Assembly (NCBI GenBank): GCA_964493885.1
Contig: CAZBPV010000001.1
Coordinates: 66,189 to 95,719, forward strand
DNA from: Candidatus Woesearchaeota archaeon
GTDB taxonomy: Archaea; Nanobdellota; Nanobdellia; Pacearchaeales; GW2011-AR1
Length of the DNA: 29,531 bases
Direction of reading: 5' to 3'
How positions within the stretch are numbered: position 1 is the first letter of the stretch; every line of letters begins with the position of its first letter. A program made the position numbers and the translations under genes. The notes under the pieces were generated by a model. It was not told the DNA's origin. It was given only the letters and a program-made list of their open reading frames with translations, and searched no databases. Of the stretch, positions 1 through 29,531 are shown piece by piece.

Positions 1-2195
1 CCAGTAACCCTTGAAAAGAATCCTGGTGCAGGCTCAGGAACAACTACTGGCTCTCCTTCTTGTATGCTTCTTGGAGTACTAGATTCAAGTGTTGAATATA
101 CCATGCAAGATTGTGTCTGCCCTTCTTTTAATTCATCAAAGCTTACTCCTTGTGAGCATCTAACCTCTTCCCACTCTAAACAGCTTCTGTTTTGCTCCCA
201 ATTATCACAAACACTCCATTCAGTCCATAAAGTGCAATTATATGCAGTATTACAGCTTCCTCCACCTGATGATGTTATTACCCTTGGATTAACAGTCACA
301 AATAAGGTATCTGAACTTGATGAATAATTTTGAGATGAATAATTAACTTTAATTTCATATGTACCTTGAAGCATAAAAGTATATGTTGAGACATTTGGTT
401 TTGATTCATTAACAGGTGTTATTAAAAATCCATCAACCCATAATTTTGCCTGCCCGTCTTCTGTATTAAGAACATCACTTACATTTCCTTCAATTAAAAA
501 GAATTCCATATACTCAACAGTAAGATTATCTGCAACACCATTAAGATATAATTGAACAGAGCTTGGGATTTTGTTGACCGTAGCAGAACTAATAGACTCA
601 TTATATTGATAATTTGCAGATTCTTCTAAAGAACAATTGTATTCATATGTTCCTGCACCAAGAGTTTCAGTAATTGTTTCATTAAACCCTACAGAATCTC
701 CATTTCTAGTTAGATTTCCATTACAAGTTACTGTAAATGATTCGGTATAGTCCACTTCTGTATCATTAATAGTTAATTCTATATTTTGAGAAGCTTTATT
801 AATCTGAAGCCATCCAGAAACACTGCCGTCTGTATAATTTGAACATCCGCTTGTATTATATAAATAACTTACTATGCCATATCCATAAACAGTATTATCT
901 ACATTGCCAGGAATTAAGGTATTATTTGCATATAACTCATAAACACAATCATCATCTCCAGTATTTGTTTCTGTTCCCTGGAAATCAGAAGCAGTTCCAT
1001 AAACAATAGGTGAAGTTCCGGTTACACTCATTCCATCTTTAGGAGATATCTTATTTATAATAAGAGTGCCATTAATACTTGCTTCTGTATAATTCTGGTT
1101 TCCTGATGTATTATAAACATAAACATAACTGCCTACCCCAAGTGTCTGAGTATCAGGAGCAGTAACTGATTCATCATTTCTATATAATTTGCAAGTTAAT
1201 TGAGTAGGGCAACTTACAACAATTTCAGTCTCTATCAAATAATCTTCATTCCAAGTAGGAAGAGCATCTAAACTTAAAATTGGATATGCTTTGTCAACAG
1301 TGTAACTTAATGTTCCAGTTGAATTGCTATTTCCTGCATTATCATTTGCACTCCATGAATAATCATAATCTCCAGCTGCTAAATCACTTACATTTGCATA
1401 ATACATATTCCCTACATTTACTACACCATAGCCAGTTCCTTCAAATTCAAAAACAACACTGCCACTATCTACTCCACTTAAAGAATCATCCCACTGGATA
1501 CTGAATGTATAATCTTTTCCTTCTCCATAAACATTATCTGAAGTATTAATATTTGAGAAATATGCAGGGGTATGATCTAGAATGACAATTCCACTCATAA
1601 CAGAAAGATGTCCTAAAGTATCATTCGCCCTAATAGTATAAGTATAATTACCATCTCCTACTGAACCAGCACTTGGATATCTAAAGATCTCTGTAATCCC
1701 ATCTGAATATGGCCTAGTTTCTGTTATTGAACTAACCGAAGTGACTGTAAACATTATAGTATTTGGATTTGTTTCTGTAACACTGGTATTAACATTAAAA
1801 TAATCTTGTTGTAGAAAAATAGGATTTAAGACAGGAGAAATAATAATTATTTTAGGTGCAATGCTGTCAACCCAGAAATCAATCTCACCAACATCTGTTG
1901 TTCCTATACTATCATTAACTTTTATTTTCCAATTATTATCTCCTTCCAAAGAAGTAATTCCAGTTAGGGGATTATTGCTACAATTAAAATTTTCCCAATC
2001 ATCTAAATTTAATTTATACCAGCAAAAATCAGTTGTAGAATTTAATGTCCCTCCAAAACTCCAATTAATAATTGCAATAGTATCATTATAATTAGTATTT
2101 TCAGGATAAGTTATGTTTACACTGCTTGGCAAGGCACTAACCATCCCTAAGATTAATATTAACCCCAAAAACAAAAATAATTTTTTTGACACCAT
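1..2195 (-). CDS. Secreted surface/adhesin-like protein. The 5' end is complete and the 3' end runs off the left edge (at least 731 aa). Missing from the supplied ORF track.
   Basis: ATG at 2195-2193 with an in-frame upstream stop at 2226-2228. I scanned every minus-frame codon (plus-strand triplets starting at positions divisible by 3) from 2195 to 1 and found no tta/cta/tca. The N-terminus MVSKKLFLFLGLILILGMVSALPSS looks like a signal peptide. The body is beta-rich and dense in N-x-S/T sequons, with repeated ..AND(T/N)xG.. segments. The last visible part carries the Cys/Trp motif CNTAYNCTLWTEWSVCDNWEQNRSC. Confidence 0.8.
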   Translation of the reverse strand, partial: MVSKKLFLFLGLILILGMVSALPSSVNITYPENTNYNDTIAIINWSFGGTLNSTTDFCWYKLNLDDWENFNCSNNPLTGITSLEGDNNWKIKVNDSIGTTDVGEIDFWVDSIAPKIIIISPVLNPIFLQQDYFNVNTSVTETNPNTIMFTVTSVSSITETRPYSDGITEIFRYPSAGSVGDGNYTYTIRANDTLGHLSVMSGIVILDHTPAYFSNINTSDNVYGEGKDYTFSIQWDDSLSGVDSGSVVFEFEGTGYGVVNVGNMYYANVSDLAAGDYDYSWSANDNAGNSNSTGTLSYTVDKAYPILSLDALPTWNEDYLIETEIVVSCPTQLTCKLYRNDESVTAPDTQTLGVGSYVYVYNTSGNQNYTEASINGTLIINKISPKDGMSVTGTSPIVYGTASDFQGTETNTGDDDCVYELYANNTLIPGNVDNTVYGYGIVSYLYNTSGCSNYTDGSVSGWLQINKASQNIELTINDTEVDYTESFTVTCNGNLTRNGDSVGFNETITETLGAGTYEYNCSLEESANYQYNESISSATVNKIPSSVQLYLNGVADNLTVEYMEFFLIEGNVSDVLNTEDGQAKLWVDGFLITPVNESKPNVSTYTFMLQGTYEIKVNYSSQNYSSSSDTLFVTVNPRVITSSGGGSCNTAYNCTLWTEWSVCDNWEQNRSCLEWEEVRCSQGVSFDELKEGQTQSCMVYSTLESSTPRSIQEGEPVVVPEPAPGFFSRVT

Positions 2196-2250
2196 CTTTT
2201 CGTATATAAAATAATTAAACTCTATTTATAAAGTTTATTCTAATCAATTA

Positions 2251-3090
2251 TTATCTAAATGATTTGCTGATATTTGTTCCCCAGAATGAAGGAAGTGGGT
2301 TAGAAACAAATCCATTGAAATCTCCAGAGAAAATATGAGTTAATCCTGGCTCATCTTTGAATTCTTCAAAATGCTCTGAAGCATCATCATATATTTTTTG
2401 TATTATTTTTCTTTCAAAATTCTTCTGAAGCAAGGAACTTGGCTTTAAAATTAAAAAATCTGCCTGCCTTAGTATATTAATATCTAGATTAGAAGAATTC
2501 TGTGAAATAAATAAAATTGTAAGATTTTTATGTCTGGCAATTAATATTAAGTCACTAAGCAATTTATTTGCATTGCTCATAGAATCCCTAGAATTAAATA
2601 AAATTCCACCCTCATCTATCAGTATTATAGAATTATTTCCTATTTCTTCTATTGTATTAACAACTGTAATCCAATTAGGCATTTCATCTGGATTAAATCC
2701 CATTGCATAGCACTTCTTTTTTGTTTTTGCACGGGAATTCTCTAAAAACTTCATACCAAATGCAGTCTTTCCTGTTCCTCTTGCCCCAATAATAACCCCA
2801 ATCTTTGAATCAGACTTATTTACTCCTTCTTCCCACTGAAGATAATTACCTTCTTTAGTATGAACAATCTTGAAGTTTTCATAAAAAGGAATCATTTGCT
2901 CTCTTTTTTGCTTAACTTGTTTTTTCCTTGAACTTTCCTCAACTTTGTCAGCAGTATATTTAGTTGCCTTGTAAATTCCCTTACCAATATAATACGGAGT
3001 TTTCATAAGAAACCATAACCCTTTTCCAATTGTTCCTAAAGCAGAGCCTTTATTTTCTTGTTTTTTCTTGCTCACTTTCTTCTTTGCCAT
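2251..3090 (-). CDS. Small P-loop NTPase, FtsK/HerA/Zot-like by motif pattern
   Basis: 279-aa ORF with an ATG start. Walker A is GARGTGKT and Walker B is SIILIDEGG. These are followed by ARHKNLTILFISQNSSNLDINILRQADFLILKP, which resembles the GRK..Q segment of HerA/FtsK-type ATPases. The N-terminus is Lys-rich. Confidence 0.6.
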   Translation of the reverse strand: MAKKKVSKKKQENKGSALGTIGKGLWFLMKTPYYIGKGIYKATKYTADKVEESSRKKQVKQKREQMIPFYENFKIVHTKEGNYLQWEEGVNKSDSKIGVIIGARGTGKTAFGMKFLENSRAKTKKKCYAMGFNPDEMPNWITVVNTIEEIGNNSIILIDEGGILFNSRDSMSNANKLLSDLILIARHKNLTILFISQNSSNLDINILRQADFLILKPSSLLQKNFERKIIQKIYDDASEHFEEFKDEPGLTHIFSGDFNGFVSNPLPSFWGTNISKSFR

Positions 3091-3157
3091 ATATTATAGT
3101 AAAATCGGAATTATAAAAACCTTTTTAAACCACTAAATATAATCTTCTAAGCTTAAA

Positions 3158-3613
3158 ATGAACAGATTTGACCAATATCTAAATAAAAAAGAATCAGACT
3201 ATGTTGAGCTAGTTTCATCTCTAGAAAAAAGAGCAAAAAAAGGAATTGATCTTTCAGATGAAGAAGTAAATAGATTAGATAGTTATTCTAAAAACATAAG
3301 AATTGCAAGAGATTTATCAGAAAAACACGAATTTAATAAAAAAATATCAGATACTGAATTAAGAATAATTAATTCAGAAATAGAAATAATCAGAGAAGAT
3401 GAAGTTTATAATCAATTGCTTAAATCAATTTTTGATTCATGTTCTTTACCTAGAGAAGAATCAGATTATGTTATTGAAAGACTTTTTGAATTTAGGGCTA
3501 AAATAGAGGAAAGAACAATGGGAAGAGATTTGTATATGGCAATTTCTACCTCTGCTCCAAAAGATATTATTAATGTTCTTTTAAGCCAATACTCTAAGAA
3601 TAAAATTGCTTAG
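3158..3613 (+). CDS. Hypothetical alpha-helical protein (151 aa)
   Basis: ATG-started ORF, divergent from the ATPase gene. Charged helical composition with no recognisable motif. Confidence 0.5.
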   Translation: MNRFDQYLNKKESDYVELVSSLEKRAKKGIDLSDEEVNRLDSYSKNIRIARDLSEKHEFNKKISDTELRIINSEIEIIREDEVYNQLLKSIFDSCSLPREESDYVIERLFEFRAKIEERTMGRDLYMAISTSAPKDIINVLLSQYSKNKIA

Positions 3614-3647
3614 TAAATATCTTAATAAACCCAATAATGGTGGCATT

Positions 3648-3657
3648 TTTATATAAA
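3648..3657 (+). promoter_or_regulatory. TATA box (tttatataaa) for the lhr-like gene
   Basis: AT-rich box centred about 27 nt upstream of the ATG at 3679, which is archaeal promoter spacing for a leaderless or short-leader transcript. Confidence 0.45.
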
Positions 3658-3678
3658 GCACTTATTTTTCTTTAGAAA

Positions 3679-6255
3679 ATGACAGAAATCTATGAAGTCA
3701 GTGAAAGAAAAGACAGCGACATAGCCGAGATACTGCATCCTCTTGTTAAAGAATGGTTTTTTTCTAAATTCCAGGAGTTTTCTCTTACTCAGAGATACGG
3801 AGTTATGAGTATCTGGGAAAGAAAAGACATCTTGATTTCAGCTCCAACAGGAGGAACAAAAACACTTACAGCTTTCCTATCTATTCTTAATTATCTTATT
3901 ATGCTTGCAGAAAAAAACGAACTTGAAGATAAAATCTATGCGGTTTACACTTCTCCATTAAAAGCTCTTACAAATGATATTCATAAAAATTTAGTTGAGC
4001 CTCTTCAGGAAATTTATGAACTTGCAGAAAAAAAGAAAATAAAACTTCAAAAAATTCGTGTTGGACTTAGAACAGGAGACACAACAACTTCTGAAAGAGC
4101 TAAAATGGCAAAAAATCCTCCGCATATATTTATTACAACTCCAGAATCTCTCGCAATAATACTAACAACAAAAAAATTTGTAGATAATCTAAAGTATCTT
4201 GAGTTTTGCATTGTTGATGAGATTCACGCTCTTGATAATAAAAGAGGAACTTACCTAAGCCTGAGTCTTGAAAGACTTAATGAAGTAAGTAATATCTATC
4301 CTGTTAAAATAGGATTATCAGCAACTATTGAACCACTAGATGAAGTTGCCAAGTTTCTTACAGGGATAGATGATGAAAGAAGAGTTGGAATAGCAAATGT
4401 GCCTCTAAATAAAAAAATAAATATCTCTGTTTTAACTCCTGTTGAAGATTTAATTGAAGGAGAAGGAATAAATGATAAATTATACTCTCTTCTTGATAAA
4501 TTAATCAAAGAGCATAAAACCACTTTAATTTTTACAAACACTCGTTCAGCAACAGAAAGAGTTGTAAATCATCTTAAGGAAAAATTTCCAACAGAATACG
4601 GAGATGATAATATTGCAGCTCATCACTCTTCTTTAAGCAAGACTCATAGATTTGATATAGAAGAGAGATTGCGAGACGGCAAATTAAAAGTTGTTGTCTG
4701 TTCAACTTCTTTAGAACTTGGAATTGATATTGGATATATTGATTTAGTAATAATGATAGGAAGTCCAAAATCTTCAGCAAGAGCTCTTCAAAGAATAGGG
4801 AGAGCCGGGCACAGGCTTCACGAGACTGCTAAAGGAGTTTTTATTGTAATGGATAGAGATGATTTAGTTGAGTGCAGTGTAATACAAAAAGAAATGTTTG
4901 AAAGAAAAATAAATAAAATAAGATTTCCTAAAAATGCTTTAGATGTTCTTTCTCAGCAAATTTACGGAATGGCTATTTACAAAATCTGGAATATTGAAGA
5001 GATGTTTTCATTAATTAAAAAAAGCTATTGTTATAATGCCTTGTCAAGAAGTGATTTCCTGGATGTTATAAGTTATCTTTCAGGAGAATACTTGCTTGAA
5101 AAAAATTATGTTTACGGAAAAATTTGGTATGATAAGGAAAACAGTCAGATTGGAAAAAAGGGAAAAATGGCGCGAGTTCTTTACATGACTAATATTGGAA
5201 CAATTCCTGAAGAATCTTTTGTGACAGTTAAACTTGCCCCAAGCCAAGAGCCAGTCGGAGCAATTGATGAAACTTTCCTTGGAAGAATGAAAAAAGGAGA
5301 TGTTTTTGTTTTAGGAGGGAAAAAATATATGTATCTTTATACTCGTGGCATGAATCTTTATGTAAGAGGAGATATTCAGCGTGCTCCAACAATCCCCTCG
5401 TGGTTTTCAGAGATGCTCCCACTAAGCTTTGATTCTGCTATTGAAGTAAATAAATTCAGGACTTTTTTAAAAGAAAGAATTGAATCAAAACAAAAAAAAC
5501 ACGAGATTCTTCAGTTTATCTCAGATTATCTATATGTAAATCAAGGAACAGCTAAAGCAATTTATGATTACTTTATTGAACAGGCTAATTTTCTTGAAAT
5601 CCCAGATTCAAAAACCATCTTAATTGAAAGATACAAATCTGATAAGAATTATCTTATATTCCATAGTATGTATGGAAGAAGAGTTAATGATGCCTTGTCA
5701 CGAGCAATTGCATATCTTCTAGCAACTACTAAAAAGCGTGATGTTGAGATTGGAATAAATGATAATGGGTTCTTTTTAGCAGGAGCAAAAATAAATCTTG
5801 AAGCTGTTCTAAACAAATTAAAAACAATAGATTTGCAAAAAACTCTCAAGGAAGCAATAGACAGAACAGATGTATTAGCAAGAAGATTCAGGCACTGTGC
5901 TACACGTTCTCTAATGATTTTAAGAAGCTATAAAGGAAGGAGCAAGACAGTTGGAAAACAGCAGATGAAATCTCATTTCCTGATGTCAGCACTAAGAAAA
6001 ATAACAAATGAATTTCCTATTTTAAGAGAAGCTAGAAGAGAGGTTTTAGAGGATTTAATGGATATAGAAAATGCAAAAAAAGTCTTGGAATTAATTAAGC
6101 AAGGAAAAATTAAGGTAAAAGTTAAGGATACTATTCTTCCTTCTCCATTTGCATTGAATTTAATTATACAGGGGCAGGCTGACTTGATTAAAATAGAGGA
6201 TAAACAGGCATTTTTAAAGAGAATGTATGAACTGCATGTTAAGGCAATATCTTAG
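3679..6255 (+). CDS. lhr: Lhr-type (Lhr-core) superfamily 2 ATP-dependent DNA helicase
   Basis: 858 aa. Motif I is APTGGTKT, motif II is VDEIH (DExH) and motif VI is QRIGRAGHR. The N-terminal FxLTxxQ element and a long C-terminal winged-helix/DEAD-associated region (..ARRFRHCATRSLMILR..) are typical of Lhr. Confidence 0.9.
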   Translation: MTEIYEVSERKDSDIAEILHPLVKEWFFSKFQEFSLTQRYGVMSIWERKDILISAPTGGTKTLTAFLSILNYLIMLAEKNELEDKIYAVYTSPLKALTNDIHKNLVEPLQEIYELAEKKKIKLQKIRVGLRTGDTTTSERAKMAKNPPHIFITTPESLAIILTTKKFVDNLKYLEFCIVDEIHALDNKRGTYLSLSLERLNEVSNIYPVKIGLSATIEPLDEVAKFLTGIDDERRVGIANVPLNKKINISVLTPVEDLIEGEGINDKLYSLLDKLIKEHKTTLIFTNTRSATERVVNHLKEKFPTEYGDDNIAAHHSSLSKTHRFDIEERLRDGKLKVVVCSTSLELGIDIGYIDLVIMIGSPKSSARALQRIGRAGHRLHETAKGVFIVMDRDDLVECSVIQKEMFERKINKIRFPKNALDVLSQQIYGMAIYKIWNIEEMFSLIKKSYCYNALSRSDFLDVISYLSGEYLLEKNYVYGKIWYDKENSQIGKKGKMARVLYMTNIGTIPEESFVTVKLAPSQEPVGAIDETFLGRMKKGDVFVLGGKKYMYLYTRGMNLYVRGDIQRAPTIPSWFSEMLPLSFDSAIEVNKFRTFLKERIESKQKKHEILQFISDYLYVNQGTAKAIYDYFIEQANFLEIPDSKTILIERYKSDKNYLIFHSMYGRRVNDALSRAIAYLLATTKKRDVEIGINDNGFFLAGAKINLEAVLNKLKTIDLQKTLKEAIDRTDVLARRFRHCATRSLMILRSYKGRSKTVGKQQMKSHFLMSALRKITNEFPILREARREVLEDLMDIENAKKVLELIKQGKIKVKVKDTILPSPFALNLIIQGQADLIKIEDKQAFLKRMYELHVKAIS

Positions 6256-6305
6256 AAATGTAGAGCCGAAACATTTATAAGGCAGGTGATATATATTTAT
6301 TTCAT

Positions 6306-6830
6306 ATGATACAAAATTATAGCAGATATAGGATTTTGCAGGAGTTCTTTAACAATCCTTTGAAAGATTTTCAGATTCGTGAGCTTTCCAGAATAGCAGA
6401 ATTAGCTCAACCCTCTGTTACAAACCATCTAAATGCTTTGCTCAAGGAAAACCTAATCCTTAAGGAGAAAAAAGGGATTTACCCTACATTTAGGGCAAAT
6501 AGAGAAGATGAGATGTTTAAATTTTATAAGAAAATGGACACTCTCTTAAGGTTAAAGCAAACTGGAGTTTTGGAATATATTTATGATTCATGCATGCCTG
6601 ATTCAATAATCTTATTTGGTTCTGCATCAAAAGGAGAAGATATTGCAGAAAGTGATATAGATATATTTGTTCAATCTCCAGATAAAAAACTCTCGCTTGA
6701 AAAGTATGAAAAGGCACTCAATAGAAAGATTACTCTGTTCTTTGAAGGGAATTTCTCAAGACTTAGTAAGGAACTGAAAAACAACATATTAAATGGGATA
6801 ATCATTAGAGGATATCTAAAAGTATTCTAA
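6306..6830 (+). CDS. Winged-HTH plus minimal nucleotidyltransferase (MNT-type) protein
   Basis: The N-terminal segment FQIRELSRIAELAQPSVTNHLNALLKENLI resembles an ArsR-like wHTH. The NTase signature is FGSASKGEDIAESDIDIFV (GS..DxD). The stop lies 1 nt before the next gene. Confidence 0.8.
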   Translation: MIQNYSRYRILQEFFNNPLKDFQIRELSRIAELAQPSVTNHLNALLKENLILKEKKGIYPTFRANREDEMFKFYKKMDTLLRLKQTGVLEYIYDSCMPDSIILFGSASKGEDIAESDIDIFVQSPDKKLSLEKYEKALNRKITLFFEGNFSRLSKELKNNILNGIIIRGYLKVF

Positions 6831-6831
6831 A

Positions 6832-7230
6832 ATGGATTTAATAAAAATAACTCCAGACAAGGAAAGGGCAAGGAGCATAATAAATATGGTTTCTTTAGTT
6901 GAAGAGAGAATAAAACTTCAGGATAAACAGAGAATGTCTGCACTTATAATCGCAGATTATTATGAGATAATAAAAGAGCTCATCACAGCAGTTCTTTTGA
7001 TTGATGGATATAAAACTTTAAGTCACAAGGATTTAATTGATTATTTAAAGGAAAATTATTCTGAATTCAACTTGCAAGAAGTATCAATTCTGGATAATTT
7101 AAGAATTCTGAGAAATAGAATAACCTATGAAGGATTTCTTGTTGAACCCATTTATCTTGATAGAAATGAAACTATTTTCAAGCAACTAATTAGTAAGCTA
7201 AAAAAATTAATTTCTCAGAAATTAAAGTAG
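6832..7230 (+). CDS. HEPN-domain-like partner of the nucleotidyltransferase
   Basis: 132-aa all-helical ORF packed directly against the MNT gene (TAAAATG junction), which is the usual MNT-HEPN arrangement. The motif region reads LRNRITYEG, so the canonical Rx4-6H histidine is absent. Confidence 0.55.
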   Translation: MDLIKITPDKERARSIINMVSLVEERIKLQDKQRMSALIIADYYEIIKELITAVLLIDGYKTLSHKDLIDYLKENYSEFNLQEVSILDNLRILRNRITYEGFLVEPIYLDRNETIFKQLISKLKKLISQKLK

Positions 7231-7333
7231 AGTTTTGTGTCGTAATCTTCTAAAACCAAACCATTATAAACCATCAATATTGTTAGAATGATATAATTAG
7301 AGAAAGAATAGGTTATCTTTTTCTTAGTTTAAT

Positions 7334-8650
7334 ATGGAAAAGTTTAGAAAACTTGGTTTAATAGAGCCGATTATTAAATCAATTCAAGAACAGGAATTTA
7401 CTGAGCCGTCAGAAATACAGGAAAAAACAATTCCTTTAATTTTAGAAGGCAAAGATGTTATAGCAGGAGCTGCAACAGGTTCAGGAAAAACTCTTGCTTT
7501 TGCTTCAGGAATAATCAAAAATGTAGATTCTGGGAAAGGAATTCAGGCATTAGTACTCACTCCAACACGAGAATTAGCTAATCAAGTTGCAGGTGCCATT
7601 TACAAATTCTCAGAATATAAAGAATTAGATGTTTGTTCAATTTACGGAGGAGTCTCACTAAATCCTCAGATAAATCAATTACGAAGAGCTGATGTTGTTG
7701 TAGGAACTCCTGGGAGAATCTTAGATCATTTGGGAAGAAGAACGATTGACTTAAGAAAAGTAAAGATACTGGTTTTAGATGAAGCAGATAGAATGTTGGA
7801 TATGGGTTTTCTAAGAGATGTGGCAAGAATAATCTCAAGCTGCCCTACAAATAGGCAGACATTATTATTTTCAGCAACAATCTCTCACGGGGTATTTCAA
7901 TTGGCAAAAAAATATATGAAAGAGCCTATAGAAATAGCTGCAGAATCTTATGTTGACCCAACTAAATTAAAGCAGGTTTTTTATGAAGTTGAGCCAAGTG
8001 AAAAGTTTTCTCTATTGCTTCATTTCCTAAAAAATGAAAAAGCAGGTTCAGTAATGGTTTTTTGCAATACTAAAAGAACAACAGATGTTGTTGCAAGAAA
8101 CTTAAATGAGTTTGGAGTAGAAGCACTTGCAATTCATGGAGGATACTCTCAAGAAAAAAGAAACAGAACAATGCAAAACTTTCACGCAAAAAATGTTTTA
8201 GTAATGGTTTGCACTGATGTTGCAGCACGAGGCTTGGATATTAAGGGAGTTTCTCATATTTACAATTATGAATCTCCAAAAGATAGCAAAGAATATATCC
8301 ATAGAATTGGAAGAACTGCAAGAGCAGGAAAAGAAGGAAAAGTAGTTAATATTATTGCTCAATCAGATTACGAGAATTTCAGAAAAATCCTTTATAATTC
8401 AGAGATAAAAATTTCTAGAGAAGAGAATCCTGAATTTGAAAGAGTGCGGGCTAATTTTAGGCCTCAGTATACTATTCGAAGAAGATTCAGCCAGAATAGG
8501 AGACCTGGCAGACGAGACAGCAGAGGAGACAGCCGAGGAAATAACAGAAGAGGAATGTCCCGTTCTAGTAGATTTGGTGGTAATAGAAGCAACACTAACA
8601 GAAGATTTTCTCGAAACAGAAGCAGTTCATCTGGGTTTAGAAGACAATAA
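7334..8650 (+). CDS. DEAD-box RNA helicase with an Arg/Ser/Gly-rich C-terminal tail
   Basis: Q-motif region FTEPSEIQ, motif I AGAATGSGKT, PTRELA, TPGR, DEAD, SAT, ARGLD and HRIGRTARAG. The last ~65 aa are RRFSQNRRPGRRDSRGDSRGNNRRG.... Confidence 0.93.
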   Translation: MEKFRKLGLIEPIIKSIQEQEFTEPSEIQEKTIPLILEGKDVIAGAATGSGKTLAFASGIIKNVDSGKGIQALVLTPTRELANQVAGAIYKFSEYKELDVCSIYGGVSLNPQINQLRRADVVVGTPGRILDHLGRRTIDLRKVKILVLDEADRMLDMGFLRDVARIISSCPTNRQTLLFSATISHGVFQLAKKYMKEPIEIAAESYVDPTKLKQVFYEVEPSEKFSLLLHFLKNEKAGSVMVFCNTKRTTDVVARNLNEFGVEALAIHGGYSQEKRNRTMQNFHAKNVLVMVCTDVAARGLDIKGVSHIYNYESPKDSKEYIHRIGRTARAGKEGKVVNIIAQSDYENFRKILYNSEIKISREENPEFERVRANFRPQYTIRRRFSQNRRPGRRDSRGDSRGNNRRGMSRSSRFGGNRSNTNRRFSRNRSSSSGFRRQ

Positions 8651-8685
8651 TAGATATCGAAATTTTTAAAAACAATTAGTTTCAT

Positions 8686-9426
8686 ATGAGAGCAATGAAA
8701 TACAAATTCATTCAAGAAACTTTATATTTCCCTGAAAATGGAATTCTTGTAATTGGGGATTTACATTTAGGTTATGAGCATCAATTAATTCAATCTGGAG
8801 TTCTAACTCCTAAGATGGAAACTGAAAGAGTGATTAATGAATTAAGAAATATAATTCTTGAAATAAAAGAATCAAAACAAAAACCAGACAAGATAATTTT
8901 TATTGGAGATATAAAACATAGCTTTGACTTTCAATATGAAGAAAAATTCATTTTCAAGGAAGTTCTTGAATTCTTAAGTCAGTATTTTAAATCAAAGAAT
9001 ATTATTTTTATTAGAGGAAATCATGATACAATAGATTTTACTTATGGTGATATGAAAGATTATTACATTGAAGATGATATTGCCTTTGTTCACGGTAATA
9101 AATCATTTCCTGAAATCTATGATAAAAAAATAAAAATGATTGTAATGGGGCACATTCATCCAAGTGTTGTATTTCATGACCCAGACACTTCAAAAAAAGA
9201 AAAATACAAGTGCTTTTTAATTGGAAAATTCAACAAAAAGCAAATAATAATCCTTCCAAGTTTTCTTGGAATTTCAATGGGAAGCCCAATAAATGAATAT
9301 GCAGATGCTTATAATGATGAATTTTCAATAATACCAAAGAAACAGCTGCTAAAATTCAATGTTTTTGTTATAGGAAAAGATAAAGTGTATGAATTCAAGA
9401 AAGTTAGGGATTTACTTGAAGTTTAA
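8686..9426 (+). CDS. Metallophosphoesterase, archaeal SbcD/Mre11-related type
   Basis: Calcineurin-like motifs occur in the expected order: GDLHLG, GDIKH, GNHD, GHIH. Confidence 0.85.
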   Translation: MRAMKYKFIQETLYFPENGILVIGDLHLGYEHQLIQSGVLTPKMETERVINELRNIILEIKESKQKPDKIIFIGDIKHSFDFQYEEKFIFKEVLEFLSQYFKSKNIIFIRGNHDTIDFTYGDMKDYYIEDDIAFVHGNKSFPEIYDKKIKMIVMGHIHPSVVFHDPDTSKKEKYKCFLIGKFNKKQIIILPSFLGISMGSPINEYADAYNDEFSIIPKKQLLKFNVFVIGKDKVYEFKKVRDLLEV

Positions 9427-9528
9427 AAAGCAAGCCAAATAAAAAGAAGGTTGTTGCTGAGGAAGAGTATTTAGAACTATAATTCCTGCTAATAATCTAT
9501 TGAAATGATTTTTTAAGAGGAATAAATT

Positions 9529-10269
9529 TTAGAGACCTAACCTCTCTGCAAGTTTGTCTCCTGCCACTATCTCAGGAATAACTACCACTTTTGCACCTGC
9601 TTTTTTCAGTTTAGACACAAGCTTGTTGTTTTCACATCTTGCATAAATTTCAACTTCTGGATTAAGCTCTTTTGTAGTTAGTGTAATCATTATATTTGTT
9701 TCTGTTTTTGGAAGAGTAATAATTAATTTCTTTGCATCCTTGATTCCAGCTTTTAATAATACCTCTTCCTGTTCTGCATTCCCTTCCACTACAATGTATT
9801 TTTTTCTTTTCAAAGAAGCAACAACTTCAGGATTTATATCAGTAATCACAAATTTTTCCTTTTTCTCAGATAAAACTCTTGCAACCTCTTCACCAACTCT
9901 TCCACCTCCAGCAATAATTATATGTCCTTTCATATTCCTTAATATACAAGCATACAACTTTGTTTTTAAATATTTCTTTAAATTTCCAGCAAGAATCATG
10001 TCTGCAACACTCCACAACACCCACCAAATAAGAAAAACTCCAACTAATGCAAGAAATATCTCCAAAAGTCTTTCTTGCAATGAAGAAGATTCCTCAAACA
10101 TAAATGCAAGAGTTTGCAGTGTTCTTAAAAAAGAATCCTTAAAAGAAAACTGGCTGATAATAGTAAATCCAACAATTCCAATTATAAATACGCATAAAAT
10201 TGCCAAAAAGAAAATCTTTAATCTTTTAGGAAACTCTTCAATCTCTTTTATTTGCGCCCCTCTTGACAT
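9529..10269 (-). CDS. Two-TM membrane protein with a C-terminal RCK/TrkA-N NAD-binding domain (K+ channel-like, no selectivity filter)
   Basis: Rossmann motif IIIAGGGRVGEEVA preceded by two hydrophobic helices. I place the start at the ATG at 10269 (MSRGAQIKE..), not the track start at 10461, because the extra 64 aa are Cys/Phe-rich and a TATA-like box lies at about 10295-10305. Confidence 0.75.
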   Translation of the reverse strand: MSRGAQIKEIEEFPKRLKIFFLAILCVFIIGIVGFTIISQFSFKDSFLRTLQTLAFMFEESSSLQERLLEIFLALVGVFLIWWVLWSVADMILAGNLKKYLKTKLYACILRNMKGHIIIAGGGRVGEEVARVLSEKKEKFVITDINPEVVASLKRKKYIVVEGNAEQEEVLLKAGIKDAKKLIITLPKTETNIMITLTTKELNPEVEIYARCENNKLVSKLKKAGAKVVVIPEIVAGDKLAERLGL

Positions 10270-10520
10270 TTTTTCCTCTCTTAAATAAAGCATCAAAGCA
10301 TTTATAATTATTTCTAAAGCATGGTGATATTGAGCAAAAATTATTTCTAAAAAGAACCCAAGATTATTAAGAAGTTTAAATGAATTATTGCAAGCACAAG
10401 GATTAAGCCCTTCTTTAAAGAAAAGAGTTTTAAGACTGCATAAATCCAAGGATATTATCAAAGTAATTAAATCTCAATTAATCACAGATTCTCAAAAATT
10501 AGAAAGATTAAGAAACTTAG

Positions 10521-10594
10521 CTTATACTTGCCCAGTTTGATTGAACTTTTTCATTGCCTGCTCAAGAATAACTTGAGGCGCATACCCTTTTCTG
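10521..10594. repeat. Direct repeat copy A (74 bp), 72/74 identical to 11191-11264
   Basis: cttatacttgcccagtttgattgaactttttcattgcctgctcaagaataacttgaggcgcatacccttttctg read directly in the sequence. It differs from copy B only at two adjacent bases. Confidence 0.95.
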
Positions 10595-10644
10595 ATTACC
10601 TGGACTTTCCCACCTGAAACTTCTGTTGCTAAATCTTTTGCCAT
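10522..10644 (-). CDS. 40-aa ORF whose C-terminal 24 aa duplicate the RHH protein at 11192-11353; possibly a truncated or chimeric remnant
   Basis: My manual translation is MAKDLATEVSGGKVQVIRKGYAPQVILEQAMKKFNQTGQV*. It is below the ORF-track size cutoff and lacks the strand plus first helix of an RHH fold. Confidence 0.3.
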   Translation of the reverse strand: MAKDLATEVSGGKVQVIRKGYAPQVILEQAMKKFNQTGQV

Positions 10645-10690
10645 TTTATTGTTCTCAGAATTCACTGAGGTTAATCACCTCAAAATCTAT

Positions 10691-11134
10691 TTAGTATCTT
10701 CTGCTCCACTGGTTTGATGTAATATAGATTGTGTCTATGTTATCTTGGTTGTTTGCTGCTTTGAATACGAATCCTAAACTTCTGTCATACAGGAAAGGCA
10801 TGTCCAGATATAATTGATTAGCTATCTTTGTCATAAGAATCAATCTATCTCCTTCAGTATAATTTGCTGTGTTATATATATTAATAAATTTAGTATCTTT
10901 TACCTCACAATCAATTCCTGCAGGACAAGTTGTGTAATTTGCAACAATTGTGTTTAACTGATTATAATCTATTGGAATAATCTGCTGGCTGATGAATTTC
11001 TCAGTCATAATCTTGAATCCATCAACATACTCTTCTTTTGCACACGGGCATGGTTTTAGAACATAAAGGACAGCAAGTGTAACAGCAATTACAGCAAGCA
11101 AACCGCAGACAATCATTAATGTTTTATTATCCAT
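10691..11134 (-). CDS. Signal-anchored Cys-containing extracytoplasmic protein (147 aa), hypothetical
   Basis: ATG start. The N-terminal hydrophobic helix is LMIVCGLLAVIAVTLAVLYVL, followed by a domain containing 5 Cys. The gene lies exactly between the two 74-bp repeat copies. Confidence 0.6.
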   Translation of the reverse strand: MDNKTLMIVCGLLAVIAVTLAVLYVLKPCPCAKEEYVDGFKIMTEKFISQQIIPIDYNQLNTIVANYTTCPAGIDCEVKDTKFINIYNTANYTEGDRLILMTKIANQLYLDMPFLYDRSLGFVFKAANNQDNIDTIYITSNQWSRRY

Positions 11135-11190
11135 AAATTATAGAGTATACTATCATTTATAAGTGTTTTGAAAATCTATAGAAACTATAT

Positions 11191-11264
11191 CTTATATCTG
11201 CCCAGTTTGATTGAACTTTTTCATTGCCTGCTCAAGAATAACTTGAGGCGCATACCCTTTTCTG
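11191..11264. repeat. Direct repeat copy B (74 bp)
   Basis: cttatatctgcccagtttgattgaactttttcattgcctgctcaagaataacttgaggcgcatacccttttctg. Confidence 0.95.
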
Positions 11265-11353
11265 CTGCATGCTTTGGCAAAATCATCATAAACTGCTTGA
11301 TCTACATTATAATCAAGTTTTCTTTTCTTTGCTCCAGGTGGTGTTGCTGCCAT
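11192..11353 (-). CDS. Small ribbon-helix-helix (CopG/Arc-like) protein, 53 aa
   Basis: My manual translation is MAATPPGAKKRKLDYNVDQAVYDDFAKACSRKGYAPQVILEQAMKKFNQTGQI*. The pattern is a basic N-tail, a short strand (LDYNV), helix A, G, then helix B. It is below the ORF-track size cutoff. Confidence 0.55.
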   Translation of the reverse strand: MAATPPGAKKRKLDYNVDQAVYDDFAKACSRKGYAPQVILEQAMKKFNQTGQI

Positions 11354-11408
11354 AAAAGTATTTAGAATTATTAGGTATATAAATTAAATGTTTTGAATAC
11401 ATAGAAAA

Positions 11409-11500
11409 ACGCCCCAACCAAAGAGCTAACTATCTTGGCTTCTGAAGAATTGGGTTTTTACTATGAATTGTTGTTGATGTAGGGGATTTTTAAGAGTTGT
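11409..11500. repeat. Left copy of a ~90-bp imperfect direct repeat flanking the Fic gene; it starts with a tRNA-3'-end-like string
   Basis: acgccccaacca...atcttggc...tgggttttta.tatga.ttgttgttgatg..gggga.ttttaag.gttgt aligns by eye with 12549-12640 at roughly 80-85% identity with a 1-nt indel. Confidence 0.8.
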
Positions 11501-11538
11501 CAGTCACAGGGGAATAACTGGAGAATAGACGACTACAT

Positions 11539-12465
11539 TTATCTCTTTTTTCTCTTTTGTAGTCCCCCTTTGATTTCTTTTTTATACTGCTTTACTAAAA
11601 ATTCTAACATTGGTTTTATATCATGAAATTGAGAGTAAACTTGAAGCGCTTTGTAGTATCTCTGCCTATCTTCTAGATAAATATTAATTGGAGGATAGTT
11701 ATTCCTAATTAAAATATAATTTAATAACAATCTTCCGACTCTTCCATTGCCATCTTGAAAAGGGTGTATATGTTCAAATTGATTGTGCATTATTGTAGCC
11801 AATATTAAAGGATTAAATTTAGCCTTGTTTTCTTTATACCAAACAACTAATTCATTTAACGCATTATTTAGTTTATTTATAGGAGTTCCAATATGAATTA
11901 TTTCTCCATACGAGTTCTTTATAACTACCTGAACACCCCTAAACTTACCGGCAAATGATTTGGATTTCTCAAAACATAACTTATGCAGTTTAAGAAGAAA
12001 ATCAAGATTAATTTGCTCATTGGTATCTCGAATAAATTTTATTGCCCCTGCAACTCCCAAGGTTTCAAGCTCTTCCGCATCATTGGTTTTTGGTTTATCT
12101 TTTAATATTTCTTTAACTTCATTTAGTTCTACAGTTGAACCCTCAATTGCATTTGTGTTATAGACAAATTCCTCTGTAAATTTCTTCCAATCAGTGTTAT
12201 ACAAGTGAATTACATTAATTTCAGAGATTTTATTTAATCTTTCAATTTCTTTTGGAGTAAGCTCAAAATCAAAAACCTTTGTGTTATTTGCGTTTATTTG
12301 CTCAAGAATAAACTCTTTTGTATCTTCCTTTCTTTTTATTAATTCATTCTCAGATAAATCAACCCCGAGATACTTTCTAATTTTCTTAACCTTGCCCTTT
12401 TCTCTATAAGAGTGAGCAAGATAATACTTTACCTTCTTGCCTTCTTTTTTTTGTTCAATAAACAT
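11539..12465 (-). CDS. fic: Fic-domain protein (putative AMP-transferase) with an internal inhibitory motif
   Basis: Canonical Fic motif HPFQDGNGRVGR. An upstream (S/T)xxxE(G/N) inhibitory-helix motif is present as TNAIEG. 308 aa with an ATG start. Confidence 0.9.
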   Translation of the reverse strand: MFIEQKKEGKKVKYYLAHSYREKGKVKKIRKYLGVDLSENELIKRKEDTKEFILEQINANNTKVFDFELTPKEIERLNKISEINVIHLYNTDWKKFTEEFVYNTNAIEGSTVELNEVKEILKDKPKTNDAEELETLGVAGAIKFIRDTNEQINLDFLLKLHKLCFEKSKSFAGKFRGVQVVIKNSYGEIIHIGTPINKLNNALNELVVWYKENKAKFNPLILATIMHNQFEHIHPFQDGNGRVGRLLLNYILIRNNYPPINIYLEDRQRYYKALQVYSQFHDIKPMLEFLVKQYKKEIKGGLQKRKKR

Positions 12466-12548
12466 AATATATCTAGGGGACTACATTTTATAAATGTTGT
12501 TATTTGTAGTCGCCTAAAAATAGTGCAACGCCCCGTCAATGAGGTATT

Positions 12549-12640
12549 ACGCCCAACCGAACTTCTCACCATCTTGGCATCCTGAGGGAGTGGGTTTTTA
12601 GTATGATTTGTTGTTGATGGGGGGAATTTTTAAGGGTTGT
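12549..12640. repeat. Right copy of the ~90-bp direct repeat flanking the Fic gene
   Basis: acgcccaaccgaacttctcaccatcttggcatcctgagggagtgggtttttagtatgatttgttgttgatggggggaatttttaagggttgt. Confidence 0.8.
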
Positions 12641-12662
12641 GGACTATCTTGATGTGACAGAA

Positions 12663-12908
12663 TCATTGTTTCTTTTTATGATAAAAGTCTAACAAGATTA
12701 TTTTATCTTCTTGTTTTAGGTAAGTATAAGATAATCTAAATGGTTTGAGATATAACTCTTTTGTGCCCTTTCTAACATTTCTCATGGGTTTTCCTATTTC
12801 TGGATTATTGATTATCTTAACTATTAATTTCATTAATCGCTCTTTATAATTTGAGTCTAATTTACTGAATATTTTACTGAAGTTTGGATCATAATCAAGC
12901 TTCACCAT
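12663..12908 (-). CDS. RelE/ParE-family type II toxin
   Basis: 81 aa. It shows the ..NPEIGKPMRNVRKGTKELYLKPFRLSYTY....IILLDFYHKK pattern typical of RelE/ParE. It overlaps the upstream antitoxin gene by 7 nt (ATGGTGA). Confidence 0.8.
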   Translation of the reverse strand: MVKLDYDPNFSKIFSKLDSNYKERLMKLIVKIINNPEIGKPMRNVRKGTKELYLKPFRLSYTYLKQEDKIILLDFYHKKKQ

Positions 12909-13168
12909 TTTTTCATTTCTTTTAAGAAATCTTCAGAATCCATACTAATAAATTCTCCTCTTTCAAATTTTTTCCAAGCTTCTTCAGTTCTTTTGGCAAA
13001 ATCTAAATCTTCTTTAAGATTCTCATCCATATCACTAGCTTTTTTGAGAATTAATTTATCTCCTCCTTGAATAACTAGTATTTTTTCTCCTTCCTTAAAA
13101 TTTTGCCTCATTTCTTGAGGAATTACTATTTGTCCTTTAGAACTCATTCTTGTTATATTTATATCCAT
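12902..13168 (-). CDS. AbrB/SpoVT/MazE-type antitoxin
   Basis: The N-terminal SSKGQIVIPQEMRQNFKEGEKILV is a SpoVT-AbrB swapped-hairpin signature. The C-terminal half is acidic, and the gene is translationally coupled to the toxin. Confidence 0.8.
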   Translation of the reverse strand: MDINITRMSSKGQIVIPQEMRQNFKEGEKILVIQGGDKLILKKASDMDENLKEDLDFAKRTEEAWKKFERGEFISMDSEDFLKEMKKW

Positions 13169-13405
13169 AGTAAGATTAATCTTACACCATATTTAAATGT
13201 TTTGTTTTTCATGAAATCTCACAGAAACGTCAAAAAGGTATTACGCCCCCAGATGATTTTCAAATCATCGTGCGTTCGACAGCAAAGCTGGAATTTGTTT
13301 ACAAATTAGAACGCCCTAGTTCAAAACACAGTGTGGATTTGGACTAGTAGTTTTTTCAAGGAAATTACGCCCCAACCGAGCTTTATAGTAAAATGTTATC
13401 CTCAA

Positions 13406-13425
13406 GGGATTTCTTATGAAATCCC
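13406..13425. repeat. Perfect 8-bp inverted repeat with a 4-nt loop (gggatttc ttat gaaatccc), 24 nt beyond the tRNA-Glu 3' end
   Basis: Read directly in the sequence. A second perfect 8-bp palindrome, gatgattt tc aaatcatc, lies at 13252-13269. Confidence 0.7.
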
Positions 13426-13448
13426 ACCAAAATCACAAAATACTAAAA

Positions 13449-13521
13449 CGCCCCGACCGGGATTCGAACCCGGGTTCCAGCCTTGAAAGGGCTGTGTCCT
13501 TGGCCTCTAGACGAACGGGGC
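13449..13521 (-). tRNA. tRNA-Glu (anticodon UUC), 73 nt, no encoded CCA
   Basis: Manual cloverleaf of GCCCCGTTCGTCTAGAGGCCAAGGACACAGCCCTTTCAAGGCTGGAACCCGGGTTCGAATCCCGGTCGGGGCG. Anticodon stem CAGCC/GGCTG with loop CTTTCAA; T arm CCGGG-TTCGAAT-CCCGG. The acceptor stem has 6 GC pairs plus one U-U at 7:66. A T-tract follows. Confidence 0.85.
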
Positions 13522-13567
13522 TTGTTAGGTGTTATTTTAGAACACTTATTTTGTAAAAAGAAATTTG

Positions 13568-13575
13568 TTTATAAA
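13568..13575 (+). promoter_or_regulatory. TATA box (tttataaa) upstream of the 48-aa ORF
   Basis: Centred about 25 nt upstream of the ATG at 13597, consistent with a leaderless archaeal transcript. Confidence 0.4.
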
Positions 13576-13596
13576 GGTTGCTTTCTAGTATAAATT

Positions 13597-13743
13597 ATGC
13601 CAGATAAACTTGACAGATGTGTTGTTGATGTAGAAAAGAAAATCAAAAAAGGTGAGTTAGCTAAGGAGTATGAAGATAAGAAGACAGGCAAGACTAAGAA
13701 AACAAATCCTTATGCTATATGCAAAGCTAGAATGAATAAATAA
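13597..13743 (+). CDS. Small Lys-rich protein, 48 aa, hypothetical
   Basis: My manual translation is MPDKLDRCVVDVEKKIKKGELAKEYEDKKTGKTKKTNPYAICKARMNK*. The TATA box is at the correct spacing. It is below the ORF-track cutoff. Confidence 0.45.
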   Translation: MPDKLDRCVVDVEKKIKKGELAKEYEDKKTGKTKKTNPYAICKARMNK

Positions 13744-13761
13744 AAAAATAAAAATAAAGAA

Positions 13762-14202
13762 TTATTTTTTCTTGTCATACCAAGCAACGAATCCTATTGC
13801 AATCATATATAAGATTCCTCCTACTTGAGGGATTATTAATGATAAACTAAACCATCCTGGATATTTTCTTTTTTCAAAGATTTTCCAAGTAGCTATTATG
13901 CATAATACCATTAATACAATCCAACCTAAGACAGGTATTAGTATTAAAAATACCCAAGCCCAGTTAAATCCTCCTAATTGCAAAATCATTGCTATATTTG
14001 CAATTGGTATCCATGCAAGCCAAGATTTTTTATATTTTAGTTTATTTGCAATTGTCATCCACGCCATTGCAAAATAAATGTAAAATGCTAGGAATATAAT
14101 TAAAGCAACTGCTAGCCCAAGAGCTAGAATAGCTCCTCCAATAAATCCTCCTGCAAGTGATTGAGTCAATTGCGATACATTTTGTATTTGTTCTAAAGCC
14201 AT
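13762..14202 (-). CDS. Polytopic small membrane protein (about 4 TM), DUF5684-like pattern
   Basis: 146 aa. It has hydrophobic helices and the segment KKSWLAWIPIANIAMILQLGG..WAWVFLILIPVLGWIV...WKIFEKRKYPGWFSL, which resembles that family by eye. Confidence 0.6.
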   Translation of the reverse strand: MALEQIQNVSQLTQSLAGGFIGGAILALGLAVALIIFLAFYIYFAMAWMTIANKLKYKKSWLAWIPIANIAMILQLGGFNWAWVFLILIPVLGWIVLMVLCIIATWKIFEKRKYPGWFSLSLIIPQVGGILYMIAIGFVAWYDKKK

Positions 14203-14228
14203 TTTTTACCTCCTTTCAAATCTAAGAA

Positions 14229-14352
14229 TGAGCCTACACGGATTTGAACCGTGGACCCCCGCCTCTCTTAGACTTCTCTAAAAGATTCAGCAACCCTAAT
14301 GAATTGCAGTCATATAAGAGCGGTGCTCTAAACCAGGCTGAGCTATAGGCTC
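14229..14352 (-). tRNA. tRNA-Ile (anticodon UAU) with a 48-nt intron at the canonical 37/38 position. Exons 14313-14352 and 14229-14264; intron 14265-14312.
   Basis: Manual fold: acceptor GAGCCTA/TAGGCTC, D stem GCTC/GAGC, anticodon stem CCGCT/GGCGG, loop C-U-UAU-A-A after splicing, T arm CACGG-TTCAAAT-CCGTG. The intron forms an exact hBHBh' motif. The 4-bp helix is CTTA(32-35):TAAG(intron 43-46). It is flanked by the 3-nt bulges T36-A37-i1 and i47-i48-A38, each containing a splice site. The outer helix is GACT(i2-5):AGTC(i39-42). Confidence 0.85.
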
Positions 14353-14362
14353 ATTTGAATTA

Positions 14363-14384
14363 ATAGCCAGCCTGGTTTAGCACC
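14363..14384 (+). repeat. Inverted partial copy of the tRNA-Ile 5' part (positions about 7-30), 10 nt upstream of the tRNA 5' end
   Basis: The plus strand atagccagcctggtttagcacc matches the tRNA sense sequence ATAGCTCAGCCTGGTTTAGAGCACC with 3 single-base gaps. It is therefore complementary to the tRNA D-arm region if co-transcribed. Confidence 0.8.
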
Positions 14385-14434
14385 AGATTAACTATTTTAT
14401 TATTAAACTAAGGGAATTAACTATATAAAAATCT

Positions 14435-14893
14435 TTAGAATTTATGCTGTTCTTTTAATTTGTCATAATACTCTCTTTTTATTTTTTCTGTATTAAGATA
14501 ATCTTCGTCACATTCCTTAATTTCTATTTCTTTTAAATTGAAATCAAAAGAAACATTTAATATTATAACTCTGAAATATTTCTTTAATTCTTTGAAAAAA
14601 GCTATTTGATTTTTGGATAAGCCAGAATTGTTTGTTTTAACCTCTGCAAAAGAAACATCCTCATTTTTTTTACAGATAAAATCAGGAATTCCATTATTTT
14701 CTCTTAAAAGTTTTTTTATAAGAAATTTTTCATTTAAATCTCTTAAAAAATAATCAAGTAATCTTTCAGAACAATTATTTAAATTTAAGACATTGTATCC
14801 TCTTTCTTTTAAGACATATTTAGCATAAATTTCGCCTATTTGGCCTTTAAGTAACAATGCTCTCGCTTTTTTTATCTTCTCTTTTTCATTCAT
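14435..14893 (-). CDS. PD-(D/E)xK nuclease-fold protein, VRR-NUC-like
   Basis: 152 aa. It has GEIYAKYVLKERGY followed by GIPDFICKK.NEDVSFAEVKTNNSGLSKNQIAFF. This gives the PD...E-x-K catalytic pattern plus the LSxxQ element typical of VRR-NUC. Confidence 0.55.
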   Translation of the reverse strand: MNEKEKIKKARALLLKGQIGEIYAKYVLKERGYNVLNLNNCSERLLDYFLRDLNEKFLIKKLLRENNGIPDFICKKNEDVSFAEVKTNNSGLSKNQIAFFKELKKYFRVIILNVSFDFNLKEIEIKECDEDYLNTEKIKREYYDKLKEQHKF

Positions 14894-14979
14894 TTAAATA
14901 TTGGTTATTGCGTATTATTACATTTTTGTACATCTTAAACAGCACTAACTATTAAAATCTAAAGCAAAAAGAATTATTC

Positions 14980-15327
14980 TTAGATTCTCCAGATAATTGT
15001 TTCAAAGTCTTCATCAAATTCACTTAATAAGTTGTTGTTCTTTATATTTTTCTCTAATACTGTTCTTGCTTTGTTAGTAAAACAGTAGGTGCAAAGATTC
15101 ACCTTTTTTGCTCCACATACAATGCATGATGTATCTGCTGGAGTGTCTTCTGCGTCTCTGATAATTTGCATTAACTCTGACATTACTTCTCTTATTTCTT
15201 TAGTTGTAAGGTTCTTATCTCTTAGCCAGTAACCAATATGTCTTGCAAAACAAGATGGACAAATAGGGTTTGTCATTACCTGTACGCAGTCTGTGCAAAG
15301 GGCAGTTATTTTTACCATAATATACAT
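14980..15327 (-). CDS. Cys-rich putative zinc-binding protein (four CxxC pairs), hypothetical
   Basis: CTDC...CPSC in the N-terminal part and CIVCG...CTYC in the middle. An alternative start at 15318 (MVKIT) sits about 25 nt from a tatataaa box at 15343-15350. Confidence 0.55.
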   Translation of the reverse strand: MYIMVKITALCTDCVQVMTNPICPSCFARHIGYWLRDKNLTTKEIREVMSELMQIIRDAEDTPADTSCIVCGAKKVNLCTYCFTNKARTVLEKNIKNNNLLSEFDEDFETIIWRI

Positions 15328-15439
15328 AGGTATAAATTCTATATAAACAAGTGTAGTCTTTTAATGGACAAAGAAAGTAGTATCACTTTTTAATGCTAAA
15401 AGATAAAAATAATAAATAAATTTTTAAAAAGAGGTGATA

Positions 15440-16180
15440 TTAAACACTAATTTTTGCCTCTTCCCAAAGAATTTCAAAGTATCTTTTGTATGCATTTGCA
15501 ATTGCTTGATTTTCTATTGTAATAGTAAATATAGGCTCTTCCCAAAAATTTAAAAGAACAATATTTCCGCATATTAAAGTGGTGATTGTTGTATCAAAAA
15601 AAGAAGGAAGGTATCTTGCTTCAGTATATTCTAAATTATTAAGGTATTTTATTCTTTTATCTGCATTTTTATTATAAATATGCTTCATAATTATTTTTTT
15701 AGATATTCTTATCTTATGAAAATCTTCAATAAACCCTCCAATAACATCACTTACATCTTTTGGAATCCCATATACATAAATTATTTCATTTTTTTCCAGC
15801 AAGTTATTAAGAATTACCCTAAATGATTTAATTCCTTCAGACATTGTTACCCTTCTTTTTTCACTTGACTTAGTGTGGATTTTTTCTATTTCTGGAATAA
15901 TATTTTTTAAGTCATATTCTTTTTGTTTAAGATAATTTAATAGATTATTTGGAGTAATAGGATAAAATATTTTTCTATTGTCTTCAATGCTTTGACTCAC
16001 AATTCCCTTTTTTATCATTTTATCAAGTGTATCATAAACATTTGGACGATGAATTTTAGTTCTATTTGCAATCTCGTGAGCAGAAGAATGCCCTGCCCTG
16101 ATTAAATCAAGATAAATGATTATTTCATTTTTATGCAATCCGATTGATTCCAGTGTTTCTATTATTTTTTGTTCATCCAT
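15440..16180 (-). CDS. TrmB-family transcriptional regulator
   Basis: N-terminal TrmB wHTH pattern LESIGLHKNEIIIYLDLIRAGHSSAHEIANRTKIHRPNVYDTLDKMIKKGIV, followed by a C-terminal effector-type domain. The start overlaps the upstream gene's stop by 8 nt. Confidence 0.85.
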   Translation of the reverse strand: MDEQKIIETLESIGLHKNEIIIYLDLIRAGHSSAHEIANRTKIHRPNVYDTLDKMIKKGIVSQSIEDNRKIFYPITPNNLLNYLKQKEYDLKNIIPEIEKIHTKSSEKRRVTMSEGIKSFRVILNNLLEKNEIIYVYGIPKDVSDVIGGFIEDFHKIRISKKIIMKHIYNKNADKRIKYLNNLEYTEARYLPSFFDTTITTLICGNIVLLNFWEEPIFTITIENQAIANAYKRYFEILWEEAKISV

Positions 16181-17153
16181 TTTGTTTTAGGAATTTTTTT
16201 ACTAAATTTAGTTGTCTTTTAGAATATTTATCTTTTTGCTTTTTTGCTCTTTCTTTTTCCCAGTCATCTAGTTCTGGAATTTCTGCTGCTTTTACTTTTA
16301 TACTCTGTTTAGTATAATCTAATTTAACTGGATGAGCAGTGAAATAATCTCCATTATATATACTCCAACAGGATCTTGTTCTCTGTCTTTTATTTGATAT
16401 GTCTTCTGTTAATTCATGAAAACCAAAAATAGCTTCCATATTTCCTAGAGATTTAAATGGCTCAGCAGTATATTTTTTGCAGTCTCTTGCCCATCTTGCT
16501 TGCTTTGCTGTGACTTTATCTCTAAAATGCTGATATTCTGGCAGAGGTTTTCCATCTATTTTTGCACTAGAGAATAAAAAGAGAGGATCCTTCTGGGCTC
16601 CTAAAACATCCATCTGAACTTTGTTTTCTTGTAATCTAATTCCAAGTGCATCTGCTAAGAATTTACTATGTTGTATTCCCCTAGTTTGATTGGCTACATT
16701 TCCAATTAATTGATCTACTGGGATTCCTGTTTGACGTGCAAGTTCTAAAAGGTATTCTACAGGAGTTGAGCCCATTATAACTAATCCTTGATAATTTCGT
16801 GCTATTTCTTGTAATATAGGATATATTTTTTCTGCTTGTTCTAAAAATTCTTTTGCATCTGACTTAAAGCTTATTGGACGTTCTTGAGTTGATGTTGCAA
16901 TAAGAAGCATGTTTGGAGATTGTTTTAAGACCCCATCTAGAGTTTTATGTGTAACAAAATCTTCTTTATTATATCTTCCAAGCACACATCCCATATTTTT
17001 GTAAGTTTCTTGGAGTCTTTTTTCTTTACTTCTAGCATAAAATGGGCTGTATGCATCTACTCTTCCAAGAGATTTATTATCAGAATCAATGCAGTGCAAT
17101 CCTAAAAATCCTAATCCAATCACCCCTAGTGTTGGTAGATTGTCTTGTTCCAT
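16173..17153 (-). CDS. Divergent LDH/MDH-fold Rossmann protein with catalytic residues replaced (probable non-catalytic paralog)
   Basis: 326 aa with GxGxxG as VIGLGFLG. Landmarks aligned by eye to L-LDH/MDH are STPVE (for TNPVD), GIPVDQLIG, NQTRG (Asp168 to Gln) and LGAQKD (His195 to Gln). It is a paralog of the next gene. Confidence 0.55.
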   Translation of the reverse strand: MEQDNLPTLGVIGLGFLGLHCIDSDNKSLGRVDAYSPFYARSKEKRLQETYKNMGCVLGRYNKEDFVTHKTLDGVLKQSPNMLLIATSTQERPISFKSDAKEFLEQAEKIYPILQEIARNYQGLVIMGSTPVEYLLELARQTGIPVDQLIGNVANQTRGIQHSKFLADALGIRLQENKVQMDVLGAQKDPLFLFSSAKIDGKPLPEYQHFRDKVTAKQARWARDCKKYTAEPFKSLGNMEAIFGFHELTEDISNKRQRTRSCWSIYNGDYFTAHPVKLDYTKQSIKVKAAEIPELDDWEKERAKKQKDKYSKRQLNLVKKFLKQNG

Positions 17154-17162
17154 TTTTATTAA

Positions 17163-18599
17163 TTATCTTTGCCAATTTTCTGTTTGACTTATTATTGCTC
17201 TTAAATCTGTATTTAATCCATTTGGTCCTAGAAGTATTTCTTTATTTTCTGTTAAATCTGTAATTTTGCATATTCCTTTGACTTTTACATCCACTCTTCC
17301 ATTTCCGTCTCTAGAATCTTCAAGAACAAATTCTGCTGGAACACTTAGTAATCCTGCATAAATAGGGTATCTTGAATATCTTTGTAAATTTGAAATATCT
17401 TCTAGACACTCTTTTACTCTTTGAGGAACTCCTCTGTAATCATGCTGATATTTATTAGCAGATTGCACAACTGCTAAACCTACTTTTTGCGCTTTTGTAC
17501 AAATTTCTTTTTGCAATTCTTCTTTTTTTAATTGAGGAAATGTTTCAAACAACGGCACGAATACATTATTTACTCTAACAAAAGATTCTGCATAAAGAGG
17601 AACTCCTCCTTTCATGTGATCCCCGATTGCTATTGTAAGAACATCTTCTTCTTTTATTGCAGGATTAAATTCTTTTAATTTTTCATATAATTCTGCTCTA
17701 TGCCTTATAGTATCTGGTGGGAAAGAAGTAAGCTGTTCTCTAGGAATTCCTAATCTTGTTGCATATTTAATAAAATGTCCATTTGGATTAGATTGTATCG
17801 CAATTAATCCAGGATAATTATTAGCAATTGCTGCCAATAAAACCGGCTCTATTTTTGGAAGCCCGGTTTTAAATAACATTTCTGTTAATTCTGTTCTTTC
17901 ATTAAAAGCATCATAATCAATTCCATGTTTTCCAGTTGTAATTAATAAAACATCTGGTTTTTCTTGAATTAATGCTTCAAGATTAGTTCCGTGAGTAATT
18001 ATCTTTTCTCTTTGCTCACCTGTTAAATCTAATCCTGTTAGTAAGGGAGAGTAATCCCCGTTTACAAATTGAGTATAAACATGAGCAGCCTGAATATTAT
18101 TGCTTCTTGCAGCTTTTTCAAGAATTCCTAATCCTAGTGTGCCTAATCCTACAATACCTATGCTTAGTGGCTGAAATAATTTTCCTTCTTTTCTTAATTC
18201 ACAAACCTTCCTAATAACTTCCCCCTCATCAAAATTTTCGTCATGGTTTTTTGGAAGCCATCCAGAAAATTGCTCATATCCAGGTTCAGTCATTGTATCT
18301 TTATAAGGTTCTTTATTTTGAGTCGTAAGAATTTTTCCTCCTTTTATCCCTTTTTCAGCCAAAACTTTTGCCATCTTAGAGGCTAGTTGCCTATTGTTTG
18401 GGTCTTCATGAACAAAATACATATGTCCCCTTAATAATCTAGAATTGCTACGTAATGCTTCTGGATGAATTACATCATCAACAGTAACTATATCAAAATT
18501 TATACCAGAATCTTCTTTAACTTTTCCTTTAAGTATTCTTTTTAGATTCTCTTTTCCTGCTTGAGTTTCATTTATTATTATTACTTGAGGCTTTCTCAT
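17163..18599 (-). CDS. LDH/MDH-fold 2-hydroxyacid-dehydrogenase-like protein with an N-terminal extension of ~150 aa and unknown family
   Basis: 478 aa. Residues from about 155 to the end carry IVGLGTLG (GxGxxG), LLITTGK....ERTEL (Arg109 region), QSNPNG (TNPVD), GIPREQL, DTIRHR (Asp168/Arg171) and IGDHMKG (His195). The N-terminal part alternates strand and helix: QVIIIN, FDIVTV, HMYFVHEDPNNRQLASKMAKVLAEKGI. Confidence 0.6.
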   Translation of the reverse strand: MRKPQVIIINETQAGKENLKRILKGKVKEDSGINFDIVTVDDVIHPEALRSNSRLLRGHMYFVHEDPNNRQLASKMAKVLAEKGIKGGKILTTQNKEPYKDTMTEPGYEQFSGWLPKNHDENFDEGEVIRKVCELRKEGKLFQPLSIGIVGLGTLGLGILEKAARSNNIQAAHVYTQFVNGDYSPLLTGLDLTGEQREKIITHGTNLEALIQEKPDVLLITTGKHGIDYDAFNERTELTEMLFKTGLPKIEPVLLAAIANNYPGLIAIQSNPNGHFIKYATRLGIPREQLTSFPPDTIRHRAELYEKLKEFNPAIKEEDVLTIAIGDHMKGGVPLYAESFVRVNNVFVPLFETFPQLKKEELQKEICTKAQKVGLAVVQSANKYQHDYRGVPQRVKECLEDISNLQRYSRYPIYAGLLSVPAEFVLEDSRDGNGRVDVKVKGICKITDLTENKEILLGPNGLNTDLRAIISQTENWQR

Positions 18600-18697
18600 T
18601 TTGTCTATTTACCTCTCCAAAATGGTTACATTTTATAGTATTTAAAGGTTTTTGATTTTTGAATTATATTTAAATACATGGATTTTTTTGTTTAAAT

Positions 18698-19879
18698 ATG
18701 TTAATTGGATTAGTCGGAAAGCCCTCGGTTGGAAAGAGTACTTTTTTCAAAGCAGCTACACTTGCAGAAGTAGAAATAGCAGCATATCCTTTTACAACTA
18801 TAAAACCAAATCATGGAGTTGGGTATGTAAAAGTAGATTGCATTGATAAAGAGTTCAAAGTTCAGTGTAATCCCAGTCATGGATTTTGCATTGATGGAAA
18901 AAGATTTGTTCCTGTTGATTTAATGGATGTTGCTGGATTAGTTCCTGGAGCTTCAGAAGGAAAAGGATTGGGAAATAGATTTTTAGATGATTTAAGAGAA
19001 GCAGATGTTTTTATTCACATAGTAGATGCTTCTGGAACAACAGATATTGAAGGAAAACAGACTGAAGGGTATAATCCGTGCGATGATGTGAGATTTCTTG
19101 AAGATGAGTTAAATAAGTGGTTTTTTAATATATTAATTAAGGCTTGGAAGAGTTTTGCAAGAAAATCAGAGATTGAGGATATTAATTTTGCAGAAGCTGT
19201 GGCTAAGCAATTCTCAGGTTTAAAGATAAATGATGAACAAGTTAAGTCGGTTTTGCTTAAATTAAATTTGCCTGACAAACCAAGTAAATGGAATGAAGAG
19301 GAATTAATGCAGTTTGCTGCTACATTAAGAGATAAAAGTAAGCCTATGATTATTGCAGCTAATAAGGCTGACCATCCAGATGCTCAAAAGAATATTAGGA
19401 AAATGCAGGATGAATTTCCAGAGCTTATGATATATCCTTGCTCAGCTGATTCAGAACTTGCGTTACGAGAAGCAGCTAAAGCTGGATTGATTGAATATAT
19501 CCCTGGAGGGAAAGACTTTAAAATTATTGGTAGTGTAACAGATAAACAAAAACAAGCTCTTGATAATATTAAAAAAAACGTCCTTGATGTGTATGAAGGA
19601 ACAGGTGTTCAGGAGATTCTTAATCTTGCTGTGTTTGATTTATTAAAATATCTTGCAATATTTCCTGCAGGAGCAAATAAGCTTACAGATAGCAAAGGAA
19701 ATATACTTCCTGATTGCTTTTTGCTTCCGCCTGGAAGCACTGCCTTGGATTTTGCTTATTTTCTTCATACTGATTTTGGAAAGAATTTTATTAAGGCAAT
19801 TGATGCAAGAACAAAAAGAGCTTTAGGAAAAGATTACAAGCTGAAAAACAGGGATGCACTTGAAATTGTTGCTAGGTAA
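18698..19879 (+). CDS. ychF: Obg-family GTPase/ATPase of the YchF/OLA1 type with a C-terminal TGS-like domain
   Basis: G1 is [12 protein letters not shown], the G2 region is [12 protein letters not shown]3 is DVAGLV and G4 is NKAD. 393 aa with an ATG start. Confidence 0.85.
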
Positions 19880-19900
19880 TAGAAAAAGTTGTTACACTAT

Positions 19901-20713
19901 CTAAAAGTTTATTTTTAATCCAACTCTTCCGGTTACTTCATCTTTAACATTGCTATTACTATCTGCAAAATTATGGCCGTATGTTGCACCTGCTGTAAGA
20001 CTGGCTTTATCATTAAATTTATATTCTGCTTGAAGTCCTACTTCTAAACTAATTATATTCTCTTTTTTTGAATCATTAACATCATAACCGCCTACTCTTC
20101 CTGTAATTTTGTTATCCTCTAGTGTTAAGGCTGGACCTCCACTTACATTTAACGTAAATTTGTCTCCTGGAATAAAATCATATCCTGCTCCAAGTCTTAA
20201 TTTTGTTGCTTTGCTTTTTAAGTCAAGATAGCCATTTGAAGTAGTTTCACTTTCATCCATTTCACCATACTCTGCTCCAGCATAAAATTCACTTCTTCTG
20301 TCCTTTGCCCCTACTTTTACTCCCATAACTGGCATTGGGTTTGGATTATCTTCACTATTTAATGCAAATTTCATCCCAAAGTAAGGTTCTGCATATGCTT
20401 TCCATTCAGCGGATTCAGTTTGAATTTGTCTTTGACTTAATCTGTTTTCAGAATTTGATGTTTTGTTTAATTGAGCAGTTTCTGAAATTGGATATTTTGG
20501 AGATTCTTGAATAAGAGTTTTAGTTTCTTCTTTTCTTTCAAGTTTATTATCTTTCCACTCATACCCAATTGGAGGTTGAACTGTTCCTACAGACATTGTT
20601 CTTTGAGATGGGATTGTTGGGGTTTCTGTTTTATGACAAGATGTAGTTGTTACACTACCTAATCCAAACAATCCTACTATTCCTAATTTTGCTAAAAGTC
20701 CTAATTTTGCCAT
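19901..20713 (-). CDS. Exported protein with an N-terminal hydrophobic anchor plus Cys and a C-terminal ~165-aa beta-barrel-like domain ending in Phe
   Basis: The N-terminus is MAKLGLLAKLGIVGLFGLGSVTTTSC. The C-terminal domain has alternating hydrophobic beta-strand patterns (KLRLGAGYDF, FTLNVSGGPALTL, ISLEVGLQAEYKF, ASLTAGATYGHNF, VTGRVGLKINF*). It is about 55% identical by eye to the C-terminus of the upstream gene product. Confidence 0.6.
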   Translation of the reverse strand: MAKLGLLAKLGIVGLFGLGSVTTTSCHKTETPTIPSQRTMSVGTVQPPIGYEWKDNKLERKEETKTLIQESPKYPISETAQLNKTSNSENRLSQRQIQTESAEWKAYAEPYFGMKFALNSEDNPNPMPVMGVKVGAKDRRSEFYAGAEYGEMDESETTSNGYLDLKSKATKLRLGAGYDFIPGDKFTLNVSGGPALTLEDNKITGRVGGYDVNDSKKENIISLEVGLQAEYKFNDKASLTAGATYGHNFADSNSNVKDEVTGRVGLKINF

Positions 20714-20714
20714 T

Positions 20715-22781
20715 TTAGAATTTTACAGTAACTCCTGCTCTTGCTGTTAAGTCATCGGTTACATTAGAATTATCATCTGCAAAGTTATGTCCATATACTG
20801 CACCTGCTGTAAGGCTTACTCTATTATTTAATCTGTACTCTAAACCTGCTCCAACTTCTGCTCCAAATATTGTTTCTTTTTTAGAATCATCAACATCATA
20901 GTCCCTTACTCTTCCAGTGATTTTATTTTCTTCTCTTGTTACTCTTAAACCAGCTGAAACATTTCCAACTAATTTTCTTTCTTTATTTGAGCTTAATTTT
21001 CCTCCAACCATGAATGTTGTTGCAGTGCTTTTTAAATCAAGATATCCTTCTGGAGTTGTTTCATTTGCATCCATTTCCCCTCTTTCAATTCCTAAGTAAA
21101 TTGAGCCATTTTCCTTTTCTACTCCAATTTCAACACCAAAAACAGGCATTGGGTCTGGAGTATCTTCTGAACTTAATGCATATTTCATTCCTGCATAAGG
21201 AGCTATCTTTAAAGTGTATGGATTTGGAGCTCTTAGAGGCAATGGATTTCTTGGTTGTTCTACAGGTTTTTGGGTTGATTTCCCAGAAGCAGGAGCTAGT
21301 TGTATTGGAGTTTTTTGAAATTCTGGAGCTGGTTGAATTGGATTATAAATAATTGGTTCTGGTTTAACCTTTTCAACTACTGCAGACTCTTTGTAATCAT
21401 CTGTAAGTTCTTGATAATCTTTTCTAAGAGTTTCAACCTCTTTTCTTAACTTTTCTGTATTATCAATATTTATTGATACCACCTTAGTTAATAGTCTTAT
21501 ATCTTCTCTATTTCTTATTATTCCTTTATCCGCCATATCTCCAATATCTTTTGGTTTTTCTGGTTCTTTATAATCCTCAACAACATCCTTAGGTTCTTTA
21601 ACTGGATCTACTCCAGGTTCTAATTTAACTTCTTTAACTGGCTTTGGTTCTGAGATTACAACAATTTCTTCTAGTTGATTTATATTTGTTCTTTCTTCTT
21701 TTACTTGAACTGCTGTGTATTCAGGTTGAACTGCAGTTTTTAGGGATTTAACTTCTTCATTAGGAAAAAGACTATATGTTATTATCCCAGCTAATCCAAT
21801 TCCTGCTCCAACAAGGCCCCATTTGAATCTTTTCTTAGGGTCATTCCATATATATTTTATTGTTGTTATTGGATTTTTTAAAGATTCTATGACTTTGCTT
21901 GCTAAACTGGGTTTTTTGAATTCTCTGGCGTGATGTTTTGGTTTAAGGGGGTCAAATCCAGATTTATTAGGGACAGCATTACGAGGGAGTCCAACTTCAT
22001 CTGTTAAATCATCACCAAAGATTTCCTGTCTTGTTACTGATATTCCTGGAATAATAATTCCATAGTTGTTTTTTAATACACTATCAATATTCCTTATTGC
22101 CTCTTCTTTTGATTGTGAATTCATTCGATTTACTTCATTAAATACTTTTACTACTTCAGTTTCTATAGGCACAATAGAACCGTCTCCTTTTTTTTCAAAT
22201 AATTCTGATTGGTGGTATTGTGATGTTGGAGATGCATGAGCTCTTATCATTCTTTCTGTTACCATATTGAGGAGGTTCATACATTCGTTTGGAGGCATTA
22301 TAGGTCTTGGATTATTAATAACAACCTTTTTTTTATTTAACCCCTTATTCTTAAGATACTCTCTTGCTCTTTTTTTTAGACTTTTACCCATTAGTTCTGT
22401 TATGTCTTCTCTACTCTGTGGTGTTGCCCTAATCACATCTTCCTCAACTTGTTGAAACACTACTCTTTGACCTTCCTCATTTAATTCTCCCCATAATGCT
22501 CTCTTTTGTTGATATAATGCTTCAATATTTAAGTCCACCCTTTGAGTAATAGTTGTATTTTTCAAATTTTTTGCAAAAACAATTGGATTATTTTGGGCCA
22601 TCTCCCACATAATGTTTTTTGTCATTGCTTCTGCATAAAGTTTTTCTGAATACTTTTCAAAATATTCTTCACCAGGCCTGATTTCTTCTTGGTTTGGGTT
22701 TTGAGGTGTTTGGGTATCCATTTTAGTATTAATCACAGTATCTGTAGCATGTTCCCCATGAACAGATTTGTATGCAGTCAT
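20715..22781 (-). CDS. Bitopic membrane protein: cytoplasmic N-domain, one TM helix, a Pro/Glu/Lys-rich and coiled-coil linker, then a C-terminal beta-barrel-like domain
   Basis: The TM helix is WGLVGAGIGLAGIITYSLF. The linker contains EPKPVKEVKLEPGVDPVKEPKDVVEDYKEPEKPKD. The C-terminus reads ...VSLTAGAVYGHNFADDNSNVTDDLTARAGVTVKF*. An alternative start at 22721 (MDTQTPQ) would remove the 53-nt overlap with the upstream gene. Confidence 0.6.
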   Translation of the reverse strand: MTAYKSVHGEHATDTVINTKMDTQTPQNPNQEEIRPGEEYFEKYSEKLYAEAMTKNIMWEMAQNNPIVFAKNLKNTTITQRVDLNIEALYQQKRALWGELNEEGQRVVFQQVEEDVIRATPQSREDITELMGKSLKKRAREYLKNKGLNKKKVVINNPRPIMPPNECMNLLNMVTERMIRAHASPTSQYHQSELFEKKGDGSIVPIETEVVKVFNEVNRMNSQSKEEAIRNIDSVLKNNYGIIIPGISVTRQEIFGDDLTDEVGLPRNAVPNKSGFDPLKPKHHAREFKKPSLASKVIESLKNPITTIKYIWNDPKKRFKWGLVGAGIGLAGIITYSLFPNEEVKSLKTAVQPEYTAVQVKEERTNINQLEEIVVISEPKPVKEVKLEPGVDPVKEPKDVVEDYKEPEKPKDIGDMADKGIIRNREDIRLLTKVVSINIDNTEKLRKEVETLRKDYQELTDDYKESAVVEKVKPEPIIYNPIQPAPEFQKTPIQLAPASGKSTQKPVEQPRNPLPLRAPNPYTLKIAPYAGMKYALSSEDTPDPMPVFGVEIGVEKENGSIYLGIERGEMDANETTPEGYLDLKSTATTFMVGGKLSSNKERKLVGNVSAGLRVTREENKITGRVRDYDVDDSKKETIFGAEVGAGLEYRLNNRVSLTAGAVYGHNFADDNSNVTDDLTARAGVTVKF

Positions 22782-23583
22782 CCATTAAGTGATTTACTGT
22801 GAGAGTGAAACTTGCTGTTTCCCCATTTGCATCCAGAACCACATTTTCAACACCATACCAGTTTGCTTCAAGATTACTTATTACTAAATCATTTCCTGAA
22901 ATAGAAAGGTCAAAATGAGTGTGTGTTGAACTAACTGTAATAGTTACTGTATCATCAGGGTCAACTGCTTCTATTGTAATATTAGCATAAGCTATTGTTC
23001 CATCAACTGAATCTTCATCAACATTTTGATTAGAAAGTGAATTCCATACAAGAGCGTCATCTACTGGGTTTACTGTTACTAATACATCTTGAGAGTCTGT
23101 GTTTCCATCAGTATCTTCAACAGTGAATGTAACACTCTCAACACCATTCCAGTCTACAGGAGCACTGAAAATTACTTCATGAGTATCATTATCTATAATA
23201 ATAGTGATGTTTGAGTTTCCAGAAACACTCCATATAAGTTCAGATAAAGCATCATAATCATCTTCTGCATAATTATCTAAGTCAAGTGAATCATGAATAG
23301 TATCTTCCTCAAAGTAAATGTTTGGAAGTCCTAGTATTCTAAGTTCAACATCTTCATCAACAGCATTATCTTCACTCTTTCCATCCCCACTATAGATGTT
23401 TATAATATTTTGACCTGGAGTTCCAGAGTCTGCAAACCCTGCTAAAGGGTCTATTAAATTCTCAACATGAGCTTTGTTTTTTATTTGGTTTAGAAGAATA
23501 AAAGATAAAGCTAAAATTATAATTACTAATGCAATTAATGCGATTAACATAGACATTACCACAATTTTCCTTTGTTTTTCCAT
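22729..23583 (-). CDS. Signal-anchored surface protein with two Ig/cadherin-like repeats and a Cys-rich C-terminus
   Basis: The track start at 23601 is a TTG. The ATG at 23583 (MEKQRKIVV..) lies 23-32 nt downstream of a tatttaaatc box. The TM helix is MSMLIALIALVIIILALSFILL. The repeats have the pattern F.EDT...LDL..Y..D.D...L.WSV....N..I.....H...F.AP.DWNG.E...F.V.D..G......V.V.VNPVDD. The protein ends CIQICSWGTCYRYCD. Confidence 0.65.
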   Translation of the reverse strand: MEKQRKIVVMSMLIALIALVIIILALSFILLNQIKNKAHVENLIDPLAGFADSGTPGQNIINIYSGDGKSEDNAVDEDVELRILGLPNIYFEEDTIHDSLDLDNYAEDDYDALSELIWSVSGNSNITIIIDNDTHEVIFSAPVDWNGVESVTFTVEDTDGNTDSQDVLVTVNPVDDALVWNSLSNQNVDEDSVDGTIAYANITIEAVDPDDTVTITVSSTHTHFDLSISGNDLVISNLEANWYGVENVVLDANGETASFTLTVNHLMDDCIQICSWGTCYRYCD

Positions 23584-24318
23584 GTTATTTTTTAAAGGCA
23601 ATTAGTATTTAAATCTTTCTATTTTGTAACTACTATATAGTTAAGATTGCTTAGAGTTTGAATTAAAAAAGATTATATAAAGTTTGTTTAATTGTTTTTC
23701 TTATGGATATTTCCACTGCTGAAAGTGATATCTATTCTTGATAGATAGAATTATTAGTTTCTCATGGTTTAAAAATAGATGAATCAAAGCATCCTTTAGC
23801 ACCAGATACAAGAATTGGGATTTCAATTGACAAAGAATTGGTTTGTTTGAGGTACTCTCCAAGAAGTTATTTTTTTTGGAGTAAATTCTTTACAAATTCC
23901 TTTTTTATATGCCTTTTTACCAGAAATCAAATATGTTTTAAGCCCAGATTCAAGAGAAACTTTTTGAAGTGAATTGGAGTTTCTTCTTAATTCTCCTTTA
24001 TCTAAAAAACCTGGGCAGTTTGAATCTTTTTTTACCTTGCCTATTCAAGTCTTGCACAATTCAATGAGCTTTGAAGAAAAAAATTATAATGGAATCTCTG
24101 TAAATACTCCAATCAAACAAAAAAAATTAACTATAAAATCTTTGGATTGCTGGAGAAAAGATATTTTTATCCCATTTTGCAAGTTTTTAGGAGAGAGTTT
24201 TGACAATTATTTTGTGAAAAAAACTAGGTAGTGTAACACTTTTTTCATTAAATTCTGGATAATAACATTTAAAAAGATATTTTACTATTTTTATTTTATA
24301 AAAAAGGGAAATTGTTGA

Positions 24319-27300
24319 ATGGTTTTTAAGAGGTATATCAAAAGAGGTAACAAAGTTTACGGTCCTTATATTTATCATAATGTGAAACATAATGGAAAAG
24401 TTGTTTCTACTTATCTTGGCAGGCATAAACCTGAAGAAGAAAATAATTCTCTATCTATAAACAAAGGTAGTGTAATAAAAAAGGAGGGGAAGTTAACTAC
24501 AAATTTCCCTTATAAAAAACTTCTCCTCTTTTTATTTATTTCAGTTGTTGCAGTTGCTTTTTTGTTTTTATTAGTTAGATTTGATTTTGGTTTGACTGGT
24601 AGTGCAACTCTTTCAATTGATGATATTTATAGAGATGGAGATTTTCTTAAAGGAGATTTGCAGTTTATTTTACATCAGTCAGAACTAATGCCTGCAAATA
24701 CACAAGTGATAATAAATAGTGCTGGTTTTGAATATATTTATAATTTAAGTGATTTGATTTCTGAAACTCCTGTAGAAGGAGAGTATTATCTTAAAAACAC
24801 AGAAATTTCCGGAAGTGGATTAGGTTACTCTGCAGATGCAGAAAGATTTCCAATTGTTAATTTTGTTTTGGGAATTTTTGCTGCTGCAGAAGATGACAGC
24901 GGAAAAACTTATACTCTTCCTGTTGAACCAATAAATGAAACAGAAGAGGAAAATGAAACACTTCCTGCAGAAGAAAATCCAACTGAAGAAAGTTCTGAAA
25001 ACCAGACTCCAGAAGAGCCAGTTATTGAAAATGAAACTCCAACCCGAACAATAACAGGGCAATTTACTTCTTTAATTTCTGGATTTCTTGGAATCTTTCC
25101 AAGGCTTGTAGGACATGCTTCTTTAGAATTAGTTGATGAAATAGAAGGAAATGTTAGTGCAAATTCTTCTTTTGAATATCCTCTTTCAAGTGAAGAGACT
25201 GCACAGATTATTTCCTCTGAACATAATATTAGTTTAATAATTGAAAATAATCAAGCAATTGTCACAACTGAGTATATAGGAGATGAAATCAAAACACTTG
25301 AAATAAGTATAGATGACTTAAATATTTCTGCTGCAGATGGAGACTTAGTTATTAGTTTTGTTTATAACAATGCTGAGCTAATGACTGCAAGCAAAGAAAT
25401 AACTATTGTTAGTGAAACTAGCAATGAAACTAATGAAACTCTTTATACTCTTCCCTTTGAGCCACTGATACCTGAAGAAATTCCTATAGAACAACTAGAA
25501 AATGTTACTGGAAATGAATCTATAAAAGGAATTAATATTAATTTAGTTGATGGAGGGGGGAATAGAATAGGTAACTATACTATTATTAATAGGGAAGATT
25601 CAAAATTGGATGTTTTAATAAATAATGTTAAGATAAATGGGACAAGAGAGATATTTTCAAACACACCTTTAATTGATATTTCTATTTCTGGTGTTAAGAA
25701 TGTTAGTAAAAATGTTACTATGATGTTAAACGAGGTAAATGATTCTATTCTTAGAACAGCAGTTTTAGCATCTGAGCCTTTTGAAGTAGATAATGTTACT
25801 ATTACTCTAGCTAAGAAAGGAAATGTTAATGTGATTATGAAGTGTGAGAAATTTAGTGTTGAGAATCTAACTTGTACTAATTGGAGTAGAATAGATATAC
25901 CTTTTGTAGATAATGGGGAGAGTATAACTTTTACAGTTACAGAGTTTAGTGGTTATGCTGGTGGGGAGATAGGAATAATCAATGTTCAGTCATATCCTGT
26001 TGTGGGAGGTAATTGGACTGTTGAATTTAATACCACCGGAGTAGAGAACTTAACAATCACTGCTGTTGATGATACTACTTGGAGTAATGAGACAGAAGAT
26101 GAAGATTTGAAATTTTTAGAGATTAGATGTGGAAGTGAGACTCTAGAGTATGAATGGGTTAATAATTCAGTGTTTATTGAGGATTATAATTGTTCTGAGA
26201 ATGGTTATGAAATTAGCAAAGTTATTACTTATGGAAAACACCATTTAAGATTTGATTATGGAAATGATACTGCTTATGCACATAATAATGCTGGTTATGT
26301 TTGGCAGTCTGTTGAATATGGGACTCTTGGGGGTCCTAGTGCTTGGAATTTTATTATGGGGTATAAGTTTAAGCCAATTGAAAATGGACAAATATCTGAA
26401 CTATGTGGTTATTTTAATGGAACAAAGACTATAAAAATCTGGAATGCTACTAGGTCTGAATTAGCATCAGCATCTGTTACTTCTTTAGGAGGAAATCCAC
26501 TTGGTAGTTGGATGTGTACTCCAATAACTCCACTTAGTGTTATAGCAGGAACTGAGTATTATGTTGGTGTTTGCTTAGTTGGAAGTGGGGGTTATTATCG
26601 AGAACTTTCACCAACCTTGTTGCCTATCGCTTCTAATGGTGTTAATATTACTTACAGCTTTTATTATAGTACAACAGGGTGTACTTTTGCAGGTGATCCA
26701 ACTCCAGATACTAATTATATGTATGGCATGGCGGATATTTATTTTAATGCGACTGCAACTCCAATACAGTCTGCTACAATATATGCAGAGGATGTTACTT
26801 ATGGGACTTGTTATTTTAATCCCACCACCACCAAAGCTGATAATTATATTGCTGCTGATTTTGATACTTATAGGGGGGCTGCTAAATTTAATATTAGCTC
26901 TTTGCCAGCAGATGCCATTATAACAAAAGTAGAATTTTACGCTGCACCTTATTCCTGCTCAGCTAATCATGATTTAGATGTATTTGATCTTATAAATGAT
27001 CCAGTTACTACTACTGGAAGCGGTGTTCTTTGGAATGATGCTAGAGATGGTACACAGTATGTTGTTGATAGTTATGCTTTAAGAACTCCTGCAACAGGAG
27101 GAACTTGCGTTGCAGCAACTTATGGAGGAGTATATTTGGGAGTGGATGCAGCAGCAGATTTACAGAGTAGAATTTCTTCTCCTGGTTGGTTTGCACTTGG
27201 TTTTAGTGCTAATAGTACAGCATATGGTTATTGGTATGGACATACTACAGCTTATGAGCCATATATTAAGGTTGAATATACCCTTCCTCCCAATTTATGT

Positions 27301-29531
27301 GGAGAGACTATCACAGAAAGTACTGAGTTGGAGGGGGATATGAGTTGTACTGGAGATGGTTTAATTATAGGAGCGGATAATATTACAATAGACTGCGATG
27401 GGCACTGGATAAATAACAGTGCTGCTAATGAAGTTGGAATAAATATTTCTAGCAAAAGCAATATCACAATTAAAAATTGTAATATCAAAAAGTATGAAAA
27501 TGGTATATATGTTACAAATTCAACAAACATCAATATAACAAATACATCATTTACAGGACAAGAAGGAGTTGGCATAGTTTTTTACGCTAATTTTTCAACA
27601 ATTGATAATTATAGGATTGTTCTTCCTGCACCTGTAAGAGGAATTCTTGTTAATGGAATTAATAATACATTAAATAATATTTATGCTGATTCTGATACAG
27701 TTGGAAATAATTATCTTATCTCATTTGCAGCTAGCAACAGCACGATAAATAATTCAAGAATCACAAACTGCGTTTATGATGGTAATACAATAAATGTTGG
27801 TGGTACAGGAAATATAATAAATAATGTCACTGTGTTTAATACCTCAGCTCTAAGTTCAACTGAGATTGTATCTTCATCATCAAAAAATGGTAGTATAACA
27901 AACAATAATTTTTCATCAAATGGAAATTATGCTCTTCGTTTGAGTTCTGCGAATTATAGTGTTATCTCAAACAATATAATAAGTAATAATAAAAACTATG
28001 GAGTGTATATTTCAGGAAGCAATTATAGCAATTTTACACAAAACACAATAACTAATAACACTAATTATGGAATTTATATTGTGGGCAGTCCAAGTCCTGC
28101 TTCAAATAATAATTTATTTTATAATAATTTTTTCAATAATACAAATAATATTTTTGATGCAGCTTCAAATACCAACAATTGGAATACAACAAAAACATCT
28201 GGAACAAATATAATTAGTGGAAGTTATATTGGTGGAAATTATTGGAGTGATTATAATGGAAGTGATCCAAATTTTGATGGAATTGGAGATACTGAGATTC
28301 CATGGAAAGGAACATCTTCTATAACAAATGGCGGAGATTACTTGCCTTTGACTTATACTTGTGGAGTTACTATTACCCAAAACCTCACATTAACAGAAGA
28401 TATGAGTTGTACTGGGACTGCATTAATTATAGGAGCAGATAATATAACTCTGGATTGTGATGGACATTCTATAACCGGAACTAGCACAGGGAATGGAATT
28501 TCTAATAATGGATATGATAATATTACTATAAAAAACTGTAATATATCTAATTTTAGTACTGGGATAATCTTAACTAATGCGGTTTATAATAATACTATTT
28601 TTAATAATACTTTAAGAAATATGGGTAGCTATGGTGTTAGTCTCTATGTTGGAGGATCAGTTAATGTTTCAAATAATATTTCATCTAATTCTTTTAATAA
28701 TTCTGCTGCATCCATATACCTATCAATAGCATATGGAAATGTTATTAAAAATAATAATATTTCAAATACAGGAATCTATGATGGGATTACCCTTTCAGCT
28801 AGTAATTATAATAATGTAACTAATAATACAATACAAAATGTTCAAGGAGATAGGGGGATTTTTAATACTAATTCAAATTATACTTTGATTAGTGGAAATA
28901 CCTTAAGAAATTGCACAGGAGATTATGGAGGAATTGTATTTTATGGTTATAGTAATAAAGTTACAGTTAAGAATAACATACTAATAGATAATACCTATGG
29001 GTTATATAATTCTCTACAAGCTTCAAATAATTTGATTATCTATAATAATCTCTTTGATAATACCAATCAAGTTAGTGTTTCAGGTACTGGAAATGTTTGG
29101 AATACAACTTATAATTGCACATCTGGAACAAATATAATAGGAGAGCCTTGTATAGGTGGAAATTATTGGGAGGATTATGATGGAAGTGATGATGGAAGTG
29201 GAAGTTATCCTTATAATATTTCAATGGATGGAATTGGAGATACTAACATTCCTTATAATGTAAGTATAACAACTGGAGGAGATTATTTGCCATTATCTAA
29301 AATATGTGGAAGAAATATAACTGAAAATACTAATATAGATAAAAATATATTTTGTAACACAACTGCTCTTCTTATCAATGCAGATAATGTTATATTAGAT
29401 TGTGCAAATTTCTGGATAAATGGTTCAGACCCAGACCCTTCAGCGAATTTGGTATATGGTGTTTATGCTTACAACGCTACAAATATCACTATAAAGAATT
29501 GTAATGTTGCGAATTGGAGAAATTTTGGAAT
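24319..29531 (+). CDS. Giant membrane-anchored surface protein with tandem right-handed parallel beta-helix (NosD/PbH1-like) modules. It runs off the right edge (at least 1737 aa) and is missing from the supplied ORF track.
   Basis: The ATG at 24319 is immediately preceded by an in-frame TGA. I read all 1737 codons to 29531 and found no stop. Elements in order are: the basic N-terminus MVFKRYIKRGNKVYGPYIYHNVKHNGKVVSTYLG; a TM helix at 24520-24576; an acidic ETEEENETLPAEENPTEESSENQTPEEP linker; Ig-like segments; and a DUF4082-like segment (MGYKFKPIENGQISELCGYFNGTKTIKIWNA...GTEYYVGV). These are followed by at least 3 modules that each start CGxxITE..L..DMSCTG..LIIGADNIT.DCDGH and end GGNYW.DY.GSD...DGIGDT.IP......GGDYLPL. 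N-x-S/T sequons are extremely dense. Confidence 0.85.
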   Translation, partial: MVFKRYIKRGNKVYGPYIYHNVKHNGKVVSTYLGRHKPEEENNSLSINKGSVIKKEGKLTTNFPYKKLLLFLFISVVAVAFLFLLVRFDFGLTGSATLSIDDIYRDGDFLKGDLQFILHQSELMPANTQVIINSAGFEYIYNLSDLISETPVEGEYYLKNTEISGSGLGYSADAERFPIVNFVLGIFAAAEDDSGKTYTLPVEPINETEEENETLPAEENPTEESSENQTPEEPVIENETPTRTITGQFTSLISGFLGIFPRLVGHASLELVDEIEGNVSANSSFEYPLSSEETAQIISSEHNISLIIENNQAIVTTEYIGDEIKTLEISIDDLNISAADGDLVISFVYNNAELMTASKEITIVSETSNETNETLYTLPFEPLIPEEIPIEQLENVTGNESIKGININLVDGGGNRIGNYTIINREDSKLDVLINNVKINGTREIFSNTPLIDISISGVKNVSKNVTMMLNEVNDSILRTAVLASEPFEVDNVTITLAKKGNVNVIMKCEKFSVENLTCTNWSRIDIPFVDNGESITFTVTEFSGYAGGEIGIINVQSYPVVGGNWTVEFNTTGVENLTITAVDDTTWSNETEDEDLKFLEIRCGSETLEYEWVNNSVFIEDYNCSENGYEISKVITYGKHHLRFDYGNDTAYAHNNAGYVWQSVEYGTLGGPSAWNFIMGYKFKPIENGQISELCGYFNGTKTIKIWNATRSELASASVTSLGGNPLGSWMCTPITPLSVIAGTEYYVGVCLVGSGGYYRELSPTLLPIASNGVNITYSFYYSTTGCTFAGDPTPDTNYMYGMADIYFNATATPIQSATIYAEDVTYGTCYFNPTTTKADNYIAADFDTYRGAAKFNISSLPADAIITKVEFYAAPYSCSANHDLDVFDLINDPVTTTGSGVLWNDARDGTQYVVDSYALRTPATGGTCVAATYGGVYLGVDAAADLQSRISSPGWFALGFSANSTAYGYWYGHTTAYEPYIKVEYTLPPNLCGETITESTELEGDMSCTGDGLIIGADNITIDCDGHWINNSAANEVGINISSKSNITIKNCNIKKYENGIYVTNSTNINITNTSFTGQEGVGIVFYANFSTIDNYRIVLPAPVRGILVNGINNTLNNIYADSDTVGNNYLISFAASNSTINNSRITNCVYDGNTINVGGTGNIINNVTVFNTSALSSTEIVSSSSKNGSITNNNFSSNGNYALRLSSANYSVISNNIISNNKNYGVYISGSNYSNFTQNTITNNTNYGIYIVGSPSPASNNNLFYNNFFNNTNNIFDAASNTNNWNTTKTSGTNIISGSYIGGNYWSDYNGSDPNFDGIGDTEIPWKGTSSITNGGDYLPLTYTCGVTITQNLTLTEDMSCTGTALIIGADNITLDCDGHSITGTSTGNGISNNGYDNITIKNCNISNFSTGIILTNAVYNNTIFNNTLRNMGSYGVSLYVGGSVNVSNNISSNSFNNSAASIYLSIAYGNVIKNNNISNTGIYDGITLSASNYNNVTNNTIQNVQGDRGIFNTNSNYTLISGNTLRNCTGDYGGIVFYGYSNKVTVKNNILIDNTYGLYNSLQASNNLIIYNNLFDNTNQVSVSGTGNVWNTTYNCTSGTNIIGEPCIGGNYWEDYDGSDDGSGSYPYNISMDGIGDTNIPYNVSITTGGDYLPLSKICGRNITENTNIDKNIFCNTTALLINADNVILDCANFWINGSDPDPSANLVYGVYAYNATNITIKNCNVANWRNFG
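27298..29531 (+). repeat. Intragenic tandem modules of the giant protein (27298-28369, 28370-29304, 29305 to beyond 29531)
   Basis: The module starts share nucleotide-level identity, for example gatatgagttgtactgg and ttaattataggagc.gataatat. The module ends share ggtggaaattattgg...gatggaattggagatact. Confidence 0.8.

Follow-up and report, generated by a model that had tools for sequence, protein, structure and literature searches.

A hypervariable array of integrase-less mini-cassettes at a tRNA-Glu gene of a DPANN archaeon, possibly built by recombination in trans

Introduction

Behind a tRNA-Glu gene of a DPANN archaeon lie a toxin-antitoxin (TA) pair and a Fic gene, set between short strings that repeat the end of the tRNA, and no recombinase gene accompanies them. 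How did such a series of genes come to be assembled at this place? The genomes of DPANN archaea are tiny, and the organisms rely on hosts. To our knowledge few integrases or transposons have been described in them, and the ways in which they acquire defence and addiction genes are poorly understood. The locus was noticed in a first-pass annotation of the window (the whole stretch of 29,531 nt analyzed here), and all coordinates given there match the window sequence. It took the strings for traces of repeated site-specific integration. Related loci from other genomes are referred to below by L numbers.

Results

The anchor tRNA and the core motif

The array is anchored on a tRNA-Glu(UUC) gene located at 13449..13521 on the minus strand (ARAGORN; Rfam tRNA, 54 bits). 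The host belongs to the Nano-/Pace-/Woesearchaeota group of DPANN archaea, and tRNA-Glu genes 85-99% identical to that of the window were found in Woese-, Pace- and Nanoarchaeota contigs. The 3′ end of the gene reads GGGGCGT (ACGCCCC on the plus strand). This heptamer occurs in the window five times, at 11409, 12528, 13243, 13367 and 13448; all five copies are on the minus strand, which is that of the tRNA, and are confined to 11409-13454, no more than 2 kb downstream of the tRNA. Shuffling gives an expectation of 0.08 copies and none of 100 shuffles yielded five; GGGGCGT is the commonest GC-rich 7-mer of the window. The 11-mer GGTYGGGGCGT is present three times against 0.02 expected, and the site at 12549 is a motif of the same type minus one G.

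These counts rule out chance as the origin of the short tRNA fragments, which the first-pass annotation had allowed for. Among the tRNA-end strings that it listed, the GGGGCGT copies stand far above chance, whereas the string at 13311 (GGGCGT) is a weak and unproven member of the series; an alignment that made 13311 the right end of the zinc-finger cassette of L057 was not significant. A 14-nt match, TGTTGTTGATGTAG at 13620-13633, lies inside a conserved small gene, p48, and was taken as chance.

Core 0, GGTCGGGGCGT at 13448..13458 on the minus strand, is the tRNA-Glu's own 3′ end plus one nucleotide and is delimited by the motif statistics and by the end of synteny described below. In another assembly of the same organism two contigs both break within 10 nt of it.

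Organization of the array

The cores, cassettes, arms, ends and genes described in this section are all on the minus strand and are listed in the order in which they follow the tRNA. Copies of the tRNA 3′ end, as short as 7-12 nt, bound the units, with cores at 13448, 13367, 13243, 12549, 12528 and 11409.

The unit next to the tRNA (13378..13447) has no cargo. It was recognized by its left-end motif TTTTAGTATTTTGTGATTTTGGTGGGAT, by a long imperfect hairpin (fold z = -4.2, none of 200 shuffles being equally stable) and by the match of its 3′ half to the right-arm profile (E=1e-4). In the 452 kb of loci searched, TTGTGATWWTNGRGTGAT occurs exclusively 9-10 nt past a tRNA 3′ end or a core, at tRNA-Glu in L007 and at tRNA-Gly in L052 and L053; the window copy has one mismatch and fits the relaxed form TTGTGATNNTNGNGNGAT. 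Core 1 (GGTTGGGGCGT, 13367..13377), assigned by motif statistics, is followed by an orphan cassette left end at 13342..13366, of which, core included, 30 of 33 nt are identical to L057 1110-1143. Its cargo is absent here; the same left end in L057 carries a 191-aa zinc-finger gene. Core 2 (GGGGGCGT, 13243..13250) is preceded by the hairpin GATGATTT/AAATCATC and was assigned by motif count and fold (z = -1.9). Together with the next 15 nt it is identical at 22 of 22 positions to L057 1084-1105.

Cassette A (684 nt, 12559..13242) is delineated by a left end, a promoter, a TA pair and a right arm. The left end is AATACCTTTTTGACG (13228-13242), and the cassette has its own TATA promoter. The pair consists of an AbrB/MazE-type antitoxin (12902-13168; Pfam MazE_antitoxin, E=3e-7) and a ParE/RelE-type toxin (12663-12908; Pfam ParE_toxin, E=1e-5), and the right arm, r2, was located at 12559-12640 by repeat comparison. 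Core 3 (GGTTGGGCGT, 12549..12558), found by alignment within the window, is one G shorter. The segment 12528..12548 then comprises a 14-nt stub, AATACCTCATTGAC, which is a truncated cassette left end, and core 4, GGGGCGT; the same core-stub-core layout is present at L057 1084-1118. A 13-mer that had been reported at both 12542-12554 and 13236-13248 is indeed exact and belongs to a 21-nt repeat, 90% identical.

Cassette B (1108 nt, 11420..12527) is defined by a palindrome-flanked TATA promoter (12479-12511), a Fic gene (11539-12465; Pfam Fic, E=2e-18) and a right arm, r1 (11420-11500). Core 5 (GGTTGGGGCGT, 11409..11419; motif statistics) forms the distal end of the 2039-nt island and is probably the junction with the ancestral neighbour of the tRNA. 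Located 56 nt downstream of it is p53 (11192..11353), which encodes a 53-aa conserved DPANN protein with homologues in more than 180 clusters at 75-96% identity, the L057 copy being 98% identical. This is a core gene marking the far side of the insertion site and not cargo. Both cassettes, A and B, lie between cores and contain only TA or Fic genes, without recombination or transfer genes.

The ~90-bp repeats

Alignment of 11409-11500 with 12549-12640 gave 75 identities in 93 aligned positions (81%) and two 1-nt indels. With the Fic gene lying between the two, this confirms the first-pass description of ~90-bp repeats, 80-85% identical, that bracket it. A further claim, that the repeats resemble the D-loop or 5′ half of the tRNA, proved marginal and without statistical support in nhmmer searches: the tRNA-Glu profile against the window hit r1 with E=1.7, and the repeat profile against the tRNA gave E=0.04. 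Rfam searches of the whole window at E<=1 and of the r1 region (11380-11540) at E<=10 returned just two tRNAs and noise. The possibility that the repeats are whole decayed tRNA-Glu genes was considered and, the profile searches being marginal in both directions, was not relied on. They were also rejected as structured RNA or attC sites; on both strands both repeats fold no better than shuffles (z +0.34 to +1.15).

Conservation within the arms is uneven. Divergence among the arms (mean column identity 66%) has spared the 12-mer CGGTTGGGGCGT. All four complete arm-borne cores (two in the window, one in L051 and one at the start of L057) read GGTT, and a fifth, that of r2, has kept GGTT and misses one G; the tRNAs read GGTC or GGAC. 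The GGTT reading and the conserved 12-mer thus indicate a constrained core that is carried along by the cassette. As GGTT is unlike any resident tRNA, the arm-borne cores are not copies of the local target. Inverted end motifs were weakly significant in three of eight cassettes (p about 0.02-0.03, shuffles) and were not found in the other five; because of this inconsistency of terminal inverted repeats a transposon reading was down-weighted. No dyad-symmetric binding sites were detected beside the core.

Search for a recombinase

No integrase, transposase or Cas1 domain was detected in the window ORFs scanned, which were all 26 of at least 100 aa and four smaller ones, but neither the six of 74-87 aa nor the two giant ones truncated at the window ends. 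In about 10 related arrays (including L003, L051-L057 and L062-L069) the gene tables likewise list no integrase, transposase or Cas1, and neither Cas1 nor PolB (family B polymerase) was detected in the scanned window ORFs or the related arrays. The observation that no recombinase is left in the array therefore holds for the scanned ORFs and for the relatives. Four pattern scans of viral contigs, for the repeat, the 3′ end of tRNA-Glu, the left-end motif TTGTGAT and the 60-nt insert common to L006 and L046, gave no matches. Neither excised circles nor free forms resembling attP were observed.

Relatives at the same site

The window is syntenic with L007, L009, L010 and L011 over 13446-24443, and the synteny stops exactly at the tRNA-Glu 3′ end. 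None of these syntenic relatives has cassette A, and no cassette protein is present in their loci. A close relative, L057, has the same flanks (p53 region 94%, TrkA 90% and metallophosphoesterase 78% identical at the nucleotide level). Between its GGGGCGT cores, upstream of p53 and TrkA, it carries Fic-B, 34% identical in amino acids to the window Fic, and the zinc-finger gene.

Modules on the left of the core comprise the real tRNA, the ~90-bp arm, hairpins and stubs; those on the right are TTTTAGTATTTTGTGAT.., AATACCTTTTTGACG and TTTCCTTGAAAAAACTACTAGTC. Across the window, L057, L003, L051 and L007 these modules are paired differently on the two sides of the 7-nt core, as reciprocal exchange within the core would produce. 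The L003 unit contains an HsdM pseudogene fragment. An empty allele with tRNA-Glu next to TrkA was sought via TrkA homologues and was not found; TrkA is a conserved 246-aa DPANN gene with a variable neighbourhood, and p53 is the better boundary marker. A search for more alleles via the closest p53 homologue gave none, p53 not being beside a tRNA in that species.

Cassettes behind other tRNAs

Fic homologues with 79-83% amino acid identity lie immediately behind tRNA-Gly in L051, L052 and L053, and one with 61% identity lies behind tRNA-Glu in L054. The anchoring tRNA's own 3′ end is repeated after the Fic cassette in L052, L053 and L054; in L051 a foreign fragment, GCGGGCGC, comes after the cassette. 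Clean presence/absence alleles are seen at tRNA-Trp, where one species has an empty site (L062), a site with a 563-bp TA cassette and a site with a further 43 bp, the occupied sites being those of L063 and L064. Each insertion comes with CTCCGTGCCCA as an exact direct repeat of 11 nt, between flanks that are 100% identical. The p53 orthologue of L062 lies 67 nt past the unoccupied tRNA-Trp, and p53 adjoins the tRNA-Trp insertion site in L062-L069. At the tRNA-Glu end L009 and L010 differ by 107 bp with a 15-nt repeat, and L011 is empty. Occupied and empty alleles are thus documented for the cassette family; at the window's exact site the corresponding evidence is that L057 has different cassettes.

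Taking all loci together, the 3′ 10-mer of a tRNA recurs downstream of nine tRNAs and upstream of one. The length of the repeats ranges from 10 to about 40 nt (11, 11, 13, 15 and about 23-40), and in several tRNAs they start 2-3 nt inside the T-stem. Glu-type cores were found in arrays anchored on other tRNAs (L051, L019), and at least four different tRNAs, whose cores differ, have arms with related motifs.

Discussion

The facts to be explained are the anatomy of the array, the cassette polymorphism, the combinatorial junctions and the lack of a nearby recombinase. With a probability of about 0.55, we favour the explanation that 11409-13447 is a hypervariable array of integrase-less mini-cassettes formed by site-specific recombination in trans at the tRNA 3′ end. 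The comparative evidence speaks for what the first-pass annotation had suggested, namely repeated site-specific insertion at the tRNA-Glu 3′ end with partial tRNA copies and mobilization in trans: the fragments exceed chance, synteny stops at the tRNA 3′ end, L057 has different cassettes, and elsewhere presence/absence alleles with exact repeats are found. Neither of the two observations that it had named as contrary, a motif found everywhere and boundaries free of indels, was made.

The cassettes of such an array, very small (0.05-1.1 kb) and devoid of an integrase, would each bring their own promoter and cargo (AbrB-ParE, Fic), and their distal end would be an arm finishing in the tRNA 3′-end mimic. 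Core 0 is proposed as the docking and crossover site. Insertion and exchange may proceed by conservative site-specific recombination, with a crossover inside GGGGCGT, the 7 nt common to all junctions; given a crossover within these shared nucleotides, the tRNA would stay intact and a core copy would be left between successive cassettes. The recombinase would act in trans, most likely being a tyrosine recombinase whose gene lies in another part of the genome or on a helper element, and later deletion of cargo from some cassettes could yield the stubs and ends-only units. We infer both the crossover position and the type of enzyme and, since the recombinase itself is postulated, so is its chemistry.

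Several points count against this explanation. No recombinase was found among the scanned ORFs of this 29.5-kb window, and neither excised circles, attP-like free forms nor dyad-symmetric sites beside the core came to light. For an integrase with tRNA targets, 11 nt is a short identity block. Entry as double-stranded circles is precluded by size for inserts of 22-107 bp, which must therefore be deletion remnants, an origin documented for one left end only. Related arm motifs at four tRNAs with different cores are hard to reconcile with a single sequence-specific integrase, and the Glu-type cores at other tRNAs call for secondary-site integration or later homologous exchange.

The same stubs, orphan ends and several degenerate cores could also be what is left of larger elements. 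Former multi-kb proviruses or plasmids, with their own tyrosine integrase in tRNA-Glu, would have been reduced by the deletion bias of a streamlined DPANN genome to TA and Fic genes and attR scars. Archaea commonly contain tRNA gene fragments left by the integration of mobile elements (PMC9897764), and the HsdM pseudogene fragment inside the L003 unit fits such erosion. We nevertheless consider it unlikely, as ~1-kb single-gene units with tRNA-end bounds occur in at least six independent genomes and at three tRNAs with an integrase remnant in none, the tRNA-Trp alleles of one population differ by a clean 563-bp unit in otherwise 100% identical flanks, and decay would not be expected to leave the arm-borne 12-mer conserved in drifting arms. 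Another source of the tRNA-end copies would be target-site duplication. Non-autonomous transposon-like elements may be served in trans by a target-specific transposase or a Cas1-type casposase that reads the tRNA T-arm as a leader and makes staggered cuts, the copies being filled-in duplications of 11-15 bp. Casposons target tRNA 3′ ends, need the T-loop region, generate 14-15-bp duplications and form tandem arrays with one shared duplication (PMC5137440, PMC4779613). The start of the repeats 2-3 nt inside the T-stem, their length of 15 nt in L009 and, in both cases at tRNA-Trp, of exactly 11 nt, the local tRNA sequence borne by homologous Fic cassettes at tRNA-Gly and tRNA-Glu, and the weakly significant inverted motifs of three cassettes agree with this chemistry, which would easily explain the 43-bp inserts. 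A repeat length varying from 10 to about 40 nt, the lack of terminal inverted repeats in five of eight cassettes, GGTT cores that differ from every resident tRNA, Glu-type cores in arrays on other tRNAs, and the failure to find Cas1, PolB or a transposase near any array make it rather improbable.

The organization of one- or two-gene units, each followed by a ~90-bp repeat, recalls an integron array without integrase (CALIN) in which the repeats are attC sites. Most integrons of archaea are CALINs; Nanoarchaeota are among their hosts, and TA genes are frequent in the cassettes (Ghaly et al. 2022, PMC9668308). Core 3, which reads GTTGGGC, fits GTTRRRY. A true integron is nonetheless very improbable here: the repeats are unfolded on either strand (z about +0.3 to +1.2), the inverse core RYYYAAC is absent upstream of them, the r1 core GTTGGGG violates GTTRRRY, the cassettes have their own promoters, no IntI or tyrosine recombinase domain was detected in the scanned window ORFs, and the array is headed by a tRNA, whose own 3′ end is the conserved block, in place of attI/intI. 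We give equally little credence to an origin without any mobility, by chance matches, by local tandem duplication around the tRNA, or through a regulatory element or functional RNA common to neighbouring genes. The repeats do lie upstream of the Fic and p53 genes, contain a TATA-like CTTAAAAAT and weakly resemble the tRNA 5′ half. Against this, chance is ruled out by the motif statistics, the repeats have neither an Rfam match nor a stable fold, every gene has its own promoter at a shorter distance, and close relatives differ in cassette content, with empty-site alleles in existence.

Should recombination in trans be correct, hypervariable islands would be accounted for, as would the frequent breaks of such metagenome assemblies at tRNA genes, by a cassette system that is anchored on tRNAs and has no local recombinase. 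It would also provide a new kind of short recombination site mimicking a tRNA 3′ end and point to a recombinase yet to be sought. One consequence for annotation is that tRNA-end fragments of 7-12 nt, much too short for tRNA finders to pick up, can delimit cassettes. Going further, we tentatively suggest that DPANN archaea may possess a previously undescribed gene-capture system, an independently evolved analogue of the integron. The 3′ ends of tRNAs (Glu, Gly, Trp and probably Ser and Ile) would be its attI-like docking sites, its units would be promoter-bearing mini-cassettes (Fic, ParE/RelE TA, NYN and others) ending in an acceptor-strand mimic, and an enzyme in trans would insert, stack and shuffle them via a crossover of ~7 nt.

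Comparison with known systems

Family 2 casposons share with the array the tRNA 3′-end target by the T-loop, short repeats (14-15 bp there, 11-15 here) and tandem arrays separated by single copies. The array differs in having no Cas1, PolB or other casposon core genes, in far smaller units, in inconsistent terminal inverted repeats and in a repeat that is carried by the cassette as the GGTT variant and not copied from the local target. The pdif modules of Acinetobacter plasmids, which depend on XerC/XerD, are alike in being small gene modules, often with TA or resistance genes, that have short sites and use a host recombinase encoded elsewhere. Their sites are 28-bp dif-like inverted XerC/XerD half-sites on bacterial plasmids, whereas here a tRNA 3′-end mimic without dyad symmetry is found on an archaeal chromosome.

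Integrons and CALINs (PMC9668308) likewise have ordered one- or two-gene cassettes with a cassette-specific ~90-bp arm and a short core, a 7-nt core at all junctions, TA or defence-type cargo, a recombinase outside the array and content that varies between close relatives. The array lacks the attC hairpin, the R''/R' inverse cores and intI/attI; its docking site is a tRNA 3′ end, each cassette has its own promoter, and the core is a mimic of the tRNA acceptor strand, not GTTRRRY. The integron-like array of the first-pass annotation thus stands as an analogy of organization, while the attC and intI features, when tested, were absent.

The closest likeness is to tRNA-targeted islands that grow by tandem accretion, including the integrase-less cis-mobilizable elements (CIMEs) of Streptococcus and other bacteria and integrated elements of archaea with partial tRNA copies at their borders. 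These too insert at tRNA 3′ ends with repeats copying that end, place several elements at one tRNA, have att-like flanks without an integrase of their own and show presence/absence polymorphism between strains. Of the marks of a classical tRNA-integrating element, the array has the direct repeat copying the 3′ part of the tRNA and lacks the element-encoded integrase. Its units are 10-100 times smaller (0.05 to 1.5 kb, one or two genes), and its repeats are 7-15 nt as against typically 15-60 nt, or 44 bp in a Pyrococcus example (PMC9897764). Moreover, no integrase-bearing partner was encountered in about 10 arrays, the host is a DPANN archaeon, and arms with related motifs are employed at four or more tRNAs. 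By analogy, the array may best be regarded as a variant of the tRNA-targeted islands, with CIME-like accretion and an integron-like organization.

Copies of the tRNA-Glu end

The tRNA-Glu(UUC) gene occupies positions 13449-13521 on the minus strand of the window, the G+C content of which is about 31%. The heptamer GGGGCGT (the tRNA-Glu terminal heptamer plus one base) was found five times in 29.5 kb, always on the tRNA strand and always inside 11409-13454. Shuffling predicted 0.08 copies and none of 100 shuffles reached five; no other GC-rich heptamer is as frequent in the window. Similarly, the 11-mer GGTYGGGGCGT is present in three copies against 0.02 expected. All strings and coordinates listed in the first-pass annotation were located in the sequence, and the tRNA-anchored array that it described is real. 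The two repeats of about 90 bp (11409-11500 and 12549-12640; 75 of 93 positions identical, 81%) bracket the Fic gene, as it had stated, but the likeness it saw between them and the tRNA D-arm is statistically marginal (E=1.7 and 0.04). A profile of these repeats, designated right arms r1 and r2, also picks up a third, degenerate copy ahead of core 1 (E=1e-4). Compared with shuffles, r1 and r2 do not fold (z>0) and are therefore neither structured RNAs nor attC-like.

The tRNA-end copies (cores) are numbered outward from the tRNA and all elements lie on the minus strand. Core 0, the tRNA-Glu end, reads GGTCGGGGCGT and is followed by a cargo-free unit of 70 nt, which forms a long hairpin (fold z=-4.2) and terminates in core 1 (13367; GGTTGGGGCGT). 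An orphan cassette left end (13342-13366) and core 2 (13243) come next. Cassette A extends from core 2 to core 3 (12549): AbrB/MazE and ParE/RelE genes with their own TATA box, then r2, which core 3 follows. After a 14-nt stub, core 4 (12528) opens cassette B, which consists of Fic with a promoter and then r1, followed by core 5 (11409). The p53 gene, encoding a conserved 53-aa DPANN protein, starts 56 nt past core 5.

Two palindromic units of about 33 nt, GACTACA..TGTAGTC, flank the Fic ORF (12479-12511 and 11531-11563, minus strand). One encloses the TATA box and the other overlaps the stop codon. This layout recurs with co-varying sequence in the Fic cassettes of comparison loci L051-L054 and L057 (e.g. 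GTGACCACA..GTGGGCAC); it may serve as an operator or mark a further level of module boundaries.

Comparison with related loci

Window positions 13446-24443 are collinear with related loci L007, L009, L010 and L011, and collinearity ends where the tRNA does, at its 3′ end. These four loci encode none of the cassette proteins. L011 is an empty tRNA-Glu site, and L009 and L010 differ there by 107 bp, with a 15-nt repeat. Two contigs from a different assembly of this organism end at most 10 nt from the tRNA end.

L057 matches the window flanks in the p53 region (94% nt; protein 98% aa), TrkA (90% nt) and a metallophosphoesterase gene (78% nt). Upstream of p53 it reads core-Fic-B, core-stub AATACCTTTTTGACG, core-191-aa zinc-finger gene, core-p53, where Fic-B is 34% identical to the window Fic. 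The 22-mer GGGGCGTAATACCTTTTTGACG is the same in both, with different cargo after it; the left end TT(T/C)CTTGAAAAAACTACTAGTC precedes the zinc-finger gene in L057 and no cargo in the window. Left of the cores we found a real tRNA, the arm of about 90 bp, hairpins or stubs, and right of them three recurrent left ends, paired in several combinations in the window, L057, L003, L007 and L051. Only GGGGCGT is shared by all junctions; exchanges taking place inside a 7-nt crossover region would produce such a pattern.

The p53 C-terminal codons are duplicated by a 77-nt direct repeat (96% identical; 10518-10594 and 11188-11264) on either side of a 670-bp segment missing in L057, which contains the membrane protein p147 and a chimeric 47-aa ORF. 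This indel is mediated by the homologous repeats, not by tRNA-end cores. An intact free-standing LAGLIDADG-type homing-endonuclease-like gene lies between p53 and TrkA in L057 (2119-2730, minus strand; 203 aa; LAGLIDADG_3, 27.4 bits); the window retains only a remnant of it at ~10340-10540 (plus strand), which truncation has shortened by about 440 bp. The TrkA/RCK channel ORF (9529-10461, minus strand) has 310 aa from a TTG start, of which all ~120 listed homologues cover only the C-terminal ~79%; the real length is probably 246 aa, with a start near 10269. The p53 protein (11192-11353, minus strand; 75-96% identity across more than 180 DPANN protein clusters) has no Pfam match and, on visual inspection, resembles a ribbon-helix-helix protein. 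Its gene closely follows tRNA insertion sites in two lineages, at tRNA-Glu here and at tRNA-Trp in L062-L069, and is not beside one in L061 and L070-L073.

Other tRNAs also have such copies. Close Fic homologues (79-83% aa identity) lie directly behind tRNA-Gly(GCC) in L051, L052 and L053. The order in L053 is tRNA-Gly, Fic, GGTCCGCGCA, VapB-ParE, GGTCCGCGCA: a ladder of the same kind, made from the tRNA-Gly end. In L054-L056 a 61% Fic homologue behind tRNA-Glu is followed by a copy of the tRNA end, and in L003 tRNA-Glu is followed by an HsdM pseudogene, an NYN gene and then a fragment. One groundwater species has three alleles at a tRNA-Trp just upstream of the p53 orthologue: empty (L062), with a 563-bp TA cassette (L063 and others), and with 43 bp inserted in addition (L064). 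The alleles share identical flanks, and every insertion carries the exact 11-nt repeat CTCCGTGCCCA. With all loci taken together, the last 10 nt of the tRNA are repeated downstream in the case of nine tRNAs and upstream in the case of only one. No recombinase was found in the gene tables of these related arrays. Together with the copy statistics, the comparative data bear out the main proposal of the first-pass annotation, insertion at a tRNA end giving a cassette array without a recombinase.

Cargo-free inserts of 22-147 nt were seen behind tRNAs in six loci (L004, L005, L008, L010, L019, L032). A homologous insert of about 60 nt (..GTTCGATACCCCAAGGAGGGCAC.. plus two hairpins) follows tRNA-Glu in L006 (5551-5620) and tRNA-Ser in L046 (8256-8333), each copy terminating in the local tRNA's own 3′ end.

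Host and other genes

The host is a DPANN archaeon: Lhr, TrmB and an archaeal-type YchF are encoded, and the most similar sequences come from MAGs of Woese-, Pace- and Nanoarchaeota. Among the ORFs scanned (all 26 of at least 100 aa plus 4 smaller), none showed an integrase, transposase or Cas1 domain; the scan omitted 6 smaller ORFs and two giant ORFs that leave the window at both ends (3-2225, minus strand, >741 aa; 24319-29529, plus strand, >1737 aa). The latter are probably surface proteins, and the N-terminus of the right-hand one resembles that of a large ORF of L006. ORFs 19901-20713 and 20715-22781 (minus strand) match beta-barrel families of the bacterial outer membrane (DUF481, E=9e-9; OMP_b-brl, E=7e-8 / 1e-6), which would not be expected of an archaeon lacking such a membrane. 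An HTH plus nucleotidyltransferase (MNT-like) gene and a 132-aa ORF without Pfam match (6306-7230, plus strand) may be a further TA pair outside the array. A tRNA-Ile(UAU) gene with an anticodon-loop intron of ~49 nt (14229-14352, minus strand; Rfam 52.6 bits) was missed by ARAGORN without intron mode; it adjoins a DUF5684 gene, as in relatives L009, L010, L011 and L023.

Mechanism

We consider trans-acting site-specific recombination at the tRNA 3′ end by a putative enzyme the best reading of the array, with a probability of roughly 55%. The four complete arm-attached cores, from three genomes, read CGGTTGGGGCGT (r2 the same minus one G), and all tRNA-Glu examined have GGTC or GGAC. This 12-mer is the best-conserved block of the alignment, in which mean column identity has fallen to 66% in the arms. 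Both observations make an attP-like core that arrives with the cassette more likely than a target duplication made by fill-in. The C/T difference would put the crossover on the 3′ side of this base, within GGGGCGT; tyrosine recombinases usually have an overlap of seven nucleotides. With such a crossover the tRNA would stay intact each time. Incoming cassettes presumably insert beside the tRNA and displace older ones outward, and later deletions would leave stubs and ends-only units.

A simple integrase model faces several objections: the block of identity is very short, no dyad symmetry was found around the core, similar arm motifs are shared by different tRNAs whose cores differ, arrays on other tRNAs (L051, L019) contain Glu-type cores, and inserts of 22-107 bp are shorter than a double-stranded circle could be. 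Transposition with target duplication, by casposase- or transposase-like insertion, could explain inserts of this size and the exact 11-nt repeats; we nevertheless think it improbable, since repeat lengths vary, inverted ends are inconsistent and cores differ from the local tRNA. A non-mobile reading deserves hardly any credence.

Relation to known systems

The array works like the tandem accretion at tRNA genes with CIME-type integrase-less units. It differs from classical tRNA islands in that units are only 0.05-1.5 kb, repeats are only 7-15 nt, integrases are consistently absent and related cassettes use several tRNAs; descent from eroded classical elements is unlikely, if slightly less so than transposition. 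Casposon core genes are also missing. In organisation the array resembles integrons and CALINs, which occur in Nanoarchaeota with abundant TA cassettes (PMC9668308). However, the attC fold, inverse cores and intI/attI that define integrons are all missing, and a true integron is extremely improbable. We see an appreciable, though less than even, chance that such arrays represent a distinct and so far uncharacterised way of capturing cassettes in DPANN archaea.

Follow-up and report, generated by a model that had tools for sequence, protein, structure and literature searches.

In this study, we describe a two-gene module of DPANN archaea in which a receiver-like domain fused to an oxidoreductase related to lactate and malate dehydrogenases (LDH/MDH) is paired with a TrmB-family regulator. 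The reading we favour, to which we assign a probability of about 60 %, is that the oxidoreductase is catalytic on 2-oxo or 2-hydroxy acids, that the TrmB protein regulates its own operon and that in the window (the whole stretch of 29,531 nt analysed here) these two proteins are joined by a non-catalytic paralog of 326 aa. Judged from its sequence, the 478-aa protein of the window most likely acts as a 2-hydroxyacid dehydrogenase that is gated by its receiver and controlled by TrmB, the 326-aa protein being its lineage-specific pseudo-enzyme paralog. The elements of the module are of known kinds, and it is the combination of a receiver (REC) domain with an LDH-like enzyme that is undescribed; neither our literature searches nor the archaeal census PMC5847659 gave a description of such a REC-LDH-like protein or of its pairing with TrmB. 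The features of the locus are as follows.

18611..18648, minus strand: putative operon promoter and leader, with blocks conserved when the upstream regions of 8 loci are aligned
18638-18648, minus strand: TATA-like CCTTTAAATAC, a putative promoter part by position only
18619-18630, minus strand: conserved element TGTAACCATTTT, a candidate operator by position only
18611-18618, minus strand: putative Shine-Dalgarno sequence GGAGAGGT, assigned by position only
17163-18599, minus strand: 478-aa ORF, receiver-like domain plus LDH/MDH-like module
18180..18599, minus strand: predicted CheY-like pseudo-receiver, residues 1-140 of the 478-aa protein (AF2, Foldseek, PF00072 in relatives)
17163..18179, minus strand: divergent LDH/MDH-superfamily oxidoreductase module, residues 141-478 (AF2, Foldseek, hhalign)
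16173-17153, minus strand: 326-aa ORF, REC-less paralog of the dehydrogenase module (hhalign, BLASTP)
15440-16180, minus strand: TrmB-family winged-helix regulator, 246 aa (PF01978, PDB 3qph)
18698..19879, plus strand: YchF/YGR210-type GTPase, 393 aa, divergently transcribed (Pfam MMR_HSR1, YGR210-like_G4, TGS)

The three ORFs encoding the 478-aa, 326-aa and 246-aa TrmB proteins were confirmed, and all lie on the minus strand. The 478-aa and 326-aa ORFs share a reading frame (WQR*LIKM) and are separated by 9 nt, one less than the 10 nt counted in an earlier sequence-only reading of this DNA, and the coordinates confirm the other half of that count, namely that the stop of the 326-aa ORF overlaps the TrmB start by 8 nt. 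The short in-frame gap and the overlap indicate a single transcript and agree with the earlier view that the dehydrogenase-fold genes are tightly coupled to the TrmB gene. The divergently transcribed GTPase gene, whose product is 82-89 % identical between loci, adjoins the module in the closer relatives; since it is missing at loci L016, L019 and L021, it is a neighbour that stands outside the conserved module. No histidine kinase was visible within the window or at the related loci.

The C-terminal part of the 478-aa protein (residues 141-478) belongs to the L-LDH/MDH superfamily and is highly divergent within it. Neither the 478-aa nor the 326-aa protein matched a family in Pfam or NCBIfam, including Ldh_1_N and Ldh_1_C, at E up to 1; weak Ldh_1 matches were reached by distant family members only, and phmmer of the 478-aa protein against the PDB returned noise. 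The relationship emerges from structure and profile comparison. The full-length AF2 model has a pLDDT of 84 and a pTM of 0.84, the AF2 models having been built on shallow alignments of 11-12 sequences, and for this module the top 50 Foldseek matches were all L-LDH/MDH proteins (E down to 1e-11, TMt 0.6-0.75). Furthermore, hhalign aligned the protein with genuine LDH/MDH at 99.4 % probability and E 1.3e-21, placing N271, D296, R299 and H328 on N140, D168, R171 and H195, respectively, and thereby upholding these landmarks as they had previously been picked out by eye. The GxGxxG loop spans G151 to G156, and the family motif DYRGVP is present.

The 12-member alignment shows no substitution at any of these four catalytic positions or at R235, and in the extended family each of the five is either invariant or conserved to at least 90 %; among 62-119 family sequences, R299 and H328 never vary, and conservation is at least 90 % for D296, G151, G153 and G326. 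Near-invariance over so many sequences argues for real catalysis. R235 is the candidate equivalent of R109, an assignment made by sequence comparison in which hhalign offsets the two by four positions and the alignment is ambiguous, the loop being about 7 residues longer. The module has retained the proton relay of His and Asp, the Arg that binds the carboxylate and the Asn of L-2-hydroxyacid dehydrogenases, which points to an oxidoreductase of 2-oxo or 2-hydroxy acids. At the end of beta-2, T176 aligns with the Asp that contacts the NAD ribose in genuine LDH/MDH, and this position is Ser or Thr throughout the family; the lack of the NAD-specific Asp may mean that NADP(H) is used or that cofactor specificity is relaxed.

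The sequence-only reading had regarded the N-terminal domain of the 478-aa protein as novel and possibly SLOG- or TIR-like. The structural model places it instead in the CheY-like receiver fold. In the AF2 model residues 1-140 (pLDDT 91.9) form a (beta-alpha)5 arrangement of five strands alternating with helices, and the best Foldseek matches are mostly REC domains (E 3e-5 to 1e-3, TM 0.6-0.76), among them ComE 4ml3 (E 3e-5, TM 0.70/0.76), Sln1, CheB, KdpE and ArlR; the Foldseek search thus led to a known fold, and neither SLOG nor TIR domains were among its matches. The domain of the 478-aa protein itself did not match PF00072 at E up to 10. The homologous domain of family member P0012 reached E 2.7e-6 and 28.0 bits, narrowly missing the cutoff of 30.2; of 99 members of the extended family, 26 matched PF00072 at E 1e-3 or better, the best of them at 4.5e-17, and P0021 carries a precomputed Response_reg annotation. 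When the complete alignment of the N-terminal domain was searched as a profile against PDB sequences, no REC was found, and for this reason the assignment draws on the fold search, the P0012-type relatives and the pattern of residues.

This pattern separates two forms of the domain. The DD/D/T/K phospho-acceptor set is preserved in relatives, many members have DD/D/T(S), and the acidic pocket and the phospho-acceptor Asp are present in P0012, P0016, P0023, P0026 and P0042. In the 478-aa protein the three acidic residues are replaced by N10, E11 and H64, so that the receiver of the window is a pseudo-receiver, although T93 after beta-4, which is nearly invariant in the family, is retained, as is K117 after beta-5, which follows strand 114-117 and was assigned by model position only. 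Canonical and degenerate receivers coexist within one orthologous locus family.

The TrmB protein matches Pfam PF01978 (E 1.9e-13, 50.5 bits, cutoff 25.6) and PDB 3qph (E 8e-8) over residues 6-136 only; beyond residue 136 no model or structure in Pfam, NCBIfam or the PDB indicated a C-terminal sugar-binding effector domain. The TrmB proteins of the REC-LDH loci form one subfamily with 43-79 % identity, and a gene of this subfamily adjoins the REC-LDH gene at all related loci. Of 13 distinct members inspected, 12 have a co-directional TrmB gene of about 245 codons immediately downstream of the REC-LDH-like gene; these members include P0021, P0067 and P0023, at 21-30 % identity, and one from a wholly different neighbourhood. 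Because the association holds even where the neighbourhoods are unrelated, the conserved module consists of two genes, REC-LDH-like and TrmB. An exhaustive profile search puts the REC-LDH-like family at about 150 clusters at 50 % identity; a word-indexed homologue search had under-reported it at 12-14 proteins. All members that could be placed belong to DPANN archaea, in agreement with the DPANN origin assumed in the sequence-only reading, and where the source gives a name it is 'hypothetical protein'.

That the product of the 326-aa gene is a paralog of the dehydrogenase part, as previously proposed, is supported by BLASTP against the 478-aa protein (E 3e-12 over the Rossmann part) and by hhalign of the family profile (99.1 %, E 6e-19, residues 8-324); phmmer against the PDB gave a marginal LDH match (3wsv, E 0.007). 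The protein is without a receiver and keeps the Gly-rich loop, while all five catalytic positions and DYRGVP are replaced. The earlier reading had singled out the Asp168 and His195 positions as changed, and this proved correct and extends further: the R109 equivalent is D, N140 is T and H195 is Q, D168 is Q (or N) and, after a 2-residue insertion, R171 is Q (or R), the residues opposite D168 and R171 depending on gap placement. By its sequence, then, the 326-aa protein is a member of the fold without the catalytic residues of the LDH/MDH type. Taken together, the hhalign and Foldseek results and the residue states sustain the earlier description of two LDH/MDH-fold proteins, one catalytically intact and one dead.

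The closest relatives of the 326-aa protein are P0023, P0024, P0026 and P0037 (32-35 % identity, BLASTP E down to 7e-43), with which it shares the clade motifs RSCWS and PELDDWE, and it sits on a long branch, at 32-34 % identity to this clade, whose members share 38-46 %. Trimming made the neighbour-joining tree unreliable for some sequences, and nothing was taken from it beyond the position of the 326-aa protein, a position that BLAST and the identity tables bear out. An origin as tandem duplicate of its neighbour was rejected, the identity to the 478-aa protein being 23 % as against 32-35 % to the P0023 clade. Co-transfer with the TrmB gene was likewise rejected, as the window TrmB is nearest to those of L014 and L002 (76-79 %), with L018 at 67 %.

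The sequence-only reading had treated the two paralogs together as the system. No other copy of the 326-aa gene exists in a set of 5.8 billion proteins, and none of 23 related loci has a second dehydrogenase-module copy; what recurs is the pair of REC-LDH-like and TrmB genes, and the triad is found in the genome of the window only. As the gene is without an orthologue, it may be decaying, and it is possible, if on balance doubtful, that it is a non-functional relic of an ancestral tandem pair or of cassette exchange at the YchF-X-TrmB locus, in which case the window would hold an ordinary REC-LDH and TrmB module with debris. Its confinement to one genome would be expected of such a relic, as would the loss of the five catalytic residues and DYRGVP, the long branch and the lack of a Shine-Dalgarno sequence of its own. 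Different gene 'types' also fill the same locus in genomes whose YchF proteins are 80-93 % identical, and this variation fits paralog sorting or replacement. However, the frame stays open for 326 codons in DNA of 31 % GC, where a random stop would be expected after about 13 codons (an estimate from GC), the protein has kept its Gly-rich loop and several C-terminal motifs specific to the clade, and the coupling geometry on both sides of the gene is precise. On its sequence, the most likely role of this 326-aa paralog is regulatory or structural, without catalysis.

Under the favoured reading of a receiver-linked dehydrogenase with its regulator, a 478-aa type protein would have the architecture of a response regulator and would be followed in the same operon by a dedicated short TrmB factor. 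The oxidoreductase module would reduce a 2-oxo or oxidize a 2-hydroxy carboxylic acid, perhaps with NADP(H) or with relaxed cofactor specificity. In canonical members, phosphorylation of the receiver Asp would gate activity or oligomerisation, and in the clade of the window the pseudo-receiver would act constitutively or through binding. The TrmB protein, whose gene would be co-transcribed, probably autoregulates the operon by way of the conserved element near the promoter. The 326-aa gene would derive from an extra copy of the dehydrogenase module of the P0023-type subclade that lost the receiver and the catalytic residues and kept the nucleotide-binding loop, and its product would be translated by coupling within the operon.

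The mean identity between loci is 38 % for REC-LDH, 83 % for YchF and 69 % for TrmB. Housekeeping enzymes do not usually diverge as far as REC-LDH does, and a role in signalling or conflict could be the cause. It has to be considered that the locus is a signalling device, a split one-component regulator in which the LDH-fold protein responds to redox or carbon status by sensing a 2-oxoacid or NAD(P)H and controls TrmB through the receiver-like domain, with the 326-aa protein as decoy or modulator. Receivers are typical signalling modules, REC-LDH evolves rapidly beside conserved flanks, and its pairing with TrmB persists among very divergent members in different neighbourhoods; moreover, the TrmB protein is short and resembles TrmB over residues 6-136 only, and may therefore need a partner to sense its effector. 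We nevertheless regard this reading as unlikely, for a pure ligand sensor would have no need of the near-invariant full catalytic set, and TrmB is far more conserved than its supposed partner, which speaks against tight co-evolution. A broader version, which we hold to be similarly improbable, is a signal transduction specific to DPANN archaea: the LDH-fold protein would report redox or 2-oxoacid status to TrmB, directly or via its product, the receiver or pseudo-receiver would provide a second input, and the whole would be a fast-evolving, type-switching cassette between conserved flanks, of which the window would show a rare two-type state with one type turned into a non-catalytic modulator. 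That the NAD-linked effector considered in the sequence-only reading serves in conflict or defence and is triggered by infection or host interaction is very improbable despite the raised divergence relative to the flanks and the Rossmann nucleotide-binding domain, given that the 478-aa, 326-aa, P0023 and P0012 proteins matched no PADLOC or PHROGs family, that the catalytic residues are of the 2-hydroxyacid dehydrogenase type and not those of an NADase, and that most loci have housekeeping neighbours and no mobile-element hallmarks.

DPANN archaea have tiny genomes with few recognisable regulators. In the 2018 census they were found to have few or no two-component systems (PMC5847659). The receiver plus LDH/MDH-like module locked to TrmB now defines a sizeable family that had been unannotated, and gives a starting point for asking how gene regulation is linked to fermentative or redox metabolism in these organisms. 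A further addition is an output-domain type, LDH/MDH-like, that is missing from the 2018 census of archaeal response regulators and from the literature searched. Canonical receiver, pseudo-receiver and dead enzyme without receiver form a natural series that bears on the evolution of regulation and of pseudo-enzymes, and the conserved flanks around a divergent middle gene are a useful example, from uncultured archaea, of hidden paralogy or the replacement of cassettes.

When set beside L-LDH/MDH proteins (Ldh_1_N, Ldh_1_C; for example L. casei LDH 2zqy and apicomplexan MDH 4plt), the 478-aa protein shares the two-domain fold, GxGxxG and the N140/D168/R171/H195 set, but at an identity of only 13-20 %. 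It differs in having Thr176 in place of the NAD-ribose Asp, a substrate loop longer by about 7 residues, the family motifs TSFPPDTxRH and DYRGVP, the fused N-terminal receiver, the tie to a TrmB gene and the lack of a match to any curated model. The earlier judgement that the locus departs from the standard LDH/MDH kind is borne out.

Response regulators with an enzyme output, such as CheB, have the same order of an N-terminal REC followed by an enzyme domain. Fusions of REC to metabolic enzymes are noted in the archaeal census (PMC5847659), in which an LDH/MDH-like output domain is absent, the words 'dehydrogenase' and 'Rossmann' never occurring in its text. Unlike such regulators, the REC of the window is without a phospho-acceptor and no histidine kinase is seen nearby. 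Pseudo-receivers are known from the N-terminal domain of KaiA, from FrzS and from the plant PRR proteins. In common with these, the 478-aa domain has a CheY fold with other residues in place of the acceptor Asp and of the acidic pocket; it differs in its fusion to an LDH-like enzyme and in that canonical and degenerate forms occur side by side at orthologous loci.

With TrmB and TrmBL2 of Thermococcales and haloarchaea (3qph, 5bpd) the window TrmB has in common the N-terminal winged helix and a coiled-coil region. It is shorter, at 246 aa as against 338 in TrmB and 342 residues in the TrmB chain of 3qph, its C-terminal 110 or so residues do not match a sugar-binding domain, and its subfamily is paired with the REC-LDH-like gene (12/13 members). 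Finally, a pseudo-enzyme of the LDH fold is known in the LDH-like domain of eukaryotic UEVLD. As in the 326-aa protein, the fold and the Gly-rich loop are kept and the catalytic His, Asp and Arg are gone; the 326-aa protein differs from it in what appears to be an independent, very recent and lineage-restricted archaeal origin, inside the operon of its intact paralog.

The three minus-strand ORFs claimed by the sequence-only reading are all present, at the coordinates it gave, and are tightly packed:

17163-18599, minus strand: 478-aa ORF, an N-terminal receiver-like (REC-like) domain followed by an LDH/MDH-like module
16173-17153, minus strand: 326-aa ORF, a paralog of this protein lacking the REC-like domain
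15440-16180, minus strand: 246-aa ORF, a TrmB regulator

The 326-aa ORF and the TrmB ORF have 8 nt in common, and the first two ORFs are 9 nt apart and share a frame (...WQR*LIKM...), one TAA and three sense codons lying between them at 17154-17165 on the minus strand. Read-through of this TAA would yield a receiver followed by tandem LDH-like modules; two ORFs would share a frame by chance in one case out of three. As had been proposed, the gene downstream of the pair encodes a TrmB regulator, which matches PF01978 with 50.5 bits (cutoff 25.6) and PDB entry 3qph at E 8e-8. The match is confined to residues 6-136, and the C-terminal ~110 aa, to which no domain could be assigned, fall far short of the TrmB sugar-binding domain in length.

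No Pfam or NCBIfam model matched either the 478-aa or the 326-aa protein. Using an AlphaFold2 model of the 478-aa protein built on 12 homologues (pLDDT 84, pTM 0.84), the best 50 Foldseek matches in the PDB were all L-lactate or malate dehydrogenases (E down to 1e-11, target TM ~0.7); the matched part is the C-terminal ~340 residues. Profile-profile alignment to ten genuine LDH/MDH sequences, which the exhaustive search had returned among its lowest-ranked hits, gave 99.4% probability (E 1.3e-21) and matched the GxGxxG loop with theirs and N271, D296, R299 and H328 with N140, D168, R171 and H195, so that the LDH landmarks previously chosen by eye proved correct. In a 62-sequence alignment of the family R299 and H328 are invariant, and conservation reaches at least 90% at D296, G151, G153, G326 and R235; across 119 sequences R299 is still invariant. 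In comparison with canonical LDH/MDH enzymes, the NAD-ribose-binding Asp is replaced by Thr176 (Ser or Thr across the family) and the substrate loop is ~7 residues longer, because of which R235 is only the probable equivalent of R109. The 478-aa protein thus belongs to the LDH/MDH superfamily as a very divergent member that still has its catalytic equipment.

The N-terminal domain had been regarded as novel; however, it is not a new fold but a degenerate receiver. Modelled alone, residues 1-140 form a (beta-alpha)5 sandwich (pLDDT 91.9), whose best Foldseek matches are mostly receiver domains, including those of ComE, Sln1, CheB, KdpE, ArlR and RcsB (E 3e-5 to 1e-3, TM 0.6-0.76). The receiver model PF00072 (Response_reg) does not match the window's own domain; it does match the homologous domain of the relative P0012 (E 2.7e-6, profile positions 1-100 of 111), which carries the motifs IIDDE, FFIDFFMP, ILITG and LLTKPF. 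Response_reg matches were found in 26 of 99 extended-family members (best E 4.5e-17), and many members have D-D...D...T/S at the columns where the window's protein has N10, E11, H64 and T93. The domain in the window's clade is hence a pseudo-receiver: it retains the fold, the Thr and the Lys (K117, assigned from where it lies in the model) and has lost both the acidic pocket and the phospho-acceptor. In one extended-family member, the 500-aa P0139 (listed with P0149), the order is reversed, Ldh_1_N matching residues 8-147 and Response_reg residues 407-455, which suggests that LDH-like and REC domains have been fused independently more than once.

The family is larger than the 12 relatives returned by a word-indexed search. 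An exhaustive profile search, with matches clustered at 50% identity, gave 149 clusters when E values up to 1e-3 were admitted and 89 when the limit was 1e-10; the majority are 440-540 aa long, as fits the two-domain architecture. The members that could be placed by genome records come from Nanoarchaeota, Woesearchaeota and Pacearchaeota MAGs, and the only name given at source is 'hypothetical protein'. We inspected 13 distinct members, namely the window and the loci of P0002, P0004, P0005, P0006, P0007, P0008, P0012, P0157, P0067, P0023, P0021 and P0112. A TrmB gene lies directly downstream on the same strand in 12 of the 13, and at the P0112 locus it is 1.65 kb off on the opposite strand. 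The accompanying TrmB genes (243-247 aa) all belong to a single subfamily and share 43-79% identity with that of the window. The link is kept at REC-LDH identities of only 21-30% (P0067, P0023, P0021) and at L021, a locus with a wholly different neighbourhood and without YchF, the divergently transcribed YchF/YGR210-type GTPase gene (18698-19879, plus strand in the window), which is a conserved neighbour in closer relatives only. The conserved unit is REC-LDH-like plus TrmB. The P0067 locus, L016, holds two TrmB-family genes, one adjoining the REC-LDH-like gene downstream (2727-3461, plus strand; 47% identical to the window's TrmB) and a divergent one (4422-5150, minus strand; 25%) ~1 kb beyond on the opposite strand. 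The operon of two paralogs envisaged as a system by the sequence-only reading is peculiar to one genome, no second copy being present in 23 related loci. What that reading observed is confirmed, and its interpretation is supported in part, needing correction on the N-terminal fold and on the pair as a conserved system.

The 326-aa protein aligns with the family profile over residues 8-324 (hhalign, 99.1%, E 6e-19), and is therefore a complete dehydrogenase module without the receiver. A word-indexed search of 5.8 billion proteins returned no homologue besides itself. It is not closest to its neighbour, with which it shares 23% identity overall (31% over 102 aa), but to the clade of P0023, P0024, P0026 and P0037 (29-35% over the full length, E down to 7e-43). 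These are canonical-REC proteins, and P0023 occupies the same position between YchF and TrmB in its own genome. Joint arrival with TrmB can be discarded, because the window carries a TrmB of the vertical type, nearest to those of loci L014 and L002. In alignment with the P0023-type clade every catalytic position is changed (R109-equivalent to D, N140 to T, D168 to Q, R171 to Q beside an RG insertion, H195 to Q), in agreement with the earlier view of a catalytically dead paralog; the protein still has its Gly-rich loop and the motifs RSCWS, PELDDWE and KFLK of that clade. The protein may be a non-catalytic partner or a relic; we slightly favour a maintained protein because of the intact 326-codon ORF in 31% GC DNA, the retained motifs and the coupled placement. 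A subgroup of ~520-aa relatives (P0052, P0060, P0066, P0086) has N271 replaced by Gly and H328 by Arg and keeps D296 and R299, a second, independent change at the catalytic centre in this family.

Rates differ strongly between neighbouring genes. Across the 36 pairs among nine loci, mean identity is 83% for YchF (range 80-93%), 69% for TrmB (60-85%) and 38% for the REC-LDH-like protein (24-60%), and in the most similar YchF pair, L007 and L018 (93%), the REC-LDH proteins share just 32% identity. Possibly several deep gene types have been sorted or exchanged at one locus, by hidden paralogy or cassette replacement, and the window with two types side by side fits this; it is also possible that the REC-LDH-like gene simply evolves unusually fast.

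The region upstream of the module is conserved across eight loci and contains the following elements, whose promoter and operator roles are putative, assigned from position:

18666-18677: near-palindromic TATA-like element GTATTTAAATAT (ATATTTAAATAT in most relatives), core invariant across the eight loci
upstream region: second TATA-like box CCTTTAAATAC, conserved across the eight loci
upstream region: block TGTAAC(C/T)ATTTT, conserved across the eight loci, a possible operator
upstream region: Shine-Dalgarno sequence, conserved across the eight loci

With its centre ~26 nt from the start codon of YchF, the near-palindromic box points to a leaderless YchF mRNA.

Elsewhere in the window, two minus-strand genes (19901-20713, 270 aa; 20715-22781, 688 aa) match Pfam OMP_b-brl with 33.4 and 29.2 bits (gathering cutoff 28.7), the former also DUF481 and autotransporter beta-domain models and the latter an Opacity porin model; their C-termini (...NF and ...KF) resemble those of bacterial outer-membrane proteins. 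Similar genes lie at the same place in L007, L009 and L010. Beta-barrel proteins of this kind are unusual in archaea. A second tRNA (14229-14352, minus strand, 124 nt, Rfam 52.6 bits), missed by ARAGORN, is presumably an intron-containing archaeal tRNA. A Fic/DOC-domain protein (11539-12465, minus strand; PF02661, E 2e-18) and a nearby 88-aa ORF (12902-13168, minus strand), with an N-terminus (…SSKGQIVIPQEMR…) that on visual inspection resembles an AbrB/SpoVT-type antitoxin, could be toxin-antitoxin components. Frames of at least 1737 aa (~24320-29531, plus strand) and at least 741 aa (1-2223, minus strand) run off the 3' and 5' ends of the window, respectively; giant genes are typical of DPANN genomes.

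The invariance of the catalytic set argues for a real oxidoreductase, which would act on a 2-oxo or 2-hydroxy acid; as the NAD-specific Asp is absent, it may use NADP(H) or be less strict in its choice of cofactor. In canonical members the receiver may gate activity or oligomerisation, and in the window's clade it may work as a phosphorylation-independent module; the operon-encoded TrmB would most simply autoregulate the operon. That the LDH-fold protein is instead a sensor partner of the short TrmB seems unlikely to us. A defence system has no support, PADLOC and PHROGs searches being without matches.

The text of a 2018 census of archaeal two-component systems (PMC5847659) makes no mention of a dehydrogenase or Rossmann output domain, and full-text literature searches gave no account of a REC-LDH fusion or its pairing with TrmB. 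The module that joins a REC-LDH-like gene to TrmB in DPANN archaea is apparently an undescribed entity, drawing on two kinds already known: response regulators whose output is enzymatic, and the LDH/MDH superfamily.

Follow-up and report, generated by a model that had tools for sequence, protein, structure and literature searches.

The window analyzed here, the whole 29.5-kb stretch of contig DNA, contains three tightly packed minus-strand ORFs that together cover 19901-23601 in its ORF listing, so that the three close-packed genes described in the earlier note all exist. Gene 3 (19901-20713; 270 aa) starts 1 nt past the stop of gene 2 (20715-22781; 688 aa). Gene 1 is listed as 22729-23601, from a TTG at 23601; its true start is probably M7 at 23583, where its homologues begin, and alignment of homologues similarly suggests M21 (22721) as the probable start of gene 2. 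The features are collected in Table 1.

Table 1. Features of the barrel cassette and of the divergent neighboring gene
Feature	Coordinates	Strand	Basis
Gene 1, Ig-like surface protein	22729..23583	-	ORF, Pfam, NCBIfam, synteny
Gene 2, predicted N-terminal cytoplasmic region (~300-320 aa)	21828..22781	-	Homologue alignments, AF2
Gene 2, single TM helix (~aa 319-341), KKRFKWGLVGAGIGLAGIITYSLF	21759..21827	-	Sequence, AF2, homologues
Gene 2, predicted extracellular stalk (~180 aa)	21219..21758	-	Sequence, AF2 secondary structure
Gene 2, C-terminal 8-stranded OMP-type barrel (aa 522-688)	20718..21218	-	PF13505, AF2
Gene 3, lipoprotein-type signal peptide, MAKLGLLAKLGIVGLFGLGSVTTTSC, invariant Cys26	20636..20713	-	Alignment
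Gene 3, polar linker (~80 aa), poorly conserved	20399..20635	-	Alignment
Gene 3, C-terminal 8-stranded OMP-type barrel (aa 106-270)	19904..20398	-	Pfam, AF2, Foldseek
Giant surface protein	24319..29529	+	Open frame; Pfam NosD 4e-61, Beta_helix 6e-26

Genes of the cassette and their neighborhood

Gene 1 encodes a protein with an N-terminal signal-anchor and a Pfam Big_9 (Ig-like) match (1.4e-9), in agreement with the signal-anchored Ig/cadherin-like repeat protein proposed earlier; Cadherin_5 matches weakly, and the NCBIfam match is to the tandem-95 repeat. Its C terminus is Cys-rich (DDCIQICSWGTCYRYCD), and a homologue with the identical C-terminal Cys motif adjoins barrel genes at five loci (L006, L007, L009, L012, and L020). 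Divergently transcribed from the cassette is a giant surface protein of >1737 aa, with NosD and right-handed beta-helix repeats, that continues beyond the window edge; giant ORFs occupy the equivalent flanking position at L001 (1208 aa) and L087 (1016 aa).

The predicted cytoplasmic region of gene 2 is poorly conserved and variable in length in alignments of its homologues; it is modeled as helices with low confidence in the full-length AF2 model, and Pfam and NCBIfam searches gave no match for it. AF2 places the membrane helix at residues 324-338, a clearly hydrophobic segment is present at the corresponding position in homologues, and basic residues flank the helix N-terminally, which argues for an N-in orientation. 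The stalk combines Pro/Glu/Lys-rich segments with two helical or coiled-coil segments (aa 353-377 and 425-470) and contains a conserved PVEQP motif (aa 506-510; nt 21252-21266), which recurs immediately upstream of the barrel in six divergent family members. The barrel appears again in the full-length model (pLDDT ~80-90). Thus, sequence, homologues, and AF2 bear out the architecture first suggested for this protein: a cytoplasmic domain, one membrane helix, a Pro/Glu/Lys-rich and coiled-coil stalk, and a C-terminal domain.

The gene 3 protein had been described as exported. It does carry a signal peptide but is not simply exported, because that signal is lipobox-like with an invariant Cys26: residues M1-C26 are nearly invariant among homologues, while the linker that follows is variable. 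In about 18 of the 30 family members, the N-terminal hydrophobic region is immediately followed by a Cys, and AliA-type lipoprotein lipidation has been reported in DPANN (PMC12462473).

The shared domain is an OmpA/OmpX/NspA-type barrel

The C-terminal domains (~165 aa) of genes 2 and 3 align without gaps at 55% identity over 161 aa (BLASTP E 4e-56), the same identity as had been estimated by eye. Both exceed the Pfam gathering threshold of PF13505 (OMP_b-brl; 28.7 bits): gene 3 scores 33.4 bits and gene 2 scores 29.2 bits, with an alignment that reaches the end of the model. Gene 3 also matches DUF481 (36 bits; cutoff, 21.1), and the weaker Pfam matches are all to membrane-barrel families (DUF481, Autotransporter, Opacity, Porin_4, and TonB_dep_Rec). 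With both copies above a curated threshold and the cassette present in at least nine assemblies, the likeness to such barrels is far more than chance.

Structure prediction and a Foldseek search, both proposed in the earlier note, gave an eight-stranded barrel with OMP barrels as top matches. The AF2 model (pLDDT 90, pTM 0.79) has eight meander strands of 12 to 23 residues; of the "8-9 short strands" originally envisaged, the number eight therefore stands, but the strands are long. Foldseek against the PDB returned 56 matches at E<1e-3, the best being OmpA (E 4e-9; TM 0.73/0.70), followed by NspA, OmpX, Ail, OprF, and OmpW, and the best 50 of the 56 are all bacterial outer-membrane barrels. 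The barrel has no significant sequence similarity to any solved OMP.

Across 19 family members, one strand face is 81% hydrophobic (61% aliphatic, 21% aromatic) and 3% charged, while the other is 33% charged, 25% polar, and 24% Gly. Hydrophobic runs extend over four to seven alternate residues per strand, with aromatics at both ends. Judging from homology, Gly enrichment, and residue parity, the polarity would be inside-out, as in membrane barrels. The C termini, RVGLKINF (gene 3) and RAGVTVKF (gene 2), end as had been noted in ...GLKINF and ...GVTVKF and fit the beta-signal pattern (polar-x-G-x-x-hydrophobic-x-aromatic); the final residue is F in 24 of 30 family members. By homology, fold, and polarity pattern, then, the computations show the shared domain to be an OmpA/OmpX/NspA-type eight-stranded barrel, as the resemblance to bacterial eight-stranded OMPs had suggested; the soluble beta-sandwich with a hydrophobic core, raised as an alternative, does not agree with this fold or with its inside-out dyad polarity. 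Textbooks confine outer-membrane beta-barrels to bacteria and organelles; the cassette places a bacterial-type outer-membrane barrel, tethered to the cell membrane, in an archaeon.

A small family in DPANN archaea

The barrel family is tiny, with 23 representatives in 1.84 billion proteins, and every genomic context that we checked belongs to the ultra-small DPANN archaea. Its approximately 30 members keep a constant order: a lipobox Cys or N-in TM helix, a linker of 5 to 210 aa, and a C-terminal barrel. Long forms carry helical stalks of 150 to 210 aa. Between lipobox Cys and barrel, the linker measures ~5 to ~155 aa across the family, the ~5-residue spacing being that of the short form P0014/L007. 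The long and short paralogues are always co-encoded, and the pair, together with the Ig-domain gene, is syntenic in at least nine assemblies, where it adjoins an archaeal GTPase and TrmB. The cassette was found in every locus with a GTPase identity of ≥81% and sufficient flank, and is missing from the GTPase-adjacent position in ~50 more distant relatives. Short-form barrels share 70% identity with the short forms of other genomes, compared with 55% with the long paralogue of the same genome; both paralogues have therefore been maintained. Barrel identity drops to 27 to 33% where the adjacent GTPase is still 85 to 89% identical, as expected of exposed interaction proteins. The computations thus show clade-restricted vertical presence with fast divergence.

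The contig is that of a Woesearchaeota/Pacearchaeota-type DPANN archaeon, and the archaeal nature of the replicon, assumed earlier, is upheld: the window contains a tRNA with a 49-nt intron after the anticodon loop, the best 80 GTDB loci for its YGR210-type GTPase are almost all DPANN MAGs, and one family member adjoins genes for L15e and eIF-1A. GC content is uniform over the window (~0.30-0.34). A profile search detected no Omp85/POTRA protein encoded within the 29.5-kb window, consistent with the lack of a BAM context noted before; no Omp85/BamA is known in archaea (PMC4104836). Our literature search found no published description of this barrel cassette and no OMP-type beta-barrel family in archaea, apart from a brief reference to a possible distant relative of PopA in Altiarchaeales (PMC12228718).

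Where the barrels may be embedded

We infer that the barrels are embedded in lipid, and which bilayer they would occupy. We somewhat favor the proposal that they serve as anchors at the distal end, linking the cell membrane to a second bilayer. The cassette would equip a narrow DPANN clade of Woesearchaeota/Pacearchaeota type with a cell-surface module. The gene 2 protein would be held in the cytoplasmic membrane by its N-in TM helix, with a cytoplasmic tail, and the gene 3 protein by its lipobox Cys, presumably through a thioether-linked lipid; each would carry an eight-stranded transmembrane barrel at the distal tip of its linker or coiled-coil stalk. Because Gly and charged residues pack the interior, as in OmpA, the barrel would serve as an anchor rather than as a pore. 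Its hydrophobic belt, buried in the second lipid layer, would staple the cytoplasmic membrane to that layer, and the polar beta3-beta4 and beta5-beta6 hairpins would project from the other side of it, as in OmpX and Ail. The Ig-domain protein and the neighboring giant beta-helix protein are probably adhesive partners. Assembly would proceed without BAM, either spontaneously or via a factor that reads the conserved C-terminal beta-signal.

The second bilayer may be the membrane of a partner or host cell at a contact site or, about equally likely, an outer membrane or lipid-protein sheath of the archaeon itself; taken singly, each is less likely than not. Double membranes have been reported for several archaea, including DPANN ARMAN cells (PMC6098224; PMC8871954). 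An outer membrane of its own would oblige the archaeon to have porins and lipid transport, of which the 29.5 kb in view gives no evidence, and confinement of the family to a small clade speaks against a basic plan of the envelope. To enter a host membrane, the barrel would have to move charged hairpins across it without machinery. For a tether of either kind, a Sec-exported, unfolded barrel on a flexible linker meets its own cytoplasmic membrane first, and P0014/L007 bridges nothing, since its ~5-residue spacing forces anchor and barrel into one layer.

These last points lead to the reading, improbable to our minds, that the barrels fold back from outside into the archaeon's own cytoplasmic membrane as local membrane organizers or receptors, with the stalk as a mere spacer or oligomerization element. 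The cell's own membrane is the nearest bilayer for a tethered barrel, P0014/L007 would have to use it, and a barrel of this type, closed because its interior face is charged and Gly-rich, would not leak; however, the long forms keep helical, Pro-rich stalks of 150 to 210 aa that would be purposeless if the barrel returned, and the charged hairpins would end in the cytoplasm. To our knowledge, such a return has no precedent; if true, these would provide the first case of integral beta-barrel proteins in a monoderm cytoplasmic membrane. Use of the OMP fold outside any bilayer is a minor possibility: the belt could be buried in an S-layer- or toga-like lattice or in oligomers, or could carry scavenged lipids or other hydrophobic molecules, the lipid-carrier version serving a lipid-auxotrophic DPANN cell. 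The Thermotogae sheath consists of beta-barrel arrays held by a coiled-coil anchor protein (PMC3387000, PMC10160955), some eight-stranded OMP families have been modeled as lipid-trapping radial oligomers (PMC12228718), P0001 and P0002 have weak precomputed PF10895/DUF2715 matches, and constant co-encoding of the paralogues would also fit. A belt around all eight strands that is 81% apolar and 3% charged would nevertheless be hard to bury completely in a soluble oligomer, and the closest structural neighbors found by Foldseek are monomeric membrane anchors.

We consider it quite improbable that the barrels are mainly channels or enzymes, whether as a hydrophobic channel like OmpW or as a lipid-modifying enzyme like PagP/PagL. 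Foldseek does match OmpW (TM ~0.64-0.69) and the YGHNF-DDNSNV loop is well conserved in close relatives, but His143 and the loop serines are not kept family-wide (the consensus is only GxNFxxDxxN), the interior face is charged and Gly-rich as in OmpA rather than hydrophobic as in OmpW, and the top structural matches are OmpA, NspA, OmpX, and Ail. As for an artefact, PF13505 proteins are overwhelmingly bacterial, and two of the 80 GTPase loci are bacterially labeled (L028 and L057), showing that binning errors occur in this group. Still, mis-binned or chimeric bacterial DNA, or a recent functionless horizontal acquisition, is extremely unlikely given the same synteny between archaeal genes in at least nine independent assemblies from different studies, the intron-containing tRNA, the L15e and eIF-1A neighbors, the uniform GC content, and the maintenance of both paralogues; nor does recent transfer fit, since the nearest clearly bacterial-looking OMP (P0031) scores only E 4.6e-4.

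Comparison with known systems

The OmpA N-terminal domain, OmpX/Ail, NspA, and Opa are likewise small eight-stranded outer-membrane barrels (Pfam clan MBB; PF13505 OMP_b-brl, PF01389, PF06316, and PF02462). The cassette barrels share with them the eight-strand meander, in which turns are short at the end where the termini lie and loops or hairpins are longer at the opposite end, the hydrophobic outside and charged, Gly-rich inside, the aromatic girdles, and a C-terminal Phe resembling the beta-signal. They differ in their archaeal host, where BAM is not known, and in following a membrane anchor and stalk rather than a cleavable signal peptide. Neisserial fHbp and TbpB resemble the short form in layout (lipobox Cys, flexible linker, and eight-stranded barrel), but their barrels are soluble with a hydrophobic core, and the polarity here is inverted; neither is among the best 50 of the 56 Foldseek matches.

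TonB and TolA span the envelope with an N-terminal TM helix and a periplasmic spacer that is helical or rich in Pro, Glu, and Lys; in the long form, likewise, an N-in TM helix leads into a segment rich in Pro-Glu/Pro-Lys (EPKPVKEVKLEPGVDPVKEPK...) and a helical spacer. The C-terminal domain is, however, a membrane barrel, whereas theirs is soluble and docks onto OM proteins; the neighborhood contains no ExbBD or TolQR partners, and Pfam reveals no TonB/TolA sequence similarity. The dominant outer-membrane protein of Ignicoccus, Ihomp1, is alpha-helical. The outer cellular membrane of Ignicoccus hospitalis establishes that a second membrane is possible in Archaea (PMC7613921; PMC6098224). A precedent for an OMP-type barrel that reaches another cell's membrane in a predatory or parasitic interaction is PopA of Bdellovibrio, an OMP that is reported to pass from the predator into the prey membrane (PMC12228718). 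Unlike the cassette proteins, PopA is untethered: it is a pentameric, porin-like protein of 16 strands, produced in a normal diderm with BAM, and is not sequence-homologous to this family.

The same order of proximal anchor, coiled-coil stalk, and distal membrane element is found in OmpM/SlpA of diderm Firmicutes and Deinococcus-Thermus and in Thermotoga Omp-alpha. The barrels of OmpM and SlpA are far larger and act as porins, and there is no sequence relationship. Their proximal anchor is a wall-bound SLH domain, for which the cassette proteins have no Pfam match, whereas here it would be a TM helix or a lipid in the cytoplasmic membrane. OmpM is a tether made of an anchor and a beta-barrel (bioRxiv 10.1101/2023.08.14.552755), and the layout of anchor, stalk, and distal barrel has been described for OmpM/SlpA (bioRxiv 10.1101/2023.08.14.552755, 10.1101/2021.05.31.446380). 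The presumed logic of the archaeal cassette resembles that by which OmpM/SlpA, Omp-alpha, and Lpp/OmpA tether the bacterial outer membrane.

The shared C-terminal barrel domain

Three tightly packed minus-strand genes had been described in the earlier note, two of them encoding proteins with a common C-terminal domain, and the ORFs are indeed present between 19901 and 23601. The long and short barrel proteins (genes 2 and 3) share 55% identity across 161 ungapped positions of their final ∼165 residues (BLASTP E 4e-56) and end, as claimed, in GVTVKF and GLKINF, respectively. Genes 2 and 1 overlap at their ends only if the longest ORFs are used; comparison with aligned homologues suggests that the real starts are M21 for gene 2 (22721) and M7 for gene 1 (23583), the latter being the end coordinate given in the earlier note.

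Four independent lines agree that the shared domain is, by sequence and model, an OMP-type barrel, as had been proposed: it passes the Pfam threshold, AlphaFold2 (AF2) predicts eight strands, Foldseek matches it to OMPs, and its polarity is inside out. PF13505 (OMP_b-brl; clan MBB), the profile put forward for an HMM check, scored both copies above its gathering cutoff of 28.7 bits (short form, 33.4 bits; long form, 29.2 bits), and its alignment of the long form extends to the last model position. Pfam DUF481 also matched the short copy (36 versus a cutoff of 21.1), and nearly all sub-threshold Pfam matches were to membrane barrels (Autotransporter, Opacity, Porin_4, TonB_dep_Rec_b-barrel, and OMP_b-brl_2). 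Neither barrel protein has an NCBIfam model. Sequence searches of the PDB found nothing significant; the best matches (E 0.2-0.3) were to OMPs, among them FapF and a TonB-dependent receptor. When the family profile was compared by hhalign with one NspA and one OmpX sequence, the probabilities were only 55% and 4%, respectively.

The AF2 model of the barrel, built from a five-sequence alignment (mean pLDDT 90, pTM 0.79), is a closed antiparallel barrel in which eight strands follow a simple meander (residues 2-16, 23-34, 37-54, 57-77, 82-103, 106-128, 133-144, and 152-165). The 8-9 short strands noticed earlier are, in the model, exactly eight long ones. For the long protein, the barrel was re-predicted at pLDDT ∼80-90 within an otherwise poor full-length model (688 aa), whose cytoplasmic region has no confident fold (pLDDT <50, mean 48). 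Foldseek against the PDB gave 56 matches to the barrel model at E<1e-3; the best 50 of the 56 are all bacterial outer-membrane barrels, with OmpA, NspA, OmpX, Ail, OprF, and OmpW in the lead (TM scores of 0.73/0.70 for OmpA, E 4e-9; 0.65/0.69 for NspA; 0.62/0.68 for OmpX). The predicted fold resembles the solved OmpA, OmpX, and NspA structures.

In the 19 family sequences compared, residues on one strand face are 81% apolar (61% aliphatic and 21% aromatic), with 3% charged and 6% Gly; those on the opposite face are 33% charged, 25% polar, and 24% Gly. Each strand contributes 4-7 alternate residues to its apolar run, and aromatic residues occupy both ends of the runs. Enrichment in Gly is what the tightly packed interior of a small barrel typically shows. 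Based on this enrichment, on homology, and on the way the C-terminal Phe lines up with the end of the Pfam model, we infer that the apolar face points outward as a lipid-facing belt and that the polar, Gly-rich face lies inside; such polarity is the reverse of that of a soluble sandwich with a hydrophobic core, the outcome that would have spoken against a membrane barrel. Short turns (RR, PGDK, and FNDK) lie on the termini side of the barrel, and two long hairpins, β3-β4 and β5-β6, reach past the belt with both faces polar, a feature shared with OmpX and Ail. At the C terminus, the octapeptides R-V-G-L-K-I-N-F and R-A-G-V-T-V-K-F fit the pattern of the terminal aromatic β-signal (polar-x-G-x-x-hydrophobic-x-aromatic) that had been recognized in both copies; a C-terminal F is found in 24 of 30 members, and the full eight-residue pattern in ∼19 of 30.

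Family architecture and genomic context

An exhaustive HMM search of 1.84 billion representatives recovered 23 proteins at E<=1e-3, 10 of them at E<=1e-10. Word-indexed homologue searches, with a single sequence or with profiles of 6 and 19, found only 4-5 close relatives, and a GTDB scan with family-specific motifs found nothing; the cassette was located in GTDB genomes via its GTPase neighbor and the family HMM. Because the only clearly bacterial-looking OMP in the HMM search, P0031, was marginal (E 4.6e-4), the barrel family is, as judged by sequence, small and distinct, with no recent import.

All ∼30 members follow a common plan: an anchor (lipobox Cys or N-in TM helix), a spacer, and the C-terminal barrel. 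In the lipobox form (∼18 of 30) the Cys immediately follows the N-terminal hydrophobic segment; in the bitopic form (∼9 of 30) a cytoplasmic region of variable length precedes an N-in TM helix. Linkers measure 5 to ∼155 aa in lipobox forms and 150-210 aa in bitopic forms, where they carry predicted long helices and Pro-rich stretches. The stalk of gene 2 has AF2 helices at 353-377 and 425-470, as well as Pro-rich segments, ahead of the barrel (522-688); the same stalk-then-barrel plan occurs in family members P0010, P0011, P0013, P0022, and P0025 and in the long form at L006, one of the relatives' loci. The exact pentapeptide PVEQP lies 17-35 residues upstream of the barrel in six otherwise divergent members, lipobox and bitopic forms alike, and may serve in processing, docking, or recognition.

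The 270-aa short protein, described earlier simply as exported, proved to have a lipoprotein-type signal peptide with a Cys26 that is invariant in the alignment. This peptide has n- and h-regions, small residues at −1 and −2, and the Cys at +1 (...GSVTTTSC26 in the window; LGAGC, GVGCA, AASC, AGGC, AGSC, FSGC, ASGC, ALGC, IVGC, and GSGC in relatives); position −3 is often other than L/V/I. A lipid anchor on the short form is plausible by analogy, since lipobox proteins of Haloferax have been shown to receive a thioether-linked lipid in an AliA-dependent manner, and DPANN archaea are reported to possess AliA as well (PMC12462473). The short form P0014 (6175-6744 at loci L007/L087) has only ∼5 residues between the lipobox Cys and the first barrel strand, so its lipid anchor and barrel must share one layer; its long partner (701 aa, same genome) has a very divergent barrel that falls below Pfam detection.

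The cassette (Ig-domain, long barrel, and short barrel proteins) is convergent to a YGR210-type, YchF-related GTPase gene and adjoins TrmB. It is found at loci L001, L004, L006, L007/L087/L088, L009, L012, and L020, and in part at L008; a short contig carrying P0012 has the barrel pair followed by a convergent gene. Cassette-bearing MAGs include JBFYLU01, CAZBJC01, CAZYKW01, CAZRQO01, CBDUAR01, and CAYLHY01, and such contigs are abundant in sediment or groundwater enrichments (e.g., JGI samples 3300032516 and 3300032053). Every locus with a GTPase at least 81% identical to that of the window and enough flanking DNA has the cassette, which is absent at ∼50 more distant GTPase loci where the flank spans 3 kb or more. 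A giant NosD/β-helix protein is its conserved neighbor, transcribed divergently from it in the window.

Short-form barrels are nearer to short forms of other genomes (70% identity) than to their own long paralogue (55%), which indicates from sequence that the duplication is old and that both copies have been retained. GTPase identity is 89% at both L001 and L006, where barrel identity is 70% and 27%, respectively, and 85% at L007 versus 33% for the barrel. This decoupling suggests diversifying selection or cassette replacement among close relatives; fast divergence or replacement of this kind is typical of exposed interaction proteins. The Ig-domain partner always terminates in a four-cysteine motif, DDCxxxCSxxxCYxxCD, which is kept even where the remainder of the protein diverges and could form disulfides or bind metal.

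The replicon is archaeal, as first described, on the evidence of an intron-bearing tRNA, GTPase relatives, gene content, and the neighbors of P0022, a distant family member that adjoins genes for ribosomal protein L15e and eIF-1A. GC content is even across the window (0.28-0.35), and its TrmB, Lhr-type helicase, and VRR-NUC genes are consistent with an archaeal replicon. The 49-nt insertion in the tRNA sits directly 3' of the anticodon loop, where archaeal and eukaryal introns canonically lie, and the loop sequence, CU-UAU-A, suggests tRNA-Ile(UAU). Such a tRNA would be an unusual means of AUA decoding in archaea, reported for Nanoarchaeum and Korarchaeum. The best 80 GTPase loci in GTDB species genomes, with identity reaching 89%, are nearly all labeled Nanoarchaeota, Woesearchaeota, or Pacearchaeota archaeon. 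Two of the 80, L028 (DAIQOR010000002.1) and L057 (DATJPO010000024.1), are labeled "bacterium" and "Candidatus Omnitrophota bacterium"; their GTPases are 74-75% identical to that of the window, and they are probably mis-binned or mislabeled DPANN contigs. Bacterial contamination was rejected in view of synteny, the tRNA intron, and the L15e and eIF-1A neighbors, and it is extremely unlikely that the cassette is an artifact.

Elsewhere in the window, two adjacent proteins of 326 and 478 aa carry Rossmann-like motifs (GVIGLGFLG and GIVGLGTLGLG) and have no Pfam or NCBIfam match; a counterpart of the larger protein (458-499 aa) lies between the GTPase and TrmB genes at L001, L004, and L087. The Zot-like, nucleotidyltransferase, and Fic/DOC loci are possible accessory or mobile-type genes.

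Features of the window and of relatives' loci (L-numbers; P-numbers are family member proteins)
Feature	Position	Strand	Remarks
Surface protein	3-2225	-	>741 aa; signal peptide; weak Ig-like (Big_13) match; extends off window
Zot-like P-loop ATPase	2251-3090	-	Weak match
HTH + nucleotidyltransferase gene, then small ORF	6306-7230	+	Possible toxin-antitoxin-like pair
Fic/DOC-domain protein	11539-12465	-	
tRNA with 49-nt intron	14229-14352	-	Rfam 52.6 bits; missed by ARAGORN
Rossmann-like protein	16173-17153	-	326 aa; GxGxxG motif
Rossmann-like protein	17163-18599	-	478 aa; GxGxxG motif
Gene 3 (short barrel protein)	19901-20713	-	270 aa; start 1 base past gene 2 stop
Gene 2 (long barrel protein)	20715-22781	-	688 aa as longest ORF
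PVEQP	21252-21266		aa 506-510 of long protein; also in P0013, P0017, P0020, P0030, L006 long form
Gene 1 (Ig-domain protein)	22729-23601	-	Longest ORF
Four-cysteine motif	22729-22779		C terminus of gene 1
NosD/β-helix surface protein	24319-29529	+	>1737 aa; four NosD + right-handed β-helix blocks; extends off window end
Ig-domain partner, L006	6027-7163		
Ig-domain partner, L007	13874-14737		
Ig-domain partner, L009	10071-11231		
Ig-domain partner, L012	10138-11283		
Ig-domain partner, L020	12784-13947		

Candidate target membranes

What has been shown so far is a predicted OMP-type membrane barrel that a spacer links permanently to an anchor seated in the cytoplasmic membrane of the archaeon. 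We propose that the barrel would serve as a lipid-embedded anchor that fastens the cell membrane to a second layer of lipid, which may be the membrane of a partner cell or the archaeon's own outer membrane or lipid-protein sheath. It is possible, and we put this forward tentatively, that the second layer belongs to a partner cell and that the stalked barrel is a "harpoon" that self-inserts into the host cell membrane: the episymbiotic lifestyle of DPANN archaea, adhesin-like neighbors, fast evolution, and patchy distribution all fit it, and with Bdellovibrio PopA there is a precedent for an OMP that passes into the membrane of a different cell (PMC12228718). Slightly less likely is the reading in which this DPANN clade is genuinely diderm, its own outer membrane stapled to the cytoplasmic membrane by the barrels of TM- or lipid-anchored stalk proteins; a bacterial-like topology with termini facing the cell, the conserved β-signal, and the constant stalk length of long forms would fit such an outer layer, and double membranes have been reported in several archaea (Ignicoccus, Altiarchaeum, Methanomassiliicoccus, and DPANN ARMAN cells; PMC6098224, PMC8871954).

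Both versions of the second layer face the same difficulties: Omp85 is not known in archaea (none was detected in a 2014 survey; PMC4104836), a tethered unfolded barrel would reach its own membrane first, and the Cys-to-barrel spacing of P0014 is very short. Consistent with the lack of BAM context pointed out in the earlier note, no window ORF has a match to Omp85, to POTRA, or to another family of outer-membrane biogenesis. Reinsertion of the barrel into its own cytoplasmic membrane is quite unlikely in our estimation, and a non-bilayer role, as a lattice, oligomer, or lipid carrier, is unlikely. A channel or enzyme role is very unlikely. The barrel is predicted not to be a pore because its interior is charged and Gly-rich, like that of OmpA; an OmpW-like channel was rejected on account of the charged interior, and a PagL/PagP-like enzyme was rejected since His143 is confined to close relatives and is not retained across the 19-sequence alignment.

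Transmembrane β-barrels of the OmpA/porin superfamily, together with the Omp85 machines by which they are inserted, are regarded as a hallmark of bacterial outer membranes and derived organelles. Here, small barrel domains (∼165 aa) form a vertically maintained, fast-evolving archaeal family that has kept membrane-type polarity and the C-terminal signal and is hard-wired to cytoplasmic-membrane anchors. This raises the questions of BAM-free assembly of OMP barrels in a natural system, of a second membrane in some uncultivated DPANN archaea, and of how ultra-small episymbionts might physically latch onto a partner's membrane. Either membrane target, if true, would be a first. A diderm clade would mean that archaeal transmembrane β-barrels are assembled without Omp85/BAM, either because they insert themselves or because an unknown insertase recognizes the conserved C-terminal signal; the "harpoon," if true, would be almost as novel.

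Comparison with known systems

A full-text literature search turned up no paper that describes OMP-type barrels for Woesearchaeota, Pacearchaeota, or DPANN archaea; the nearest item, in PMC12228718, is a single sentence mentioning that Altiarchaeales may have a relative of PopA. By Pfam criteria the window barrels belong with PF13505 proteins, but they depart from the typical life of these proteins, which have a cleavable Sec signal peptide, are released into the periplasm, and reach the bacterial outer membrane through BAM: no cleavable signal peptide directly precedes the barrel in any of the ∼30 members, all of which have a lipobox and linker or a TM helix and stalk ahead of it. A soluble lipoprotein barrel of the fHbp/TbpB type was rejected on the grounds of polarity and of the Foldseek matches listed. 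PagP and PagL have a conserved catalytic His/Ser (plus an acid) on the barrel exterior, a feature that is not conserved across the present family.

The closest functional analogues are the anchor-stalk-barrel tethers OmpM and SlpA, in which an extended or coiled-coil stalk likewise leads to a C-terminal β-barrel; Thermotoga Omp-alpha, Lpp/OmpA, and TonB/TolA are analogues in a looser sense. OmpM and SlpA begin with a wall-binding SLH domain, for which the barrel proteins gave no Pfam match, whereas the proximal anchor here is a membrane anchor, provided by a TM helix or lipobox. Judged from sequence and model, what appears to be new is the occurrence of a known fold in another domain of life, together with a new and constant fusion architecture.
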